Made by a program: the position numbers and the translations under genes. From the NCBI GenBank assembly GCA_041750655.1, contig JBGSYZ010000017.1, positions 68,142 through 132,141 of the forward strand: a stretch of 64,000 nt of DNA. Direction: 5' to 3'. Under the pieces are notes generated by a model. It had not been told where the DNA came from. It was given only the letters and a program-made list of their open reading frames with translations, and did no database searches. This DNA is from Minisyncoccia bacterium (GTDB lineage Bacteria; Patescibacteriota; Minisyncoccia; Phycocordibacterales; UBA918). Shown piece by piece: positions 1 through 64,000 of this stretch. Each line of letters opens with the position of its first letter. Positions within the stretch are counted from its first letter, which is position 1.

Positions 1-669
1 GGCGGTTACCAAGATGAGAGTAAGAATATCTGTCGTGGGTGTAATAATTGCGCACGCTACAATTATTGCCAAGTAGACAGAAGAGCGATTTTTGGTAATC
101 ATTGTCGGTTGTATAATATTCATCGAGATTGTTGCCATCAGAAAAAGAGGTATCTGAAAAATTGCCACAAGAATAATCGTAGTACTTAAAATAAAATTTA
201 GGTACCCTTGCGCTGTGAAAGCAATAACTGTTCCCGGTATTACGATGCTGTTCATAAATTTTAGAATCAATGGTACAACGACCATGTATGAGTAACCTCC
301 CGCAGTAATACTTAAAAGCATAGAGGCAGTAAAAACCAGCATTATTTGCCACCAGACTATGGTGACAGCCGGTGATACATATCGCCACAATAAAATAGTT
401 GTTATTGGTAGGCACAAAATAACACCAAAAATAAAATCAATCTTAAGTATGAAATACAGTGGGTCAAGAGGTGAAAGAAATTGTAGTGCAGAAATTGTTT
501 TACCGAGTGGGTGTAATAAAAAACCTATGAGTTCATTTCTGAAGTAGTGGACCACAGAAACACACACTAAAAAAAAGCCAATGATATACAAGAGAACCTT
601 TCTGAAAGCAGCTATATGTTCCCAGACACTTAATAAGTCGTCTTCACTAACCTTGGGATGTTGTGTCAT
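1..669 (-). CDS. tatC: Sec-independent protein translocase TatC (partial, runs off left edge)
   Basis: Minus-strand translation gives MTQHPKVSEDDLLSVWEHIAAFRKVLLYIIGFF followed by multiple TM segments, matching the TatC N-terminal consensus (W.HL.ELR.RL). It overlaps the tatA stop by about 23 nt. Confidence 0.6.
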   Translation of the reverse strand, partial: MTQHPKVSEDDLLSVWEHIAAFRKVLLYIIGFFLVCVSVVHYFRNELIGFLLHPLGKTISALQFLSPLDPLYFILKIDFIFGVILCLPITTILLWRYVSPAVTIVWWQIMLVFTASMLLSITAGGYSYMVVVPLILKFMNSIVIPGTVIAFTAQGYLNFILSTTIILVAIFQIPLFLMATISMNIIQPTMITKNRSSVYLAIIVACAIITPTTDILTLILVTA

Positions 670-853
670 CAATAGAGGATTTTGTTGATTCCGCACCTGT
701 TTTTGGGGACACTTGAGTAAGGCCATCCTTTAATTCCCGAATTGATGTCCCAATCGAACGAAACAGTCCAGGTAACCTATCTTTACCAAAAAATAGTAAT
801 ACTATAAGCGCTATAAGTATAAGTTCTGGCAGTCCTAAACCAAATATTTGCAT
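647..853 (-). CDS. tatA: Sec-independent translocase TatA/E
   Basis: 68 aa: MQIFGLGLPELILIALIVLLFFGKDRLPGLFRSIGTSIRELK. This is the typical TatA TM helix, hinge Gly and amphipathic helix. Confidence 0.8.
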   Translation of the reverse strand: MQIFGLGLPELILIALIVLLFFGKDRLPGLFRSIGTSIRELKDGLTQVSPKTGAESTKSSIDDTTSQG

Positions 854-1215
854 ATCGTTGATTATAGCTCAGTAAACAAAAAAGGTCACTCCTTTAGTTG
901 TACGTAAGCAAGAGCTGTGCACAGTATGGTCATGTACATCTTTTATATGGGTAGGTAATATAAGTTAAATTAAGCCTTATTTTATGTCAGATTTAAACGA
1001 AAAAATTTCCCGAAAACAATTTTTACAAAAAGGTGCGTTGACAATATTTAGTTTTTTATTTGTAAGCTCTGCGATTTGGAATATTGCAAAGCCCGACAAA
1101 TCCAAAAAAGGCTATAGTGAGGGTTCATATGGGGGGTAGTTTTGTTTAACAATTCTGGTCCAATTACGGCACACAATTATTCTCAGGTCTGTGATAGTCT
1201 AGTTTAGATTATAGT

Positions 1216-2010
1216 ATGTTTATAAAAAAGTTTTTTTTAGTGGTTTTGGTACTCGTATTTTTTACACGAGCGCCACTTTTATATGCGCAGTATGGATCAG
1301 GTGATTATGGTACCGGTGTGTATGCTGATTCAGAAGCCACTTCATCCTCTTCCGTTAGTTCTAATACTACCCGTTCTTCAGCACACGCAAACATTGCAAT
1401 TTCATCAACACCAGCAACTCCACAATCGTTTCGCTTCACTAAAAATATCTCGTTTGTTACACCTCAAATAAATGATAGTAACGAAGTTGCACAACTCGAA
1501 TCTTTTCTTAATGAATACGAAGGAGAGCATTTGAATGTAAATGGAATATACGACATTGAAGATGTTGCCGCTGTAAAGCGTTTTCAGACAAAATATCGTA
1601 CGGCAGTTTTAGATGTGTGGAAACTACCTGAAGCCACTGGGTATGTAGGTATCACTACTCGGTTAAAAATTAATTCACTACTGCAAAAGACGACAGCCGT
1701 CTGTCCGGCTTTCACTGAGTACAACGGTGGTATTACCGGAATATTTCAGTCTGAAGAAGTTGCTAAGACTCAGAAAATGCTTCAATCTCTCGATCTATAC
1801 ACCGGTAACATTAGTGGATTCTGGGATTATTCTACACACCTAGCTATGGTTTCATTTCAGGAAAAATTCCACGAGGCAATGTTAGATCCGTGGCAACTTA
1901 CAAGCGGTACTGGTTATAAATATAAGACGACAAATAAGTTTTTAAATTATTTGGCCGGTTGTGATGAAGGTGCTGTTGACCTAGATGGCGCTGGAACTTT
2001 TGATTTCTAA
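1216..2010 (+). CDS. Secreted protein with two peptidoglycan-binding (PG_binding_1-like) repeats
   Basis: N-terminal signal peptide (FLVVLVLVFFTRAPLLYA) and a Ser/Thr-rich linker. Two repeats resemble PG-binding domains (VAAVKRFQTKY...GYVGITTRLKINSLL and VAKTQKMLQSLDLYTGNISGFWDYSTHLAMVSFQ). No catalytic domain was recognised. Confidence 0.5.
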   Translation: MFIKKFFLVVLVLVFFTRAPLLYAQYGSGDYGTGVYADSEATSSSSVSSNTTRSSAHANIAISSTPATPQSFRFTKNISFVTPQINDSNEVAQLESFLNEYEGEHLNVNGIYDIEDVAAVKRFQTKYRTAVLDVWKLPEATGYVGITTRLKINSLLQKTTAVCPAFTEYNGGITGIFQSEEVAKTQKMLQSLDLYTGNISGFWDYSTHLAMVSFQEKFHEAMLDPWQLTSGTGYKYKTTNKFLNYLAGCDEGAVDLDGAGTFDF

Positions 2011-2061
2011 CACAGTATCGTATAATGCTTATTAAGGTTACTAATTTACTTATTTTGTTAC

Positions 2062-2268
2062 ATGGCTCTTCCAACACCAGGCTCAGATAACGGCACATGG
2101 GGCACTATCCTCAACAACTTTTTGCTCGTATCACATAATACAGACGGGACTGTCAAAGATGGTGCTGCTATTAAATCTTCAACAGTTAATCAGGTCGTGA
2201 CTTTGTCGCAAGCAGCGTATGATGCGCTTACTCCTAGTTCTGATACTCTCTACATAATCACCAGCTAA
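2062..2268 (+). CDS. Small hypothetical protein, possible phage structural (tail-fibre-like) N-terminal module
   Basis: 68 aa with no signal peptide. It lies 11 nt upstream of the 1160-aa protein in a different frame. Composition is Gly/Thr/Asn-rich. Confidence 0.3.
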   Translation: MALPTPGSDNGTWGTILNNFLLVSHNTDGTVKDGAAIKSSTVNQVVTLSQAAYDALTPSSDTLYIITS

Positions 2269-2279
2269 GTTGGAACTTT

Positions 2280-5200
2280 ATGGCAATTAATTTTGGTGGC
2301 GGAGGAGAACCAGGGCGAATTTACTTAGGAAGTAACCAAGTAAACAAAATTTTTTTTGGGAGTACTGAAGTGTGGCCAACTTCACAAACGATATTTGATC
2401 AGGTAGAAGGTTTACGGTATCAGACAACCGCTAATGGTCGAAGTAGCAGCAACACGCTTAAAGTGCCTGGTGTCGACGCCTTGCCAAGTGGTATCAGTAT
2501 TTCTGGCTCTTTAATTAATGTCACTTCTTACACTGGTGATCTAACAGATTGGGATTTTCGTAACTACACTCTGACAATTAAAAGTAGCATGGGCACCATT
2601 AGTCAGTGTCTGTTTGGTGAAACCTCAGTTACGGGTATTTTTTCTTATCTGGATGTGTATACGACTGGCTCGGTCGCCTTGGTTGAGTACTGTGATTTTA
2701 CTGGACCATTTACCTACGGAGGAGCTGGAACAGCTATTAACACCCGGGTATCAGGAACCGGTGTCTCTGTAGTGGTGGGGGAGATAACTGATATTAACCG
2801 GTGCCGTTTTACCGGGCTCGGATCAGATGCTATTAAGGCAGGTGGCGGCCAGACTGCAGCAGGAGAACGTATCCGGTGGTGCTACTTTGGTGCTCCGGTG
2901 AACTTACCATTTTTGCCCGCTGCCTGGAGTTCAGCGACTACCTACAATACGGGTGACTGGGTCTACCATACCAATACAAACTACGTATTTCGGAGTTTAA
3001 CTGACAACAATCTGAACAATACTCCACCTACATCTAAAACTGATAACGCTTTTTGGGAAAATATAGACCCACACTCAGACGCTATTACCGTGTTTGTCGC
3101 TATCAATAAAGTTTCGATCGAAAACTGTCTTATCGACATGACCGAAGATCCAGTTGGTGTGTATGGCCCCTATCCAGCCATTGGTCTTAACAACGCTTTT
3201 CGTATTGCACGCAACACAAATGCAAATGATTTACGATTTGATGAGGTTGTAGTACAGGAGTGTGTAGTGCGCACCAGTGCCACCAGTACTTCTTACCCAA
3301 TTGATGTGTATGACAGTAGTCAGCCAAATTTCAATGGTCCTATCCGCTTTGTAGCTTCTTGGATGGAACCATCATCAACAAATAATTATTTTCATCCCAA
3401 TGCTAATGGTTTGGTACAGGAGTGGATAAATATGCGAGATATCGCTACTGGTAATCTTATCGCGGCCCCAACTGGGGCAACCATTACGAGCGGTATCAGT
3501 ACTCCGCTGGTTTTGACTGAGCTGCCACGGGATAAGATGATCATCGATGCTGAAATTATTTTTGGCAACAATCAAGCGAGGTTAACACTTAGTGGGACAG
3601 CTGAAGCTGGTGAAGTTATCCAAGGCTATGATAATGGTGCCGACTCGTGGTCAGATATTGCCACTGCCGACGGTGCTGGTGATTGGTCAGGTGAGCTGTT
3701 GGTGACAAACGTCGACGGTGCTGCGTGGCGTACAGCCCAGGTGCGTTACAAGAATGATCCGAGTCAGACCGCCACTTCCACAAATACATTCTCCCCGGGT
3801 GTTGTTTTCGCATTCTTAAGCCAATCCGAACTCCAGCAAGCCATCCAGTCGTTTCAGGATCAGTCAGCCGCTATTGCTATTCAGGATGATGATATTTTAC
3901 AAATGGTAGTCGTGGACGATGATACTGCTGTCACTCCGAGTCTCACTCACTATCATGTTACGCAAGCAAATAAAGATAGCCAGTCTGGTTTTGTAGGGGC
4001 AACCCCGAAAATAACAAACAGTGTCGCTGCTCTCGCCAACGTTCTCAGCAACAATGCTCCAGGTCGACGTTTTCTCTTTCTCGACATGATGCATTCTGGA
4101 ACCAGTCGGGTTGATTTAGGTAATGATTCTGATACTGATCGATACTGGACACACTTGCAAGCGATGATTGACTGGGTGAGAAATAACGGTTCTGACGTCG
4201 GAGTTGTATACGAAATGTGGTACGCCGCTGACCGTGGTCAACAGTTTAAGGAACGGTTTGCGCCACTGTACTTCGGACAAGACTGGGCAGGTAGTACTTT
4301 TACACTCGGCACTACCCATAGTTTAATTTCAGCTGTTGTTGACCATTGCTATTTTGACCTCGACACTACGGCCGATGACTTTGGCCGAGGCGTGTTTAGA
4401 CGCGATCGCACAAAATTTGTTCAAGCATCGACTAACTTTTTTGCCAGTACTAGCGATCTTTCTAACGCTGAAACAGTAGCTTCAGATAGTTCGTCTGCGT
4501 ATGATCTGGTAAATGCCCGTCGGACACGTGAAGATCTTGATTTATTCCATCAAGATTCGCGTACTCAAGAGTGTTTTGCACCGTTAAGTATTGACCCAAT
4601 CTGCGTACGACAGGGAGAGTTTAGTGGCACCTGGTCTGATACGTCTCACCCAAGTGATGATGATCCAGACGGACTGCCTCTTATGTATCGTCATGCGGCC
4701 GTTGCTATTTTGCACGCACTCGGTGATATTTCATTTACAATTCCAACGTGGGAAATGACTACACTGGATGCCTCGGGCAACTATGTAGAATTCCAAGCCA
4801 GTGGTGGAGCTGGTACGTTGACTACGTTGCGACTACAGAGAGCAGAAGCAGCTATTACCGGACAGCCACACTACACCGAGGTGATGGGCTTTGAGATAGA
4901 CCAAGGAAGTGGTTTTGTTGCCTCAGGCTTTACGGCAACTGTCGTTGATGATACGAACCGTATCGTTCGAATTACACCGGACACACCGTTTGTTAATAAT
5001 GATGCAGTTCGTTTTGGGTGGGGAGGAAGCACAGGACACCGTATCTATCAAACTGATTTTACCAATGAGGTATACAAAAATGTCCCCATTATTGACTACA
5101 GCTTACCTGAATATCCTGGAGTTCCAGTAGCGCCGTATCCGAGGTCAGATAACTACACAGTCTCTGGTTTGTCTGGCGGTGGTGGCGGGGCAGTGACCTT

Positions 5201-5762
5201 CACTACCAGTGCCACTGGTCCGTATTTCTTAGATCCAGTAGCTTTTGGGGCAAACACTGGTAAATTGTTCCAGAGTGTAAAAGCTAGTATCACGACTCCA
5301 GCGGCAGCTGTCACACTGGGACTTATCAACGGAACCTACTACCGGCTTGAGGCTTTGCCAAATGGCTCTTTGCGTATAAACGTTAAGGACAGTGGAAACG
5401 TGGTGTTGGCGAGCAATGTCACTTCAGCGGCTGGAGCGCTGTCTTATTCAGGAACAGCTATAATAACTGTCTCCGTTGATTTGGTTAGTCAATATGCGCG
5501 AGTGTATGTCAACGGTACTAACGTCATCGATCAAGCCTTGGCTGCTAACACAGGTCTATTTCCTACCACATCTCGAGTGTTATCAGCCTTAGCTACGAAT
5601 GCTGGAGCCAACCAGACAACCGCAACGGTTGAGTACATAAAATACTGGAAAGACGCTACCACTGATGGTACTGAACCGTTGACGACCGAATACAAGTCGA
5701 TTGTCGGTCCAGCCGCTACCGCAAATGCCGATTCGTGGAAGTTGGGTGCTGACGCTACATAA
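2280..5762 (+). CDS. Large (1160 aa) Thr/Ser/Gly/Asn-rich beta-rich protein without signal peptide; putative phage tail fibre/structural protein or surface adhesin
   Basis: Uninterrupted 3.5-kb ORF. The N-terminus MAINFGGGGEPGRIYLG is not hydrophobic. The composition is typical of fibre or adhesin proteins. A terminator follows. Confidence 0.4.
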   Translation: MAINFGGGGEPGRIYLGSNQVNKIFFGSTEVWPTSQTIFDQVEGLRYQTTANGRSSSNTLKVPGVDALPSGISISGSLINVTSYTGDLTDWDFRNYTLTIKSSMGTISQCLFGETSVTGIFSYLDVYTTGSVALVEYCDFTGPFTYGGAGTAINTRVSGTGVSVVVGEITDINRCRFTGLGSDAIKAGGGQTAAGERIRWCYFGAPVNLPFLPAAWSSATTYNTGDWVYHTNTNYVFRSLTDNNLNNTPPTSKTDNAFWENIDPHSDAITVFVAINKVSIENCLIDMTEDPVGVYGPYPAIGLNNAFRIARNTNANDLRFDEVVVQECVVRTSATSTSYPIDVYDSSQPNFNGPIRFVASWMEPSSTNNYFHPNANGLVQEWINMRDIATGNLIAAPTGATITSGISTPLVLTELPRDKMIIDAEIIFGNNQARLTLSGTAEAGEVIQGYDNGADSWSDIATADGAGDWSGELLVTNVDGAAWRTAQVRYKNDPSQTATSTNTFSPGVVFAFLSQSELQQAIQSFQDQSAAIAIQDDDILQMVVVDDDTAVTPSLTHYHVTQANKDSQSGFVGATPKITNSVAALANVLSNNAPGRRFLFLDMMHSGTSRVDLGNDSDTDRYWTHLQAMIDWVRNNGSDVGVVYEMWYAADRGQQFKERFAPLYFGQDWAGSTFTLGTTHSLISAVVDHCYFDLDTTADDFGRGVFRRDRTKFVQASTNFFASTSDLSNAETVASDSSSAYDLVNARRTREDLDLFHQDSRTQECFAPLSIDPICVRQGEFSGTWSDTSHPSDDDPDGLPLMYRHAAVAILHALGDISFTIPTWEMTTLDASGNYVEFQASGGAGTLTTLRLQRAEAAITGQPHYTEVMGFEIDQGSGFVASGFTATVVDDTNRIVRITPDTPFVNNDAVRFGWGGSTGHRIYQTDFTNEVYKNVPIIDYSLPEYPGVPVAPYPRSDNYTVSGLSGGGGGAVTFTTSATGPYFLDPVAFGANTGKLFQSVKASITTPAAAVTLGLINGTYYRLEALPNGSLRINVKDSGNVVLASNVTSAAGALSYSGTAIITVSVDLVSQYARVYVNGTNVIDQALAANTGLFPTTSRVLSALATNAGANQTTATVEYIKYWKDATTDGTEPLTTEYKSIVGPAATANADSWKLGADAT

Positions 5763-5767
5763 GTATA

Positions 5768-5800
5768 GAAAAAGCCACTGACAAAGTCCGTGGCTTTTTC
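5768..5800 (+). terminator. Rho-independent terminator after the 1160-aa gene
   Basis: aaagccac-tgacaaagtcc-gtggcttttt: stem plus T-run. Confidence 0.6.
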
Positions 5801-5852
5801 TATTCAAGGTATTATAGGTGTAATTAAAAATAAAAAATCACCTCACCCGTGC

Positions 5853-6392
5853 TTAACGGGTAAGGTGAATATTATGATGAGATTGAGGCCGAGGTTCGAC
5901 AAAGACGAACAACTCTTCATCCTCATCAAGAAGGATTTTTTGAAGTGCTCGCTCGAAACGAGCGAAGCCGCGAGCGCCACCAGCGACGCTCATACATCCT
6001 AGACCACTAGCGGGGCCAGCGTGAATGAGGATGTGTTGGCGTTCGATTGGTCCAGTACCTGTGAGGGAATATTGTCGTTGACACCAAGACTCATAGAGTC
6101 GAAGCGAAAACCCGTTTCTTTTTGGGTAGACAATTTTACCTCGGTAAGGTGTACACGTCCGGTTGGGTGGGCATTCTCCACCTTTGCGATAGCGAATTTT
6201 CTTTTTCCCAAAAACAATCAGTGCTGAGTCACGGGTGACCGCGAACGTAAACCGAGACGCCCGGTCGGTATCGTCTAGCAATTCAGCGAAATACGTTGGA
6301 ACCATCCGCTTTTGACCTCGTTTACCAAGCTTTTCGTACTGAATAGTTTTACCCACAATACGTGCTGTAATTACAATGTATTTCATCGACAC
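5853..6392 (-). CDS. Hypothetical protein with Cys/His cluster (C-x5-C ... H-x3-H), possible small nuclease/zinc-ribbon protein
   Basis: 179-aa ORF. Motifs GGECPPNRTCTPYRG and HILIHAGP. The C-terminal 50 aa are encoded by unusually GC-rich DNA. No confident family assignment. Confidence 0.3.
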   Translation of the reverse strand: MSMKYIVITARIVGKTIQYEKLGKRGQKRMVPTYFAELLDDTDRASRFTFAVTRDSALIVFGKKKIRYRKGGECPPNRTCTPYRGKIVYPKRNGFSLRLYESWCQRQYSLTGTGPIERQHILIHAGPASGLGCMSVAGGARGFARFERALQKILLDEDEELFVFVEPRPQSHHNIHLTR

Positions 6393-6468
6393 CTCCTTTC
6401 TGATAATAAATTATCACAATTTAAGGGTTTGTGCGATTAAATCTTTTTTCAGGTAGAATAGGGGGACT

Positions 6469-8205
6469 ATGAGTGATGCAGTACAGCAGATAAAGGAAAA
6501 ACTCACGATTGAAGAGGTAATCGCACCCTACGTAGAGCTACATAAAGCCGGTAAAAACTTCAAAGGCAAATCGCCTTTTACGGCTGAAAAAACGCCTTCT
6601 TTCTATGTGTCACCGGATCGGGGAATGTATTATTGCTTCTCGAGCAATCAAGGGGGAGATATGTTCACGTTTATCCAAGCGATGGAAGGGGTGGATTTTA
6701 AAGGAGCTCTTAGAATACTGGCGGAGAAAGCAGGAGTGGAGTTGGTGCCAGAAGATCCTAAAAAACGTACCGAAAGAGAAACTAAGTATGCGGCCTTAGA
6801 GGCAGCGACAAAGTTTTACGAAGCACAGTTGGAAGCGGCGGGCGGCGAAGCCGCCCGCACCTACCTCACGAAGCGGGGAGTGACAGAGAAAACCAAACAG
6901 CTGTGGCGCATTGGCTTTGCACCAGACGAATGGCGGGCGATAAAAACTGAACTTGAAGCTAGAAAGTTCACAGAAGGCATTATGCGTGCTGCCGGTCTTA
7001 CCAAAGGTGAGGAAGGCCGCGAACCATATGATGTTTTTCGCAATCGAATTTTGTTTCCAATCTTTGATGCATCTGGACGTGTAGTGGCCTTTTCCGGTCG
7101 CACACTTAGTACTGATGCAGAAACTCCTAAGTACGTAAATTCGCCTGAGACAGAGCTTTTTAATAAATCAGAAATCTTGTATGGGTACGATAAGGCTAAA
7201 AACGGTATTAGAAAATTTGACTTCAGTTTGATTGTGGAAGGACAGTTCGATGTGGTACTGTCGCACCAGACAGGCTATAACAACGCAGTGGCAGTATCAG
7301 GTACAGCGGTCACTGGGGCCCATGTAAATCTACTTGGTCGTTTGTCCAACCGGGTGGTGTTGGCACTTGATGCCGATAGGGCAGGTCTCGGGGCTGTTAA
7401 AAAAGCGGCAGGTATTATGTTGCCAAGAGGTATGGACGTAAAAGTAGCAGCTATGCCAGAAGGGAAAGATCCGGCCGATATCATTACTGAAGATGCTGCT
7501 AAATTTAAAAAAATTATTGGCCAGTCGGTCCATGTGGTAGAACACCTTTTGAACGTACTCGAAAGTAACAGCAAAGATGAGCGAACTTTTAAGATTGCGG
7601 TGCGCGAAGAGTTGTTGCCACTTATGCTCCGTATTCCAAGTCTTATTGACCGCGAACATTTTGAAGGTTTAATCGCGGAGCGATTAAAAACTACCAAAGA
7701 TGGTATTCACCAGGAACTTAAGCGTATGGAAGAGACTCAAAAAGAAAAGACTGTCGAAAAAACCGAAACTCTTGTAGTAACTACAGAGGTAAAGCCGGAA
7801 GTGGTAAGCTCTGAGAGAAAAAGTGAATTGATTGCCTATTTGATAGTAGTTAAAGATTTATTAGTACCCAAAGTAGCTGCACAGGTAGAAACACATTTTC
7901 AAGAAATTACCGGCCATACTTTAAATGAAGCTCTGGAAATGATTGATAAAACTCGTCTCGGGCGACTAGCTTTCACTATTGAATCAACTGAAGAAAACTT
8001 ACAAGAAAAAGAAAAGTTGGCTGATATAGGGGATAAGCTCACCGAATTACGGACAATAATCACAAAATCTGGTTTGTTTACACTCAGACAAGAGATGGCC
8101 GAGGCGGAAAAAAAGGGGGAAGCCGACGAAGCCACTAAAAAGTTAGAAATGCTCCAAAAACTCCAGCAAAACCTTATTAAAGAACCAATAGTTATTAATA
8201 TTTAA
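6469..8205 (+). CDS. dnaG: DNA primase DnaG (zinc-ribbon ligands largely substituted)
   Basis: Signature EKTPSFYVSPDRGMYYCFSSNQGGD (primase zinc-binding region) and TOPRIM motifs (LIVEGQFDVVLSHQTGYNNAVAVSGTA; VVLALDADRAGLGA). The canonical CPFH...HCFGCG is replaced by SPFT...YCFSSN. Confidence 0.9.
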   Translation: MSDAVQQIKEKLTIEEVIAPYVELHKAGKNFKGKSPFTAEKTPSFYVSPDRGMYYCFSSNQGGDMFTFIQAMEGVDFKGALRILAEKAGVELVPEDPKKRTERETKYAALEAATKFYEAQLEAAGGEAARTYLTKRGVTEKTKQLWRIGFAPDEWRAIKTELEARKFTEGIMRAAGLTKGEEGREPYDVFRNRILFPIFDASGRVVAFSGRTLSTDAETPKYVNSPETELFNKSEILYGYDKAKNGIRKFDFSLIVEGQFDVVLSHQTGYNNAVAVSGTAVTGAHVNLLGRLSNRVVLALDADRAGLGAVKKAAGIMLPRGMDVKVAAMPEGKDPADIITEDAAKFKKIIGQSVHVVEHLLNVLESNSKDERTFKIAVREELLPLMLRIPSLIDREHFEGLIAERLKTTKDGIHQELKRMEETQKEKTVEKTETLVVTTEVKPEVVSSERKSELIAYLIVVKDLLVPKVAAQVETHFQEITGHTLNEALEMIDKTRLGRLAFTIESTEENLQEKEKLADIGDKLTELRTIITKSGLFTLRQEMAEAEKKGEADEATKKLEMLQKLQQNLIKEPIVINI

Positions 8206-8259
8206 AGCTGATCTAAAAGGCTAGACTTTATTAAGATTTCAGGTATAGTTACCGACATT

Positions 8260-9567
8260 ATGGCTGCCAAAAAAGCACCTAAAAAAGCAGTAAAAAAAGT
8301 CGCCAAAAAAGCGACCACGAAGGCCACGAAAAAGGTAGTGAAGAAAACTACAAAAAAAACAACGGCCAAGAAAACAACCAAAAAAGTAGCAAAGAAGACT
8401 ACAAAAAAAGCGGTTAAGAAAGTTTCGAAGGCCGCACCTAAAAAAGCTGTTAAAAAGACAGCCAAAAAAGTTACCAAAAAATTAACCAAGTCTCAAAAAG
8501 AACTGCGCGATAAAGCGGCAGTTTTGATGCAGATGGGTCGCGATCGTGGGTATATTACGTATGATGAGATTTTGCGTTCCTTCCCAGAGATTGAAAAGAA
8601 TGTATCTTTCTTAGAGGAAATGTATGAAAATTTCGCTACCGCCGGTATCGATGTTTTTGAAAGCGGCGGGATGCTGGGGGCTGATCCTAGCGTAGAGCTT
8701 CTAGAGCGAAAGAATTCGTATCGCCGTAATGATTCAGGGTACGATTCTATCCAGATGTACTTACGTGAAATCGGGCAATACCCGCTTTTGACCGCTCAGC
8801 AAGAACGAGATTTAGCAAAGCGAATTTTAGATGAAGATGAAGAAGCTCGCAATTTGTTGGCTCGCGCTAACCTGCGTTTGGTGGTGTCTATCGCCAAGAA
8901 GTATGTCGGCCGTTCTCCAGATTTAACCTTACTCGACTTGATTCAAGAAGGAAACCTCGGACTCTTTAAGGCCGTTGATAAATTCGATCACACGAAAGGC
9001 TTTAAGTTTTCTACGTATGCTACCTGGTGGATTCGCCAAGCTATTACCCGAGCATTGGCTGATCAGTCACGAACAATTCGTATTCCAGTGCACATGGTAG
9101 AAACGATGGCTAAATACAAGCAGGTTTCTCGCCGGCTTGCTCAAGATTTTGGTCGCGACCCAATGCCAGAAGAGATTGCGGTAGAAATGGGTGTTGAGGT
9201 AGAGAAGATTTACCAAATTGAGAAAATTTCTCAAGATACTATTTCACTGGAACTTCCAATTGGTAGCGATGACGATGATCGTTCTCGTTTGTCTGATTTT
9301 ATTGCTGACGACAAGATTGTCTCGCCAGACCAAGAAGTGGCCCATAGTATCCTGACTGATCAAATCACTGAAATTCTTGATTCGCTTTCAGAGAAAGAGC
9401 GAAAGATTTTGGAGATGCGCCACGGACTCTTAGATGGTACGTTCCATACTTTGGAAGAAGTAGGGAAGGAGTTTGGTGTGACGCGCGAGCGTATTCGGCA
9501 GATAGAAGCCAAAGCACTCGAAAAGATACGACAACACGAAAAAGCTCGACGTCTAAAATCCTACTAA
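8260..9567 (+). CDS. rpoD: RNA polymerase sigma-70 factor RpoD with about 77-aa N-terminal lysine/alanine-rich (histone H1-like) extension
   Basis: Region 2 ([42 protein letters not shown]) and region 4.2 ([21 protein letters not shown]) are present. The N-terminus is a (K-K-x-x-K-K-A/V/T)n repeat. The dnaG-rpoD order is the conserved arrangement. Confidence 0.9.
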
Positions 9568-9576
9568 AGTCCCAAA

Positions 9577-9611
9577 ACGAGCGATCTGCTTCGTCGCTCG
9601 TTCGAAAAATG
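9577..9611 (+). terminator. Putative terminator after rpoD
   Basis: aacgagcga-tctgcttcg-tcgctcgtt: a 9-bp stem followed by an A/T-rich tail. Confidence 0.45.
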
Positions 9612-9768
9612 ATGTTCACTGGACATTGGTCCCACTCGCATCATTTTTCTCCTGCTCCTCGCAGCTCATCTCGTTTTGAAACTTCAGTGGCGAGTAGAGG
9701 AAGTGGGTAATAACTTATAAAAGCTGGCTGACTTTTAGGTCAACGGCTTTTGTTATACTGTTCAGACT

Positions 9769-10263
9769 ATGAGTCAAAAATTAATTATTATTAGAGGTAA
9801 TTCAGGCTCCGGTAAAGGGACAATAGCTAAACGTTTGCGAGAGGAGTTGGGTGGTAAAGTGGCTGTTATAGGGCAAGATGCTTTACGACGTGACTTACTA
9901 ATGGAGAAAGATAGTCTTGAGAATATTGATGTCTTAAAATTACTTGATCTAACGGCAAAATATTGTCTTGACCACGGCTATACAGTCATCATAGAAGGTA
10001 TATTAGCGACAGGAAAATATCATAATGTTCTAAGTGGCATTATGGAATACGCAAAATGTGACTCATATGTTTTATATCTAGATGTCTCTCTAGAAGAAAC
10101 GATTCGCCGACACGCAACCAAACCAAATTATAATGAGTTTGGCGAGGAAAAAATTAGAGAATGGTATAAACCAAATCACCATCTTAATGTTCCAGGTGAA
10201 ATCATAATTCCTGAAAGTTCATCAATAGAGGAAACTGTAAATTTTATAAAAACCAAACTCTAA
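9769..10263 (+). CDS. P-loop NTPase / small-molecule kinase (AAA_33-like)
   Basis: Walker A IIIRGNSGSGKGTIAKRL at the N-terminus. A 164-aa single-domain kinase-like fold. Confidence 0.5.
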   Translation: MSQKLIIIRGNSGSGKGTIAKRLREELGGKVAVIGQDALRRDLLMEKDSLENIDVLKLLDLTAKYCLDHGYTVIIEGILATGKYHNVLSGIMEYAKCDSYVLYLDVSLEETIRRHATKPNYNEFGEEKIREWYKPNHHLNVPGEIIIPESSSIEETVNFIKTKL

Positions 10264-10763
10264 CTGTTAAAAAATTGGAGCCAAAGTTTTTCGCCGTAGA
10301 GGATAGCGGCGAGCCAGATGGTGACCCAGAGAAAGGAGAGGATGAGGTCGTAGGCGAAGAAGCGGCGAAGTTTAATGTTGAAGGTGCCGATGATGAGGCC
10401 ATGGAGGGGACGGAAGAAGGTAATAAAACGACCGACAATCATGAAGAGGAGGAGGCCGCGCGTGCGCAAAAAGTCTTCGGCTTTTTGCGCACGCTCCCCA
10501 CTCAATCTCTTTTGTACAAAATTCGTATTATGAAAAAGTCGACCAACCCAATAATTTATTTGGTTACCCAGCAGAGTGCCAGCTAAAGCCGCAATTATTA
10601 CTTCCGGAACTGTTATCATTCCTGACATAAGCATCATGCCTACCGCACCAAGAGTAGCGCCACCATACAATATAAGTCCAGTTAGAAAAAAAATATCCAA
10701 GACCGAGGCAACAAAAATAACTAGTGGTGCGTAGTGTGAGAGTTGGTACACAACTTCCTGCAT
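10260..10763 (-). CDS. DedA/VTT-domain membrane protein
   Basis: DedA motif VGRFITFFRPLHGLIIGTFNIKLRRF and 4-5 TM segments. Confidence 0.7.
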   Translation of the reverse strand: MQEVVYQLSHYAPLVIFVASVLDIFFLTGLILYGGATLGAVGMMLMSGMITVPEVIIAALAGTLLGNQINYWVGRLFHNTNFVQKRLSGERAQKAEDFLRTRGLLLFMIVGRFITFFRPLHGLIIGTFNIKLRRFFAYDLILSFLWVTIWLAAILYGEKLWLQFFNS

Positions 10764-10766
10764 ACA

Positions 10767-11237
10767 CTAGCTGCTGGCGAATTTTCTGATGATCTGTTTG
10801 AGACCTCGACGAGAAATAATCCCAACGGGTCGGTTGTCCATATCAACTACCGGGATGCTGGAACGGTTATTCGCAATAGCAGTGGCGATGACGTTAATCA
10901 TATTGTCATCCATATTAAGGGCAATGAAATCACTCGACATGAATTCAATCACCGGTTTTTCGAACGCTGCTTTGACAGCGCCCCGCAGTCCTTCGTCAGT
11001 ATAAAGGCGCTCCATTACCTGGTCGCCATCCAGGTTGTCTGGAACAATAGCTTCTAAAATATCAGTCATCGTAACCTCACCAGTCAGTACCCCGTCATCA
11101 TCAGTGACCAATAGAGTATTGGTCTTATTTTTATCCATCGCTTCAATAGCTTCACCAAAAGTGATATTTTCATTAATAATAACAGCATCTTTTGTTATTT
11201 CTTTAATATCCATTACTTTTACTATACACCTACACAA
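10767..11237 (-). CDS. CBS-pair domain protein
   Basis: Two CBS-like halves (VLTGEVTMTDIL...; PVVDMDNRPVGIISRRGL). Paralogous to the ORF at 33903..34433. Confidence 0.7.
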   Translation of the reverse strand: MCRCIVKVMDIKEITKDAVIINENITFGEAIEAMDKNKTNTLLVTDDDGVLTGEVTMTDILEAIVPDNLDGDQVMERLYTDEGLRGAVKAAFEKPVIEFMSSDFIALNMDDNMINVIATAIANNRSSIPVVDMDNRPVGIISRRGLKQIIRKFASS

Positions 11238-11285
11238 TTATCTTGTATAGAACCGGTGATTTTTAGCACGTGATACACTTGCTGT

Positions 11286-14200
11286 ATGAAATCTATGGGC
11301 GAACAAAGGGAGCATGATAGGGCGGCGTTTACGGCGGCGTACGCCGCCCTAAACGCCGCTCAAAAGCAGGCAGTTGACACTATCGAAGGCCCAGTCATGG
11401 TGATTGCGGGTCCTGGTACCGGTAAGACTCAAATCTTGGCCCTGCGAATTGCTAATATACTTTTAAAGACCGATACGGCCCCTGAAAATATTCTCGCACT
11501 CACCTTTACTGAGTCTGGCGCCAAAGCTATGCGGGAACGCCTGCTTTCATACATTGGCTCCGCCGCCTATCGCGTGGCTATTTTTACTTTTCATGGGTTT
11601 GCCGAACGACAAATTGCAAGATACCCCGATTCGTATCCCAAAATTATTGGTGGCCGAGCGGCTAGCGATATAGATATAGTAACCATCATTGAAACTATTC
11701 TTAATAGTGGTGAAGTGGAGACGCTACGGCCCGCCGGTAATCCACAATACTATGTGAAACCAATTCGTAGCATGGTAAGTGACTTAAAGCGCGAATATGT
11801 AACTCCAAACAAACTAGCTGAACTAATAATTAAGCAAGAGAACGCCTTGGATAGTATCGAAAAAATTCATGAGAAAGGTGCGCACAAAGGCAAAATTCGC
11901 GGTGAATACAAAGACGCAGAAAAATCGATTGAGAAAAATAAAGCATTATTGTTTGTGTACCGTCATTACGAAGCATTAATGCACGAGAAAAATTTGTACG
12001 ACTTTGATGACATGATTGTAGAGACGGTAGAAGCGCTTTCGAGTAATGAAGATATGCTACGGGATTTACAGGAAACCTACCAATATATTCTGGCTGACGA
12101 ACACCAGGACGTTAATGGTTCTCAAAATAAAATTTTGGAATTACTGGCTTCGTATCATGATAGTCCAAATATTTTTGTAGTAGGGGATGAGAAACAGGCC
12201 ATCTTTCGGTTTCAAGGGGCGTCTCTCGAAAATTTTCTCTATTTTGGCGATCTGTTTAAAGGTACAACCACTATTTCTTTGACCGAAAATTATCGCTCCG
12301 GTCAGGAAATATTGGATGCCGCTCAAAGTCTAATTGAAGTGCCAGACGGACCTTTAAAGGATTTGCGGGTACCATTAAACGCAGCCTATGTTTCTCACTC
12401 TGAAGTTGAATTAAGAGATTTCTCACACCAAGCTGTTGAGGACGATTGGGTAGTCAAAAAAATTAATGAATTGATTGAACAGAACATTCCAGCCAAGGAG
12501 ATTGCAGTTATTGTTCGTTCCAACCAAGAAGTAGAATATCTCAGTCACCTTATTCGAGCGGCTGGGCACAAGGTTAGTGCTTCGGCTGATAGTGACGTGC
12601 TGCATCACCCGATTACTCATACTATTGAAGAATTAATGCGGGCGGTTACGAGTACTGATTCAAAAGCACTTTTCACGATTTTACATGGTGCCTATTGGGG
12701 AATTACGCACATTGATTTGGTAAAAATACTGGCTGCTCAAAGTTATGAAAAAAGTTTAGCTGAGATTGTTGCCGATGAGTCTCTGCTCAAGGAAATTGGG
12801 GTTGCTGACGTTGGAAAGATTTTACATGTTAGTCGAGTTTTAGCTGACGCGCGTAAACGTACCATAACAGAAACACCGCACTCAGTATTAGCCTACATGA
12901 TCGAGGAAAGTGGTCTTAAGGATTTTGTAATGACCACTGATCCATTGGGAGCCGCTCGGGTAGTGCGTCGTTTGTTTGACGAGATTGAGGAACAAGTACG
13001 ACGCGACAAGACAGTGTCGATGGTCGACGTTGTGAATGCTCTATCGCTTCGCAGGCAATATGGTTTACCACTCAACGCCCCCTTTATTACTATTGATAGC
13101 CAGGCAGTGCACGTAATGACTGCTCACAAATCCAAGGGTTTGGAATTTGAGGTCGTCATCGCACCCCATCTGACCGACAATAGCTGGGGAGGACGAACAA
13201 CCCGCGCTAATTTTAAAATTACTATTCCGGGTCAACTCAACGAAGAAGTTCATGACGCAGGCGATGATGAACGTCGGCTTTTGTATGTGCTTATGACCAG
13301 AGCCAAGAGTAAACTTCTAGTAAGTTCTAGTGAGACAAATACTGAGGGTAAGGCGCTAAGTCCATCTCGTCTTCTTTCTGATATTGAAGAAAGTAATCTA
13401 CACATAGTGCCGACCGAAGACATTGAGGATGAATTTGTGCCGCTCTCTACAATAACCACTAGGCAGCCAGATTCAGTCTTAGATACGAACTTTATTACTA
13501 AACTTTTAAGTGAACGAGGTTTTTCAGCCACATCATTGAATAATTATTTGCGGAGCCCATGGGATTATTTTTATCGCAATATCTTGCGTATTTCGGAAAT
13601 ACAACCAGTTCATATGCAATTTGGCACAGCGATTCATAATGTGATGGAGAGAGTGACTAAAGAGCACATGTCGAGCGGAAAGGTGGCCTCAGATACTGAA
13701 ATAAAAGGGTATTTGGAGCGCGAGCTTAATAAACTTCCGATTAGTACGGAAGATTACACTCGGCTCCATCAAAAGGGTCTAGAGGCTCTTTTGGTGTATA
13801 TTCCGCACGTATCTAGTTCGTGGCCAAAGAAAACTCGCTCCGAGATGTCACTACGAGTGGTTATGGATACTGGCGTAGCAGAACTACCCCAACTACCATT
13901 AACTGGTAAGCTCGATCGTCTAGATTTTGATGATGAAGATCATGTTTTGAAAGTGGTTGATTACAAAACCGGAAAACCAAAAACCAGAAATAGTATAGAA
14001 GGGAAGACCGCTTCCTCTGACGGTGGCTACAAACGTCAGTTAGTTTTCTACGCCTTACTCTTAGAACTATATGATGACGAGCGATATAAATGTCGCAACG
14101 GGGTGCTTTCCTTTGTGGAACCAGACAGTAAAGGAGTAATTCATGAAGAAGAATTTACGATTTCTGATGAAGAAATAAGAGAACTAAAGGAAGAAATAAT

Positions 14201-14306
14201 TATAGCCACCAAAGAAATTATCTCTGGAGATTTTATTAAAACTGATTGCGATTCATCGGTTAGCGGTTATTGTCACCTAGTTTCTTTGTTGAAAGAAAAC
14301 AGGTAA
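11286..14306 (+). CDS. UvrD/PcrA-family helicase fused to C-terminal PD-(D/E)XK (RecB/AddB-like) nuclease
   Basis: Walker A AGPGTGKTQ, DEHQD (motif II) and helicase motifs VI. The C-terminus has DRLDFDDEDHVLKVVDYKTGKP (D...DYK nuclease core) and a terminal Cys cluster (CDSSVSGYCH). Confidence 0.8.
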   Translation: MKSMGEQREHDRAAFTAAYAALNAAQKQAVDTIEGPVMVIAGPGTGKTQILALRIANILLKTDTAPENILALTFTESGAKAMRERLLSYIGSAAYRVAIFTFHGFAERQIARYPDSYPKIIGGRAASDIDIVTIIETILNSGEVETLRPAGNPQYYVKPIRSMVSDLKREYVTPNKLAELIIKQENALDSIEKIHEKGAHKGKIRGEYKDAEKSIEKNKALLFVYRHYEALMHEKNLYDFDDMIVETVEALSSNEDMLRDLQETYQYILADEHQDVNGSQNKILELLASYHDSPNIFVVGDEKQAIFRFQGASLENFLYFGDLFKGTTTISLTENYRSGQEILDAAQSLIEVPDGPLKDLRVPLNAAYVSHSEVELRDFSHQAVEDDWVVKKINELIEQNIPAKEIAVIVRSNQEVEYLSHLIRAAGHKVSASADSDVLHHPITHTIEELMRAVTSTDSKALFTILHGAYWGITHIDLVKILAAQSYEKSLAEIVADESLLKEIGVADVGKILHVSRVLADARKRTITETPHSVLAYMIEESGLKDFVMTTDPLGAARVVRRLFDEIEEQVRRDKTVSMVDVVNALSLRRQYGLPLNAPFITIDSQAVHVMTAHKSKGLEFEVVIAPHLTDNSWGGRTTRANFKITIPGQLNEEVHDAGDDERRLLYVLMTRAKSKLLVSSSETNTEGKALSPSRLLSDIEESNLHIVPTEDIEDEFVPLSTITTRQPDSVLDTNFITKLLSERGFSATSLNNYLRSPWDYFYRNILRISEIQPVHMQFGTAIHNVMERVTKEHMSSGKVASDTEIKGYLERELNKLPISTEDYTRLHQKGLEALLVYIPHVSSSWPKKTRSEMSLRVVMDTGVAELPQLPLTGKLDRLDFDDEDHVLKVVDYKTGKPKTRNSIEGKTASSDGGYKRQLVFYALLLELYDDERYKCRNGVLSFVEPDSKGVIHEEEFTISDEEIRELKEEIIIATKEIISGDFIKTDCDSSVSGYCHLVSLLKENR

Positions 14307-14309
14307 CTA

Positions 14310-14342
14310 AAAAAGGCGCTACCTTCGGTCGCGCCTTTTTTA
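14310..14342. terminator. Bidirectional rho-independent terminator between the helicase-nuclease (+) and the DsbA-like gene (-)
   Basis: aaaaaggcgc-taccttcggtc-gcgccttttt: perfect 10-bp stem with A/T runs on both sides. Confidence 0.7.
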
Positions 14343-14357
14343 GTAAAGTAGTCCTGA

Positions 14358-15089
14358 TTACGGATTTAACTGTCCACCTTCAATTTGAGAAAGTAACTGC
14401 TCAACAATTTCTTTTACATTGTCGTACGGCTGAGCACCATTTATTACTCCTTGTTGATCACCAACCATCACAACAGTGTGTGGCGTTCCTTGTCCACCAG
14501 CATTAATGGCTTCAGCTACATCTTGATCAACTTGATCTTTATAACGTCCGCTATCAAGACAAGTTTGGAAGCCACGAGCGTCTACTCCTGCGGTAGTGGC
14601 AAATTCAGGCAGACGAGATAAGTCAGTTGGTTCGTTAGTCCCTCGTTCGCCAAACACCAAATCAGCAAATTTCCAAAACGCATCATTACCTCCCAATTCT
14701 GCTACACACTCAGAAGCTTCGGCAATTTTTGGTGCGTTTGGATGAAGCTGAGCTAATGGAAATTGTCGATACACCCACGCTACTCGTCCGTCTACCCCGT
14801 ATTCATCCATAATCTTATTCATGGTTGAATGGAAATTTTTACAAAACGGACATTCAAAGTCAGAGTATTCAACCATTAAAATTGGAGCATTGGGATTACC
14901 GCGAATATGGTCTGCTTCAGTCACTGGTAACACTTCTGGTTTTGTTCCTTCTTCAGCACCAGGTGTAACTTCTGTTACTTGTTGCGGCGCAGTTTTGCCA
15001 TTATATAAAATAGCTCCAGCTACCAAAGCGGCTGCTAAAATAATTGCGATTGGGATGCCAAGACTTGGCGCTTTCTTAGTTGGTTCCAT
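14358..15089 (-). CDS. DsbA-family thiol:disulfide oxidoreductase (membrane-anchored)
   Basis: N-terminal TM segment, thioredoxin fold and a CPFC active site (SDFECPFCKNFH). Confidence 0.7.
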   Translation of the reverse strand: MEPTKKAPSLGIPIAIILAAALVAGAILYNGKTAPQQVTEVTPGAEEGTKPEVLPVTEADHIRGNPNAPILMVEYSDFECPFCKNFHSTMNKIMDEYGVDGRVAWVYRQFPLAQLHPNAPKIAEASECVAELGGNDAFWKFADLVFGERGTNEPTDLSRLPEFATTAGVDARGFQTCLDSGRYKDQVDQDVAEAINAGGQGTPHTVVMVGDQQGVINGAQPYDNVKEIVEQLLSQIEGGQLNP

Positions 15090-15140
15090 AGGAAATTAAC
15101 AGAAACTTATACAAAATAATATGGGAAGAGTATACCATAT

Positions 15141-15992
15141 ATGTGGTTTTGGCATGCTATACTCGAGCAAAATAGTGTAATTATGGATATATTTCAAGCA
15201 ATACTTTTAGGGGTAGTACAAGGTCTAACCGAATTTTTACCAGTGTCTTCTACTGGGCACCTTATTTTAGCTGAAAAAATATTAGGGGTTGAGACTTCAA
15301 ATGCATTGGCTTTTGATGCGATTCTTCATCTCGCCACAGCCGGAGCAGTAATATTATATTTTAAAAAAGATATTTGGATTCTAGTTAATACTGTCCTGAG
15401 ACGATTTAGTCGCTTACCCGTTAACCGTCGGGACATGATACTTGTCTACTCATTGATAGTTGGAACTATACCAGCAGTTATCTTTGGTTTGTTGCTGGAA
15501 TCTTATATGAATGATCAGTTCCGCAACCCACTTTTGGTAGCAGGGGTTCTGGTGCTTGGTTCACTATTTTTTATGTATGCTGAGTGGGTCTACGAAAATT
15601 CTTATCCCCAAAATGAGATGAGTGTAACCAAGGCCATCAAGATTGGTCTTTTCCAGTGTTTGGCGTTAATACCGGGCATGTCACGTTCGGGAGCTACAAT
15701 TTCTGGTGGAATGCTATTAGGTCTGACTCGTCATGAGGCTGCTCGGTTTGCGTTTCTTTTAGCTGTACCGGTTATTTTAGGGGCTGGTGCAAAAAAACTC
15801 CTAGAATTAATTCAATCAAATGACCCAATTCAGTGGGCGAGTGTTGGGGCTGGTGCTATTGCTGCCTTTGTGACAGGTTTGTTTGCGGTGCATTTTATGT
15901 TGCGGTTTGTAAGGAGTCATACTTTGTGGCCGTTTATTTGGTATCGGATTATTTTGGCCGCCTTTGTCACTTTCGTTATTGTTTTTGGATAA
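15141..15992 (+). CDS. uppP: Undecaprenyl-diphosphate phosphatase UppP/BacA
   Basis: MDIFQAILLGVVQGLTEFLPVSSTGHLIL and GMSRSGATISGGMLLG motifs. The true start is probably the internal Met near 15183. Confidence 0.85.
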   Translation: MWFWHAILEQNSVIMDIFQAILLGVVQGLTEFLPVSSTGHLILAEKILGVETSNALAFDAILHLATAGAVILYFKKDIWILVNTVLRRFSRLPVNRRDMILVYSLIVGTIPAVIFGLLLESYMNDQFRNPLLVAGVLVLGSLFFMYAEWVYENSYPQNEMSVTKAIKIGLFQCLALIPGMSRSGATISGGMLLGLTRHEAARFAFLLAVPVILGAGAKKLLELIQSNDPIQWASVGAGAIAAFVTGLFAVHFMLRFVRSHTLWPFIWYRIILAAFVTFVIVFG

Positions 15993-16016
15993 AAAGTGCC
16001 TTGAGACACTTTTTAT
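15992..16016 (+). terminator. Terminator after uppP
   Basis: aaaagtg-ccttgaga-cacttttt. Confidence 0.55.
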
Positions 16017-16207
16017 CCATTCCAGTCCCCAGACTGGACGGCCGATGTGACGCGCTAGCGGAACCAGGCCGAGGTGGAAAGAACTCAAACTTTAGTTTTC
16101 TCCATACCTTGGCACTTTTCGCCCTGCGCAGCGTTCTTTAGCTAATTTCTGTCGAAGATGAAATTCGGGTTTATAAAGAAAAGGACGTCCAGAAACCCCC
16201 GGGCGCC

Positions 16208-16411
16208 CTATTTTTCGAGAAGCACAGCTCTGAGTGTCGCAATCTTGAGCATAACCCACTCTTTGTTGTTTAAGATTCTCCGGCCTTGTTTTGTTTGATT
16301 GAGGCCCTGCCTAAGAATTTGCCGAAGTTCTCTTAATGTCTGAACGCCAGTGGTCTTCTTTGCGTCAGCAATGAGCTGTTCTCTATTTATTAGCAAAAGT
16401 GGTTTTTTCAC
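16208..16411 (-). CDS. Small basic hypothetical protein (67 aa), possible DNA-binding
   Basis: GTG start preceded by a strong SD (gaaaggagg, 5-nt spacer). Basic composition (RQILRQGLNQTKQGRR). Confidence 0.4.
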   Translation of the reverse strand: MKKPLLLINREQLIADAKKTTGVQTLRELRQILRQGLNQTKQGRRILNNKEWVMLKIATLRAVLLEK

Positions 16412-16454
16412 CGTTTCCTCCTTTCTAGTTATAATTTTACACTAATGTCTATAT

Positions 16455-17030
16455 TTAAAAAGGCAAGGTATGCGTCATTGACGCGTCTTCTTTGATAATC
16501 CAGGCGGATGTATCAAGAGGAATATCTTTTTTGCGAGCACCGTCTTTGAATTTTACATGGCCGTTTTTTAAGGCGTATTCAAATATTTCTTTGGTGACTT
16601 TTACATCCTGTTCACAGTACTTTTTAATTTCATCAATTTTACCTTCCCGCCACCAGCGCACGGCCTGTAGGCCGTCCGCTGATTTCTTGGAACCAAGGGT
16701 GGCCTGAGCCACACTATCGAGGCGTAATCGGCGACCAAGCGAGGTCTTAATATCTTCGAGTAAATCAATGCTTTTAATTTGGGTTAAATCACCAGGGTAA
16801 TATTTATTTAAAAGAGGAATATCAAAATGGTTGCTGTTGTAACCAACGAGCGCATCGGCCGCTTCTATAATTGGCCAAAGTATTTCGAGATTATCGATAG
16901 TAGCCGTCGTATATTTGTCAGTGTGACTATCATAAACAGTTCCGACCGAAATATCTAAAAGGGCCGGGTCGCTTCCACCAACGTCTTGAAAAATATTTTG
17001 AGTTTCTAAGTCAAAGACAACGTAACGCAT
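16455..17030 (-). CDS. DEDDh-family 3'-5' exonuclease (DnaQ/RNase T-like)
   Basis: Exo I VVFDLETQ, Exo II YNSNHFDIPLL and Exo III Y-x3-D (YCEQDV). Confidence 0.7.
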   Translation of the reverse strand: MRYVVFDLETQNIFQDVGGSDPALLDISVGTVYDSHTDKYTTATIDNLEILWPIIEAADALVGYNSNHFDIPLLNKYYPGDLTQIKSIDLLEDIKTSLGRRLRLDSVAQATLGSKKSADGLQAVRWWREGKIDEIKKYCEQDVKVTKEIFEYALKNGHVKFKDGARKKDIPLDTSAWIIKEDASMTHTLPF

Positions 17031-17101
17031 GGGAAAGATTGTAACATATACTTTTTTATAAATATGAAAGGGCTCCGCAATACATTTGCGAAGCCCACGA
17101 T

Positions 17102-17692
17102 TTAAACAGTATGTGCTATCTGGTGTTGATTGAGGAATAGTTCTTCAAAGTGCTCTCCCCAACGCTGCCAGATTGGTAATGTGTGGTAGGCACCAAGCTC
17201 GCCGGGAGCTAAGGCAGAAATCTTCTGTTCGGGACGTAGACCCTCAGCCCAGCATTCGACTGCTAAGGCGGTGATTTCGCCGATATTTAGGCCTTTAGCA
17301 AATCGAATTTGGGCAATACATGACGTGTAAAACGGATCGCGTTCACCAATAAGCTCTTTGATCAACATCTGTCCAAAAGGGGTATCGTTGAGAATACTAA
17401 GTCGCCGTTTTGGGTTGTGTTCACAAAGAAGCTTACGCAACTCCCAATAAGAAACAGACTCAGATTCCGATATCTTCCAACCACCACGGTCACCGTTGCC
17501 CATATAGACAATCAGTGCAGGGGATATAGATTTTTTATCACCTAAAAAATTATCAATTCGCTCCAAAGTCTTTGTTCGACCGAGATGATGGAATTGAACT
17601 TTACAACAGAGGTTGGTCAGTTTTTGGATCAACTCCAGTGCTTTGGTAACTTTTGGCCCATCCACAGTCGTAATAACCAGAACATCAGTCAT
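17102..17692 (-). CDS. Hypothetical protein (196 aa)
   Basis: Complete ORF with no family recognised. See the findings for a tentative caspase-like pattern with substituted catalytic residues. Confidence 0.35.
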   Translation of the reverse strand: MTDVLVITTVDGPKVTKALELIQKLTNLCCKVQFHHLGRTKTLERIDNFLGDKKSISPALIVYMGNGDRGGWKISESESVSYWELRKLLCEHNPKRRLSILNDTPFGQMLIKELIGERDPFYTSCIAQIRFAKGLNIGEITALAVECWAEGLRPEQKISALAPGELGAYHTLPIWQRWGEHFEELFLNQHQIAHTV

Positions 17693-17756
17693 GGTATTTC
17701 TCCTTGTTTACCTAACCTAAGCAGAACAATAACACATATTTAAAGTATGTAAATAT

Positions 17757-19058
17757 TTAAAGCTTTTTAACTAACTCCTCAATATTCCCAAATGTTTCTT
17801 CGCCATCAGTAAGGTTCTTAAGCGAATACTTACCGGTCTTGGCTTCGTTCTCTCCAATGATCAATGCGTAGGTGACCATAGCTTCAGCAGCGGCAGAAAG
17901 TTTCTTGCCAACTTTTCTTGTGCTGACATCGGTTGCAACACTCACGCCAACTTGGCGAATGGCCTGAGCTAGCTTTTGGCCATGCATATTAAACTCTGCA
18001 TCGGTTGGAAGAATCATGACAGTTGGAGAGGTGATGTCAGTTGACATGAGCTCGTGCGTTTCCAAAAAGTCGCGCATAGTGACATCCCCAAACCCAAATC
18101 CAATCCCGGGCACCGCTTCGCCGCCAAAGAGGGAAGTTAGATTGTCATAGCGCCCGCCACCTAAAAGAGAGCGGTTGTTACCCTCGGCTTTGTCTTTAAA
18201 TTCAAAAATAGTGCCGGTGTAGTAATCAAAACCGCGAGCTAAAGAGCGGTCTAGACGAACGTTCTTTATGCCAAGCTCATTGAGTCCAGCTACCACAGCG
18301 TTCTCACCAGCGTCTTCTTGTTCTATCATTTTCTTCACTTCATTTGCTAAATCTTTATGACCAAGTGCTTCTACCATTTCTGCTAAGTATGTACTTTCGT
18401 CAATTTTATCTTTTTTGTCGTTAAGACGAGTTAGTTTTTTAATTGTTTCTTCATTGGTAATACCTAACATCTCATACGCTTTCTTCATGGTTTGGCGGTT
18501 GTTGACCAAAATCTCGAACATGCTTTCATCCGCTCCAAAGTTCATAAAGATTTGGTAGGCCAAAGCAATGACTTCCACATCCACCGAAATATCAGTTGAG
18601 CCAAAAATATCGCAATTGAGTTGCCAGTGTTCGCGCAGGCGGCCGCGTTGGGCTCGTTCGTAACGGAAGAGATTGGGGATGGAATACCAACGCACTGGGA
18701 AGGCTAGTTCTTTTCTTTTAGCGGCAATCATGCGGGCGACGGTTGGGGTCATCTCGGGTCGCAAAGTCACTTCGCGATCACCACGGTCGATGAAAGTATA
18801 GGTTTGTTCGTTGATCATCTCTTCGTTTTCCGCCCCCTTGGCTTTGTATAACGCTGATGGTTCCAACACTGAAGCATTGTATCGTTCAAAGCCAAAACTC
18901 TCAGCCGTGTAGGCCCAGGTATCAAAAATATATTGCTGAATAGCCATGTCTTCTGGGTAAAAATCCCGGACACCCTTATAGGGGTCGGTCGATAGATGTT
19001 TATTACTATTCTCTTTGCTCATGGGGCTGATTGTACGTAAATGTTGTCTTTTTAACAA
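17757..19058 (-). CDS. hisS: Histidyl-tRNA synthetase
   Basis: Class II motifs: FRYERAQRGRLREHWQLNCDIFG (motif 2) and GGGRYDNL (motif 3). An anticodon-binding domain lies at the C-terminus. Confidence 0.9.
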   Translation of the reverse strand: MLKRQHLRTISPMSKENSNKHLSTDPYKGVRDFYPEDMAIQQYIFDTWAYTAESFGFERYNASVLEPSALYKAKGAENEEMINEQTYTFIDRGDREVTLRPEMTPTVARMIAAKRKELAFPVRWYSIPNLFRYERAQRGRLREHWQLNCDIFGSTDISVDVEVIALAYQIFMNFGADESMFEILVNNRQTMKKAYEMLGITNEETIKKLTRLNDKKDKIDESTYLAEMVEALGHKDLANEVKKMIEQEDAGENAVVAGLNELGIKNVRLDRSLARGFDYYTGTIFEFKDKAEGNNRSLLGGGRYDNLTSLFGGEAVPGIGFGFGDVTMRDFLETHELMSTDITSPTVMILPTDAEFNMHGQKLAQAIRQVGVSVATDVSTRKVGKKLSAAAEAMVTYALIIGENEAKTGKYSLKNLTDGEETFGNIEELVKKL

Positions 19059-19062
19059 GGTT

Positions 19063-19644
19063 TTATAATCCAGCTTGGTCGTGACGATACTGAGTGACTT
19101 TTTGCCGTTCGTCAGCTTGGTGGATTATAAGAGATTTTAGACCACGTGGGTCAGGCATATTCTTGGCTTTAAATTCTTCATTGCTGCCGCCGGCAGTTTG
19201 TGCCTCAATAAATCCATAATTGAGTAAAGTCGGAATAATACCGCTGATTTCGATATTCATATCTTGGAGTCGTTCGAGACGAAATGAGGATAGGTGACGA
19301 CGAAAGAAACCGCGTTGGTCGATAGCAACAATCCGACGATCGGTAATAACCCACAGATCAAGATAGTAGTCAGTAATGTGGTTAGTAAAATGCATCCACA
19401 TTAAAAGTATCCAAGCGAGATAAAAAAACCAGATAGTGCCCGTAAATTCTGAAAATGAATTCATAGTGACAAATTGGTTGACGGGGAGTTCAGCAATAAG
19501 TTTGGACAGAATAAAATAACCGATGAGTGGAAGTAGCGTTAGTAGCAAGTCTCCAATAATAAACATACACATCACGAACCAGTGCTTACGAACAATTTTG
19601 ATTATTTTTTCATCAGCTTCAAGCTTAATCTGTTCAACTAACAT
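19063..19644 (-). CDS. Membrane protein with bacterial PH domain (bPH_2, YdbS/YdbT-like)
   Basis: Two N-terminal TMs then DYYLDLWVITDRRIVAIDQRGFF, typical of bPH_2. Confidence 0.55.
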   Translation of the reverse strand: MLVEQIKLEADEKIIKIVRKHWFVMCMFIIGDLLLTLLPLIGYFILSKLIAELPVNQFVTMNSFSEFTGTIWFFYLAWILLMWMHFTNHITDYYLDLWVITDRRIVAIDQRGFFRRHLSSFRLERLQDMNIEISGIIPTLLNYGFIEAQTAGGSNEEFKAKNMPDPRGLKSLIIHQADERQKVTQYRHDQAGL

Positions 19645-19647
19645 ACT

Positions 19648-19878
19648 TTAAAAAATAATTATACTGCCCATAATGAGAAGAATAACTACCCCAATTCCAA
19701 TATGGAGCATGGTGCCAAGAAAGGCTTGCGACTTGCTGTGACCATAAGTCAGCCAGTGATAGGCTACGATGGCTGAATGAATAGCAAAGACTAGAACTAA
19801 GAATAAAAAAACTAGTGTCAAGAATTGGTCAAGTGAGACGCTAATAAAGGTATCGGGCGCAAGTGGGTTAGTGGGCAT
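19648..19878 (-). CDS. Small membrane protein (76 aa)
   Basis: Two hydrophobic helices. Tightly packed between prmC and the bPH gene. Confidence 0.35.
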   Translation of the reverse strand: MPTNPLAPDTFISVSLDQFLTLVFLFLVLVFAIHSAIVAYHWLTYGHSKSQAFLGTMLHIGIGVVILLIMGSIIIF

Positions 19879-19886
19879 ATTCAGGA

Positions 19887-20783
19887 TTATTGTACCATCA
19901 GTACACTGTAACGAATGGTTTGGTACTGGTCTTGATAACTGGTTGGTGCAAAACCAAACTCATGAGCCAAGAGAGAAATTTCACTTGTCTGTTCTGGTTC
20001 GTGTTCAATCCAGAGTTGTCCGCCTGGTTTTAAGAAATGTTCCGCTTGAGAAATAATTTTGGAGATAATCTCCATACCATTATTACCACCATAAAGTGCG
20101 AGCGGTGGTTCAAAATCTTTCACTGATTTTTCTGCTCGGTCTATTTTTGGATCTATGTAAGGTGGGTTTGTTAAAATGAAGTCAAATTGGCCAGAGATGT
20201 TTTCAAACAGGTTTGATTGAAAGACTTGGTAGCGGGTACAAGAGATTTCGTTTGCTTCCAAATTTTTACCAATTGTGGGGAGGTGAGCCTTGTCGATTTC
20301 TCCAAAGGTGACGTGGGCTTCAGGTACGGCTTTAGCTACGGCTACACCAATAGCTCCTGAACCAGCACAGAGGTCAAGAAGCTTTACTGGCGCAGCAGGC
20401 TCATCGTCTTGCCGCTGCCTGCCAAGCGACTCCGCTTCAAGACGATGAGCCTGCTGCTTAATAGCGCTAATCGCTTTCTCTACCCAATACTCAGTTTCTG
20501 TTCTGGGAATAAGCGTAAATTTCTTTACGCTTATTCCGGTCCTGTCTCCAGACAAGAATTTCCGATGTCGTTTAGACGAGGAAATAGGTGGAATTAAATC
20601 TGTCTCACCACTGAGATATATCTTACAGTTAAGAAAGGGAACATAACCAATCACATACCCGAGTGGCTCGCCGGTATGCAGGCGCTCGCAATCGGTGAAA
20701 AAACCTTCAGTTTTTTCACCTTTATATTTTTCCGCAAGCAGCCACTGTTCATCTTTTGTCATAGATGATTTGGATTTTTGCAC
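19887..20783 (-). CDS. prmC: Release-factor glutamine N5-methyltransferase PrmC/HemK (with in-frame insertion in N-domain)
   Basis: SAM motif LDLCAGSGAIG and catalytic FDFILTNPPYI. The N-terminal domain carries an extra stretch of about 35-40 aa encoded by palindromic DNA. Confidence 0.8.
   Translation of the reverse strand: MQKSKSSMTKDEQWLLAEKYKGEKTEGFFTDCERLHTGEPLGYVIGYVPFLNCKIYLSGETDLIPPISSSKRHRKFLSGDRTGISVKKFTLIPRTETEYWVEKAISAIKQQAHRLEAESLGRQRQDDEPAAPVKLLDLCAGSGAIGVAVAKAVPEAHVTFGEIDKAHLPTIGKNLEANEISCTRYQVFQSNLFENISGQFDFILTNPPYIDPKIDRAEKSVKDFEPPLALYGGNNGMEIISKIISQAEHFLKPGGQLWIEHEPEQTSEISLLAHEFGFAPTSYQDQYQTIRYSVLMVQ
20506..20537. repeat. Perfect hairpin (14-bp arms, 4-nt loop) embedded in the prmC coding sequence
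   Basis: GGAATAAGCGTAAA-tttc-TTTACGCTTATTCC. It encodes ISVKKFTLIP on the minus strand. A second inverted repeat lies at about 20402..20447 (CATCGTCTTG...CAAGACGATG). Confidence 0.8.
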
Positions 20784-21124
20784 GAACCGCGGACAATGAT
20801 TTCCATTTCCTCAATTTTGAAGTCTTGCGGTTCAAGTAATTTTAAAATTTTTTTATCTGGGGCTTTAAAATGAATTACTTTTTCACAATTAACACAAACC
20901 GCATGATGGTGTGGCTGGTTTTGGTATTCGTACTGAGCTTCCTCAGTACCGATATGGATTTGTTTAATTAATTTCTCTTGCAAAAACAAATCAAGATTTC
21001 GGTATATGGTCACCAAATCTATAGTGGGCAAGTGTTTATGAATATCAGCAGCCGATAGGGAGCCTTTATGTTTCCTTAAGATATCTAATATTTGTTTGCG
21101 TTTTATGGTTAGTCTCATATGCAA
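20759..21124 (-). CDS. Fur-family metalloregulator (probably Zur)
   Basis: 121 aa with an N-terminal winged helix, an HHH...C-x2-C metal site (HHHAVCVNCEK) and a C-terminal C...C. Divergent from a ZIP zinc transporter. Overlaps the prmC start by 25 nt. Confidence 0.75.
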   Translation of the reverse strand: MHMRLTIKRKQILDILRKHKGSLSAADIHKHLPTIDLVTIYRNLDLFLQEKLIKQIHIGTEEAQYEYQNQPHHHAVCVNCEKVIHFKAPDKKILKLLEPQDFKIEEMEIIVRGSCKNPNHL

Positions 21125-21160
21125 GTGATTTGCATCTTACCAACTTTTTGTTACACTGGC

Positions 21161-21181
21161 AATTGCAAATTAGTTGCAATT
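21161..21181. promoter_or_regulatory. Palindromic Fur/Zur-box-like operator in the divergent promoter region
   Basis: AATTGCAA-attag-TTGCAATT (8-bp perfect inverted arms) plus adjacent GCAATTGC. AT-rich and located between the Fur-family gene and the ZIP transporter. Confidence 0.4.
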
Positions 21182-21205
21182 AATGTTTACCTACCAATTT
21201 AGTTT

Positions 21206-22000
21206 ATGATGTTTGAAGCACTAATAGCTGGAGTACTGGTTGCCCTTACCTCACTTACCGGAGTTTTTTTCTTTAAAAACAACAAGAAGCTTCTCGGTGC
21301 ACAACGATACGTCGTGCCGATAGCAGTAGGGGTTTTCTTGAGTTTGGTTCTTTATGAACTTATTCCAGAAACCTTAGAACAGTCTCCACAATGGGGCGGT
21401 ATAGCCGTGGCTTTTGGTTTTATAACTTTTTATATATTAGCCAACTATCTTCATAAAAAATATCACCACTTAGAAGCAGATGACTGTGATCGCAAGGGAG
21501 CGGCGGCTCTGCTTCTTATTGGAGATGGTATTCACAATATCTCTGACGGAGTAGTGCTCGGTGGGGCGTTTTTAATCGATCCAACGGTGGGCTGGGCGAC
21601 AGCGGCGGCGCTCGCGCTTCATGAGATTCCCCAAGAGATAGTGGAGTTCGGGGTTTTGATACGCGCTGGCTACACAAGAAGCGCCGCCGCTCTCTACAAC
21701 TTAATATCAGCCAGCAGCATTATTCTAGGGTTAATCATGATTGTGGTTATATCAGAATATGCTAATGGATATATTTGGATAATTACTGGTATTGCGGCGG
21801 GCAATTTACTTTTCCTGGCCGCTAGTGACTTGCTGCCTCGTATTCACGGTAACCTAAAAAATTACGGTAGCATTTGGCACTCTACTTTTTCAATAATCAT
21901 TGGTTTTGTAATAATGACTACAGTACTTATTTGGACCCATGAACACTTTCATCTCCATGAAGGTCAACACGATGAAATTCACAATGAAACTCATCTTTAA
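21206..22000 (+). CDS. ZIP-family zinc transporter (ZupT-like)
   Basis: HNISDGV and HEIPQEIVEFGVL motifs, 8 TMs and a His-rich C-terminus (HEHFHLHEGQHDEIHNETHL). Confidence 0.85.
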   Translation: MMFEALIAGVLVALTSLTGVFFFKNNKKLLGAQRYVVPIAVGVFLSLVLYELIPETLEQSPQWGGIAVAFGFITFYILANYLHKKYHHLEADDCDRKGAAALLLIGDGIHNISDGVVLGGAFLIDPTVGWATAAALALHEIPQEIVEFGVLIRAGYTRSAAALYNLISASSIILGLIMIVVISEYANGYIWIITGIAAGNLLFLAASDLLPRIHGNLKNYGSIWHSTFSIIIGFVIMTTVLIWTHEHFHLHEGQHDEIHNETHL

Positions 22001-22035
22001 TTTAAGATAAATATTAATCTGCTAGACTATCAACC

Positions 22036-23166
22036 ATGGTTTTAAAATTTTGGCTAAAAGTAATTTTGTTTGTGTTGATTTTAGTCCCTAATCTCAACTT
22101 TGCGCAAGAAATACATAACGAGTTTCAAGGTACGTGGCGTGGTGAAGTAGCAAAAATTTTGCAAGAAGAGAACCGGCTCATTCCTGGGACAGACACTGAA
22201 CATTTGTATCAAACTATTTTGGTTAAGGTACTAGATGGACCAGAAAAGGGTGAAACCATCACTATCGAAAATGATTATTTAGAGCTAGATAAAGGTGATA
22301 AATTCTACTTTAATCACTATATATATATTGGCGGAGAGGAAGTATATGCCGTCACCACTATCGACCGCCGGGAGGCTTTACTGTTTTTCGTCTTGTTGTT
22401 CGTAGCTGCAGTAGTAGTGCTCGGTGGTTGGCAGGGTGTGCGTTCACTTGTTGCTTTGGTGGGTAGCTTTATTGCTATTTTTTATGTGTTGTTACCGGGA
22501 CTTTTGGCGGGTTGGAACCCTTTGCTTGTTAGCTCATTAGTAGCATCAGTGATTTTAGCGGCAGCCATATTTTTTACTCACGGACTCAATCGAGAATCAG
22601 CCGTAGCGTACGTTGGAACTATGCTTGCTGTTTTTCTTACCGGTTTATTGGCAATAATTGCTGTGTATATGTGCGACCTGTCTGGTTTTGTGAGTGATGA
22701 ATCAGTTTACTTAAATTTCAATACGGCTGGCAAACTTGATTTCACTGGCCTCTTACTTGGTGCCATTATCATCGGGGTACTAGGAGTACTTGATGACATA
22801 GCAGTAACTCAAGCAGCGGTTGTATCGGAGCTCTATAACAGCAACTCTAACTTAACGCGTCTTGAAGTATATCGTCGTGCCCTACGAGTTGGGAAGGAAC
22901 ACGTCGGGGCGCTTGTGAATACGTTGGTGTTAGCTTACACCGGTGTTTCGTTGCCGCTCCTGTTATATTTTTCACAATCAACAATCAGTGTGTGGTCACT
23001 AATAAATTCCGAGACGTTTGCCACCGAAATCGTTCGCGCCATTGTTGGTAGTATTGGTCTTATAATGACAGTACCTATAGTTACTGGCCTGGCTGTGTAT
23101 TACCTTAAGGGTTATGTACCAAAAAGTGGTCATAGTCACTCGCACGGACACGGCCACACTCATTAG
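22036..23166 (+). CDS. Polytopic membrane protein with extracytoplasmic N-domain and His-rich tail (YibE/F-like?)
   Basis: Signal anchor, a soluble N-domain of about 100 aa, 7-8 TMs and a C-terminal HSHSHGHGHTH. The family assignment is tentative. Confidence 0.4.
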   Translation: MVLKFWLKVILFVLILVPNLNFAQEIHNEFQGTWRGEVAKILQEENRLIPGTDTEHLYQTILVKVLDGPEKGETITIENDYLELDKGDKFYFNHYIYIGGEEVYAVTTIDRREALLFFVLLFVAAVVVLGGWQGVRSLVALVGSFIAIFYVLLPGLLAGWNPLLVSSLVASVILAAAIFFTHGLNRESAVAYVGTMLAVFLTGLLAIIAVYMCDLSGFVSDESVYLNFNTAGKLDFTGLLLGAIIIGVLGVLDDIAVTQAAVVSELYNSNSNLTRLEVYRRALRVGKEHVGALVNTLVLAYTGVSLPLLLYFSQSTISVWSLINSETFATEIVRAIVGSIGLIMTVPIVTGLAVYYLKGYVPKSGHSHSHGHGHTH

Positions 23167-23192
23167 GGTTTAAATTTGCTATACTTAGTGCC

Positions 23193-23933
23193 ATGTCAGA
23201 TACTCCAATGCTTGAGATTAAAAATCTCACCAAAAAATACGGCAACAAAATCGCGGTTGATAATATTTCTTTGACCATTAAACGAGGAAGTTTTTTTGGC
23301 CTGCTTGGTCCCAATGGAGCAGGGAAGAGTACGACTATTCACTGTATTACAGGTATTGCACAACCAACGAGCGGACAAATATTGGTAGACGGAGTAGATG
23401 TAGTTACGGACTATAAACTAGCTCGCACGAAAGTCGGACTTTCACCACAAGAATTCAATGTTGATATTTTTGCTACCCCAGTTCAACTTATGGATTACAT
23501 TGGCGGTTATTATGGGATCCCTTCTGCTGTACGAGTAAAACGTATAGATGATCTTATAGAGCGCTTTGATTTAGAGCAGCATCGTAATGTAAAATTTCAG
23601 AAATTATCAGGTGGTCTCAAACGTCGGGCCATGCTCGGGCGAGCCTTAGTGCACACTCCAGACTTACTTATTCTCGACGAACCAACTGCTGGGGTGGATG
23701 TCGAGCAACGTCGTGACCTTTGGGCATACCTGAAAGAGATGAACGAAAAAGGCAAGACTATTATTCTCACTTCGCACTATCTGGAAGAAATTCAGTATCT
23801 TTGTAATGAAATAGCTATTATCAATCATGGCAAAATTGTTGCCGAAGGAAGCAAGGCTGATTTTATGAAAGACGGTAAGAGTGTCGAAGAGACATATCTT
23901 GAAATTACCAAAAAGGATAACGCATCAAAGTAG
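23193..23933 (+). CDS. ABC transporter ATP-binding protein
   Basis: Walker A GPNGAGKST, signature LSGGLKRR and Walker B LLILDEPTAGVD. Confidence 0.85.
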   Translation: MSDTPMLEIKNLTKKYGNKIAVDNISLTIKRGSFFGLLGPNGAGKSTTIHCITGIAQPTSGQILVDGVDVVTDYKLARTKVGLSPQEFNVDIFATPVQLMDYIGGYYGIPSAVRVKRIDDLIERFDLEQHRNVKFQKLSGGLKRRAMLGRALVHTPDLLILDEPTAGVDVEQRRDLWAYLKEMNEKGKTIILTSHYLEEIQYLCNEIAIINHGKIVAEGSKADFMKDGKSVEETYLEITKKDNASK

Positions 23934-23934
23934 T

Positions 23935-24702
23935 ATGGAAATAAATTGGATAGGCTTATACACGATGTTCAGACGCGAAGTCCAGCGCACCTTTCGTGTT
24001 GTGACACAGACACTTGTGGCGCCAGTTATTTCTGCCGCGCTCTACATTTTTATTTTTGGTACAGTTATTGGCACTCGCATAGATGACTTTGCTGGTGTCC
24101 CATATATCTCTTTTGTGTTCCCAGGAGTGCTTATGCTCTCAATCATCAACGCCAGTTTTGCAAGTGCTTCTTCCGCCTTGTATTTTATGCGTTTTACCCG
24201 TGGGATTGAAGAAATTCTCATCACTCCGTTTTCATATCTTGAGATGTTGATTGGTTTTGTTGGTAGTGCGGTCACTCGGGCGTTGTTGGTTGCGTTTCTT
24301 ATTTTAGGAGTTGGATTACTCTTTGGGGCTGTTCAATTAGAAAACCCAGTTGGCTTTGTGTTATACGTAGCGGCTATTTCTGCTATCTTTGCGATGCTCG
24401 GCATTATCGTAGCGCTCTGGGCCGAAGGTTTCGAACAACTCCAAGCACTCAATACTTTTGTAATTACACCACTTACATATCTAGGCGGTATCTTTTACTC
24501 AGTCACATTCTTACCACCACTAGCAGCGACCATCACTCACTTCAATCCGTTCTTTTACTTTGCCGACGGGATACGCAGTAGCATGATTGGGTATAGTGAA
24601 GCCAACAGTCAGATTGGGTTGTTGGTGATAGGTGGGTTAGTGCTTGGGCTAGGAATTTTGGTCACCCAACTTTTCAAGCACGGGTGGAAGATAAGAAACT
24701 GA
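23935..24702 (+). CDS. ABC-2 type transporter permease
   Basis: Six TMs. The likely start, MEINWIG, overlaps the ATPase stop. Confidence 0.65.
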   Translation: MEINWIGLYTMFRREVQRTFRVVTQTLVAPVISAALYIFIFGTVIGTRIDDFAGVPYISFVFPGVLMLSIINASFASASSALYFMRFTRGIEEILITPFSYLEMLIGFVGSAVTRALLVAFLILGVGLLFGAVQLENPVGFVLYVAAISAIFAMLGIIVALWAEGFEQLQALNTFVITPLTYLGGIFYSVTFLPPLAATITHFNPFFYFADGIRSSMIGYSEANSQIGLLVIGGLVLGLGILVTQLFKHGWKIRN

Positions 24703-24752
24703 TTTTTTATTTCACATAGTCCGGCGCGCAAGCGCGCCGGACTGGTATACTA

Positions 24753-25775
24753 TTGAGCAATATGGATCATTCAAAACTCTACGAAACGGTCACTGCGTTG
24801 ATGGCGCCAGGTAAAGGAATTTTAGCGGCCGACGAAAGCAATGGAACAATGAACAAACGCCTGGCGTCTATTAATGTGCCTGAAGAAGCAGAGAACCGTC
24901 GTAAATTTCGTCAGCTAATGTTTACAGCTCCCGATATTGAAAAATATTTATCCGGAGTTATTTTATATGATTCGTCCATTCGCAATTTAACGGATGATGG
25001 TATAGCGTTTCCAGATATTTTACTGTCAAAGGGAATTATTCCTGGCATCAAAGTCGATAAAGGAACAGTGAATCTTACTAATTTCCCAGATGAAGTTATC
25101 ACCGAAGGTCTTGATGGTCTTAAAGAACGTCTTGAGGAATATTTTGATTTAGGTGCGCGGTTTGCTAAATGGCGAGCGGTCATTTCCATCACTGATGAAC
25201 TTCCCAGTGATGAATGTATTTTGGCCAACTCATTTGTTTTGGCTCGCTACGCAGCTTTATGCCAAGAAGCGGGAATTGTGCCAATGATTGAACCGGAAGT
25301 ACTACTGAATGGGTCGCACGATATAGCTCGGGCCGAAGCGGTGACTATGCACACCCTCCAGATTTTATTTAATGTTTTGAAGGAATATCGAATTGATTTA
25401 CAGAGTCTAATTTTAAAATCTAGTATGGTGCTTTCCGGCGACAAACATGCTCCGGCCTCTACTCCCGAAGAAGTGGCCGACGCTACCTTACGGACATTCC
25501 ACTTATCTGTACCACATGAAGTACCGGGTATTGTTTTCCTTTCTGGGGGTCAAGAAACTATTCGGGCTACCGAGAACCTTCAAATGATTGCCGAACGCGG
25601 CCCGCAACCATGGAAGATTACGTTTTCATACTCGCGTGCTTTGGAAGAACCAGTCCTCGCTGCGTGGCAGGGTAACGATGAAAATGTGATCAAAGCCCAA
25701 AAAATTTTACTTCATCGAGCCAAGATGAACAGCTTAGCGACTCAGGGTAAGTACGAGTCTAAACTTGAAAAATAA
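24753..25775 (+). CDS. fba: Fructose-bisphosphate aldolase, class I
   Basis: 340 aa. N-terminal GKGILAADESNGTMNKRL and Schiff-base lysine region are typical of class I FBA. Confidence 0.85.
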   Translation: MSNMDHSKLYETVTALMAPGKGILAADESNGTMNKRLASINVPEEAENRRKFRQLMFTAPDIEKYLSGVILYDSSIRNLTDDGIAFPDILLSKGIIPGIKVDKGTVNLTNFPDEVITEGLDGLKERLEEYFDLGARFAKWRAVISITDELPSDECILANSFVLARYAALCQEAGIVPMIEPEVLLNGSHDIARAEAVTMHTLQILFNVLKEYRIDLQSLILKSSMVLSGDKHAPASTPEEVADATLRTFHLSVPHEVPGIVFLSGGQETIRATENLQMIAERGPQPWKITFSYSRALEEPVLAAWQGNDENVIKAQKILLHRAKMNSLATQGKYESKLEK

Positions 25776-25780
25776 TAAAT

Positions 25781-25816
25781 AAAAAGAGCCGCTCCCGGAG
25801 GGAGCGGCTCTTTTTG
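25781..25816. terminator. Bidirectional terminator between fba (+) and rpmG (-)
   Basis: aaaaagagccgctccc-ggag-ggagcggctcttttt. Confidence 0.75.
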
Positions 25817-25824
25817 TATCTGAC

Positions 25825-26034
25825 CTACTTAGCCTTTTGCTTGTACATTGTGTGAAGCTTAGCCACTGGGTTAAATTTTTTAACCTCGTACTTCTTTCCT
25901 GGGTCTTTCTTATTTTTGTTATTGAAAACAGTATAAATAACATGGCCTTTGCCAAGTCCTTCCGGTTTTTCTTCGGTTGCTTGATCTTTAGAAACACCAG
26001 CAGAAACCATCTTTATTAGTCTATCTTGTGACAT
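25825..26034 (-). CDS. rpmG: 50S ribosomal protein L33, Cys-less (zinc-independent) form
   Basis: Aligns with E. coli L33: LIKMVSAG...GKGHVIYTVFNNKNKK...KYEVKKFNPVAKLHTMYKQKAK vs [21 protein letters not shown]...[21 protein letters not shown]. No Cys residues. The ORF-track ORF extends to 26073 upstream of the likely start. Confidence 0.65.
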   Translation of the reverse strand: MSQDRLIKMVSAGVSKDQATEEKPEGLGKGHVIYTVFNNKNKKDPGKKYEVKKFNPVAKLHTMYKQKAK

Positions 26035-26208
26035 AGTGGGCGTGATAATACCAGAAAGTAGGTTGGCGGTCAATCAATAGCGCGCTATACACAGATGTCA
26101 GGCCTCGTTAACAACTGTCATAAAAATAGTGTGTTAAAATGGCTTTGTTTGACGGTTCTGTCCGTCTATTTCTTCTGTTATCACTGATAGTCAAACCTCT
26201 TTTTAATT

Positions 26209-27441
26209 ATGCGCGTACTCACATTTGGATGGGAATTTCCACCAGTTAAAACAGGCGGTTTAGGGGTGGCCTGTCAAGGATTGACGCGTGAACTCTGTGG
26301 GGAGGGAATTGAAGTTTTGTTTGTGCTTCCCCGCACCCAACAAACTCAAGGTTCTGCCCAATTTCGCTTTGCAGATATAGATAAAAATATAAAAGTACGA
26401 GAAATAGAATCTCCGTTAGTGCCATACCAAAGTAGTGGCACCTCTTTTTCATATTATGACGCTGTCACCAAACAAAAACTTTTTTCAAGGAGCTTAATTG
26501 AAGAAGTGCATCGCTATGCACATCAGGCTTCTGTCATCGCTAGTCAAGAAGATTTTGACATCATCCATGCCCACGACTGGACTTCCTACCTAGCTGGCTT
26601 GGCGGCTAAAGCAGTCTCAGGAAAACCACTAGTAGTTCACGTTCATGCTACCTCGTATGATCAGGCAGCTAGTGATAACGTTGACCCAGAAATTTTTGCG
26701 ATTGAAGAACGAGCATTTCGCGAAGCAGACAGAGTCATTGCTGTTAGTCAGTTTACAAAAAACGTAATAGTTCAAAAACACGGTGCCAATCCTGATAAGG
26801 TTGATGTAATACACAACGGTTGTGACACCCATGAACCACCACGGTATCAACCGGTGTTGGCGGAACTAAAGGCGCAGGGCAAAAAAATTGTTCTCTACCA
26901 TGGTCGTATAACTATTCAAAAAGGAGTTGATTATTTTGTGAACGCAGCGCGCAGAGTGGTTGATGTAAATCCGGATGTGGTTTTTTTTATTTCTGGTTCA
27001 GGAGACATGGAGCGACAAATTATGCATCAAGTTGGAGCCATGGCCTTGTCACGCCACGTTATCTTTGCCGGTGCTTTATGGGACGAGGAGCGTGATCGTA
27101 TGTATCAAACGGCTGACTTGGTTGTGATGCCATCTGTGTCCGAACCATTTGGTTTGGTGCCACTAGAATCAATTCAACAGGGCACTGCGTCACTCATCAC
27201 TAAACAATCCGGAGTAGCTGAAGTGCTTACTCATGTGCTTAAGGTAGATTTTTGGGACGTGGAAGAAATGGCTAACAAAATTGTGGCGGCTCTCAAATAC
27301 GAAACAATGAATGGTCAGTTGGTCCGTGAAGGAAAAAAAGAAATACTCAAACTATCTTGGCATACAGCAGCCGATAAAGTAAAAAACCTTTATCAACAAC
27401 TAATACAACTTGGGACTTCTGGTTCAAGTGCGGTAGAATAG
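26209..27441 (+). CDS. Glycosyltransferase, glycogen-synthase-like (GT4/GT5 fold)
   Basis: N-terminal GWEFPPVKTGGLGVA (ADP-glucose-type glycogen synthase motif K-x-GGL) and a C-terminal GT-B E-x7-E region (EPFGLVPLES). Confidence 0.65.
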   Translation: MRVLTFGWEFPPVKTGGLGVACQGLTRELCGEGIEVLFVLPRTQQTQGSAQFRFADIDKNIKVREIESPLVPYQSSGTSFSYYDAVTKQKLFSRSLIEEVHRYAHQASVIASQEDFDIIHAHDWTSYLAGLAAKAVSGKPLVVHVHATSYDQAASDNVDPEIFAIEERAFREADRVIAVSQFTKNVIVQKHGANPDKVDVIHNGCDTHEPPRYQPVLAELKAQGKKIVLYHGRITIQKGVDYFVNAARRVVDVNPDVVFFISGSGDMERQIMHQVGAMALSRHVIFAGALWDEERDRMYQTADLVVMPSVSEPFGLVPLESIQQGTASLITKQSGVAEVLTHVLKVDFWDVEEMANKIVAALKYETMNGQLVREGKKEILKLSWHTAADKVKNLYQQLIQLGTSGSSAVE

Positions 27442-27446
27442 AGAAC

Positions 27447-28757
27447 ATGTTAAGTGTGTGTCCCTATTTTCATGTTCACCAACCTTTTCGAGTGAAACGT
27501 TTTCGGGTTTTTGATATTGGTAACGACACCGAATACTTTAACGACGCGAGTGAAACGGATTTAAATAATCGAAGAATTGCTGAGAAGGTAGCCGACAAAT
27601 CCTACCGCCCTGCAACCAAGGTTCTCCAAGAACTTTTAGACAACCACCCTGAATTTCGTTTTGCCTTATCTTTTTCTGGCACGGCGCTCGAGCAGTTTGA
27701 AGCGTACACACCAGATGTACTGGAGTCATTTCAAAAATTAGTGTCCAGCGGACGGGTTGAGATTCTGGCCGACACTTACCATCACTCGCTGGCTTTTTTC
27801 TTTTCACAACCGGAGTTCGAAAGACAAGTAGCACTTCATGCCAAAAAAATAAAAGAGCTTTTTAATTACACACCACGGGTTTTCCGAAACACCGAACTTT
27901 CGTACCGAAACGATTTGGCTCATTGGTGTGATGCTCATGGGTACAAAGGCATCATGGCTGAAGGTTGGGATAAATACCTTGGCTGGCGTAGTCCAAATTT
28001 TGTGTATACACCAATTGGAGCTAAAAAAATTAAAGTTCTTTTAAAGAATTATAAATTGTCTGATGATGTGGCCTTTCGGTTTAGTAATCAAGGTTGGGAG
28101 AGTTGGCCACTTAATGCCGAAACCTACGCTGACTGGATTCATTCTCATCATGGCGACGGACAAACCATTAATCTGTTTATGGACTTCGAAACTTTTGGTG
28201 AACACCAATGGGAAGATACTGGTATATTTAATTTTTTGCGTGCGCTCCCAAGCACATTACTGAAGCGTGATGATACTACTTTTTTGACTCCGTCTGAGAC
28301 AATCGATGCGTATGATTCAGTCGGAGAATTTGATGTGCCAGATATTTTGACGTGGGCTGATACCGATAGAGACCTCACCGCTTGGATAGGGAATGATATT
28401 CAACGAGACGCTATCCATGCTATCTACGCCCTTGAAAGTGAAGTGTTAAAAACTCAAGATGAAGAACTTATTGAAATTTGGCGCAAGTTGCAAACCTCCG
28501 ACCATTTTTATTATATGTGTACCAAGTGGTTTAACGATGGTGACGTGCACGCGTACTTTTCACCCTATGAATCCCCATACGATGCGTATATCGCTTTCAT
28601 GAATGCGCTCTCTGATTTACAATTGAGGGTAAGCTATGCCGGCAAAGCCAGAGAAAAATTCGCCGCGAGACTGGAGGCACCTAGCACAAGTTTCTGGGGC
28701 AAACTTTTGGCGTGGATTAAGCAAATCTTTGGTCAATTCAAAACAGCGGTTTTTTAA
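27447..28757 (+). CDS. Glycoside hydrolase family 57 (alpha-glucan acting)
   Basis: N-terminal HQP motif (YFHVHQPFR) and the DFETFGEHQWED catalytic region, typical of GH57. Confidence 0.6.
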   Translation: MLSVCPYFHVHQPFRVKRFRVFDIGNDTEYFNDASETDLNNRRIAEKVADKSYRPATKVLQELLDNHPEFRFALSFSGTALEQFEAYTPDVLESFQKLVSSGRVEILADTYHHSLAFFFSQPEFERQVALHAKKIKELFNYTPRVFRNTELSYRNDLAHWCDAHGYKGIMAEGWDKYLGWRSPNFVYTPIGAKKIKVLLKNYKLSDDVAFRFSNQGWESWPLNAETYADWIHSHHGDGQTINLFMDFETFGEHQWEDTGIFNFLRALPSTLLKRDDTTFLTPSETIDAYDSVGEFDVPDILTWADTDRDLTAWIGNDIQRDAIHAIYALESEVLKTQDEELIEIWRKLQTSDHFYYMCTKWFNDGDVHAYFSPYESPYDAYIAFMNALSDLQLRVSYAGKAREKFAARLEAPSTSFWGKLLAWIKQIFGQFKTAVF

Positions 28758-28815
28758 AACACAAAGTCGGACCAAAACCACATCAGTTCTTACAAATAAT
28801 GTTCTTTCAAGTTCT

Positions 28816-29217
28816 ATGACCACAAAAAAGAAAACTACCAAAAAAGCGGTAGTCAAAAAAACAACCAAAAAATCAGTAACAAAAAATCTAACTCAAAAAG
28901 TAGCAAAAAAAGCGACGTCTAACAAATCAGACAGTGGTAAAAAACTAGTCGTTGCCACCGGCGCTAACTGTTTTTGGGTTCACAACGGCCCAATTCTGCG
29001 TGATTTAGTAGAGTTAGAAAAGGCTCTTGATGAAATGAATGAGAAAATATTTGCACATCATGTATCTGGTACACGTAACGATTTCGCAGATTGGATTCAA
29101 ATGGTTTTGAAGGATGCTGAAGCAGCTGTGGCATTCAGAAAAGCCAAAAAGCCAAAAACCGCTCGAACGGTTATCGTTAGACAACTGAAGCTTTACAAGT
29201 TACCAGTTAAAAAATAA
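28816..29217 (+). CDS. Small protein with N-terminal lysine-rich H1-like repeat and unknown C-terminal domain
   Basis: [37 protein letters not shown] then a globular C-terminus (ATGANCFWVHNGPILRDLVELEKALDEMNEKIFAHH). The same repeat type appears at the RpoD N-terminus. Confidence 0.45.
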   Translation: MTTKKKTTKKAVVKKTTKKSVTKNLTQKVAKKATSNKSDSGKKLVVATGANCFWVHNGPILRDLVELEKALDEMNEKIFAHHVSGTRNDFADWIQMVLKDAEAAVAFRKAKKPKTARTVIVRQLKLYKLPVKK

Positions 29218-29221
29218 TTGT

Positions 29222-31192
29222 ATGGCTCGAGCTGCCACAATCGGCAACGGAAGCATTTTAGTAGGCATTGACGATCGTGGTCAAGTCCGGGATTTTTACT
29301 ACCCATATGTTGGTCACTCCAACCATGTGAGTGGTGGCAGTGGCTCGTATTGGCACCGAATCGGAGTGTGGGTAGACGGTTCATTTTCTTGGATAGAGGA
29401 GAGTGAGTGGGACGTTGAAGTTGATGTTCACCAGAAAAAAATGAGTACCAACATAGTAGCGATTAATAAAAGGTTGAAAATCACCCTTGCATTTCGAGAT
29501 GTGGTACACAACGAGCAAAACATTTTTTTACGTAATGTCATTGTTTCCAACGACGCCGACACTAATCGTAAGATAAAAGTTTTTTTTGCCCAAGAATTTC
29601 GTATTTCCGAATCACGCCGGGGTGATACTGGTATGTATGATCCACGAGTAAAATCGCTTGTTCATTACAAAGGTCATAATGTTTTTTTAATAAATGCTGA
29701 AATCAATGGTCAAACTTTTTCAGATTACAGTATCGGTATTTTTGATATTGAAGGCAAAGACGGTACGTTTCGTGATGCGGAAGATGGTCATCTAGAACGA
29801 AACAGTATCGAACATGGTTCAGTCGACTCAGTATTAGGTCTTGAAGCCACTATGGCGCCGAATGCGAAAACGGAAATAAATTACTGGGTGGTAGTCGGAG
29901 AAAATATACCCGAAGCCCATGCCCTTAATGGGTATGTGATAACCGAACGTCCAGAACGCATTCGTAAATCAGTTGAAAACTACTGGAGTGTCTGGGTAGA
30001 AAAAGATGGACGAGACTTATCGCCTTTACCAAAACCATTACAAGAGTTGTACCAAAAATCACTACAAATAATCCGAGTACACGCTGATAAAGGCGGCGGA
30101 ATTATTGCTTCTGGTGATTCAGAGATGCTTAATCATGGTCGTGATAACTATAGTTATGTATGGCCGCGGGATGCTGTCGTAGCGGCTGATGCACTACGGC
30201 GAGGGGGGTATGTTGATACCGCGAAGCGTTTTTATTTGTTTTTGTCTGAACTCCTAGAACCAGATGGATATCTAATGCATAAGTATAGAGTTGATGGTGC
30301 GTTGGGCAGTTCTTGGCATCCGTGGATGCGAGGAGGTAAAGTTCGGTTACCTATACAAGAAGACGAAACTTCGAGTATTCTGTTTTTTCTTTGGCAGCAA
30401 TACGAACACAATCATGATGTTGAGTTCATTGAATCTTTGTATAACTCTTTCATCGAACCAGCGGCAGAATTTATGGTTGGGTATATTGATGATGAAACTG
30501 GACTGCCTTTTGGGTCGTACGATTTGTGGGAAGAAAAATTTGGCACCTCAACCTACACGGCCGCTTCGGTGTACGGTGGATTGATGGCAGCTGCCAATTT
30601 TAGTACTGTCCTTGGTAAACAAAAAAATGCTGACGCTTACAAAAAAACTGCCCTTACTGTCAAGGATGGAATCTTGAAGTATCTATACTTAGAAGATTTT
30701 CAGTCATTTGTAAAACTGGTGCGACTTGATGATGGTCTTTTGGAATATGATCACACCATTGATAGCAGTAGTTTTTTCGGGCTCATTTTATTCAATGTAT
30801 TAGAGATAGACGATCCGCGGGTGGCTAGTTTCAAGAAAATAATCGACAGCAAGTTATTTGTGGGTTCTGGGATTGACGGCGGGTATGTACGCTATGAAAA
30901 TGATCAATACTACACTGCTAAAGACACACAGGTTCCAAATCCTTGGATTGTGTGCACACTTTGGATGGCCCAGTATGAAATCAAAAAAGCAAAAAATAAA
31001 AAGGAGCTTACACCAGCCTTAGAGATGTTACAGTGGGCACAGAGCACTGCTTCAAAAAGCGGTATCATGGCCGAACAAATACACCCAGTTACTAAAGCTC
31101 CGCTGTCAACTGCTCCGTTAGTATGGAGTCACGCAGAGTTTGTTATTACTGTAGATGAGTATCTAAAAAAATATCGTGCTTTACCGGCCTAG
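29222..31192 (+). CDS. Glycoside hydrolase family 15 (glucoamylase/glucodextranase-like)
   Basis: GDSEMLNHGRDNYSYVWPRDA (Y-x-W-x-RDA), an (alpha/alpha)6 barrel region with catalytic LWEE, and an N-terminal beta-sandwich. Confidence 0.7.
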   Translation: MARAATIGNGSILVGIDDRGQVRDFYYPYVGHSNHVSGGSGSYWHRIGVWVDGSFSWIEESEWDVEVDVHQKKMSTNIVAINKRLKITLAFRDVVHNEQNIFLRNVIVSNDADTNRKIKVFFAQEFRISESRRGDTGMYDPRVKSLVHYKGHNVFLINAEINGQTFSDYSIGIFDIEGKDGTFRDAEDGHLERNSIEHGSVDSVLGLEATMAPNAKTEINYWVVVGENIPEAHALNGYVITERPERIRKSVENYWSVWVEKDGRDLSPLPKPLQELYQKSLQIIRVHADKGGGIIASGDSEMLNHGRDNYSYVWPRDAVVAADALRRGGYVDTAKRFYLFLSELLEPDGYLMHKYRVDGALGSSWHPWMRGGKVRLPIQEDETSSILFFLWQQYEHNHDVEFIESLYNSFIEPAAEFMVGYIDDETGLPFGSYDLWEEKFGTSTYTAASVYGGLMAAANFSTVLGKQKNADAYKKTALTVKDGILKYLYLEDFQSFVKLVRLDDGLLEYDHTIDSSSFFGLILFNVLEIDDPRVASFKKIIDSKLFVGSGIDGGYVRYENDQYYTAKDTQVPNPWIVCTLWMAQYEIKKAKNKKELTPALEMLQWAQSTASKSGIMAEQIHPVTKAPLSTAPLVWSHAEFVITVDEYLKKYRALPA

Positions 31193-31194
31193 TA

Positions 31195-32067
31195 TTAAAA
31201 TTTTTTACGCCAAAAACTAAGGCCACAAGGTAGCCAAAACTGTTTTCCTATTTCGGTTCTATGAATTGAATACGCGAGCGCGCCGGTGCCAAGTTTTTCT
31301 CCTATTACTTCAGCCAAGCTACGCATGTAGGTACCAGAAGAACAAATACACATTATATTTATTAATAGAAATTCTCGGCTGTTATTGTGTGCTAAAAATT
31401 CTTCCCAAGTAGCTTCTACTGATTCACGTCGGAAGTCCGCACCGAGAGCTTTGCTTTTCTCGGTGACTGTCGGCAAAGAGCGAATTTTCTCTCTCGCGGT
31501 TTTAACAATTTCGTCACCAGAAAGTCTGCTTATAGTATCAATTCTAATTTTATATATATAGCCTTCTTGAGTCGGGATAGTTATTTCATTAAGTTTATTC
31601 TCCAGTGCCCACTGGAACAGTGGTTTACCGTTCACAGTTTTGGAAGAAAACTTAGGGTAGGGGACAGCAAACAGTCCACGCATTTTTTTGATAGTGCGAA
31701 TTACTGTATGGCGTGGGATTTCTAACTCCGGACATGACTGTATAAGGCCAAGAACATCACCACTGTCAGATTTAACACCAAGCAATATTTCTACTTTATA
31801 CTCTTTATCAAGAGCATGATATTTTTCTTGAACCTTGCATTCCTCGCCGATAAGCACTAAGAGCTTACCGGACGCCATCGGGTCTAATCTGCCGGCGTAG
31901 GCCATTTTAGCTTCGCTATACCCTGGATACCATTTCTTAAAGGCTTCGATAGCTTGCAGCGGTGTTTGTCCCACTTTTTTATCAATCACAACCCACTTTT
32001 TCATAGAGACAGTATACCCCGTATAAAAAGTAAGAGCTCCCCAGGTTTGGGGAGCTCGTGGTTTCAT
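31195..32067 (-). CDS. truB: tRNA pseudouridine(55) synthase TruB-like
   Basis: Catalytic motif AYAGRLDPMASGKLLVLIGEECK (GxLDPxAxG) and SGTYMRSLA. The true start may be the internal Met (MKKWVVIDKK). Confidence 0.6.
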   Translation of the reverse strand: MKPRAPQTWGALTFYTGYTVSMKKWVVIDKKVGQTPLQAIEAFKKWYPGYSEAKMAYAGRLDPMASGKLLVLIGEECKVQEKYHALDKEYKVEILLGVKSDSGDVLGLIQSCPELEIPRHTVIRTIKKMRGLFAVPYPKFSSKTVNGKPLFQWALENKLNEITIPTQEGYIYKIRIDTISRLSGDEIVKTAREKIRSLPTVTEKSKALGADFRRESVEATWEEFLAHNNSREFLLINIMCICSSGTYMRSLAEVIGEKLGTGALAYSIHRTEIGKQFWLPCGLSFWRKKF

Positions 32068-32414
32068 TAAACATCAGGCCAGCATTTTTTGCGGGCTAGA
32101 TACTCTATTTCTAGAATCGTGAAAGTCTCATTCTCGATTCCTGGAAAGAATTCTCTAGCCTGGCCGCCGATGGATAAGGTGAGCAATTCCATGTCTGAAC
32201 GAGTGTCATGGTAGACACTTGTTTCGCCCAGGATGAAATCGACAGTTACCCAACAGACACCGTCTTTGGGCTTGATGTCGACAACAACCGTGTGTTCATC
32301 GTCACCTTGGAAAACCTGCGGATCTTCTGAGAAGACCACTGGTCGGTCCTGGCTCTTCTCACCTATAGAAAAATTGGCGAGAAGAAGAATAGTTGCCAGA
32401 ATTACCTCAATCAT
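32067..32414 (-). CDS. Small secreted hypothetical protein
   Basis: 115 aa with a signal peptide (MIEVILATILLLANFSIG). Acidic mature part. Confidence 0.4.
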   Translation of the reverse strand: MIEVILATILLLANFSIGEKSQDRPVVFSEDPQVFQGDDEHTVVVDIKPKDGVCWVTVDFILGETSVYHDTRSDMELLTLSIGGQAREFFPGIENETFTILEIEYLARKKCWPDV

Positions 32415-32498
32415 GTCACTGCCTCCTGATCAGGCCCTTTTGTAGGGCGTTTACTCTTTTTTTATTATACCATATTTAAATTGATTTGTACAACTACC

Positions 32499-32526
32499 AA
32501 AGCAGCCGCGAAGCGGCTGCTTTTAA
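32499..32526. terminator. Bidirectional terminator
   Basis: aaagcagccgc-gaag-cggctgctttt. Confidence 0.65.
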
Positions 32527-32539
32527 AATAAAGTTATGT

Positions 32540-33874
32540 TTAGCTGTAGTATTCAGTGAATACTGTGAGAGCTAATGAGGCAATTAGCAGACCAGCAAAC
32601 ATGGTTGGTGCACCTTGTTTTATCCAGTCCATAAAGGAAATCGGGTGAGCGGTCTTTTCAGACTTAGCCACCACAATCACTCCAGCGGTTGAACCAATTG
32701 GTGAACCGTTTCCTCCAAATCCAACTCCAAAAACGAGAGCCCACCAAAGCAAATCAACTGGGATACCGGAAGCACCTAAGTAACCGATAATTGGAATCAT
32801 AGCTACTGTCAGCGGAATATTATCAACGATGGCAGAAAGAATCGCACTGGCCCATAGAATAATCAAAGCTGTCATTAGGAGATTACCTTCAGCACCGGCA
32901 GTTAGGAGATGAGCCATGCGCTCCAGCACTCCAGCGTGCTCCAAGCCACCAACAATCACAAAGAGAGAAGCAAAGAAAAGAAGTACAGATAGTTCAGTCT
33001 TTTCGATAATACCTTGTGGATCATGTTTTGGTGCTACCATGATGAGCGACAAAGAAGCTCCGATTAATGCAACCATTGCTGGTTCTAAATGAAGTAATCC
33101 ATGGAGGAAGAAGAGAACAATAGTAAAACCAAAAACTATAAGCAACTTTCTCATAGTGCGTGGTTCTTTAATGGCTTCGTATTCATTCATGGCCATCAAC
33201 TTATCAACGTTCTCTGGTAGTTTGGCTAAATCTTTACGGTAAACAACTTTAAAGATAGCTAATGTAGCAACCCAGGTAAGGATTACAACCGGTAGTGCGT
33301 GAATTAAAAAATCGTTGAAAGTAAAGCCGGCTGCTGAACCAATCATAATGTTTGGCGGATCTCCAATGAGTGTACCGGTACCACCAATGTTAGAAAGAAG
33401 AGCTTCGGACATCAGAATCGGAGTCGGGTTTATTTTAAGAATATCTGCAATGATGATAGTCACTGGCACGATTAAAATTATAGTGGTCACGTTATCAAGA
33501 ACCATAGAAAGAATGGCTGTAATAGCACCAAGGGCAATCATTAGATACCAAGGGTTACCCTTGGATTTTTTGGCTGTCCAGATACCCATAAACTGAAAGA
33601 AGCCAGTTTTCTCAAGCATGGATACCATAAGCATCATTCCAAAAAGCAGTCCTAGAGTATTGAAGTCAACTACGTCAACTACTTCTTCCGGGTGGAAAAA
33701 ACCAAGAATCATTCCGGCAATTACCATGGCCATAGCTCCAAAGAGAGCCACCACTGTCCGGTGGATTCTCTCAGTGAGAATGAAGAAAAAAGTGATGACA
33801 AAAATCAGTAGTGATGTAATTGTTATTAAGTCCATAAAAGTAGTTAGGTGAAAAATAAAAAACGTGTAAAACAC
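32540..33874 (-). CDS. ArsB/NhaD-superfamily (CitMHS) ion permease
   Basis: 444 aa with about 12 TMs. GGTGTLIGDPPNIMIGS motif, characteristic of ArsB/NhaD permeases. Confidence 0.7.
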   Translation of the reverse strand: MFYTFFIFHLTTFMDLITITSLLIFVITFFFILTERIHRTVVALFGAMAMVIAGMILGFFHPEEVVDVVDFNTLGLLFGMMLMVSMLEKTGFFQFMGIWTAKKSKGNPWYLMIALGAITAILSMVLDNVTTIILIVPVTIIIADILKINPTPILMSEALLSNIGGTGTLIGDPPNIMIGSAAGFTFNDFLIHALPVVILTWVATLAIFKVVYRKDLAKLPENVDKLMAMNEYEAIKEPRTMRKLLIVFGFTIVLFFLHGLLHLEPAMVALIGASLSLIMVAPKHDPQGIIEKTELSVLLFFASLFVIVGGLEHAGVLERMAHLLTAGAEGNLLMTALIILWASAILSAIVDNIPLTVAMIPIIGYLGASGIPVDLLWWALVFGVGFGGNGSPIGSTAGVIVVAKSEKTAHPISFMDWIKQGAPTMFAGLLIASLALTVFTEYYS

Positions 33875-33902
33875 GTCAAAAATAGTTAATCACAAGTTAT
33901 AT

Positions 33903-34433
33903 TTATTGTGAGTCTTCTATATCGAGCTGTTCAGCAATAATGTGTTTTAGGCCTTGGCGGGAAACAATGCCAACTGGACGACCTTCCTCATCAATAACTG
34001 GAATTCGGAGTCGTTTATTGGCGATAGCGGTAACTGCAACAGCCATAAGACTTTCTTTTTCAGTTACGGTAGTTAGTTCTGATGACATAAAGTCGCTAAC
34101 TGATTTGTTTTGTGTTTCAGTTACAGCTGCTTTAAACATGTCTTCCGTAGCAAAGTGAGCGGCAGTACTGTCACCGTCTAGATACTCTGGGACAACAGCA
34201 TCAAGCAAGTCTGTAACGCTGGTAACACCTATTAATTTCCCTTCATCGTTAGTAATAAGTAAGACGTTTGTTTTTTTTGTAACCATCAAAGAAACAGCTT
34301 CCTTGAAAGAAGCGTCAGCAGAAATGATAACAGGCTCTTTAATTATATCTTTTAGTTCCATAAGACGAGGAGCATCATACTCCTCTAGAAATTGTTGTAA
34401 AGGGAAGATAGTCACAGTTGATGTTAAAATCAA
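33903..34433 (-). CDS. CBS-pair domain protein
   Basis: Two CBS modules. Paralogue of 10767..11237, with the same arrangement next to a membrane transporter. Confidence 0.7.
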   Translation of the reverse strand: MILTSTVTIFPLQQFLEEYDAPRLMELKDIIKEPVIISADASFKEAVSLMVTKKTNVLLITNDEGKLIGVTSVTDLLDAVVPEYLDGDSTAAHFATEDMFKAAVTETQNKSVSDFMSSELTTVTEKESLMAVAVTAIANKRLRIPVIDEEGRPVGIVSRQGLKHIIAEQLDIEDSQ

Positions 34434-34574
34434 TTTATGAAGAAAAGATGTACGTGGTAAGGGGCTGAAACAGTCTGGGAGATTGTTTCAGGAGGTTGCC
34501 TTGGATTTTGTAAAAACACCGACAACCAGTACAGCTCCTGTAAGGAGGGCCAGTTCATTGGTACACTACGAATA

Positions 34575-34646
34575 TGAAAACTCGTTGCGCATGGTGTACA
34601 GAAGAACAAATCTATATTGACTACCATGATAAAGAATGGGGTTGAA
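34575..34646 (+). pseudogene. Truncated duplicate of the tag 5' end (23 codons then stop)
   Basis: MKTRCAWCTEEQIYIDYHDKEWG* vs the Tag start MKIRCQWCGDDPLYISYHDTEWG. The upstream leader is also duplicated, each copy with a hairpin (ctgaaaca...tgtttcag / ttgaaaatgtc...gacattttcaa). Confidence 0.5.
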
Positions 34647-34751
34647 AATGTCTGGAGACATTTTCAAAAGGTTTACTAATATTTTTGCTAGAAAATATTG
34701 AAAACCTGAACAGTTTCTGTAAGAAATACCAGGGACTGGTACACTAGGTAT

Positions 34752-35312
34752 ATGAAAATTCGCTGCCAGTGGTGTGGGGATGATCCTCTCTATATTTCTT
34801 ATCACGATACTGAGTGGGGTGTACCAGTGTATGACGACATCAGGCTATTTGAATTTATTACTCTTGAAGGGGCGCAGGCGGGTTTGTCGTGGTTGACCAT
34901 TTTAAAAAAGAGGGAAGGATATCGCAAGGCATTTAAAGGGTTTGATCCCAAAAAAGTGGCTAAGATGACACAAAAGGATGTAGAAAGGTTGATGAAGGAT
35001 GAAAGTATTATCCGTAATCGACTGAAAATAAACTCGACGATAACTAACGCGCAAGCTTTTTTGAAGATTCAAAAAGAATTCGGTAGTTTTTCGGCCTACA
35101 TGTGGGCTTGGGTAGAAGGTAAACCGATTCAAAATAAATTTAAGAATATTAGTGATGTACCGGCGGTGACCGAGCTCGCCACCGCTATGTCCAAGGATTT
35201 AAAAAAGCGGGGTTTCAAATTTCTCGGCCCAACTATCTGGTATGCTCATATGCAAGCCTGTGGGGTGGTGAATGACCACACGGTGGATTGTTTTAGGTAT
35301 AATGAACTTTAA
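34752..35312 (+). CDS. tag: DNA-3-methyladenine glycosylase I
   Basis: Cys4 zinc snap motif (C-x2-C...H...C). The conserved YHDTEWG and GAQAGLSWLTIL confirm the Tag family. Confidence 0.85.
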   Translation: MKIRCQWCGDDPLYISYHDTEWGVPVYDDIRLFEFITLEGAQAGLSWLTILKKREGYRKAFKGFDPKKVAKMTQKDVERLMKDESIIRNRLKINSTITNAQAFLKIQKEFGSFSAYMWAWVEGKPIQNKFKNISDVPAVTELATAMSKDLKKRGFKFLGPTIWYAHMQACGVVNDHTVDCFRYNEL

Positions 35313-35313
35313 T

Positions 35314-35859
35314 ATGAGTAGTCAAAAAACTATAAGACCCTATACTCTTGAGTCATATAATCCTGAATGGAAAAATATTTTTATTAAAACCGCTGAAGAA
35401 ATACGGCCGTTGTTCGGTACGAATTTGTTAGCAATTGAACATGTTGGTAGTACTTCCGTTGAAGGAATGATTGCCAAGCCTCAAATCGACGTGCTCGCTA
35501 TCGTAAAGGATCTGGATTTGATTCCAGAGATATACTCTGATTTTGAATCTATAGGGTATGTTCCTCGTGGCCGAGAGTATGTAGGGATTGGTGATGAGTA
35601 TGTAACTAAAGATGCAAAAGATGGTAAAAGACTCGCTGGAATACATATTTTTGAAGATGGACATCCACGTATAAAGGAGTATCGGGAGTTCAGGGAATAT
35701 TTAAGAAATAATGAGGAGGATAAAGAAAAGTATATAGATATCAAGAAAAGACTTCTAAATTCTGGTATTGATATAAAAGGTTACGACAAAGGAAAGAGTG
35801 AAGTTGTAAATGAAATTTTAAAAAGAGCTCGTGAGTGGGCAAAAATTAACCCAGTGTAG
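35314..35859 (+). CDS. GrpB-family protein (nucleotidyltransferase-fold)
   Basis: EHVGSTSVEGMIAKPQIDVLAIV motif, typical of GrpB/dephospho-CoA-kinase-associated proteins. Confidence 0.65.
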   Translation: MSSQKTIRPYTLESYNPEWKNIFIKTAEEIRPLFGTNLLAIEHVGSTSVEGMIAKPQIDVLAIVKDLDLIPEIYSDFESIGYVPRGREYVGIGDEYVTKDAKDGKRLAGIHIFEDGHPRIKEYREFREYLRNNEEDKEKYIDIKKRLLNSGIDIKGYDKGKSEVVNEILKRAREWAKINPV

Positions 35860-36019
35860 ACGCTTTTCCACTTTATTTACCTACATAATGTGCTACTATA
35901 CCGGCGGGTTGGTTTTTCAGTGAATGCAGGTTGAACCGGAACCGAATGGCAGATTTTGTCATTTTGTCCTCATTTTTCCTGCATTTACTACACAACACCA
36001 ACTATAAATAAACGTTATT

Positions 36020-36949
36020 TTGATGTTGAACGCATTTATATTTACCCAGCCCCAAAAAATAAAAATTATGCTGGTGGACGTAACCAAATTGCCAAATATT
36101 TTTCTTAGTTTCGTGCCTCTTGTGGTGGGGTTTATTTTTTGGGGCTGGGCAGGCAGCTTACACGCCGCTGAAAAGGAAGGGGGTGTTTCAGTACACTTAA
36201 CACCATACGTAGTTGGACACATTGGTACTGTACCAATTACAGCTACGTTACTTAGTGCTTGGTTAGCAATGATTGTCTTAATCACTATCGCTTTTTTTGC
36301 TGGTCGACACCCAAAACTCGTTCCAACCAAATTTCAGAACCTGTTTGAACTATTAATAGGTGGTGTGTATGACTACATGACGGATGTGCTGGAGAGTAGG
36401 ACATTGGCACGGAAATATTTTCCGATTGTGATGACCATCTTTCTGTTTATTCTTTTCATGAATTGGCTCGGACTTTTCCCGGGAGTGACATCAATTGGAG
36501 TGTACGAAGGTCATGGCGCGGATACCCACTTTATACCGTTCCTGTACCCTGGGGCGACCGATCTCAATATTACCCTCGCGTTTGCGATTGTGGCCTTTGT
36601 AGTCATTGAGTTTGCGGGAATAGCAGCAATTGGCACGTGGCGCTATGCGGGAAAGTTTATCAACCTAAAGTTTCTCCTCAAGCCTAACTTCACCAATATC
36701 ATCGGTTTTTTTATTGGCTTGATTGAACTCATCTCTGAGCTGGCTCGCTTGATTTCATTCTCGTTTCGACTCTTCGGGAATATTTTTGCCGGCAAGACAC
36801 TCTTGTTGGTAGTAATGACACTTGCCACACCGTACTTCGTGCCGGTACCGTTGATGGCCTATGAGCTCTTTGTTGGCTTCATTCAGGCCTTCATTTTTGC
36901 GGTACTCACTCTATTTTTCATTAAAATAGCGGTGGAGGAGCCGCACTGA
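36020..36949 (+). CDS. atpB: F0F1 ATP synthase subunit a
   Basis: C-terminal LISFSFRLFGNIFAGKTLL (essential Arg helix) and 5-6 TMs. The start is possibly the internal Met at about 36068. Confidence 0.8.
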   Translation: MMLNAFIFTQPQKIKIMLVDVTKLPNIFLSFVPLVVGFIFWGWAGSLHAAEKEGGVSVHLTPYVVGHIGTVPITATLLSAWLAMIVLITIAFFAGRHPKLVPTKFQNLFELLIGGVYDYMTDVLESRTLARKYFPIVMTIFLFILFMNWLGLFPGVTSIGVYEGHGADTHFIPFLYPGATDLNITLAFAIVAFVVIEFAGIAAIGTWRYAGKFINLKFLLKPNFTNIIGFFIGLIELISELARLISFSFRLFGNIFAGKTLLLVVMTLATPYFVPVPLMAYELFVGFIQAFIFAVLTLFFIKIAVEEPH

Positions 36950-37013
36950 TTAGTTATTAAAAACGAACTTGCATTGGCATGTCGGTTCGTCATTAATCAT
37001 TAATCAAAATTAA

Positions 37014-37283
<270 letters not shown>

Positions 37284-37313
37284 TTAACACTACGCAATTT
37301 TGCGTAAACCATT

Positions 37314-37763
37314 ATGGAAGAAATTATTCACAAATTTGGTATCGACGGAAAGCTCGTCATCATTCAAATCATCAACTTTACCGTGTTGGTGGGGCTGCTT
37401 TCATATTTTCTCTACAAGCCACTTTTAAAAATATTGGCTGATAGGGAGAAGAAAATTGCTCAGGGAGTGGCTGACGCCGAGGCTGCCGCTACAGCCCGCG
37501 CGATGGCCGAGGATGAAAAGCAGTCTATTGTGAGTGCCGCTCATAAAGAAGCTGAGCAAGTTAGCGCACGTGCCCAAGCTCACGCCCAAGAAAAATCTAC
37601 CGAGATAATAGAGTCGGCCGAGGAAAAAGCTAACGCCGTCTTACGACAAGCGGAAGCCAGAGGGGAAGATATCAAAACACAAGCCCATAAAGACAGTGAA
37701 GCAGAAATTGCTAAGCTCGCAGTATTGGCCGCTGAGAAGGTTCTTGCTCAAAAAAATTCATAA
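37314..37763 (+). CDS. atpF: ATP synthase subunit b
   Basis: N-terminal TM then a long Ala/Glu/Lys-rich coiled coil. Confidence 0.75.
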   Translation: MEEIIHKFGIDGKLVIIQIINFTVLVGLLSYFLYKPLLKILADREKKIAQGVADAEAAATARAMAEDEKQSIVSAAHKEAEQVSARAQAHAQEKSTEIIESAEEKANAVLRQAEARGEDIKTQAHKDSEAEIAKLAVLAAEKVLAQKNS

Positions 37764-37764
37764 A

Positions 37765-38145
37765 ATGAAACAAGAGTACATCAGAGCTATATTACAGATG
37801 CTTAAGGAAGGAAGGGACCTAGAGGTTATTCTTCATGGTCTTGTACGTACTCTTAAGAGTCGGGGACACCAAAAACTTCAGGCATCTATTTTGGCTGGTG
37901 TGCTTAGAGTTATTGAAGCTAAAAGTATTGATGAGTCTGTAGTGACTATTGCCTCTAAAGCATCATATGCTGCACAGGCGGCGGCTATCGCCGCCGCCCT
38001 CAAGGATCTCGAAGCCAACAAAGAACCAGTAGTCAAAACCGATCCTACTATCATTGGCGGGTTTATTGTTGAAGCCAACAACACTCGACACGATGCGAGT
38101 TATAAAACTAAACTCGTAAATCTCTATCGTTCACTTACCACCTAA
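37765..38145 (+). CDS. atpH: ATP synthase subunit delta (short, about 127 aa)
   Basis: OSCP C-terminal signature IIGGFIVEANNTRHDASYKTKL. The ORF-track ORF 37696.. overlaps atpF, so the likely start is MKQEYIR. Confidence 0.55.
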   Translation: MKQEYIRAILQMLKEGRDLEVILHGLVRTLKSRGHQKLQASILAGVLRVIEAKSIDESVVTIASKASYAAQAAAIAAALKDLEANKEPVVKTDPTIIGGFIVEANNTRHDASYKTKLVNLYRSLTT

Positions 38146-38181
38146 TTTATTACCAATTATCACCACTTAAATTTATTTACT

Positions 38182-39753
38182 ATGAGTACTGTTATTATCG
38201 ACAAAATAAAGAAAGAGATTGAAGGTCTCGACATCTCCGCTACTACCTCAGAAGTCGGTGTTGTTAGAGCTGTTGGTGATGGGATTGCCGAAATCGACGG
38301 CCTCGCTGGGGCAGAGATGATGGAAATGGTGGTCTTTGACGACAGTGATGGTCAGTCTCTGGAGGAAGTCATCTCTAAAAAGGATGCGCTCTTTGGTCTT
38401 ATCCTCAACCTCGAAGAAGATGTGGTGAAAGTGGTGGTACTTGGTGAAAGTACCCGGGTGAGAGAAGGAATGCGCGTGATGCGTACTAAGAAGCTTCTCT
38501 CCATTCCTGTTGGTGAAGAAATAGTGGGACGAGTGGTTTCTCCGCTTGGAGAAATTATCGACGGCAAAGGCGCTATTACTACTGACAAAGACATGCCAAT
38601 TGAACGCGTTGCCTACGGTGTGATGGATCGCTCGGGCGTAAATGAACCGATTCATACCGGTATCAAAGCTATCGACTCCATGATTCCTATTGGCCGTGGT
38701 CAGCGAGAGCTCATCATCGGTGACCGCCAAACCGGGAAAACCACCATTGCGGTGGATACCATCATTAATCAAAAGTACGAACCAAAAGATAAGCGACCAT
38801 TGTGTATTTACGTGGCTATCGGACAGAAGCGCTCCAAGACCGTGAGTATCATGGCCAAGCTTGAAGAAGCTGGCGCGATGGAGTACACCACGATTGTCGC
38901 TACTTCTGCCTCTGAAGCGTCACCGATGCTATTCTTGGCGCCATTTGCGGGGATGGCCATCGGTGAGTATTTTATGGAGCAAGGCCGCGACGTGTTGATT
39001 ATTCTTGATGATCTTTCCAAACACGCCAATGCCTATCGCCAGATGTCACTTTTGCTCCGCCGACCACCGGGTCGTGAAGCGTACCCGGGAGATATTTTCT
39101 ACCTACACTCACGTCTCTTGGAGCGTTCGGCCAAGCTTTCTAAAGAACTTGGTGGTGGTTCGATTACCGCGCTGCCGATAATTGAAACCCAAGAAGGTGA
39201 CGTATCTGCCTACATTCCGACCAACGTGATTTCGATTACCGACGGTCAGATTTTCCTGGATACTGATTTATTCAACAAAGGTATTCGACCAGCCCTAGAC
39301 GTGGGTATTTCGGTATCGCGAGTAGGTTCTTCCGCGCAGACCAAGGCCATGAAGAAGGTGGCGGGTAAGATTCGTCTGGAGCTCGCGCAGTTTCGAGAAC
39401 TCGAAGCTTTTATGCAGTTTGCCTCAGATTTAGACGACGAAACGAAAGCTCGAATTGAAAGTGGACGCAAGTACGTGGAGCTTCTCAAGCAACCGCAAAA
39501 CGCTCCGGTACCGTTCTACAAACAAGTGGTAGCGATTTATGCGGCCAACCACGGCATGTTCGAAGGTGCGCCAGTAGAAAACACACGTCAGATTGAGGCG
39601 TCGTTCCTCGAGTTTATGGAACGCGACCGTAATGATATTCTCGATAGTATCGAAGAAGGAAGAGAACTCACTGATGTAATCATCGAAAATCTTAACCAAG
39701 CCATCATGGACTACCGCGAAGCCCATCCGTCGCTGTACGCACTAACTGAATAA
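38182..39753 (+). CDS. atpA: ATP synthase subunit alpha
   Basis: Walker A GDRQTGKT and alpha signature regions. 523 aa. Confidence 0.95.
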   Translation: MSTVIIDKIKKEIEGLDISATTSEVGVVRAVGDGIAEIDGLAGAEMMEMVVFDDSDGQSLEEVISKKDALFGLILNLEEDVVKVVVLGESTRVREGMRVMRTKKLLSIPVGEEIVGRVVSPLGEIIDGKGAITTDKDMPIERVAYGVMDRSGVNEPIHTGIKAIDSMIPIGRGQRELIIGDRQTGKTTIAVDTIINQKYEPKDKRPLCIYVAIGQKRSKTVSIMAKLEEAGAMEYTTIVATSASEASPMLFLAPFAGMAIGEYFMEQGRDVLIILDDLSKHANAYRQMSLLLRRPPGREAYPGDIFYLHSRLLERSAKLSKELGGGSITALPIIETQEGDVSAYIPTNVISITDGQIFLDTDLFNKGIRPALDVGISVSRVGSSAQTKAMKKVAGKIRLELAQFRELEAFMQFASDLDDETKARIESGRKYVELLKQPQNAPVPFYKQVVAIYAANHGMFEGAPVENTRQIEASFLEFMERDRNDILDSIEEGRELTDVIIENLNQAIMDYREAHPSLYALTE

Positions 39754-39899
39754 ATTAAGTAGTAAATGAGAATACTCACTATCATATATGATAGTGAAAA
39801 ATGAAAATAGAAATTAGAGAAAATATGCAAAAGGTCGATTTTACAACTGAAAAAAGAAAAAACGCCGCGGTAACAAGTACCGCGACGTTCAGCATCATT

Positions 39900-40103
39900 T
39901 CAATCATCGGTGACGAATTTGAGGTTATCGTCAGTGAAACTGATTCCTCCCTCAATATCGAACACGAAACGCGTGGCGCCCTGTGGGGCAGTGCGTTCGT
40001 TGAGAAAGTCACCCTCAATCTGGGTGCGGACAGCCGTCTCGCCATCCAGAGGGTAGTTAGTGCCGCACGAAAGTGCGTCAACCTCAAGATCAATCACTAT
40101 CAT
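39900..40103 (-). CDS. Small acidic ORF (68 aa) antisense within an insertion between atpA and atpG
   Basis: ATG preceded by a perfect SD (taaggagactgaacATG). The overlapping same-strand ORF 39801..40148 is the alternative reading. The element is bounded by a 20-bp perfect palindrome (39777..39796) and a matching half-site at 40095..40105. Confidence 0.3.
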   Translation of the reverse strand: MIVIDLEVDALSCGTNYPLDGETAVRTQIEGDFLNERTAPQGATRFVFDIEGGISFTDDNLKFVTDD

Positions 40104-40157
40104 GTTCAGTCTCCTTATGCTGTTCAATATAATACACTAAATTATTAAAAAGTCAAT

Positions 40158-41060
40158 ATGGCCCTCAAACAAGTCAAAAACAAAATAATCTCCACCAAAA
40201 AGACTGGTCAAGTGACCAAGGCGATGGAGTCTGTCTCGGCGGTGAAGATGCGTAAGAGCCAGGAGCGTGCCAAAGCTGGCCGGCCGTACGTGCACGCCGC
40301 TTTGCGTATTTTGGCCCAGCTTTCGTCTTCCCAAGAAGCGGCTAACCATCCGTTGGTTGTGAAAAGAACTGAGGGTAGGAAACTGGTAGTGATAGTGACG
40401 AGCGACAAAGGCTTGGCTGGGAGCGTCAACAGTGCGGTCTTAAAGAAAGTTGAGGAAACTTTTGCGAAAGAAAAGGACGTTGATACGATTTGTGTGGGTC
40501 GCAAGGCGGTGGAATTTGCCAAACGTGAGGGTAAGGCCGTGCTAGGTGAGTACACCAACGTATCTGACAATGTGACCATAGAAGACGTGTACGGCATTGT
40601 CAAAATAATCATGGGTGAATTTGAGAGTGGTAAGTACCAGGAAGTCGAAGTGGTCTATCAAAACTTCCTCTCAACCTTCGAACAAGAACCGACTAAGCGC
40701 ACAGTTCTTCCACTCGATCCAGCCGAAATTCATTACATTATGCGGGGTATCAAGCCAAAGGCAGGTAAAGGGAGCGATGACGTCGAGCCAGCAGACACGA
40801 AAGTAGTGTACACCATCGAACCATCAGCCGAGGAAGTACTCTCGTCACTCATTCCGCGCTTGGTGCAAATTATTATTTATCATGCACTATTGGAGAGTAA
40901 GGCCTCTGAACACTCAGCCCGGATGGTCGCCATGAAGAACGCTACCGATAAGAGTAAAGAGGTTATCAAGGCGTTGACCATTAAGTACAACAAAGCCCGT
41001 CAGGCAGCGATTACGGCGGAGGTGTCAGAAATTACCGCCGGAGTAGAAGCTATGAAGTAA
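40158..41060 (+). CDS. atpG: ATP synthase subunit gamma
   Basis: N-terminus MALKQVKNKIISTKKTGQVTKAMESVSAVKMRK and C-terminus ITAEVSEITAGVEAM. Confidence 0.9.
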   Translation: MALKQVKNKIISTKKTGQVTKAMESVSAVKMRKSQERAKAGRPYVHAALRILAQLSSSQEAANHPLVVKRTEGRKLVVIVTSDKGLAGSVNSAVLKKVEETFAKEKDVDTICVGRKAVEFAKREGKAVLGEYTNVSDNVTIEDVYGIVKIIMGEFESGKYQEVEVVYQNFLSTFEQEPTKRTVLPLDPAEIHYIMRGIKPKAGKGSDDVEPADTKVVYTIEPSAEEVLSSLIPRLVQIIIYHALLESKASEHSARMVAMKNATDKSKEVIKALTIKYNKARQAAITAEVSEITAGVEAMK

Positions 41061-41191
41061 AATTTTATGTCATCTACTTTGTTGCACAGCGCAAAATTTA
41101 ATTCACCGTACCACCAAGTACGGCTCATAAAATTTTACTTGCGCGCCGCGTATCTGACACAAACTTTTACTTCATAAAATGAGATTGCAAT

Positions 41192-41458
41192 ATGTCTAAG
41201 TTAACTACAGCCATTTTAATAATTCTTTCACTTCCAAACATACTTTTGTATGCTTGGCTCGTCTCCGGTGAGATATATTTTGGTCTATTTTATTTCGTTT
41301 TATATTTGCCAGTAACTGGAGCAGTTATTTCTTTGCTCGCATTAAAATTTCTTAAACAGTGGCGTTCAGATAGATTTTTAAACAAGATTTTAATGGCTAT
41401 TATTTTGATTAATGTACCAAGTTTGTTGTTTGGTTTGTATATTGCTGCTGGCATGTAG
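41192..41458 (+). CDS. Small 3-TM membrane protein inserted between atpG and atpD
   Basis: 88 aa, hydrophobic, with a KQWRSDR loop. Sits within the operon. Confidence 0.4.
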   Translation: MSKLTTAILIILSLPNILLYAWLVSGEIYFGLFYFVLYLPVTGAVISLLALKFLKQWRSDRFLNKILMAIILINVPSLLFGLYIAAGM

Positions 41459-41539
41459 TACTTAGTCATCAGTCTCTAACGGAGATTGATGACTCGGTGG
41501 TACGAGTAAATTACAAATAACTAACTTACTAATAACTAA

Positions 41540-42958
<1,419 letters not shown>

Positions 42959-42966
42959 TCTAAGTA

Positions 42967-43233
42967 ATGAAAAAGATTGCGATCATACTTGTAACAGTTA
43001 TCGCTATTGTCGGCATGTGCAGGCTTGTGTACGTTTGGTACTTCGGCTCTAATTTTGAAAACCCCCACGCACCATATTGTGATTACACTCCTGGAGGAAT
43101 GTTTGGAGGACTTAAAGAGAGTAGACAAGAGTGTTCCTGTTTTGGGTCTAAAGAAGAAGTGCCCCGTATACCAGATGGTCCAAGAGTGACATTATGTAAA
43201 GGTTTGATTATCGATGTAAGAACACTTGAATAA
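42967..43233 (+). CDS. Small membrane-anchored Cys-rich protein inserted between atpD and atpC
   Basis: 88 aa with an N-terminal TM and six Cys (MCRL, YCDY, ECSCFG, LCKG). Confidence 0.4.
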   Translation: MKKIAIILVTVIAIVGMCRLVYVWYFGSNFENPHAPYCDYTPGGMFGGLKESRQECSCFGSKEEVPRIPDGPRVTLCKGLIIDVRTLE

Positions 43234-43245
43234 GATAAATTAAGT

Positions 43246-43494
43246 ATGGCGGAAAAATTATTAAAACTAACAGTATCAAAAGTAGATGCACCCGTTTTTG
43301 ATGGGGAAGTTATTTCGGTGCACGTACCGGGCGTAGATGGGGAGATGGAGATTCTTGCTTATCACCAGGCACTCATTTCGCCCTTGAAAGCCGGTACGCT
43401 TACCATCAAAAAAGTCGATGGTAGTAAGGAGGAACATGAAATAGAATCTGGAACGCTCGAAATTAGCCATAACCACGCGACGATTTTGATTTAG
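43246..43494 (+). CDS. atpC: ATP synthase subunit epsilon (N-terminal beta-sandwich only)
   Basis: 82 aa. The VDAPVFDGEVISVHVPGVDGEMEILAYHQALISPLKAG pattern is present. The C-terminal helical hairpin is absent. Confidence 0.8.
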   Translation: MAEKLLKLTVSKVDAPVFDGEVISVHVPGVDGEMEILAYHQALISPLKAGTLTIKKVDGSKEEHEIESGTLEISHNHATILI

Positions 43495-43503
43495 ACTGTG
43501 CAC

Positions 43504-43533
43504 AAAGCGGCGGCCCGAAGGGCCGCCGCTTTT
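43504..43533 (+). terminator. Strong rho-independent terminator ending the atp operon
   Basis: aaagcggcggccc-gaag-ggccgccgctttt. Confidence 0.8.
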
Positions 43534-43549
43534 GCTATAGTTATTCTAT

Positions 43550-44047
43550 ATGGAACAAATAATCTTTGATTTGGCAGTAGTTTTTCAAGCGAGCGCTATT
43601 GCTTTAGGAGTTGGTTCGTCAACATTGGCCATTACAAATTTTTTAGTGGCTATTTTTGATGGAAAAATTGATGAAGGAGAACGAAGAATAATGGGAGTAA
43701 CGTATCACATGTTGCGTTTTGCTATGTACGGTATAGCTGTGTCTACAGCATTGATTTATTGGTTTGATCCAAATTTTATGGGGCCAATCAATGCGTATAT
43801 GGCTCTGTTAGTGGTTGTGTTATTTGCTAACGCATACTTAATGACCAAACATATAATGCCAAGTAAAGTCGGGCCGGCGCTTCAGGCGGCCACTTGGTAC
43901 ACACTTGGTTTTTTGATGAGCCTCTTTGTTTTTAAATTAATGAACATCACCCCAACCACATTTTTGATTTTGTACGCTGCTGATATAGCAGTGGCTTTGA
44001 TAGTGGTCAATGGGTATTTAAAATTTTTACAGAGCAAGAAACAATAG
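43550..44047 (+). CDS. Hypothetical 4-TM membrane protein
   Basis: 165 aa with four hydrophobic helices. Confidence 0.45.
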   Translation: MEQIIFDLAVVFQASAIALGVGSSTLAITNFLVAIFDGKIDEGERRIMGVTYHMLRFAMYGIAVSTALIYWFDPNFMGPINAYMALLVVVLFANAYLMTKHIMPSKVGPALQAATWYTLGFLMSLFVFKLMNITPTTFLILYAADIAVALIVVNGYLKFLQSKKQ

Positions 44048-44225
44048 TATGCACAAATTTATAATCCTGTTTGTAGCACTGACACTTATTGCCGCTCTGT
44101 TCATCTTAGTCACCAAAAGTCGTGAAAGTGTACAATTTGTAGAGCCAACCGTAAATCAAAATTTATAAACATTTTTCGTTTCGTTCTTCAAGTTTAAACA
44201 ACGTTTCGTTGTATAATCATTACAA

Positions 44226-46562
44226 ATGAGTGAAGTTATTTCAAAGTTCTTACGCGCCGCTGATTATTTATCAGCCGCCCAAATTTATTTGCAAGGCAAC
44301 TATCTATTAGAGGAGCCGCTTAAGCCTGAGCACATTAAAGCTCGTTTGCTCGGCCACTGGGGGACTTGCCCTGGTATCAATTTCGTCTACGCTCACATGA
44401 ATCGGGCTATTATCGCGCACCAATTTGATGCGCTTTTTGTGCTTGGTCCTGGTCATGGCTTTCCGGCTATTCAAGCTAATCTTTTCCTCGAAGGTACGTT
44501 TTCCAAATACTATCCAGAAGTACCACGCAACGCTGAGGGGATGGCATACATGATGAAGCAGTTTAGCTGGCCGTATGGTTTTCCAAGTCACAGCAACCCG
44601 ACCGCGCCAGGGGTTATCTTGGAAGGTGGTGAGCTTGGATATTCACTCTCGACCGCCTATGGTGCGATTTTAGATAATCCCAACCTCATTATTCCGTGTT
44701 TGGTCGGTGATGGTGAAGCTGAGACCGGACCAACAGCGACTGCGTGGCACTTGAATAAACTCATCGACCCAGGCACCAACGGAGCGGTGTTGCCGATTCT
44801 TCATCTCAATGGCTACAAGATTTCTGGCCCAACTTTCTTTGGTCGCATGAGTGACCAAGAACTCACTGATCTTTTCCGTGGGTATGGGTATGAACCACAT
44901 ATCGTTGATGCGTATGTAGAAGAAGACATTCATGGTCGGATGATGACGGTACTCGATGACGCAATTGAATCTATTCGCTTTACTCAACACTGCGCCCGAG
45001 AAATGACCCTTCATGAAAATCCTCGTTTTCCAATGATTATTCTTCGAACTCCAAAAGGTTGGGGTGGTGTTAAAGAGCTTGATGGTAAAAAATTGGAAGG
45101 AAATAATTTCTCTCACCAAGTCATAGCTGAACTAGCCAAAACCAATCCGGAACACCTCGCCGCCTTAGAAAATTGGTTGCGTTCATACAAATTTGAAGAA
45201 TTATTTGATGGCGAAAAGTTTGATGATGATATCGAATCACTTATCCCAAATCCAGAACATCGCATGGGAGACAGCAAGCATGCGCATGGTGCGCAGTACA
45301 AACCGCTTTCGTTACCAGAGCCAAAAGACTATGCCTGTACCAAGACCTGCCGTGCCGATGGTGGTTGTGGTGATCTGTCGAGCATGGAAACCATTGGTAA
45401 CTACACTCGCGACACCATGAAGCAAAACATGGACAATAAAAACTTTCGTCTCATGTCGCCGGATGAAACTTATTCCAACAAACTCCAAGCTATCTTTGAA
45501 GTAACCTCTCGAGCTTTTGTGTGGCCACATCAAGATTGGGATAAAGATATGTCCTGGGATGGACGCGTAATGGAAATGTTGTCTGAGCACAGTTTGCAAG
45601 GTTTAATGCAAGGGTACGTGCTGACTGGTCGCCACGCTATTTTTGCTTCGTATGAAGCGTTTGTGCAGATTGTCGGTTCAATGGCTGACCAGTATGCCAA
45701 GTTCCTCGGTAAAGCCCGAGAAGTAGAGTGGCGCGGTGATGTACCTAGTCTCAACTACATCCTTACTTCTTCTGGCTGGCGTCAGGAGCATAACGGTTTC
45801 TCACACCAGAATCCTGGTTTTATTGACGAAATGTTGCAAAGACAAGGTTGTTTTGTGAATGTTTATTTCCCTCCAGATGCCAACTCTTCAGTTGCGGTTA
45901 TCAATCGGTGTCTGGCTTCTACTAATGAAATGAACGTGATTGTCGTTGGTAAGCGACCAATGCCGTGTTGGCGCACACTCGAGGAAGCTGAGCGAGACAT
46001 CACCGAGGGATTGATGATTTGGGATTTTGCAAGTGAAGATGATCCACACATGGTCTTTTCAGCGGTCGGAGATTACCTCACCAGAGAGACATTAGCGGCT
46101 GTGTCAATTCTGCGTGAAGAGGTCCCCGAGCTCCGTACACGATTTGTAAACATTAGTTCGCTTTCTGCATTGGGTATGGGTCACTCTGGTTGCAGTGTGT
46201 TGGCGCACGATATGAATTACTACTTTACTCCAGACAAACCGGTGCTTATAAACTTCCACGGGTATCCACAAACCATGAAGCAAGTATTGTTCGACTATGG
46301 TTGTGATTCATCTCGTTTTGATATCCGTGGCTACGAGGAACACGGCTCAACCACTACCGCTTTTGATATGCAGGTTCGCAATCGCACTGACCGTTTCCAT
46401 CTAGTGATGGCTGGTATTGAAGCCGCTGAGAGTCAGGGAATCATTAGTAAAGAAAAGCGAGATGAACTCATTACCAAATTTGAAGAAAAGTTGGCACTCC
46501 ACAAGGCGTATATCATTGAATATGGTGATGACCCTAAAGAAATCACTGATTGGGTATGGTAA
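44226..46562 (+). CDS. xfp: Xylulose-5-phosphate/fructose-6-phosphate phosphoketolase
   Basis: 778 aa. N-terminal YLSAAQIYL and GHWGTCPG signature, with the TPP-binding GDGE region. Confidence 0.9.
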   Translation: MSEVISKFLRAADYLSAAQIYLQGNYLLEEPLKPEHIKARLLGHWGTCPGINFVYAHMNRAIIAHQFDALFVLGPGHGFPAIQANLFLEGTFSKYYPEVPRNAEGMAYMMKQFSWPYGFPSHSNPTAPGVILEGGELGYSLSTAYGAILDNPNLIIPCLVGDGEAETGPTATAWHLNKLIDPGTNGAVLPILHLNGYKISGPTFFGRMSDQELTDLFRGYGYEPHIVDAYVEEDIHGRMMTVLDDAIESIRFTQHCAREMTLHENPRFPMIILRTPKGWGGVKELDGKKLEGNNFSHQVIAELAKTNPEHLAALENWLRSYKFEELFDGEKFDDDIESLIPNPEHRMGDSKHAHGAQYKPLSLPEPKDYACTKTCRADGGCGDLSSMETIGNYTRDTMKQNMDNKNFRLMSPDETYSNKLQAIFEVTSRAFVWPHQDWDKDMSWDGRVMEMLSEHSLQGLMQGYVLTGRHAIFASYEAFVQIVGSMADQYAKFLGKAREVEWRGDVPSLNYILTSSGWRQEHNGFSHQNPGFIDEMLQRQGCFVNVYFPPDANSSVAVINRCLASTNEMNVIVVGKRPMPCWRTLEEAERDITEGLMIWDFASEDDPHMVFSAVGDYLTRETLAAVSILREEVPELRTRFVNISSLSALGMGHSGCSVLAHDMNYYFTPDKPVLINFHGYPQTMKQVLFDYGCDSSRFDIRGYEEHGSTTTAFDMQVRNRTDRFHLVMAGIEAAESQGIISKEKRDELITKFEEKLALHKAYIIEYGDDPKEITDWVW

Positions 46563-47716
46563 CGCTGGTCGTTAATCCTGGTTCGTCTTCTAAAAAATAC
46601 GCTTTTTATAGAAACGGACAGAAAGTACTTGTTATTCGCTTTGAAAAAACTGGCGAGGGGTTTGGTCGGTGTGTAAGTGTGAATGGTAAGGAGCAACACT
46701 GCGATACGGTTAGTGTGCATATGTACCGCGAAGCGTTGCACGAAGTTTTAAATATTGCCAAGCAAGAAAAAGTAGTACATTCACTCGCTGAGCTTACTCG
46801 TGTAGCGTTACGGATTGTGGCACCGGGGTCGTACTTCCAAACGCACCGTAAAATTGACGAAAAATTCATTGGTAAGTTGTTGCGAGTAGAATCTATACTG
46901 CCGCTACACATTCCACCAGTCTTAGAAGAAATAACTTCAGTCAACAAGTTACTACCAAAAGCTCTGTTGGTTGGGGTTTCTGACAGTGCGTTTCATAGCA
47001 CCATACCAAGTGTGCATGCCAAATATAGTTTGCGTGATGCTGAGAGTCTCGAAGTGCGACGCTATGGCTATCATGGCTTATCGGTGGCTTCTATTATCGG
47101 CAAACTACCAGGAGTTTTAGGAAATGTGCCTGAGAAAACAGTGGTGGCTCATATCGGCAGCGGAGTAAGTGTTACTGCCCTTAAAGAGGGTAAAAGTATA
47201 TATAACTCTATGGGCTACACACCAGCTAGTGGCGTTATGATGGGATCGCGAGCGGGGGATATGGATCCAGGGGCTCTCATCGAGGTGCTTAATAAAACCG
47301 AGACAAAACTATCTGGCGGTCATCGCTATATACAGAGCAATGGCGGTTTTGCTGGTTTGCTTGGTGTTTCAGATTTGCGCACAGTGCTGGCTCGAGAACA
47401 ACAAGGGGACCTGGCAGCGATTGAGGCTATGGCAATATTTATCTTTAATATCCAAAGTCAGATAGCGATAGCCGCTGCAGCACTTGGTGGTGTTGATGCT
47501 TTAATCCTGTCCGCTACAGCCATGGAACGAAACCCAGATTTACGCAAAAAAGTTGTAGCTGGTCTAGAGTTCTTAGGAATCAACTTAGATGAAAAGTGTA
47601 ACGAATCGTTAATGAATAGAGCGGGAATTATTTCAGCCAAAGACAGTCGTGTCGCACTAGCTTTAGTGCCGACCGATGAAATGGGGGAGATGGCCAGGGT
47701 AAGTGAAGGTATTTAA
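46550..47716 (+). CDS. ackA: Acetate kinase
   Basis: LVVNPGSSSKKY, SDSAFHSTIP, RRYGYHGLS, GSGVSVTAL, MGYTPASGVMMGSRAGDMDP and VPTDEM motifs. Overlaps the xfp stop. Confidence 0.85.
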   Translation: MGMVTLVVNPGSSSKKYAFYRNGQKVLVIRFEKTGEGFGRCVSVNGKEQHCDTVSVHMYREALHEVLNIAKQEKVVHSLAELTRVALRIVAPGSYFQTHRKIDEKFIGKLLRVESILPLHIPPVLEEITSVNKLLPKALLVGVSDSAFHSTIPSVHAKYSLRDAESLEVRRYGYHGLSVASIIGKLPGVLGNVPEKTVVAHIGSGVSVTALKEGKSIYNSMGYTPASGVMMGSRAGDMDPGALIEVLNKTETKLSGGHRYIQSNGGFAGLLGVSDLRTVLAREQQGDLAAIEAMAIFIFNIQSQIAIAAAALGGVDALILSATAMERNPDLRKKVVAGLEFLGINLDEKCNESLMNRAGIISAKDSRVALALVPTDEMGEMARVSEGI

Positions 47717-47728
47717 ATCATTTAACAA

Positions 47729-48409
47729 TTAATAGGTGTCTTCGATTGGTACCTCACAGGTTAGACCACACGCTTCGGGCGGCGGTGTGCCGCGCTCGGG
47801 GCAGGTACCGGTATAGATACACGCTTCGTCGGTCACGTCATTCTCGTATTCTGAAATGTTTGGCGAATTTTTGTCTCCGTAATACAGAAGCACTCGATCC
47901 GCTTCTTGATTAATGTAATCAGCAATAGGTGAGAATTTTTCACCATTTACATACAAGGTTAATTCTTTAGTTTCATTGGCACAGTATTCTTCACCAGTGT
48001 CTAGTGTTAAACAATCATTATTGATTTTAAATCCAATCGAACGCAGTAGGTCACCGAGAGTTAAACCCTCCGCATGGCGATGAATGATGTTACCTTGATT
48101 ATCGTGAAGATGAAGGTTGGCCAGTTTTACGTCATTAGCTGTAGACTGGTATTTGTCTTGAGTTAAATCAACCTTTTTTCCATCCACCATTATTAAGAAA
48201 TCTGAGTGTACGTGAACTTCTCCTATGTGTTCATGGTCGTCGTGGTCGTGCGTTTCTGGGGTGGTAACCATAAAAAATATGCGCATAGCAATTGCGCCCA
48301 CAATAACACCTAAAATCAAAGCTTTCTTATTCATAGTTTTGGCAGTATACCACCAAATAATCAAATTTATGTATTGAATCTCTTGAAAAAATCTGTACAA
48401 TGTCCCCAC
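47729..48409 (-). CDS. Secreted/anchored hypothetical protein with His/Asp-rich segment and C-terminal Cys pairs
   Basis: Signal anchor, then TPETHDHDDHEHIGEVHVH and a C-terminal CIYTGTCPERG...CGLTCE. Confidence 0.45.
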   Translation of the reverse strand: MGTLYRFFQEIQYINLIIWWYTAKTMNKKALILGVIVGAIAMRIFFMVTTPETHDHDDHEHIGEVHVHSDFLIMVDGKKVDLTQDKYQSTANDVKLANLHLHDNQGNIIHRHAEGLTLGDLLRSIGFKINNDCLTLDTGEEYCANETKELTLYVNGEKFSPIADYINQEADRVLLYYGDKNSPNISEYENDVTDEACIYTGTCPERGTPPPEACGLTCEVPIEDTY

Positions 48410-48454
48410 GTCTATGACTATTCATAGACACACAAAAAAATACATTCCGGCGTA

Positions 48455-48472
48455 GCTCAGCGGAGTAAAAGT
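48455..48472 (+). repeat. Truncated 5' copy #1 of tRNA-Asn (acceptor 5' strand + D-stem) with conserved upstream aaatacat
   Basis: tccggcgtagctcagcgg, identical to the first 18 nt of the intact tRNA at 48817. Confidence 0.8.
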
Positions 48473-48633
48473 AAACAGTTTTACTTTTAATCTGGTCACG
48501 AGCGATAGTCGAGTGATTGGCCGATGTTTGGTCGCAAATAAGGTCAAAAGTGGGAGAGTGTACTCTACCGCTAAATGTGTTGATATATTTAACATAAACT
48601 GCGAATAGAGGTCACATTACAATAAAATACATT

Positions 48634-48656
48634 CCGGCGTAGCTCAGCGGTAGAGT
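48634..48656 (+). repeat. Truncated 5' copy #2 of tRNA-Asn (23 nt)
   Basis: tccggcgtagctcagcggtagag. The three 5' copies are spaced about 180 bp apart. Confidence 0.8.
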
Positions 48657-48816
48657 GAGAAAGTCTTAAGACACTTTCGCAAGACTTTGACTACTATTTT
48701 TACGAAAAGAAAAATAGTGACAAAGTGGACAGCTTCTGTAAGAAGGTTGACGTAGGCAACTGCGTAAACTACAGATTAGTCCGAAATTCTATTGATGACT
48801 ATTTTTGGAAATACAT

Positions 48817-48888
48817 TCCGGCGTAGCTCAGCGGTAGAGCAGTTGACTGTTAATCAATTGGTCGTAGGTTCGAATCCTACCGCCGGAG
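48817..48888 (+). tRNA. tRNA-Asn (anticodon GTT)
   Basis: Cloverleaf: acceptor TCCGGCG/CGCCGGA, D-arm GCTC-AGCGGTA-GAGC, anticodon arm GTTGA-CTGTTAA-TCAAT and T-arm GTAGG-TTCGAAT-CCTAC, with discriminator G. CCA is not encoded. Confidence 0.85.
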
Positions 48889-48894
48889 CATCCA

Positions 48895-48923
48895 ACAAAA
48901 AAGACCCGAAAGGGTCTTTTTTG
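48895..48923 (+). terminator. Terminator after tRNA-Asn
   Basis: aaaaaagaccc-gaaa-gggtcttttttg. Confidence 0.75.
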
Positions 48924-49040
48924 TTGTCGATGCTCCGAGCGAGAAAGGTGTGGGACACCTTTCGGGTAGGATTCGAAGACCTTGCTTAGTATTTTTGTAA
49001 AAAATACTGACAAGGTGTACCGTTCATGTAATGAAAGAAA

Positions 49041-49057
49041 CTCCTACCGCCGGAGCA
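49041..49057 (+). repeat. tRNA-Asn 3'-end fragment a (T-stem 3' strand + acceptor 3' strand), att-like
   Basis: ctcctaccgccggagca. Preceded by a hairpin module (48941..49022) homologous to 48657..48733. Confidence 0.7.
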
Positions 49058-49150
49058 CTGAAAATCCTTTTTTTTGGTATTTTTCTAATTTTTGACTTTC
49101 TAGGCACTCTTAGGTACGTTACTAAGAGATGATTCACTTGGGAGAAAACA

Positions 49151-49312
49151 ATGAAAGAGGACACTCCTGCGCAGGACGAAGTTAACTTCCTGAATGCTGA
49201 ATACAAAACGTACATCGAAAGGGAGAAATCGACCTGGCTCTCTGAAAATCGAATCGATTCGAGAGATGTGTACGAAGTAATGAGTCCTGAAGACCAGAAA
49301 AAAGTGCACTGA
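49151..49312 (+). CDS. Cassette small ORF (53 aa)
   Basis: SD gggagaaaacaATG. Followed in the +2 overlap by a 41-aa ORF (49316..49441). Confidence 0.3.
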   Translation: MKEDTPAQDEVNFLNAEYKTYIEREKSTWLSENRIDSRDVYEVMSPEDQKKVH

Positions 49313-49621
49313 CGCATGGAGCAAGCAAACCACCATATATCAAGTCTTGCGGAGGCGTGGTGGAAAGAACGTGGATTTGGAATCGTCTGGCCTGACGATA
49401 ATTCAGAACCAATGAAGGTTTATAAACTAAAAGCAGTCTAATACAAAATGGTGACTGCTGACTAAAGCTTCCTTTCGCAAGATTGGCGGCTTTTCTTTTT
49501 ACTCAACAAAAAAAGTTCGAACATCATCCCATAAGCGGAGCCAGTAAAAATAGCCCACAAACAGTGGTTATTTTTATGCCCCTTCGTGGACATTAGAACC
49601 TTCTCTGACCTCAAGCCAAGG

Positions 49622-49840
49622 TTACTTCTTTTTATGATGTTTGTATTCAACGCTCCACACCAGATTTGGTTTTACTTCCGCTATAGCGGGCAATAGATGG
49701 TTGAGAAGCTGTTCAGCTGTCATCCGAAACTTTTTACCTTTTGCGGAAATCTTGACCCATCCCTCCTCATCACGAAAGTAAGTTTCGGTGAAGTTTTTAG
49801 TCCCCATCGAGATTATGTAGCTGTCATTTGTTAGTTTCAT
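49622..49840 (-). CDS. Cassette small ORF (72 aa)
   Basis: Complete ORF with no recognised family (MKLTNDSYIISMGTKNFTETYFRDEEGWVKISAKGKKFRMTAEQLL). Confidence 0.3.
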   Translation of the reverse strand: MKLTNDSYIISMGTKNFTETYFRDEEGWVKISAKGKKFRMTAEQLLNHLLPAIAEVKPNLVWSVEYKHHKKK

Positions 49841-49919
49841 ATAGGAATATCATATCAAAAGTTAGGTATAAAAATGTTGGGATTATTTTGAAAATAGGTT
49901 CTAACGTCGTTCACTAGGT

Positions 49920-50084
49920 GGAGCATCAGTTTCCAAAACCCCAACACGATTGAGTGTTGGGGTTTTGTGATACTGACTCTGAGGACGGATTCGAAAAGGT
50001 TGACTGATATTTTACGACTGGAAGGAGTAAAAATATCGACAACCTGTACTGAAGCAGTAGGCTTCGAATCCTACCGCCGGAGCA
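49920..50084 (+). repeat. About 165-bp direct repeat copy 1 ending in tRNA-Asn 3' fragment b
   Basis: About 90% identical to 50588..50750. Contains a terminator-like hairpin aaaaccccaacac-gattga-gtgttggggtttt, a GGATTCGAA T-loop-like box, the AT-rich hairpin gatattttac...gtaaaaatatc, and finally gtaggcttcgaatcctaccgccggagca. Confidence 0.8.
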
Positions 50085-50157
50085 CTACTTGACATAGTAA
50101 TATTACTGTGTCAATATCTTGCTTGGACAATCCCGTCCTTTTAGAAGGAGGTGCTGT

Positions 50158-50433
50158 ATGGCAGAAATTGAAGAGTATGTCCTCGACATAGAGGATTTTA
50201 TCAGAACGAGGAAACCAGATGGAACAATCGTTCTGACACACCCCACCTTTTCAGGAACGGTCGAATTCGGCCCGAATGAATCACCAATGTGGCTGTTTCC
50301 GAGATTAAAGGAATTCTCGGAAAACAATGGTGTTCTTCTAAGCCCCAAGCTGGCACGACTGGCTAAGGGAGTGGAAGACGACCTAAGTGGGAACGCTTGG
50401 GACTACGACGAGTCTGAGGACGACCTCTACTAG
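50158..50433 (+). CDS. Cassette small acidic protein (91 aa)
   Basis: Strong SD gaaggaggtgctgtATG (MAEIEEYVLD...) and a rho-independent terminator at 50464..50493 (aaccccgccc-gaatga-ggcggggtttttt). Confidence 0.5.
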   Translation: MAEIEEYVLDIEDFIRTRKPDGTIVLTHPTFSGTVEFGPNESPMWLFPRLKEFSENNGVLLSPKLARLAKGVEDDLSGNAWDYDESEDDLY

Positions 50434-50587
50434 GCACAGGAGCTACCAATGTCTATAAGACCATAACCCCGCCCGAATGAGGCGGGGTTTTTTGTTATGC
50501 AAGATCCAGAGAAGAGAAAGATGATATGAAGTGTAATTCTTTCTCTATACTCTGCCAGTTCAATGTTAGAAACTCGTCCAGCACGCG

Positions 50588-50750
50588 GAGCATCAGTTTC
50601 CAAAACCCCAACACGTCTAGCGTTGGGGTTTTGTGATACTGACTCTGTGGACGGATTCGAAAAGGTTGACTGATATTTTACGACTGGAAGGAGTAAAAAT
50701 ATCGACAACCTGTACTGAAGCTGTATAGCTTCGAATCCTACCGCCGGAGC
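50588..50750 (+). repeat. About 165-bp direct repeat copy 2 ending in tRNA-Asn 3' fragment c
   Basis: Same architecture as 49920..50084. It ends in gtatagcttcgaatcctaccgccggagc. Confidence 0.8.
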
Positions 50751-50812
50751 TAGTAGAAGTACATTCAAAAAAGTGAATGTGTTTCTGTTATACTGAAATT
50801 AGTTAAAAGTAA

Positions 50813-51529
50813 GTGTATTCATTTTTTATGTTTTCGATAAAAAATCTAGCACGCATTACTGGAGCAACCTATCTCCTGATGATTCCGTTTGGTGTCTTGG
50901 GGATTTTGTATGTTCCAAGTGCTATCTTTGTACATAATGATATGGTTGCGACTGTTGGTAATATTATTGCTAATAAACAAATGTTCCATTTCAGCATTTT
51001 TGCTTCGCTTGTCGTGCAACTGATACAAATTGTTTTAGTATTACTTCTGTATAAATTACTCAGCCACGCCAGCAAAACAGCCGGAATACTTATGATTGCG
51101 TTCATCATCCCAGCTGTTTCTATCGCTATGCTTAATGAAGTTAATCTGCTTGCAATCAGTAGTTTAGTTAGTGGTGCGACTTATACTGCTAGCTTTACTG
51201 CAGAGCAAATTCAAGGACTCGTTGGATTGTTGTTTGAAATGCATCAAGCAGGTGTCTTTGTGGCACAAATCTTCTGGGGCATCTGGTTATTCCCTATGGG
51301 GTATCTTGTGTATCATTCAGGATACATACCTCGTTTTATTGGTGTGTTACTGATGATTGGTTGTTTCGGGTACTTGGCCGACTCATTATTTTTTGTATTG
51401 AATATTGACATCAGGTTTACTATCAGCGAATTCACATTCTTGGGAGAAGTATTGTTACCCCTATGGTTAATCTTTAAGGCAAGTGACATTGCTCTGTATC
51501 ATCCGAATGGCAAATTACAGACCGTGTAA
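50813..51529 (+). CDS. Polytopic membrane protein (DUF4386-like?)
   Basis: 238 aa with 6 TMs. The family guess is tentative. Confidence 0.4.
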   Translation: MYSFFMFSIKNLARITGATYLLMIPFGVLGILYVPSAIFVHNDMVATVGNIIANKQMFHFSIFASLVVQLIQIVLVLLLYKLLSHASKTAGILMIAFIIPAVSIAMLNEVNLLAISSLVSGATYTASFTAEQIQGLVGLLFEMHQAGVFVAQIFWGIWLFPMGYLVYHSGYIPRFIGVLLMIGCFGYLADSLFFVLNIDIRFTISEFTFLGEVLLPLWLIFKASDIALYHPNGKLQTV

Positions 51530-51660
51530 GGTTTTTCAGCAATTGTTCAATACTGCCTGTATTAAAATTTACCTCTGCTCTAACCAGGTTATATTTATGA
51601 ACATGCGTAAGTTGCAGAACAGATAAGCTTAAAACTCTTAACTACAAACATAAATTACTA

Positions 51661-51816
51661 TATACTAGTGATCATGACACGAATAATTGCATTAAGTCCA
51701 AAAAAGAACACCAAAAAAGGTCCTTATAAATCACCTAAACGTTTAGAAGCAAAACGAGAAATGCTAGCAAAAAAAGCGAGTAAAGCGAGTAAAGCGAGTA
51801 AAGGGAGAAAGAAGTA
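51661..51816 (+). CDS. Small basic ORF (51 aa) with internal 9-bp triple tandem repeat
   Basis: MTRIIALSPKKNTKKGPYKSPKRLEAKREMLAKKASKASKASKGRKK. The DNA carries gcgagtaaa x3 at 51775..51805. Weak RBS. Confidence 0.25.
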
Positions 51817-51942
51817 GACAAATAGAACGAGCATTTGTTGCATAAAGTCACGTATTAATTACGCGGCTTTTTTTGCATGTAGCGTACGAATACGACTTTA
51901 TCACTGAGTAATTAAAACCCTGCCAGAAGAATTTAGTAGGCC

Positions 51943-52503
51943 TTACATCCTGGTAGCAATTTTACTTTGCAATTGTAGTATTTGCTCTAGGAGAGCAATA
52001 ATTTGCGTCAACAATTCAATTTTTTTATGAAGTTCGGCATCAGTTGATGTTGTATGTACAGTACTACTAGTAACACTATTTTTCCAACAACTACGTGAAG
52101 AATTCCAGGGTGAGGTACCTGTAGTGTCGTACAAATGTCTGGCATACGCTAAGTTGTCATCAAGATTTTCTAGATCCAAACCTAAGGCCAGAGCGTCTTT
52201 TGTATGGACTACTTTGTAAAATTGGAATACTCCGACCATGGAATTATTGAAACCTCCGTGCAGAACAGAGCCGTCGTTATTCTGGTGTTGGAATTCGGAT
52301 TCGCAGCGAGCAATTTCGATCATAACCGGAATGTCACTAAAATACTCACGGACTCTTTTTTCAACTTCATTTTGAGTTAGTGGTGCTGGTGTGGTGGAAG
52401 TAGCCACTCCACTTTCGGCCGTAACTACATTAGGTTCTATGCCAAAATAGACTAGCACTATGGCCAAACTAAACAATGTGAGCAAGTTCTTCATTACACG
52501 CAT
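51943..52503 (-). CDS. Secreted protein with transglycosylase-like (Rpf/lysozyme-like) motif
   Basis: Signal peptide. IARCESEFQHQNNDGSVLHGGFNNSMVGVFQF resembles the CESGGNW...GGLQF transglycosylase-like domain. C-terminal coiled coil. Confidence 0.4.
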   Translation of the reverse strand: MRVMKNLLTLFSLAIVLVYFGIEPNVVTAESGVATSTTPAPLTQNEVEKRVREYFSDIPVMIEIARCESEFQHQNNDGSVLHGGFNNSMVGVFQFYKVVHTKDALALGLDLENLDDNLAYARHLYDTTGTSPWNSSRSCWKNSVTSSTVHTTSTDAELHKKIELLTQIIALLEQILQLQSKIATRM

Positions 52504-52604
52504 TGTATCATTTTAATATTTATAAAAGGGTGATATAGATGAAACTTCTTTCCAAAGAGGACTTATTACCGTTGCGGTACAGTAGTCTAATCGAAGCGTA
52601 TGTA

Positions 52605-53297
52605 TCAATCGTCCTCCTCGTCTTCGTGTTCCTCCTCATGATCTTCGTGTTCATCTTCATGCTCGTCATCTATCTTTGTATTTGTTTCTACAGTTTTGGT
52701 AGGTGTGACAATTATTGGGGTGGTTTCAGCCGCTGGTTTCGGGTTTGGTTTATTTACTGGCACAGCCGCGGTGTCTCTAACTTCTACTATCTGGGCTGGC
52801 TCCATCACTACAAAGTCTTGAAAGGGGATATCACTATAATGATCAATACTAGCAGCAATACGATAGACTCCGGGTATGCTAAATAATTCAGGCCAGTCAT
52901 CAAAATTGTAGCTGCGAGTAGCCTCACTCGGGACAGCTACATTTCTTTCCTCGGAATAACATTCACCGTCGGTCTTAGCGTTGGCGTGGATTTGTATCCA
53001 GGTTCCGTCGTACCAACGGTATACGTTAAGAGGTTCGCTCGGACACTGGTTGGTGACGTACACAGGCACTGGGAAATGATTGGTAACGGTAAAGCCAATA
53101 GACTCACCGAGTTGGTACTTTGTTTTGTCTACTGTTAGTTCAATATTTCCTGAAGGCAAATGATGTTCTTCATACTTGTGGTACATTGCAGTAGCAAAGG
53201 TGGCCGTACCTGCTAAAAGGAGGGCGTACAAAGCTACCCAAGGCAATATGCGTCCGAGTTGAGGGTTGCTATAGTTTTGCTTTTTAAATATGTTCAT
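52605..53297 (-). CDS. Secreted protein with C-terminal His/Glu-rich acidic tail
   Basis: The likely start is the internal Met (MNIFKKQ...) overlapping the upstream stop (ATGA). Signal anchor. The tail is DDEHEDEHEDHEEEHEDEEDD. Last gene of the redox operon. Confidence 0.5.
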   Translation of the reverse strand: MNIFKKQNYSNPQLGRILPWVALYALLLAGTATFATAMYHKYEEHHLPSGNIELTVDKTKYQLGESIGFTVTNHFPVPVYVTNQCPSEPLNVYRWYDGTWIQIHANAKTDGECYSEERNVAVPSEATRSYNFDDWPELFSIPGVYRIAASIDHYSDIPFQDFVVMEPAQIVEVRDTAAVPVNKPNPKPAAETTPIIVTPTKTVETNTKIDDEHEDEHEDHEEEHEDEEDD

Positions 53298-54031
53298 ACA
53301 GTGTACGCTCGCCATAATCGTTTGAGTGAGGCAATTAGTAGGATAACACCCAGACCTATCCAAACATAACGAAGGATTCCGCCTGCTAGGTCAGTACCAA
53401 TAAAGAGTGCGTGTACGAACACAAACACCATCGCGAGGTAACTTAATAAGTGTATTACTTTCCAAGCTTTTGTTCTTCCTTCAACCCAAATAAGTGATAC
53501 TAGTACAATTAAAACAATGAGATAAAAAGCGGCAACTCCTAGGGCGACGTACAGAGAACCGAACGATATTCCATAAAGTTCGACTGGCTGGTATTGTGAT
53601 GCAAAGGGAACAAGTAGATCAACCACACTAAATGGTACAAAGTGATCAAAGTATAACGCAATCATGTGGAGTAGCAGAGAGATAGTCAGTATGATGCCGA
53701 GTGAGCGATGTGTGGCCCAGCCAGTGAGTGGTTCTATAAAGGCGTAGGTTCGCCCAGTTATAAAACCAATGCCAGAGAGCATTAATAGGGTCATGGCGAC
53801 GGCTGCCACTAAACCTGAAGCGCGTGTGAGATACCAGGGCCAAGAATTTTGGACGCGACTCAATAACTCTTCGGCCATTGATGTCTGAGCAGTGGCGTCT
53901 ACCACTATACTTGCTCCTGGGGTAGGTGTCTGAGCTTGGCTAGAAAGGGTGAATGCAGAAAGGCTAAGAAAAATAATTATTGCAAAAATAATAGTTAATA
54001 TATGTCGGTGGGGCAATTTATACGTATGCAT
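53294..54031 (-). CDS. Ferric-reductase-like transmembrane (di-heme b) component
   Basis: 6 TMs with two His pairs spaced 13 residues apart on TM helices (HRSLGIILTISLLLH; HLLSYLAMVFVFVH), the hallmark of FRD/NOX/YedZ-type heme-binding TM domains. Confidence 0.6.
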   Translation of the reverse strand: MHTYKLPHRHILTIIFAIIIFLSLSAFTLSSQAQTPTPGASIVVDATAQTSMAEELLSRVQNSWPWYLTRASGLVAAVAMTLLMLSGIGFITGRTYAFIEPLTGWATHRSLGIILTISLLLHMIALYFDHFVPFSVVDLLVPFASQYQPVELYGISFGSLYVALGVAAFYLIVLIVLVSLIWVEGRTKAWKVIHLLSYLAMVFVFVHALFIGTDLAGGILRYVWIGLGVILLIASLKRLWRAYTV

Positions 54032-54060
54032 GTGTGTATATTGTACGATATCACGGCGTT

Positions 54061-54975
54061 CTAGTCAGTGGTTATAAAGTCATTTCCAAGTGTCCGAATA
54101 TTGCCGAGCGCATCCTGAGACAAAACCGCCCGAGCATATCCCTGGCTGAACATCTTTTGAGTAAAATCCTCGCCAGCTATAAGTATGCATGAAGCGAGTA
54201 CGTCGGCAGTAACAGTATCATTAGCCACGACCGTTACTATTTCGTATTGAGATTCAGCAGTTACTCCCGTACGAGGATCGATGATATGTTTTTGAGATTT
54301 ATTTTGTTTTTTTCTAGTGAGGCCAGAAGTGGCGATTCCATACGGGACAGTTGCGCTACTATAGGTAAGATTTTTAATTGTGGTCTGAGGAGTGGTTTCT
54401 ATTTCAATTTCCCACGGGCCAGTCGGTCGTTGTCCGCTTATGTGTATATCGCCGCCAAGAGACAAACAAAAATCTTTGGTGTACGGTCTCAGCCAATTAG
54501 CTAATTTGTCAGCCAAAAAGCCTTTGCCTATACCACCAAAATCGAGAGCTGCTTCAGTTGGTATGTAGGCCCAGGTGTCACCAATTTCTAATGTATCAAA
54601 GCTAGCTAACTTTCGCGCTGTGAAATCTGACGAGTGGGTGTTGCTGTCTGTCATGGAAGACAGGTAGCCAGCTTGTTGTAGTTGCGGAAGAATAAACGGG
54701 TTAAAAAGTCCGTCTGTTAGTTCAAAAAAATATTTTGTACTTTGAAGCAGCTCTTTAAAATCGGGCGAAATAGATGTTTTGGCGCCTGCCTGATGATTGA
54801 AGTGTGTAAGCTCACTTGTCTCGGAAAAACGACTGAAGCGGTTTTTAAATTCATTTACAATTTTCCACAACTCTACAAACCAGCTTTCAACTTCAGGTAC
54901 ATTTTCAGATACCAACCATAAATCAACAGTAGTGCCTAGAACATCGCATGATTGGCTATATACCTGCCTACTCAT
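54061..54975 (-). CDS. apbE: FAD:protein FMN transferase (ApbE family)
   Basis: ApbE motifs ELTDGLFNPFILP and LDFGGIGKGFLADKL. 304 aa. Confidence 0.75.
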   Translation of the reverse strand: MSRQVYSQSCDVLGTTVDLWLVSENVPEVESWFVELWKIVNEFKNRFSRFSETSELTHFNHQAGAKTSISPDFKELLQSTKYFFELTDGLFNPFILPQLQQAGYLSSMTDSNTHSSDFTARKLASFDTLEIGDTWAYIPTEAALDFGGIGKGFLADKLANWLRPYTKDFCLSLGGDIHISGQRPTGPWEIEIETTPQTTIKNLTYSSATVPYGIATSGLTRKKQNKSQKHIIDPRTGVTAESQYEIVTVVANDTVTADVLASCILIAGEDFTQKMFSQGYARAVLSQDALGNIRTLGNDFITTD

Positions 54976-56150
54976 GATCGTTTGGTTTTTGGTTTGCTAG
55001 TGGTTGTAACAGTTTTTGTGGGGGTTGGAGCAGGAGTTGCTACAACTGGTGCTGGTGTTGGTGTGACTACCACTGGTGTTGGTTTTACAACAACCGGCGC
55101 TGGGGTAGTAACTACTGGTGTAGGAGTCGGTGTCGAATTAACAGTTTTTTTCTCGTCGTTTGGCACAGTAACCAAGATTGGTTCTTGGGTAGTATCGGTG
55201 TCTACTTGCGGTGGTATCGATTTGATATTGCTCAGCACGTTAGCATTAATACCAACAATGTCATTTTGTACTTCGGTTATTTCGGGAGCGTAGCTAGCTT
55301 CAAGTGTTGGTAGGGTTTTAATTAAATCACTTGTTACCACAAAACCACCAAAAATCATTAATAAAAGACCAGATGAAGCGTATGCGTTAAGTGGCCAACT
55401 CATTTGTAAGCTATTGCTTGAACCAGAACCTTGATTAAAGGCTTCGCTCAATATCCTTGAGTGAGGTACCCCATGATCAGCCAGCAAGTTTTGCATAGCC
55501 TTGATATATCCGCCTGGTCCACAAATCATATAGGTTTGATGACTGAAGTTTAATCCTAGGCTTCTTACGGTCGTATCGTCTAGTCGTCCAACTATAAATT
55601 CGCTATTACTAAAGCGATCAGTGTCACCACCAGCAATAATAAAGGTGATACGAAGTCTTGGGTTTTTGTTTTCTAACAAAGTTAATTCCTCGAAAAAGGG
55701 TATGTCGTTTTGATTTCTGCAACTAAAAATCAAATGAATGTTATGTTTAAGTTGGAGTTCGCTCGCATAACGAATCATGCTCATAAATGGAGTAACACCG
55801 ATACCACCAGCTAGAAAAACCAGATTTTGATTTTCTTGGTCTTTGAGGACAAAATGTCCGAACGGACCACGTACGACTATTCTGTCACCAGCCTCTAAGC
55901 GTTCAAGTGCCTGAGTATAGTCTCCGCCAACTCGAGCACAAAACTCTAGTTCGGAACGTTTGTTCGGTGAAGAAGCAATAGAAAAACAGCGTGTGGTCGT
56001 TGGTCGGATTTGGTCATGAAGACTAATGGCAGCATACTGACCAGGTTCAAAGAGAAGGGGTTTCCTTCCTTCATCGCACACCATTTTTACTGAACGAACA
56101 GTAGGTGTTATTAAGTTGTTTTCAGAAACTGTATAGTGATACTTACTCAT
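54972..56150 (-). CDS. FNR-like FAD/NAD(P)-binding oxidoreductase with C-terminal TM anchor and Pro/Thr-rich extracellular tail
   Basis: RCFSIASSP (RxYS FAD motif), GGIGVTPFMSMIRY (NAD-binding) and CGPGGY. Then a TM helix (SGLLLMIFGGFVVTS) and a PTPTPVVTTPAPVVVKPTPVVVTPTPAP linker. Confidence 0.7.
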   Translation of the reverse strand: MSKYHYTVSENNLITPTVRSVKMVCDEGRKPLLFEPGQYAAISLHDQIRPTTTRCFSIASSPNKRSELEFCARVGGDYTQALERLEAGDRIVVRGPFGHFVLKDQENQNLVFLAGGIGVTPFMSMIRYASELQLKHNIHLIFSCRNQNDIPFFEELTLLENKNPRLRITFIIAGGDTDRFSNSEFIVGRLDDTTVRSLGLNFSHQTYMICGPGGYIKAMQNLLADHGVPHSRILSEAFNQGSGSSNSLQMSWPLNAYASSGLLLMIFGGFVVTSDLIKTLPTLEASYAPEITEVQNDIVGINANVLSNIKSIPPQVDTDTTQEPILVTVPNDEKKTVNSTPTPTPVVTTPAPVVVKPTPVVVTPTPAPVVATPAPTPTKTVTTTSKPKTKRS

Positions 56151-56265
56151 GTTTTATATAGTATATATGTATTAAGACGAATACCCGGCTTAGTTATTAC
56201 ACTTTTTGGGTAAAAATATTACATATTATAATCAGTTATTATTATATGTGGTAATCTAAATAAAC

Positions 56266-56466
56266 ATGAAAAATCTAAAATGCGATCTGTGTGAGTTCGT
56301 AGCTAGTGGTGAAACCTTTGATGATTGGATGAACGCACTAAAGCCGCACTATGCAGAGGCACACGCTGATTTTATGCAAGCCTCAGGTAAATTATCAGAA
56401 GCGCAGCAAAAAGAAGAAATGGAAAAGTGGATGAGTGAAAACAAAGCTCGATTTAATGCGGCTTGA
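56266..56466 (+). CDS. Small metal-binding protein (DUF1059-like)
   Basis: 66 aa: MKNLKCDLCEFVASGETFDDWMNALKPHYAEAH, with a C-x2-C plus His pattern. Confidence 0.35.
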   Translation: MKNLKCDLCEFVASGETFDDWMNALKPHYAEAHADFMQASGKLSEAQQKEEMEKWMSENKARFNAA

Positions 56467-56484
56467 TTACTTTTTAAACAAACA

Positions 56485-57411
56485 GTGACTGTTACTAAGA
56501 AAAGACACAGACTAACAATCATTTGGCTGATGTCAGTCATTTTAGTTTTATCAGTTATTTTGTTTTTGAGTTTAAGTAACCGGTTGAGCTATAAGCGGGT
56601 GGCTGATGATCTAGAAGGGATTGTTGAAGAAACATCTATTATAGAAGACACTTTTCTTCATGAAGAGGAAGTAGTGATTATTGATACAAAATCTACAACC
56701 AGCGAACCAACGATACTACCAATAGAGAAAGTTCTTTTTGAATACATAGAGGTAACCGATGGGTGTGGTATACATTTTGAGGGTGAGTGTTTGAATGTTC
56801 GCTCGGGTCCTGGAATAGAGTATCCAGTAGTGGCCCAGTTACGTAATGGCATAGTTTTAAAAGTAGGCGGTCAGGTAGAAAGAGAAGGTGAAAAGTGGTA
56901 CAAAATTATCTTTGATGAATGGCTGAGATACCCCGAACGAGTAGCTGATGATTGGTACGTTGCTTCAGAATATGTGGAAGTGTTACTGGATGAGGGCAGC
57001 AAAACAGTTTGGGAAGACGGTGAGGCTACTACTACAAAAAGTATTATTGTGGATCGTTCCGAACAAAAACTATATGCCTACGACGGGGAAGAGTTGTTTA
57101 TGGAAGTCCCAATTTCAACTGGTCTAGAATTTACACCAACTCCACGAGGGACTTTTTCTATCTATAAAAAAACTCCCAGCAGATACATGCAAGGGCCTTT
57201 GCCTAATTTAGTTGATCAGCAGTATTACGATTTACCAGGTGTACCATGGAACTTGTATTTTACTCAAGGGGGGGCAGTTATACATGGTGCTTATTGGCAT
57301 AATAGCTTCGGCACACCTTACTCTCACGGCTGTGTAAATCTTTTACCAGATAATGCTCGTAAGTTATATAACTGGGCAGTGCTAGGTACAAAAGTGGTAG
57401 TTAGAGATTAA
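56485..57411 (+). CDS. L,D-transpeptidase (YkuD domain) with N-terminal TM anchor and SH3b-like domain
   Basis: Catalytic HG...SHGC (VIHGAYWHNSFGTPYSHGCVNL) and an SH3b-like segment (LNVRSGPGIEYPVVAQLRNGIVLKV...KWYKI). Confidence 0.75.
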   Translation: MTVTKKRHRLTIIWLMSVILVLSVILFLSLSNRLSYKRVADDLEGIVEETSIIEDTFLHEEEVVIIDTKSTTSEPTILPIEKVLFEYIEVTDGCGIHFEGECLNVRSGPGIEYPVVAQLRNGIVLKVGGQVEREGEKWYKIIFDEWLRYPERVADDWYVASEYVEVLLDEGSKTVWEDGEATTTKSIIVDRSEQKLYAYDGEELFMEVPISTGLEFTPTPRGTFSIYKKTPSRYMQGPLPNLVDQQYYDLPGVPWNLYFTQGGAVIHGAYWHNSFGTPYSHGCVNLLPDNARKLYNWAVLGTKVVVRD

Positions 57412-57434
57412 ATTATAACGCCACAATTTAGTGC

Positions 57435-58292
57435 TTGTGTATAGACCTAAGGTCAACTTATAATAGTCGGACTTTGAAATATATTCATTTTGTAGAAGGG
57501 CTGGTTTTAGTAATAACAATCAGCTTCTCACAGAGTTCTTTGTATGCAGCGCCTTCCACAACGTATGCGGTGACTGAACCTGAACCTCCCGAACCTATGT
57601 CGGTAGTTGAATCAATAGAAAATGAAAATAAAGACTTTGCAATAATTTTAAAATCTGAGATTAAAAAAGAAGAGGAAAAAGTCAAAGTAGATGAAGCTGT
57701 AGGAATTAAAACAGATAACATAAAAAAAGTTGAGGTAGATGAGACTGGTGCTATTCATCAAGAAATAAACTTAGAAGAATCAGTAACAAATGATAGTGTC
57801 TACAAGGTTCCATTCTATTCCCAGTTTACTGATATTTCATCAGCGGAATGGCGTAAGGTGGGCTGCGGTATTGCGAGTGTGGCTATGATAATCGACTATT
57901 ACAGCCAAGAAGATGTCTTAGTTGATGATTTACTAAAAAAAGGTATTGCTGCTGGAGCTTTTTCGAGTGATGTTGGCTGGACTCACCAGGGACTGATAAA
58001 TCTTTCTAAGCCTTACGGACTGAAAGGTCTTAGTCGAGAAATGTCTGCTCTGAGTATGCAGGACGCTTTTTCGGAACTTGAAAAAGTTTTGGCAAAAGGG
58101 CCAGTAATGGTGTCTGTTCACTATACATTTGATCCTAAAAACCCAATTCCACACTTGGTCGTAATAGACGGGATAAAAGATGGAAAAGTTTTTTACAATG
58201 ATCCGGCGGAAGCTGAAGGAGGTGGTTCGATTTCGATTACTAAGTTCCAGAGCTCATGGAAAAAAAGATATATTGAAATATCACCCGCATAA
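57435..58292 (+). CDS. Peptidase C39-like (papain-fold) domain protein, secreted
   Basis: VPFYSQFTDISSAEWRKVGCGIASVAMIIDYY (catalytic Cys in a YSQ...GCG context) and a downstream His (HLVVIDG). Confidence 0.6.
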   Translation: MCIDLRSTYNSRTLKYIHFVEGLVLVITISFSQSSLYAAPSTTYAVTEPEPPEPMSVVESIENENKDFAIILKSEIKKEEEKVKVDEAVGIKTDNIKKVEVDETGAIHQEINLEESVTNDSVYKVPFYSQFTDISSAEWRKVGCGIASVAMIIDYYSQEDVLVDDLLKKGIAAGAFSSDVGWTHQGLINLSKPYGLKGLSREMSALSMQDAFSELEKVLAKGPVMVSVHYTFDPKNPIPHLVVIDGIKDGKVFYNDPAEAEGGGSISITKFQSSWKKRYIEISPA

Positions 58293-58327
58293 GTTATTTT
58301 TACTTACTAGTCTGTTACAATTATCTG

Positions 58328-58561
58328 ATGTCAAAGGAGGAAGATAAAGTACACAGCGTACTCACACAAATTGAGAATCAACTCAGTCGTCAGAATTCAA
58401 TCGGCCGGGTCTTTATTTTGGGCTTGTTCAGAGGACTCGGTACCGCTCTCGGAGCCACGGTCTTACTGGCAATAATTACTTCACTCGCATTACAATTTTC
58501 TGACACACTGGATTTGCATATGCTCACACAGTATTTTTTTAGTGATGCCTTTGGAGAATAA
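58328..58561 (+). CDS. Small membrane protein (77 aa)
   Basis: One TM helix. Followed by a terminator at 58563..58590 (acaaccgccc-gtag-ggcggttgt). Confidence 0.35.
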   Translation: MSKEEDKVHSVLTQIENQLSRQNSIGRVFILGLFRGLGTALGATVLLAIITSLALQFSDTLDLHMLTQYFFSDAFGE

Positions 58562-58618
58562 TACAACCGCCCGTAGGGCGGTTGTATTATGTGTCTAACT
58601 ATGTGGAGCTATGCGGAG

Positions 58619-59317
58619 TTAGATGTTTATTTCGGTCTCTGATTCAACCTCGACGGCTGCGTCTGGGTCAGATTCATCTGTGTTACTCGCTGAGTCAACT
58701 TCCATGTTGGTTTCTTCATTCTCCATACTTTCGTCAGTTGTGTCCATAATTTCTTCGTCGGGAGTTTCCGAATCTGTTATCTCAGTTTCAGTCTCCAAAG
58801 CAGCTTCTGTATCAGAGCTTACTTCAAAGTCGTCGATAATGTCTTCGGCATGGTCAATTACTGCTGACACAGTTTCAGCTACAGCAACGGCAATACCCCG
58901 ACTACTACTCGTACTTCCACGAACGTTGAGCTTCGGCCGCTCGTTTTCTGGTAGTGTCATCACTGATGCGTCAATTGATACTAGTGTTGAGCTGTACTTA
59001 GTTAGGATTCGGCTAAGAGTGTCCAGCCCACCAAGCAATTGATTTTTTTGCTCATCAGTAAGCTTGGCTTTGTTTGATGACTCGACACTCTCGTTAATGG
59101 CGTTAAGTCGGGTTGCAATTTTTACTTGAGCTTGAGCTGCGTCTTCTGGGCTTAGAGTTCCAGCGGATACTTCAGCTTCCAGTGAAGCTAACTCAGTTTC
59201 AAGAGCAGCTACTTCATTTTCAAAAGTAGCAGTGTAATTGACTGTGTCACCTTGGAAAATAAACCAGCCGATACCAGCTAGAAGTAAAATTCCGAGGGCG
59301 ATAATAAATTTGTTCAT
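58619..59317 (-). CDS. Membrane-anchored acidic coiled-coil protein
   Basis: N-terminal TM, an alpha-helical Ala/Glu-rich middle and an extremely acidic Ser/Asp/Glu-rich C-terminus. Confidence 0.45.
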   Translation of the reverse strand: MNKFIIALGILLLAGIGWFIFQGDTVNYTATFENEVAALETELASLEAEVSAGTLSPEDAAQAQVKIATRLNAINESVESSNKAKLTDEQKNQLLGGLDTLSRILTKYSSTLVSIDASVMTLPENERPKLNVRGSTSSSRGIAVAVAETVSAVIDHAEDIIDDFEVSSDTEAALETETEITDSETPDEEIMDTTDESMENEETNMEVDSASNTDESDPDAAVEVESETEINI

Positions 59318-59694
59318 TGTTGTGATTAGTTATGTTAATAGGGAGCTAATTTAAATCTACACTATATATGACGCTAGGTATGAACATTCCTTACTAAAAA
59401 CCAACCATTTTTTAAAAAACACCAAAAATAAAGTGTTAATGGAGATGATTGACACTTCTCAATAATCGTGCTATTTTTGCGGGAAGCTTTTTAAACTCGT
59501 GTGGAATTAAAAGGCATGTGCTCGTAGCCTTCGTGAGACCTTTTGGTACTTTCTGGATGCTAAGCATTAAGAAGTACCAACAGGTGTACAGCTCCTCTCT
59601 GGAGCCCTCGGTCGCGCATATTGCCATGACTGATTTCTGAAATTATTACCTACACAAATTTGAGACGTATTGTCTCTCACTTAAAAAATAAATA

Positions 59695-61074
59695 ATGGAT
59701 TCAACAAATACCCGACAACGTCGGACAGGTTCGGCACGTGGCCGCTCATTTTCTAGTAGTAAACCAAAAACAGCAGACAGCGCTCGTTCTGGTGGTAATT
59801 TTCGCGGTGCCCGCAGCGGTGGCTCAAGTGCTGGTGCCCGCAGCGGTGGCAGCAGCTTTCGCGGCGCCCGTAGTAGCGGTCCATCACGTGGTGGACGTAG
59901 TTTTGGAGGAGGCGACCGTAATCGTGGTGGACGCGGTGGTGGACGAGCAATGCCAACTTTTGACCCAACCCAATTTATAAACAAAAACCCGGTAAAGGTG
60001 GAACAGGTTGCCTACGTGGCCACTCACAAGTTTAGTGATTTTGATATCGACAAACGCTTGGTAGATACCATTGCCAGCATGGGTATTACTTCACCGTCAC
60101 CGATTCAAGACCAAATCATTCCTCATATTTTAGAAGGTAAGGACGTGGTTGGTTTGGCTGAAACAGGAACCGGTAAGACAGCAGCTTTCTTGGTACCACT
60201 GATTGAACTCACGAAAAAACACCACGGGACTCAGACTCTTATTTTGACTCCAACCCGTGAGTTGGCACTTCAAGTAGAAGCTGAGTTGCGTAAATTAGCA
60301 AAGAACTTTAATTTCTTCTCAACTGTGTGTGTGGGCGGAACCAATATTCGTCCGCAGATTCGCGGAGTCCGACGTAAAAACCATTTCATTATTGGTACAC
60401 CGGGTCGGGTTATGGACTTGATTGACCGTGGTGATTTACAAACAGACAAGTTCACGACCGTAGTACTCGATGAAGCCGACCGAATGCTCGACATGGGTTT
60501 TATTCATGATATGCGCAAAATTCTCGAGGATATTCGAGAAGATCGTCATACATTATTCTTTTCTGCCACTATGGACGAGAAGACTAAGGGTCTGGTAAAA
60601 GACTTTATGAAAGACCCGGTGATGGTGTCAGTAAAGAAGCGAGATGTGACCGATAGTATTGTGCAAGATGTAGTGCCGTTCACGCATGATAAAAAATTTG
60701 AAAAACTAGTTGAACTTCTTAAGAAAGATGAGTTTGCGAGAGTACTTGTTTTTGGTTCAATGAAGCATAGTGTAGAAAAGCTCGGAAAAGAACTCAACCA
60801 AAACGGCATTTCTGCTGATTCAATTCATGGCAACAAGAGTCATCCCCAACGACAGCGCTCATTGGCTAAGTTCAAGAATGGCCAGATAAAAGTGTTGGTA
60901 GCGACTGACGTAGCGGCTCGTGGTATCCACGTTGATAATGTGTCGCATGTTATCAACTACGATCTACCAAACACTTTTGAGGATTACGTACACCGTATTG
61001 GTCGTACTGGTCGTGGTGATAAGTTTGGAAAAGCGTTGACGTTTGTCCAAGATAAACCGCAACATCGACGATAA
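59695..61074 (+). CDS. DEAD-box ATP-dependent RNA helicase with N-terminal Arg/Gly/Ser-rich disordered region
   Basis: Q-motif, Walker A AETGTGKT, DEAD (VLDEADRMLDMGF), SAT and HRIGRTGR motifs. The N-terminal about 95 aa are RGG/RSGG repeats. Confidence 0.85.
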   Translation: MDSTNTRQRRTGSARGRSFSSSKPKTADSARSGGNFRGARSGGSSAGARSGGSSFRGARSSGPSRGGRSFGGGDRNRGGRGGGRAMPTFDPTQFINKNPVKVEQVAYVATHKFSDFDIDKRLVDTIASMGITSPSPIQDQIIPHILEGKDVVGLAETGTGKTAAFLVPLIELTKKHHGTQTLILTPTRELALQVEAELRKLAKNFNFFSTVCVGGTNIRPQIRGVRRKNHFIIGTPGRVMDLIDRGDLQTDKFTTVVLDEADRMLDMGFIHDMRKILEDIREDRHTLFFSATMDEKTKGLVKDFMKDPVMVSVKKRDVTDSIVQDVVPFTHDKKFEKLVELLKKDEFARVLVFGSMKHSVEKLGKELNQNGISADSIHGNKSHPQRQRSLAKFKNGQIKVLVATDVAARGIHVDNVSHVINYDLPNTFEDYVHRIGRTGRGDKFGKALTFVQDKPQHRR

Positions 61075-61091
61075 TCGCTTGCGATTAGAAT

Positions 61092-61123
61092 AAAAGCAGC
61101 GCGCCCTCGGGCGCGCTGCTTTT
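61092..61123. terminator. Bidirectional terminator
   Basis: aaaagcagcgcgccc-tcgg-gcgcgctgctttt. Confidence 0.75.
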
Positions 61124-61126
61124 ATT

Positions 61127-62392
61127 CTACACACTCTCACCAGCCACCCAGCCAGTCGTCCAGCATAATTGAAGAGAGAAACCACCTGATGGACGATTTA
61201 TGTTAAGCACATCACCGGTAAAGAATAAATTAGGGACAATCTTTGAGGCCATAGTCTTGGTGTCAATTTCACTCAGGTCTACACCACCATCGCTTATAAC
61301 TGCCCAATCCATACCCATAGTGCCGGTGATAGTCAGGGGCATAGCTTTGAGACGATCCACGAGCTCGAGCCGTACTTCCTTAGGGATGCTGTGTACTTTC
61401 ATGTCACATAGCTCTGGTGAAAGCTGTGCCGCGACTGCGCCGTCCATTCCGTGCGGGACAAATTCCTTGAGTACATTCTTCAAAGCTTTATTTTTATTTA
61501 TATTGAATACTTCAATCACTCGGTTTCGTAACGTGCCGATTTCAGTGTCAGGGTACATATCTATCGCACTCGGCACCGGGCCATTTTTCAAAAGCTGCTT
61601 CACTTCGTGCGCAGCATTTAGGATCAGTGGGCCAGATACACCAAAATGGGTAAAAAGAATTTTGCCTGTTTTTGAAAACCTGCCAATGCCGCTGGGTGTG
61701 TTCTTGCGTCGGTCTGTCCCAAACGTAATTTTCATGAAAGAGAGAGTGGTGCCGGAGATGCGTTTAACCCACTCTTCCTCAACAGTCAGCGGCACTATAT
61801 TGGGGTTGGGGGAGTGGACTGTATGTCCAAATTCCTTGAGCCACTCCACTCCTTCGCCAGTTGAGCCGGTTTCTTTATGAGCGGCTCCTCCAGTAGCCAA
61901 AATAAATTTTTTGGCAAATAAGTCGCCATTGTTGGTATTGATGCCGATAATTTCTCCATCTTTGGTAATAAAACCATCAACTCGGGTTTTGGTCTTGAGT
62001 TCAACCCGATTATCAATACAGTATTGACGCATTACTTTGGTCACATCGGGAGCAGACTGGGTTTCCGGGAAAGCTCGCTTACGAGCTTCGACTACAATTG
62101 GTAGTCCGTGTGATTCAAAGAATTCACGAGATTCTTTCATACCGTGCTTAGAGAAAGGGGAGAAGAGGAACTTTGCGGCTTCACCATAATTTTCAAGCAG
62201 CGTTCGTGTGTCCTCCTCGGCATTGAGGATATTGCAGCGGCCACCACCAGTGATAGATAGTTTCTTGCCTAAATCTTTGTTTTTTTCCACGAGTAATACC
62301 CGTAAACCGCGCTCAGCGGCCCGACCAGCAGCCATCATGCCAGATGCTCCACCGCCTATTACTATAACGTCGTAGTCTCGTCCTGTTGACAT
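61127..62392 (-). CDS. HI0933-family FAD-dependent flavoprotein (aminoacetone-oxidase/BaiN-like)
   Basis: DVIVIGGGASGMMAA Rossmann motif, GGGRCN signature and a C-terminal GG-x-GY region. Confidence 0.75.
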   Translation of the reverse strand: MSTGRDYDVIVIGGGASGMMAAGRAAERGLRVLLVEKNKDLGKKLSITGGGRCNILNAEEDTRTLLENYGEAAKFLFSPFSKHGMKESREFFESHGLPIVVEARKRAFPETQSAPDVTKVMRQYCIDNRVELKTKTRVDGFITKDGEIIGINTNNGDLFAKKFILATGGAAHKETGSTGEGVEWLKEFGHTVHSPNPNIVPLTVEEEWVKRISGTTLSFMKITFGTDRRKNTPSGIGRFSKTGKILFTHFGVSGPLILNAAHEVKQLLKNGPVPSAIDMYPDTEIGTLRNRVIEVFNINKNKALKNVLKEFVPHGMDGAVAAQLSPELCDMKVHSIPKEVRLELVDRLKAMPLTITGTMGMDWAVISDGGVDLSEIDTKTMASKIVPNLFFTGDVLNINRPSGGFSLQLCWTTGWVAGESV

Positions 62393-62485
62393 AGTGGCGG
62401 AATGTTAGCACAGTTTTAGCTTAAAATAAAGGGTTTTTGGGTTTACAAAGTTTTGTGCTCGGTATAGTGTAGGCGCAGATATAAA

Positions 62486-63598
62486 TTGCTCAGCACAAGG
62501 AGTTCTGGCATGTACATCGCACAAACTGTTCAATCAGTTGCTAACGGCACCCATCCGCTTCTGTCGGTCATTCTTGATAGAAGCGAGTGTGTCGATATGG
62601 CATTTATCAAACGGGTGATGAGTCTTGGCCAATTTTCTTGGCACGGCCGCCGGCCTATGGCCAGTATCGACAAAGATGGCAACGAACGTACAACCGACCT
62701 GGACTTGCTTTCGGTACTTGTTGAATTACAACGCCGACGAGCCCGCATTGAACTTCCAGGGTATGACAATCAGTTGCCATGGAAAGTTACCGCTAACGAA
62801 CAACATGTCGGAACAAAACGGTATGGGCCGATAGTACAGCTCATTTCTCACCAGGAACACCTATCGTTCTCGGTTCGTATTTTTGATGAGTCAATAGTTC
62901 GGACTGAAGGTGATGTGACTCGAGGGGCCGAGCGTTCCTATATGATGGTCAATCACGATGGTGAATGGCATGCGGGCTGGAAGGGTCTCACGTGGGAGCA
63001 TACCGTCGATGAGCAGAGGTTTTTCGATAAGCGGCATATTCTGCCACAAGACGGACAACTTCGTTTCAAGTACTACGTTCACCCTAATCGGCGACAGAGT
63101 TTTTTTGCACAAGCATATTTGCTCATGAAGCTTCTATTGCGTAAGCTGAATGAGGAGATTGACTTCTACGCTGATCAACTTCGTCGTTTGCGACAGGCTG
63201 GGGTCACGGTGCCGGAAGATTGTAAAGCCAAAGAACGGCCGATACTGGCTCGAGGTGATACTCGCAATGAGTTCAGACGTCGTTTCTGGGTTCATCTGCA
63301 AGGTCTTGATTTTGTCGGTAATTTTCCATTGGTTACCCAGGATGAGGCCGGCTATCGCCAAGCTTTTAGGCGGCACAAGGAGCTACTAGAAGAACTTCGG
63401 CCAACTCTGCAGTTTATGGTGCGGGCGGATGAGGTAGCTTTCTATCTCTATGGCTACAAGCAAGGCTTCACACCATGGTGGATTGAAGGTCCTGAATGGT
63501 CCCGTACTAGTTCCGGCAGCCACAAGATTGAGCTATGTGGTCGGCTCGCATTGGAGTGCCACTCCGACGAAGTCCCGGTGGAAGTGGCAGCAGACTGA
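62486..63598 (+). CDS. Hypothetical protein (370 aa), Arg/Trp-rich, compositionally atypical
   Basis: Long ORF with no recognised motifs. Visibly GC-richer than neighbouring genes. Flanked by strong terminators (61092..61123; 63670..63698 ggccggcgc-gaaa-gcgccggcc). Confidence 0.4.
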   Translation: MLSTRSSGMYIAQTVQSVANGTHPLLSVILDRSECVDMAFIKRVMSLGQFSWHGRRPMASIDKDGNERTTDLDLLSVLVELQRRRARIELPGYDNQLPWKVTANEQHVGTKRYGPIVQLISHQEHLSFSVRIFDESIVRTEGDVTRGAERSYMMVNHDGEWHAGWKGLTWEHTVDEQRFFDKRHILPQDGQLRFKYYVHPNRRQSFFAQAYLLMKLLLRKLNEEIDFYADQLRRLRQAGVTVPEDCKAKERPILARGDTRNEFRRRFWVHLQGLDFVGNFPLVTQDEAGYRQAFRRHKELLEELRPTLQFMVRADEVAFYLYGYKQGFTPWWIEGPEWSRTSSGSHKIELCGRLALECHSDEVPVEVAAD

Positions 63599-63703
63599 CG
63601 AAAAGAGTACATACTTTAAAAGCACAGTGGTTTGTCTACTGTGCTTTTTCTTTTACGTGTATTAGAAATGGCCGGCGCGAAAGCGCCGGCCAGCTTTTAC
63701 CCT

Positions 63704-63940
63704 TTAATCTCTAACCGTAAGCACCTCAGTCAGAGTTCTTCTTTTCCGGTGCAACCCAGCGATAATTGCTTCTGGGATAGCTTCAATCCAGATTGAATCA
63801 TCATTTGTACACCATCTCCACCAAGGGTCCTCATGGAACGCACCGGTTTTAAATTGAGCAATAAATTCCTGGCAAAGTACTCTGTCTACCCCTGGTTCTA
63901 GCATGAATTGAAGTCCTTGTGTACATTTTTTGCCTATCAC
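63704..63940 (-). CDS. Hypothetical protein (ORF starts close to window end)
   Basis: 78-aa ORF, Trp-rich, with no family recognised. Confidence 0.25.
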   Translation of the reverse strand: MIGKKCTQGLQFMLEPGVDRVLCQEFIAQFKTGAFHEDPWWRWCTNDDSIWIEAIPEAIIAGLHRKRRTLTEVLTVRD

Positions 63941-64000
63941 ATGGCGTACCAGAGGGATATAGGTATTATCTTTAAATACATATACTGGTTTTAACTCTGT

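Follow-up and report, generated by a model that had tools for sequence, protein, structure and literature searches.

Small ORF cassettes and structured modules stacked at a tRNA-Asn gene: a possible product of site-specific recombination in trans

The window analyzed here is a 64-kb stretch of DNA (64,000 nucleotides) assigned to a Saccharibacteria-like (CPR) genome, and its sole tRNA is an intact tRNA-Asn(GTT) gene on the plus strand at 48817-48888 (or 48889). ARAGORN and Rfam (75.6 bits) both identify this gene, confirming the initial annotation. The bases CA lie directly 3' of it, so the gene end reads GGAGCA. Upstream, a first 5' fragment at 48438..48463 (plus strand) consists of AAATACAT followed by tRNA positions 1-18, and a second at 48625..48655 (plus strand) consists of AAATACAT followed by positions 1-23; both are exact matches. 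AAATACAT lies directly 5' of each copy of TCCGGCGTAGCTCAGCGG, which is exact at 48446 and 48633 (three matches in the window vs. 0.02 expected by chance). Fragments of these two lengths had been reported earlier, and their starts are moved here from 48455 to 48446 and from 48634 to 48633. Logan contig L001 is identical to the window at the first 5' fragment, and its assembly breaks at the second.

Downstream, CCTACCGCCGGAGC occurs exactly at 49043, 50070, and 50737 as well as in the tRNA itself (chance expectation 0.11). The three 3' fragments proposed earlier are all exact, with full extents of 49041-49057 (17 nt), 50062-50084 (23 nt), and 50729-50750 (22 nt). Identity blocks vary among units (3' blocks of 17, 23, and 22 nt; 5' blocks of 18 and 23 nt), and the GGAGC end is common to all. 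Variable fragment lengths on both sides of the gene would not be expected from a single fixed crossover. Each downstream module also has the tRNA T-arm in inverted form, GGATTCGAA, at 48969, 49987, or 50653 (six matches vs. 0.63 expected).

Two units lie upstream of the tRNA gene on the plus strand. The body of U1 (48464..48624), as read from the sequence, contains a hairpin at 48467-48490 and an inverted D-arm copy, CTCTACCGCT, at 48563-48572. The body of U2 (48656..48808) contains hairpin H1 at 48657-48678 and the two-helix element R1 at 48681-48748 (R1 covariance model, 78.1 bits). A promoter-like TTGACG-N17-TACAGA in U2 (48747-48775, plus strand) was read from the sequence and is absent from the promoter scan output.

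Downstream of the tRNA gene there are six units, three ORF-less modules (A, B, and C) and three ORF cassettes (X1a, X1b, and X2), and every one of them closes with GGAGC(A), which is also how the tRNA gene ends. The initial annotation had divided this region into three segments, each closed by a tRNA fragment. The fragments are real, but they do not by themselves define the units, which number six and are delimited by the core GGAGC(A); an extra internal boundary lies at 49542 inside the segment 49058-50084.

The modules are structured, about 160 bp long, and terminate in true tRNA 3' fragments. Module A (48889..49057, plus strand), defined by repeats and the covariance model, begins with a terminator hairpin (48893-48926), followed by an inverted tRNA 3' end (48930-48980) with the H1 hairpin within it, R1 (48976-49039), and the 17-nt tRNA 3' fragment ending in GGAGCA. 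As single-stranded DNA, module A has a predicted fold of -63 kcal/mol (z = -12.5). Module B (49926..50084, plus strand), defined by repeats, fragment matches, and the R1 covariance model, has a terminator hairpin (49934-49967), an inverted T-loop copy (49987-49995), R1 (49994-50068), and the 23-nt fragment; it has homologues in L016/L020 and L022. Module C (50593..50751, plus strand), defined by repeats and R1, is about 95% identical to module B and ends with the 22-nt fragment and GGAGCT, after which the chromosomal flank begins. The direct repeat formed by 49898-50084 and 50565-50750 is 97% identical over 107 nt and 82% over 51 nt. A direct repeat of about 165 bp had been noted earlier; it is present (about 160-187 bp) but constitutes a separate structured module, not the tail of the ORF segments. 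We considered whether the inverted piece of every module mirrors its own direct fragment. This is true for most modules and fails in L022 and in the tRNA-Val locus of L033.

ORF cassettes have a different anatomy. Their TTGACA box lies 2-6 nt past the boundary and is followed by the ORF, a terminator, and the end site. Cassette X1a (49058..49542, plus strand) carries ORFs of 53 aa (49151-49312) and 41 aa (49316-49441) and ends in GTTCGAACATCATCCCATAAGCGGAGCC, detected by an nhmmer cassette-end profile (E = 0.01); this end variant is also present in L013 and L018. Cassette X1b (49543..49925, plus strand) carries a 72-aa ORF on the minus strand (49622-49840) and closes with a type-1 end site, AAATAGGTTCTAACGTC..GGAGCA, homologous to two cassette ends in L009. 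Cassette X2 (50085..50592, plus strand) contains a palindrome with the TTGACA box (50089-50114), a Shine-Dalgarno sequence and a 91-aa ORF (50158-50433), a terminator (50465-50489), and a type-2 end site (50548-50592). Its limits are set by whole-cassette homology to L009, L010, and L007 that breaks at GGAGCA.

All four ORFs of the earlier description (53, 41, 72, and 91 aa) exist, but its statement that tRNA 3' fragments close the ORF segments does not hold. ORF cassettes close with a conserved 28-65 nt site, GTTCGAA...GCGGAGCA, which resembles the tRNA 3' end and is not a tRNA fragment. In a metagenome scan, the type-2 end site was found in nine contigs that share only the last 38-93 nt, and at least six unrelated cargos lie upstream of this common site. 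A profile of cassette ends located variant end sites inside the window at 49542 and 49925. No conserved hairpin is shared across 13 copies of the end site and no inverted half-sites are obvious; the sites lie in direct orientation. The presence of a nearly identical site behind at least six unrelated cargos looks, from these sequences, like a conserved functional site and not a decaying scar. The four small ORFs have no matches in Pfam or PADLOC. The AlphaFold model of the 91-aa protein has a pLDDT of only 67.5 and no significant fold match in the PDB. The 72-aa ORF belongs to a family of 681 members; it was considered as a second case of mobility and rejected, as in L047-type genomes the gene lies outside any GGAGCA cassette.

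R1 is a dispersed structured repeat of about 70-100 nt, intergenic and located upstream of genes. Pairing in its two helices reaches 95-96%, compared with 41-59% for slid controls, and in 9-12 pairs both partners have changed. At one position, 8 of the 12 copies have T-G (U-G), which suggests that the plus strand alone folds, and every copy is upstream of a gene and on the same strand. The element is not specific to tRNAs, being also upstream of tag and other genes. Far from any tRNA, at 34462..34751 (plus strand), the R1 covariance model identifies two tandem copies (34490-34550 and 34666-34729) separated by a 22-codon 5' fragment of tag; the intact tag gene follows at 34752-35312. With Rfam 15, the tRNA alone was above the gathering threshold in the window, and permissive scans of 48350-50850 and 34300-34900 gave only chance-level matches. 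Neither the end site nor R1 was found in IMG/VR viral contigs, where R1-like pattern matches were at chance level (best covariance-model score 18 bits). Correia elements and pneumococcal BOX elements are structured intergenic repeats, and R1 is like them in being dispersed upstream of genes. It differs in that no MITE-type terminal inverted repeats or target duplications were found, and pieces of the neighboring gene often accompany it.

Cassette X2 recurs in four further metagenomic contexts, and its neighbors are different in all five. It aligns over its full 508 bp with L009 (86%), L010 (83%), and L007 (81%), and homology stops at GGAGCA on each side wherever this is visible. L009 and the window share no alignable DNA besides the cassette; their TruB proteins are 44% identical and their cassette proteins 91% identical. 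At the level of sequence comparison, this demonstrates horizontal movement of X2 between distantly related genomes (TruB 44% identical). An earlier suggestion of miniature cassettes mobilized in trans gains support from this 91-aa unit, with its exact boundaries in four other contexts. In L008, tRNA-Asn is followed by two cassettes, each beginning after GGAGCA.

Similar stacks occur at other tRNA genes. L018/L021 represent another lineage, in which tRNA-Asn has a different acceptor stem, and they contain two 5' pseudo-fragments and the tRNA, followed by two successive module-cassette pairs; the fragments and inverted copies match their own host's tRNA. Modules of an analogous kind are found beside tRNA-Ala and tRNA-Val. 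The tRNA-Val locus of L033 has outer 5' and 3' fragments that covary with each other (GGACGAT/ATCGTCC), and both are unlike the intact tRNA. Duplicated 5' halves had been described as atypical; they are present but are no one-off, as another lineage has them at tRNA-Asn and they also occur at tRNA-Val. Downstream of the stack, YkuD and peptidase C39 are syntenic in the window and L021, indicating that the locus is orthologous in the two and differs in cassette content. The closest relative, L022, has no tRNA-Asn at the corresponding position. As synteny queries, the 201-aa neighbor had no match among contigs of species genomes, and phosphoketolase matched two Saccharibacteria MAGs, both without the tRNA locus.

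Among the ORFs of 150 aa or longer across the 64 kb, none was found to contain an integrase, transposase, or resolvase domain, in agreement with the earlier remark that the locus lacks an integrase. A tblastn search of the window with P0016, a recombinase of a relative, gave no match, and no tyrosine recombinase was found beside the arrays in L018/L021. Related genomes do carry such genes. L033 has a 10.8 kb island between tRNA-Ala and its own 3' fragment, with tyrosine and serine recombinases inside and a module of the same layout at the fragment end. In L022/L028, the closest relative, a B-type module and a tRNA-Asn 3' fragment lie about 2 kb from a tyrosine recombinase, beside defense genes. 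The tyrosine recombinase found near the module in relatives is widely conserved in CPR bacteria. The ORF-less modules of these relatives resemble the attachment-site arm of larger tyrosine-recombinase islands, and some ORF-less modules may therefore be island leftovers.

On balance, we favor an origin of the stack by accretion of small units through site-specific recombination in trans at the tRNA-Asn 3' end. The 3' end of the gene, with its core GGAGCA, would be the attachment site at which units pile up head to tail, and the recombinase would be encoded outside the window. A circular unit carrying end site, GGAGCA, and promoter would recombine with the GGAGCA that closes the tRNA gene or any unit already in place, presumably with the crossover inside GGAGCA; under such a mechanism the tRNA stays intact while the stack grows or is reshuffled. 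An analogous process may operate at the 5' side, with each incoming unit supplying its own promoter and the first 18-23 nt of the tRNA. More tentatively, CPR bacteria may possess an undescribed form of cassette exchange. Its components would be sub-kilobase, self-expressed cassettes, an attachment site of about 60 nt that mimics the tRNA-Asn 3' end, and an unlinked recombinase that inserts cassettes serially; the ORF-less modules would re-create the site and insulate the tRNA.

The genomes of Saccharibacteria and other CPR bacteria measure about 1 Mb and contain few recognized mobile elements, and to our knowledge the gain and loss of single genes in these bacteria is poorly understood. If the proposal is true, the stack represents a compact route of gene flow, with cassettes of 0.16-0.5 kb shared among hosts whose housekeeping proteins are less than 50% identical. 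It would be functionally an integron without the integron platform and would explain single-gene exchange of ultra-small genomes across deep lineages. The site GTTCGAA...GCGGAGCA would then be a defined DNA site for finding more cassettes and the enzyme.

Several known systems share part of this architecture. Integrons also have small single-gene cassettes in one orientation with a recombination-type site at the 3' end, a recombinase encoded outside the cassette, and the same cassette in different arrays and hosts (five contexts for the 91-aa cassette). Calling the stack integron-like is nevertheless not justified by the defining features. No intI adjoins the array, the stack is anchored on a tRNA end and not on attI, and the end site is conserved in sequence without an attC-like hairpin (R''-L''...L'-R'), only the separate ORF-less modules being rich in hairpins; in addition, the cassettes have their own TTGACA boxes and terminators. 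The pdif (Xer) modules of Acinetobacter plasmids, like other IMEX elements, are small and lack a recombinase, and a host tyrosine recombinase presumably mobilizes them in trans. The present units are likewise small recombinase-less gene modules, with a CPR tyrosine recombinase near the module in relatives, but a 28-bp dif-like site flanked by inverted half-sites for XerC/XerD was not seen, the 28-nt end site being without half-site symmetry; their sites are in direct orientation, and they are anchored on a tRNA. PATE, miniature elements derived from IS200/IS605, have subterminal hairpins at both ends and depend on a Y1 transposase in the genome; X2 has a left-end palindrome (50089-50114) and no hairpin at its right end. 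Classical tRNA-targeting integrative elements also have an intact tRNA at one end and 3' direct repeats at the other (three exact copies here), but no integrase gene lies inside the 0.16-0.5 kb units.

The integrative elements CIME/ICE of streptococci are known to accrete in tandem at tRNA genes. In the tycheposons of Prochlorococcus, tandem elements are separated by partial tRNAs and accompanied by degenerate remnants (bioRxiv 10.1101/2020.12.28.424599). The present locus is like both in having an intact tRNA at one end, partial tRNA copies between elements, integrase-less remnants, and a small genome in which variable cargo collects at a hotspot. It differs in its unit size of 0.16-0.5 kb without hallmark mobility genes, in the conserved non-tRNA site at the end of half of the units, in the pile-up of fragments also at the 5' side, and in ORF-less modules with an inverted tRNA copy and a structured element. 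The hallmark genes of tycheposons (deep-branching tyrosine recombinase, replication module) are absent from the window units, and the tyrosine recombinase of relatives is in larger islands. A less likely alternative is that the stack consists of decayed islands of this accretion type that have lost their integrases and most of their cargo, with shuffling by homologous recombination between repeats of 60-160 bp. Relatives have recombinase islands bounded by a tRNA and a module with a 3' fragment, and the length of these modules and end sites, which are repeated, would suffice for homologous exchange. Decay does not readily account for an end site nearly identical on at least six unrelated cargos in different genomes, for cassettes each tidily composed of promoter, ORF, terminator, and end site, or for X2 boundaries that are exact where contexts share no other DNA.

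Natural transformation with homology-facilitated illegitimate recombination, in which the conserved tRNA gene offers a homologous anchor to DNA taken up from related cells, the other end is joined by microhomology, and partial duplications arise on both sides, seems improbable to us. It would suit the variable fragment lengths on both sides of the tRNA, and the order of 5' gene fragment, element, and gene is repeated at the protein gene tag; the outer tRNA-Val fragments of L033 also resemble two halves of an older gene copy. Left unexplained are the conserved end site, the exact GGAGCA boundaries, and the recurrent module architecture at three different tRNAs.

We regard as very improbable that the modules and fragments are functional RNA and not mobile DNA, acting as tRNA-like processing signals or 5' leaders repeated by selection. 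R1 covariation, its plus-strand U-G pair, and its copies upstream of same-strand genes agree with such a role, as do inverted and direct tRNA pieces that track each host's tRNA. Transfer of ORF cassettes and an end site without a conserved fold would be unexplained, and there is no Rfam match. Moreover, an RNA role of R1 is compatible with a DNA role of the unit ends, which makes this idea a complement to recombination in trans more than a rival.

Other origins were rejected: viral contigs with a tRNA-Asn 3' half, probably an attP, are unrelated and GC-rich, no viral match was found for the cassette end site, and blastn against phages and plasmids matches the tRNA alone (phage or satellite); the 5' fragment with H3, T-arm, and acceptor gives no valid cloverleaf (split or permuted tRNA); and the window modules do not match RF00028 (group I intron remnants). 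The function of R1 may be unrelated to recombination, as it also lies upstream of ordinary genes, and R1 is a strong candidate for a previously undescribed structured nucleic-acid motif. A minor observation is that the tRNA-Asn gene of L008 contains a true intron.

The tRNA-Asn(GTT) gene at 48817-48888, already recognized in the initial annotation, is the only tRNA gene in the window. Upstream are two exact copies of its 5' end, comprising the first 18 nt (at 48446) and the first 23 nt (at 48633), and the same 8 nt, AAATACAT, precede both fragments and the gene itself. The 5' sequence of tRNA-Asn has three matches in the window, compared to a chance expectation of 0.02. On the downstream side, copies of the final 17 to 23 nt of the gene lie at 49041, 50062, and 50729 (0.11 expected), and a direct repeat of 160-187 bp occupies 49898-50084 and 50565-50750. 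The fragments had previously been placed at 48455 and 48634 upstream and at about 49041, 50058, and 50723 downstream; their presence and the exact 5' lengths hold, and their positions are slightly revised. The repeat, described before as about 165 bp, is real. An integrase had been reported as absent, and no integrase, transposase, or resolvase domains were found among the ORFs of 150 aa or more that the 64 kb window contains. Because the fragments, the repeat, and the absence of a recombinase were all borne out, the earlier observation is confirmed save for small coordinate corrections. Flanking genes are chromosomal (ATP synthase, phosphoketolase, acetate kinase, DUF4386, YkuD, and peptidase C39). 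The nearest phosphoketolases among species genomes are from Candidatus Saccharibacteria MAGs (70-72% identity). A Logan contig from a different run is identical to the window until the second 5' fragment, where the assembly of that contig breaks.

The locus is more structured than the initial annotation described. Three downstream segments had been proposed; the stack at the tRNA gene stands, and the number of units becomes six. Sequence reading and related contigs indicate that GGAGC(A) closes all six, and the end of the tRNA-Asn gene plus CA reads likewise. Three units are modules without ORFs, namely A (48889-49057), B (49926-50084), and C (50593-50751), and three are ORF cassettes, namely X1a (49058-49542), X1b (49543-49925), and X2 (50085-50592), which encodes a 91-aa protein. 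The X1a/X1b boundary at 49542 was detected using a profile made from seven cassette ends. ORF cassettes are terminated by a conserved site, not by a tRNA fragment, and this site occurs as type 1 (AAATAGGTTCTAACGTC...GGAGCA) or type 2 (GGTTCGAAACTCGTCCAGCACGCGGAGCA). In our reading of the sequence, the site resembles the T-loop of tRNA-Asn at its start and the acceptor end at its close. A TTGACA box stands 2-6 nt past GGAGCA at the start of most ORF cassettes. Modules have a terminator hairpin first, then a T-arm or acceptor copy of the tRNA in inverted orientation (GGATTCGAA on the plus strand), then a conserved hairpin element, and last a true 3' fragment of the tRNA. Folded as a single strand, the tRNA 3' end and module A form one very stable branched hairpin (z = -12.5).

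Cassette X2 has homologues of its 91-aa protein in a handful of metagenomic contigs, whose loci were fetched. DNA homology spans the cassette and ends at GGAGCA in three of these contigs (86% in L009, 83% in L010, and 81% in L007), and the neighbors differ at each locus. X2 lies between modules B and C in the window, beside a DnaJ-like cassette and a DUF202 gene in L009, beside another type-2-ended unit and a 253-aa ORF in L010, and beside a module of the same layout and different sequence in L007; in L008, the neighbor is a 100-aa cassette directly after a tRNA-Asn. The window and L009 share no alignable DNA outside X2, and their TruB proteins are 44% identical compared to 91% for the cassette proteins, which points to horizontal transfer of X2 between distant hosts. 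In a metagenome scan, the type 2 site was found in nine contigs, which have just 38-93 nt upstream of the site in common and carry at least six unrelated cargos. The 72-aa ORF in the window (49622-49840, minus strand) has no Pfam domain and falls in a family of 681 small proteins, which are 74-96% identical among the 120 matches listed and occur in several CPR phyla (Kaiserbacteria, WWE3, Berkelbacteria, and Falkowbacteria). Its DNA identity with an unrelated CPR lineage is 82%, confined to the coding region. In L009, an OLD-family nuclease (AAA plus Toprim) adjoins a UvrD-like helicase at 721-4232, Gabija-like in appearance, upstream of a series of small ORFs with two GGAGCA-bounded cassettes. 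In L007, a 76-nt repeat (6238-6313 and 7605-7680, 74% identical) precedes two module-like regions, where the two ORFs called (53 and 59 aa) probably sit within non-coding structured modules.

The same layout recurs in other lineages and at other tRNA genes. In a lineage where the acceptor stem of tRNA-Asn differs (L018/L021), two 5' pseudo-fragments are followed by tRNA-Asn, a module, a type-2-ended cassette, another module that closely resembles module A, and another cassette. Both direct and inverted tRNA pieces there agree with the host's own tRNA. The downstream YkuD and C39 peptidase genes are syntenic with those of the window, so the tRNA-Asn locus is orthologous in the two, with different unit content. 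In another contig (L033, 1856-2160, minus strand), tRNA-Val(CAC) has a 26-nt 5' fragment upstream and a module downstream, which closes with a perfect T-arm and acceptor strand. Acceptor bases of these two outer pieces pair together (GGACGAT/ATCGTCC) and differ from the intact gene (GGACGGT/ACCGTCC). None of the control tRNAs on the same contigs has such fragments.

The hairpin element, which separates the inverted tRNA piece of a module from the direct one, is not tRNA-specific. Two tandem copies were found by blastn at 34462-34751, with a 22-codon 5' fragment of tag (3-methyladenine glycosylase I) between them and the intact tag gene after them; this order of 5' gene fragment, element, and gene at a protein gene equals that upstream of tRNA-Asn. 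Eight aligned copies have two helices, a GTAC joiner, and an H3 loop of CUGUAAG, with 96% pairing (41-59% when partners are slid) and nine pairs changed on both sides. One T-G pair is invariant, which suggests that one strand folds, as RNA or single-stranded DNA. A covariance model from these copies brought the total to twelve. Among them are independent copies in L022 and L033, and a weak, divergent copy at 59535-59608 (24 bits, E about 0.001) precedes a DEAD-box helicase gene (59695-61074). The twelve copies have 95% pairing and twelve pairs changed on both sides, in an alignment whose fitting to the model biases it toward the structure. Every copy has a gene downstream on the same strand, and the element has no match in Rfam. 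An RNA-level role is likely.

Relatives carry recombinases at comparable loci. A 10.8 kb island in L033 lies between intact tRNA-Ala(TGC) and its 3' fragment and encodes a serine recombinase, defense genes, and a tyrosine recombinase adjoining a DUF488 gene; the 160 nt ahead of the 3' fragment are arranged like a module (end remnant, terminator, inverted copy, hairpins, and direct fragment). The tRNA-Asn locus is rearranged in the closest relative of the window (L022/L028, JGI 3300025018; AtpD at least 90% identical): in place of tRNA-Asn, the acetate kinase neighbor is followed by a B-type module in inverted orientation that carries a 3' fragment of tRNA-Asn. The same pair of DUF488 and tyrosine recombinase lies about 2 kb from this module, followed by defense genes. 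The region after the module (16000-21404) looks like a defense island, with small ORFs, DUF488, the tyrosine recombinase, HTH_17, an SNF2/PLD protein, and an MmeI-like methyltransferase. DUF488 followed directly by a tyrosine recombinase of about 300 aa is conserved in three lineages (L028, L032, and L033/L034); small ORFs border the pair at one end, and restriction or abortive-infection genes, which vary, border it at the other. The family of this recombinase, large and well conserved in CPR (931 matches; those listed are about 60% identical or more), has no homologue within the window. It is a candidate for the enzyme acting in trans.

What the sequences show is where the units are bounded, that their end site is conserved, that one cassette has moved horizontally, that the layout recurs, and that the window lacks a recombinase. 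The reading with most support is a hotspot of recombination that collects and exchanges small units through an enzyme acting in trans, and an RNA-level role of the hairpin element is compatible with it. As a mechanism, this is a proposal drawn from sequence comparison. A circular form of a unit would be the intermediate, crossover would occur within GGAGCA, and the enzyme, possibly the DUF488-linked recombinase, would be supplied in trans. Units on the 5' side may arise by a mirror process that brings a new promoter; the second upstream unit (48656-48808) contains a promoter-like box (TTGACG-N17-TACAGA, 48747-48775). The variable fragment lengths and the tag example also allow two rival readings: ordinary islands may have decayed and then undergone homologous exchange, or transformation-linked illegitimate recombination may have used the tRNA as anchor.

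Among known systems, the nearest descriptions of such a hotspot are tycheposons, which are integrative elements in tandem separated by partial tRNAs (bioRxiv 10.1101/2020.12.28.424599), and integron and pdif-type cassette systems. The locus lacks the features that define an integron: it has no adjacent IntI and no hairpin attC, and its cassettes are not promoterless. It also differs from a classical island because its units lack an integrase, and from pdif modules because its sites lack dif-like half-sites. Our literature search found no such arrays in Saccharibacteria or Patescibacteria.

Two other tRNA genes on the comparison contigs have unusual surroundings or structure. The anticodon loop of tRNA-Asn in L008 (5439-6125) is interrupted by a group I intron of about 610 bp (Rfam RF00028, 73.8 bits) with an HNH-like ORF inside it, and the gene was missed by ARAGORN. 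This split gene fits the group I introns reported in Patescibacteria tRNA-Asn in 2026 (PMC13011429). In L032, a long GC-rich, hairpin-rich stretch (8290-8650, minus strand) lies directly upstream of tRNA-Arg(TCT) and looks like a structured RNA gene.

Follow-up and report, generated by a model that had tools for sequence, protein, structure and literature searches.

An uncatalogued, strongly conserved folded element adjoins tRNA genes across Patescibacteria

A strongly conserved folded element, uncatalogued until now, adjoins tRNA genes across Patescibacteria (CPR bacteria), a phylum with tiny genomes whose gene exchange is little understood and which is thought to be poor in mobile elements. 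The element marks many Patescibacteria tRNA genes and appears to seed arrays of accessory-gene cassettes without a linked recombinase. We found more than 250 copies in about 200-220 loci, almost all of them in Patescibacteria MAGs. Pattern matches fell in 84 genome loci compared with about 8 by chance, again nearly all of them in Patescibacteria, and a metagenome scan added at least 120 further loci. The window, the 64,000-nt stretch of DNA analysed here, comes from a Minisyncoccia bacterium (UBA918; GCA_041750655.1, contig JBGSYZ010000017.1, positions 68,142-132,141, forward strand) and holds four copies at 48657-50750 and two at 34455-34726.

A full unit is non-coding, about 130-190 bp long, and lies directly behind the last tRNA nucleotide on the tRNA strand. 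It opens with an A-rich trailer that includes a terminator-like hairpin. Then come the tRNA 3' end in antisense, a core formed by a long hairpin (P2) and a short hairpin (P3), and finally the tRNA 3' end in sense. The antisense copy covers the last ~21 nt of the tRNA and is usually split at the acceptor/T-stem boundary by hairpin 1, which is variable in sequence; the sense copy ends at the tRNA terminus. The conserved core of about 85 nt is common to several classes of the phylum. Judging from these sequences, we see an even chance that the units are non-autonomous, strand-specific elements that enter precisely at tRNA 3' ends, with a folded single strand as the recognised form and mobilisation supplied in trans.

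Fold and conservation of the module

The initial annotation of the window had reported compensatory changes between two hairpin modules near the tRNA-Asn gene, M2 and M3, and these are present where it placed them. Hairpin 1 reads GAGAAAGT..ACTTTC in M2 and GAGAAAGG..CCTTTC in M3, and hairpin 2 reads CTATTTTT/AAAAATAG in M2 and GTATTTTT/AAAAATAC in M3. The longer relative that it described was likewise recovered in both 165-bp repeats, with GGATTCGAA, GATATTTTAC..GTAAAAATATC and GACAACCTGTAC all present. One boundary had to be moved: the alignment of M3 (48941-49022) holds, but M2, given as 48657-48733, really reaches 48745 and so gains a third hairpin, CTTCTGTAAGAAG. A third covarying stem (ACTTTG/CAAAGT, ACCTTG/CAAGGT and AGGTTG/CAACCT) had been overlooked, and so had the fact that M3-M5 are flanked on the left by the tRNA 3' end in imperfect inverted form.

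The pattern GACAANNTGNAC occurred five times, with 0.56 occurrences expected, and DNA fold z-scores were -4.5 to -6.1 for M3-M5 and -2.6 for M2. A covariance model of 81 copies from other genomes and the window recovered all four modules noted before and two new ones, with E values of about 1e-17 to 1e-19 for M3-M5 and 7e-9 for M2. In P2 and P3 of the 81-sequence alignment, 97.9% of cells made a pair, compared with 73.1% in column shuffles and 32-44% in slid controls, and double-sided changes numbered 281 against 84 in the shuffles. These figures fit neither free drift of the stems nor recent duplication as the only source of the similarity. Hairpin 1 kept a constant shape through 102 distinct stem sequences. 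The hairpin modules are real and under selection for their fold, beyond chance, and more than 80 independent copies lend strong support to the core of the earlier inference, namely that the covariation reflects a selected fold.

Unpaired positions are conserved as well. The alignment has 23 invariant columns and 19 that are at least 90% conserved, and the conserved junction and loop nucleotides are GGATTCGAA, TTGCC, CGACAA, TGTAC and TGTAA, the last being the invariant loop of P3. Apical loops are of the GNRA type, a tandem G-A is conserved in P2, and the sole internal loop of P2 is a conserved CC(W)/GA. Such junctions, loops and tandem G-A pairs are more typical of structured RNA than of known folded-DNA sites, an observation that speaks against an attachment module. 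A hammerhead or other small ribozyme was rejected because covariation of the P3 stem extends across what would be the catalytic core. Among the pairs, G-U outnumbers A-C mismatches by 33 to 11, and this excess indicates that the folding strand is the tRNA-sense strand. Since GC skew is positive across the entire window, the folding strand would probably be the lagging-strand template, where single-stranded DNA is exposed.

Rfam 15 at the gathering threshold returned tRNA alone in the window, and at E <= 10 it returned nothing over the module core or the whole unit (48350-50850). Three pattern scans of IMG/VR gave chance matches or none, blastn against phage and plasmid collections gave no match, and no account of the element turned up in the literature, searched by topic and by conserved sequence. 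Read most conservatively, the family is a widespread RNA or DNA structure missing from Rfam, which pipelines leave blank or mis-call as tRNA fragments.

Layout of the loci in the window

Intact tRNA-Asn(GTT) (48817-48889; ARAGORN; Rfam tRNA, 75.6 bits) is the attachment point of the array, the features of which are given on the + strand. Two 5' fragments of the tRNA precede it. Fragment #1 (tRNA positions 1-18; 48446-48463) is an exact 18-mer match belonging to repeat family D2, and the same 8 nt (aaatacat) directly precede it and the intact tRNA-Asn. Behind fragment #1 lies spacer M1 (48464-48624), which opens with the hairpin AAAAGTAAA/TTTACTTTT and contains CTCTACCGCT (48563-48572), the reverse complement of tRNA positions 15-24. 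The initial annotation had a module next to each tRNA fragment; M1 is no member of the family, having no homologue among ~90 related loci, and its DNA fold z-score is -2.7. Fragment #2 (positions 1-23; 48633-48655) adjoins hairpin 1 of M2 and breaks off after GGTAGAG, exactly as in locus L006. The fragments do not add up to a tRNA, so that split tRNA halves were rejected, as was a retroviral-type primer-binding site, for which the CCA complement is absent.

M2 (48657-48745; covariance-model match of 45.7 bits, E = 6.9e-9, model positions 14-80) is made up of hairpin 1 (48657-48678), GCAAG, P2 (48684-48726) and P3 (48733-48745). It has neither the GGATTCGAA box nor inverted arms, and a diverged tRNA-like remainder (48746-48808) follows directly 3' of it. 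The same architecture was found in L030, L085, L108, L173 and L224. Copies of this '5'-type' (M2 and those of the Tag locus, L030, L108, L173 and L224) have no tRNA-3' arms, and duplicated 5' portions of their target lie on either side of them.

The Tag locus holds the two copies that were first revealed by the covariance-model search and had been unsuspected before. X1 (34455-34559, + strand; match at 34481-34559, 30.4 bits, E = 3e-5) has hairpin 1, P2 and P3 without tRNA arms and lies upstream of a 5' pseudo-fragment (34574-34645) of a Tag glycosylase gene. X2 (34640-34726, + strand; match at 34669-34726, 38.3 bits, E = 4e-7) lies directly behind this pseudo-fragment, 25 nt upstream of the intact Tag gene (34752-35312; Pfam Adenine_glyco match, E = 3.6e-85). 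No single attachment-site model so far accommodates the 5'-type copies.

Directly behind the intact tRNA-Asn follows U1, a cargo-less '3'-type' unit that holds M3 (48890-49057; 80.6 bits; inverted repeats I6 and I7; DNA fold z = -6.1). Its trailer with the terminator-like hairpin (48893-48926) leads into the antisense acceptor arm GCTCCGAGCG (48932-48941), hairpin 1 (48942-48963), the antisense T-stem/T-loop GGGTAGGATTCGAA (48964-48977), P2 (48979-49016), P3 (49022-49035) and the sense tRNA 3' end CTCCTACCGCCGGAGCA (49041-49057). Cargo segment A (49058-49542) carries two small ORFs, one without a Pfam match (49151-49312) and one at 49316-49441, and closes with the 'short site' AAAAAAGTTCGAACATCATCCCATAAGCGGAGCC (49508-49542), the scaffold of which recurs in L051 and L068. 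Cargo segment B (49543-49925; repeat family D4) carries a 72-aa ORF on the minus strand (49622-49840) and closes with the degenerate tRNA-3'-like site GGTTCTAACGTCGTTCACTAGGTGGAGCA (49897-49925).

The first 165-bp repeat is unit U2, which holds M4 (49926-50084; D1 repeat; 87.8 bits; DNA fold z = -5.3). Its trailer and hairpin (49934-49967) are followed by a degenerate antisense arm, CTCTGAGGACGGATTCGAA (49977-49995), P2, GACAACCTGTAC (50038-50049), P3 and the sense tRNA 3' end (50060-50084). Cargo segment C (50085-50592) starts with a palindromic TTGACA-type promoter-like site (50089-50114), carries a 91-aa ORF (50158-50433) and a terminator (~50462-50490), and closes with the site GTTAGAAACTCGTCCAGCACGCGGAGCA (50565-50592). 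Its homologues (76% and 64% identity) lie in the same type of array, where the cassette again starts right behind a tRNA-like end. The second 165-bp repeat is unit U3, which holds M5 (50593-50750; 86.4 bits), is 97% identical to U2 and closes with AGCTTCGAATCCTACCGCCGGAGC (50726-50750). The sequence CCTACCGCCGGAGC, present in four copies in the window, is a tRNA 3' direct repeat at the distal boundary, and the same pattern was seen in related loci.

Each unit and each cassette ends with the tRNA 3' terminus, in the window as in L023, L017, L014, L068 and L092. Copy number varies among related genomes, with one or two units at tRNA-Cys, and L014 has at least three identical tandem units. The arrays are mostly only a few hundred bp long.

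Match between units and their tRNAs

The orientation of the units is fixed. All 76 tRNA-proximal copies in genome loci lie in tRNA-strand orientation, and with no inverted copy among them an invertible switch was rejected. The tRNA-to-core distance was 39-88 nt, on the same strand, for 56 cores. An independent metagenome set, covering 26 anticodon types, had 59 copies on the same strand and three on the opposite one.

The antisense arm matches the tRNA that it adjoins. In 22 of 42 unbiased cases the left box and the T loop of the adjacent tRNA are exact reverse complements, and the distal arm matches the adjacent tRNA at 8.19 of 11 positions, compared with 6.31 of 11 for permuted partners. The antisense arm keeps its fit to the tRNA even at loci with a truncated downstream sense copy (17 cases against 6). 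The tRNA pieces, called remnants in the initial annotation, are more than that: the antisense arm is a matched and maintained part of the unit. Cores that are 94-96% identical were found at different tRNA species, for which gene conversion between units could account instead of movement.

This matching is also what a guide RNA would display. The unit would then be the gene for a structured non-coding RNA of ~130-150 nt. Comparable to a bridge RNA, seekRNA or omega-RNA, this RNA would use its antisense arm of ~21 nt as a guide to the 3' end of the tRNA gene and programme a trans-encoded recombinase or nuclease for cassette insertion or maintenance at that site; the sense copy would be the duplicated target. 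We consider this rather unlikely. It gains from an arm that fits the adjacent tRNA better than a differing downstream copy and tracks 26 anticodon types, from the strongly conserved unpaired nucleotides with their GNRA-like loops and the tandem G-A of P2, and from a sense strand that tolerates G-U and an orientation that is fixed. The family is missing from Rfam, and the arm-less gene cassettes in the same arrays are expected of a guide that acts in trans. However, a terminator-like hairpin and T-run stand immediately before the arm, hairpin 1 would interrupt the guide, unlike in known guide RNAs, and linkage to an effector gene is absent. Nor is a promoter of constrained spacing visible: in the trailers listed, 18 to 27 nt separate the -35-like hexamer from the -10-like one. 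A promoter hidden in the trailer was rejected on this spacing and because the hexamers are the A and T tracts of a bidirectional terminator.

IS110 bridge RNA and IS1111 seekRNA are similar in that a structured non-coding segment has target complementarity, but here the complementarity lies in outer helix arms, not in internal loops, and there is no DEDD (PF01548/PF02371) linkage. The lone IS110 neighbour, in L224, is coincidental, as no module was found in 16 loci of the identical and a 74%-identical protein, except on the L224 contig, nor in five loci of a 58%-identical one. TIGR-Tas arrays were rejected for their differing architecture (36-nt units beside a Tas gene). A small structured RNA, as proposed in the initial annotation, stays one of the two leading functional readings, the other being an attC-like folded single-stranded DNA recombination site. 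Its co-transcription with the tRNA remnants is doubtful, given the terminator-like hairpin and T-run between the tRNA and most units.

One long palindrome (I6 and I7 in the window) runs from the tRNA 3' end through the terminator hairpin into the antisense arm, as would suit an immobile host cis-element. Such an element would serve as an extended terminator or processing structure of the tRNA transcript or as a 5' leader for the gene that follows; a template switch would have prolonged the terminator palindrome into the tRNA end, and local tandem duplication would have come after. Many tRNAs per genome carry a unit (all three in both L022 and L040), as this account would have it, and 59 of 96 downstream genes point the same way as the unit. 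A co-orientation of 61% is weak, however, and an obligatory 5' leader was rejected on this count. Template switching leaves the 85-nt core conserved across classes unexplained, and the account is equally silent on the copies that precede a protein gene whose 5' end is duplicated, the interleaved cassettes with the same terminus and the near-identical cores at different tRNAs. We regard it as improbable.

Neighbouring genes and possible modes of insertion

Small promoter-bearing gene cassettes with degenerate tRNA-3'-like ends alternate with the units. Their cargo consists of diverse single genes with no recombinase domains, and a homologous cassette in other genomes begins at the same junction. 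The gene cassettes have no antisense arm, and therefore the long hairpin is not needed in cis for every insertion.

No recombinase is encoded in cis. Pfam scans of 59 window ORFs (most ORFs of at least 150 aa in the 64-kb window) found none, and a single-sequence phmmer search, which is limited in sensitivity, found no XerD-like tyrosine recombinase in 1.27 Mb around ~250 units. All-vs-all clustering of ORFs revealed no recurrent protein family within ~4 kb of units; it gave housekeeping families only, in at most 8 of 79 loci of the first set and in 13 of ~200 at most in the second. The lack of a linked recombinase of any class speaks against an attachment module. Large serine recombinases are present in five loci and lie next to a tRNA-Ser gene in two of these. 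They were rejected as the enzyme of the units: the one studied closely, in L008, adjoins its own duplicated tRNA-Ser 5' fragment and not a unit boundary, and in L059 and L108 the 3' end of the gene runs into an antisense tRNA gene.

Repeated tRNA 3' fragments behind an intact tRNA are a classic tyrosine-integrase scar. The arrays could accordingly be read as decayed debris of integrase-carrying islands or prophages that repeatedly entered tRNA-Asn, the hairpins being leftover arm-type integrase sites or incidental. The repeated fragments, as in tycheposon islands, and the two serine recombinases at tRNA-Ser would fit this origin, which is nevertheless very improbable. The units are complete, conserved and under structural selection, with no decay; most arrays span a few hundred bp, the viral, phage and plasmid collections yielded nothing, the XerD-like search around the units came back empty, and the L008 serine recombinase has a tRNA-Ser duplication of its own. 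In the tycheposons of Prochlorococcus, successive tRNA integrations push older elements outward and leave partial tRNA repeats, and these elements are kilobases long, with small adaptive-gene cargo, a tyrosine recombinase and replication genes (bioRxiv 10.1101/2020.12.28.424599). They share with our arrays the tRNA 3' direct repeat at the distal boundary. In contrast, the units here measure 130-190 bp with no integrase gene inside, and neither the antisense tRNA arm nor the conserved hairpin core is described for tycheposons, the word 'hairpin' being absent from that paper (bioRxiv 10.1101/2020.12.28.424599).

Transposon ends offer another comparison. Those of IS608 have a target-complementary guide 5' of a subterminal hairpin, insert strand-specifically 3' of an intact target and show a bias for the lagging-strand template, and the topology of the module recalls them. 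A module has a Y1 transposase gene within 1 kb in three of ~220 loci, one of them L173, where the gene follows after 110 nt in the same orientation. In L224, a module bracketed by its own target duplication precedes the IS110 gene by 220 nt. We nonetheless see only a slim chance that the module is the end of an IS200/IS605-family (Y1 HUH) or IS110-family element, or a fused-ends PATE/MITE derivative. No module stood at either end in 20 loci retrieved for two CPR IS200-type transposases (75-78% identical to that of L173), nor in 20 further loci of the L224 IS110 transposase and its 74% and 58% relatives, and the ~220 module loci contain no other IS110 gene. Membership of the module in the ends of either family in cis is largely refuted. 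What IS200/IS605 elements and PATEs would have in common with the units is hairpin-based, single-stranded, oriented insertion 3' of the target, with a base-paired guide beside the hairpin foot. The differences are that the guide is ~21 nt here and 4 nt in IS608 and that there is no sequence similarity. For oriented insertion on the lagging-strand template without target duplication the signs are mixed: the orientation is fixed in 76 of 76 copies, the tRNA is left intact and GC skew suggests the lagging strand, but the unit ends in a target copy.

If the units are site-specific attachment modules, as we propose, the tRNA-sense strand would fold as DNA, not as RNA, and its antisense arm would pair either with the 3' end of the actual tRNA upstream or with the downstream copy of it. 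The pairing would rebuild a duplex image of the target, flanked by hairpins for protein recognition, and an enzyme presumably encoded elsewhere in the genome would exchange strands at the last few tRNA nucleotides, the units moving through an excised intermediate. Neither an excised form nor an empty site was observed. Because every unit ends in a fresh tRNA-like terminus, units and cassettes could be added one after another, which would produce integron-like arrays. This would be a new kind of attachment site, with its specificity written as complementarity to the target, for which retargeting is directly testable, and the covariance model, the exact boundaries and the target rule would give a handle on the acquisition of flexible genes.

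The arrays resemble those of integrons in having short, mostly single-gene cassettes, each closing with an imperfect palindrome like a recombination site, non-coding 'empty' cassettes, covarying stems and an implied strand-specific folding. The attC-like site suggested by the initial annotation finds support in the tRNA-terminus ends, the tandem arrays and the fixed orientation; literal membership in attC is opposed by the missing R/L core boxes, by the lack of an integron-type or other tyrosine recombinase in the searches of the window and of 1.27 Mb of related loci, and by the highly conserved loops and junctions. Unlike in integrons, the platform is a tRNA 3' end and not attI, no intI or other tyrosine recombinase was found nearby, the arms copy the target, the cassettes bring their own promoters and the hosts are Patescibacteria. 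Unlike attC, the palindrome ends are not RYYYAAC/GTTRRRY core boxes but vary from locus to locus, being the tRNA 3' end and its complement, and the 23 invariant and 19 highly conserved columns have no counterpart there. It is possible, though doubtful, that Patescibacteria have a hitherto unrecognised, programmable cassette-integration system in which the folded module, through its ~21-nt complement to the 3' end of a chosen tRNA gene and acting as a guide RNA or as self-folding single-stranded DNA, directs an unlinked enzyme to insert units and promoter-bearing cassettes exactly at the tRNA terminus. The arms would be rewritten for each of at least 26 different tRNAs and, now and then, for a protein gene. 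Such a system would be a tRNA-anchored functional analogue of the integron, its specificity defined by base pairing.

The folded attP of CTX-phi (an IMEX that uses XerCD) also has two inverted target copies tens of nt apart, from which a single strand can form a duplex resembling the target, and the recombinase would likewise be host-encoded and unlinked. Here, by contrast, the target is a tRNA end and not dif, filamentous-phage genes are absent, the units are ~170 bp long and viral collections hold no match. ERIC, BOX and Correia/MITE repeats are similarly short, multi-copy, hairpin-forming and non-coding, with no transposase gene; the units described here differ from them in being specific to the tRNA terminus, in having arms re-specified for each target and in occurring phylum-wide rather than in one genus.

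Covariation and distribution of the module

The initial annotation had reported that the segments after tRNA-Asn 5′ fragment #2 and after the intact tRNA align, that both of their hairpins preserve pairing through double substitutions, and that a longer relative of this module is present in both 165-bp repeats (units U2 and U3). All of its sequence statements were correct when checked in the sequence. A four-way alignment revealed, in addition, a third covarying stem (ACTTTG/CAAAGT, ACCTTG/CAAGGT, AGGTTG/CAACCT). Single strands of M3, M4 and M5, the module copies in units U1, U2 and U3, fold much better than shuffled sequences (z = −4.5 to −6.1). The annotation had missed that, on their left flank, these copies repeat the tRNA 3′ end in inverted and imperfect form, in M3 in the order GCTCCGaGCG, hairpin 1, GGGTAGGATTCGAA, so that each module is a palindrome-like structure of about 110 nt with a tRNA fragment as its end.

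Searching species-representative genomes with a degenerate M3–M5 pattern gave 84 matching stretches, with an estimated 8 or so expected by chance. Five of them, in coding sequence, were plainly fortuitous, and the remainder came almost entirely from Patescibacteria MAGs (Paceibacteria, Kaiserbacteria, Saccharibacteria, Nomurabacteria and Parcubacteria), a few carrying the labels Bacteroidota, Acidimicrobiales or just ‘bacterium’. An alignment of 81 core sequences contained 23 invariant columns and clear helices. Paired cells amounted to 97.9%, compared with 73.1% in column shuffles and 32–44% with slid partners. Cells changed on both sides numbered 281 versus 84 in shuffles, which bears out the structure-conserving covariation proposed in the annotation, and 12 of the 17 core pairs showed compensatory change. 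The excess of G-U/U-G pairs (33) over A-C/C-A mismatches (11) indicates that the tRNA-sense strand is under structural selection. The fold is firmly established as selected, strand-specific and multi-hairpin. Hairpin 1, which lies 5′ of the core and outside the model, had 102 distinct stem sequences in a constant 9–11-bp shape, with an apical loop mostly of (T/C)GGGA type.

The covariance-model search suggested in the annotation was performed with R1, built from the core alignment. It recovered 125 copies in genome loci and, in the window, M2 (a ‘5′-type’ copy), M3–M5 and two further copies at 34481–34559 and 34669–34726. A less constrained pattern matched at least 120 loci on metagenome contigs. 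Rfam 15 gave no match to the module at the gathering threshold or at E ≤ 10, no match was found in IMG/VR, a phage collection or a plasmid collection, and no description of the element emerged from the literature, whether searched by topic or with the conserved 12-mers. Confinement of the family to Patescibacteria is firm for the collections searched.

Placement at tRNA ends and matching arms

Side-by-side reading of five other loci (L023, L017, L014, L068 and L092) and the window yielded a single parse of the unit: an A-rich trailer with a terminator-like hairpin, an antisense tRNA 3′ end, the core (long hairpin P2 and short hairpin P3) and a sense tRNA 3′ end that halts at the tRNA terminus. 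The antisense copy is usually split by hairpin 1, exactly between acceptor part and T-stem part. In the genome loci, 56 cores begin 39–88 nt past a tRNA 3′ end on the same strand, second copies lie at 156–305 nt and others beyond 0.9–1.8 kb of cargo; of the copies no further than 400 nt from a tRNA, all 76 share its strand (73 downstream, 3 upstream). Among the metagenome matches listed, an unbiased set with targets of 26 anticodon types, 49 downstream and 10 upstream copies shared the strand of the tRNA, and 3 copies lay on the other strand. Exact placement of units at tRNA termini, in one orientation, is firmly documented.

The left box is the reverse complement of the neighbouring tRNA's own T loop (GGACTTGAA with TTCAAGTCC, GGGGTCGAA with TTCGACCCC, GGAATCGAA with TTCGATTCC). 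Among the metagenome matches listed, found with a pattern that excluded the box, 22 of 42 boxes matched at 9/9 positions. For non-canonical T loops the mean match was 7.85/9; 200 permutations of the partners gave 6.75, with 7.26 as the highest value. Over the final 11 nt of the tRNA beside it, the distal arm agreed at 8.19 positions, compared with 6.31 when partners were permuted (maximum 6.81). That the arms copy their target, antisense and sense, is firmly supported. Truncation or divergence of the downstream sense copy does not abolish the fit between antisense arm and tRNA (17 cases versus 6), with 12/12 matches in L089, L029 and L022. Because the arm matches the tRNA, the tRNA end, terminator hairpin and antisense arm make up one long palindrome. 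The antisense arm can pair with either the real tRNA end upstream or the copy downstream.

Our leading interpretation, held with evenly balanced confidence, is that the unit is a folded-DNA attachment module. It would be the non-autonomous module of a cassette system that resembles integrons and uses tRNA 3′ ends as its anchor. Recognition would be of the single strand in folded form, with the antisense arm rebuilding a duplex image of the target, and strand exchange would take place at the last nucleotides of the tRNA. GC skew points to the lagging-strand template as the strand that folds. The proposed folded unit shares its geometry with CTX-phi attP and attC, and its topology with IS608 ends. 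The main rival, that the unit encodes a guide-like RNA, is favoured by an arm that tracks the tRNA and not the downstream copy, as well as by the conserved loops, GNRA-type tetraloops and tandem G-A; however, a terminator-like hairpin precedes the arm and no recognizable promoter is present, and we consider this rival doubtful.

Different genomes, some of them closely related, share cores that are 94–96% identical and are located at different tRNA species (8 kb per locus compared). Either units move between tRNAs with their arms re-specified, or gene conversion homogenizes the cores.

Variant cores swap P2 but keep the tRNA-derived flanking arms (L017 5390–5330 and 290–230, minus strand; L091 3795–3910; L085 3700–3610), for example GGATTCGAAGAGCTTTTGAGGTAGATTTGACC... 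and a GC-rich form beginning GGATT(C/T)GAACCGAG; R1 does not capture the full diversity of the ‘payload’ that the arms enclose. Several modules (L006 3325–3235 and 2715–2625, minus strand; L087, L034 and L007) carry within the P3 loop, just after TGTAAGC, another small element whose ends are CTTGAAC/GTTCAAG, and the module itself serves as a target of another insertion.

Cassette arrays and copies at other targets

The sole tRNA gene of the window, tRNA-Asn(GTT) at 48817–48889, has two 5′ fragments upstream (48446–48463 and 48633–48655) and three 3′-end copies downstream (ending at 49056, 50083 and 50750). The same 8 nt precede the intact gene and each 5′ fragment. After the tRNA, the array continues with U1 (48890–49057), cargo A (to 49542), cargo B (to 49925), U2 (to 50084), cargo C (to 50592) and U3 (to 50750). 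Every segment terminates in (C)GGAGC(A), and the insertions leave the tRNA gene itself uninterrupted. Units alternate with protein-coding cassettes, which start with a TTGACA-type promoter-like site directly after the tRNA-like terminus and end in a degenerate tRNA-3′-like ‘short site’ (shared scaffold AAAAGT(G)TCGAAC.. and a target-specific tail); joint building of arrays with promoter-bearing cassettes is firmly established. Cassette starts with such a TTGACA −35-like box lie at 50089–50114 in the window, where the box belongs to the 26-nt palindrome TTGACATAGTAATATTACTGTGTCAA, at about 3937–3962 in L091, and at about 3431–3460 and 3925–3955 in L092. Cargo is varied (LD-carboxypeptidase, Ham1, HD-domain proteins in two loci, DUF6671, a zeta-toxin-like kinase, DUF695), and many cargo proteins had no Pfam match. 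A homologue of the window's 91-aa cargo protein occurs in similar arrays from two other metagenomes, with an identical cassette-start junction.

The spacer after 5′ fragment #1 (48464–48624) is unrelated to the module family and has no homologue among related loci. It contains CTCTACCGCT (48563–48572), the 10-nt reverse complement of tRNA positions 15–24, the region where the 5′ fragments break. By eye, a good sigma-70-type promoter-like site (TTGAAT-N16-TACAAT, 48373–48400) lies upstream of fragment #1, which suggests that the original tRNA-Asn promoter is now about 420 bp away from the intact gene. The product of a minus-strand gene adjoining the array (47729–48334) is 201 aa long, begins with a signal or transmembrane segment, includes a His/Asp-rich stretch (HDHDDHEH) and has no Pfam match. 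The gene was found on only one other contig, which ends about 320 bp past it, in the 5′-fragment region upstream of the tRNA; this suggests that assemblies break in these repeats.

M2 is without the GGATTCGAA box and arms. Its hairpin 1 lies directly 3′ of tRNA positions 1–23, and the sequence past P3 resembles a diverged tRNA remainder. L006 has the same arrangement at its tRNA-Asn, with an identical breakpoint. In L030, a 5′-type copy follows position 15 of tRNA-Tyr, which resumes at position 19, and in L108 the 5′ fragment is an inverted repeat of tRNA-Glu on the opposite strand. The window's two further copies (34455–34726) are remote from any tRNA and alternate with duplicated 5′ ends (about −25 to +70) of the 3-methyladenine DNA glycosylase I gene Tag (34752–35312); the upstream Tag copy is a pseudo-fragment terminating in TGA. 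In L224, the module lies between duplicated segments of about 30 nt upstream of an IS110 gene. Apart from L085 and L173, all copies examined in detail are flanked by direct repeats of a target segment. These 5′-type copies at other targets show that the family is not restricted to tRNA 3′ ends.

Candidate enzymes and neighbouring elements

No recombinase was found in 59 scanned ORFs of the window, a set that includes most of its ORFs of at least 150 aa. Across 1.27 Mb of module loci, single-sequence phmmer searches detected three Y1 transposases and no XerD-like protein. ORF clustering revealed large serine recombinases in five loci and no recurrent non-housekeeping protein close to units. The L008 serine recombinase, examined in detail, adjoins its own duplicated tRNA-Ser 5′ fragment. 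It is firm for the loci searched that the units carry no cis-encoded recombinase.

Insertion sequence genes provided two leads. In L173, the module is followed at a distance of 110 nt by an IS200-type transposase gene. It was absent from 20/20 loci retrieved for two related CPR IS200-type transposases (75–78% identical). The module was likewise absent from 20/20 further loci retrieved for the transposase encoded by the IS110 gene behind it in L224 and for two relatives (74% and 58% identical), and L224 is the only module locus with an IS110 gene. The module is therefore not an end of either insertion sequence, and we infer from these tests that whatever acts on it acts in trans. A non-mobile cis-element, classical-island debris and an IS-derived element together take up the probability left by the folded-DNA and guide-RNA readings.

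By their defining tests, the unit is not an attC site, an integrase-borne island, an IS200/IS605 end, an IS110 bridge RNA or a member of any Rfam family, yet its way of working is closest to attC and integrase-borne islands, and we therefore regard it as a variant of site-specific cassette integration outside all named families. If base pairing proves to set target choice, it would deserve the name of a new kind of system.

Large serine recombinase genes run at their 3′ ends into an antisense tRNA gene in L008 (3925–5424; tRNA-Ser), L059 (4366–6333; tRNA-Ser) and L108 (12–1412; tRNA-Glu), and form a separate integrative element using tRNA 5′ parts. The tRNA-Asn(GTT) genes of the Patescibacteria contigs L092 (2735–3390) and L006 (about 3140–2890, minus strand) are split in the anticodon loop by intron-like insertions of about 250–650 nt, so that ARAGORN misses them; the L092 insertion encodes an HNH-type protein. 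Proteins of about 220–245 aa with an N-terminal HTH (ORF cluster 10) are encoded directly upstream of, and co-oriented with, tRNA genes in eight loci (L114, L121, L144, L172, L175, L189, L192 and L199), and HNH proteins of about 165 aa (ORF cluster 18) between tRNA-Cys and tRNA-Leu in six (L016, L070, L088, L100, L110 and L145). Both may be free-standing homing endonucleases of tRNA clusters.
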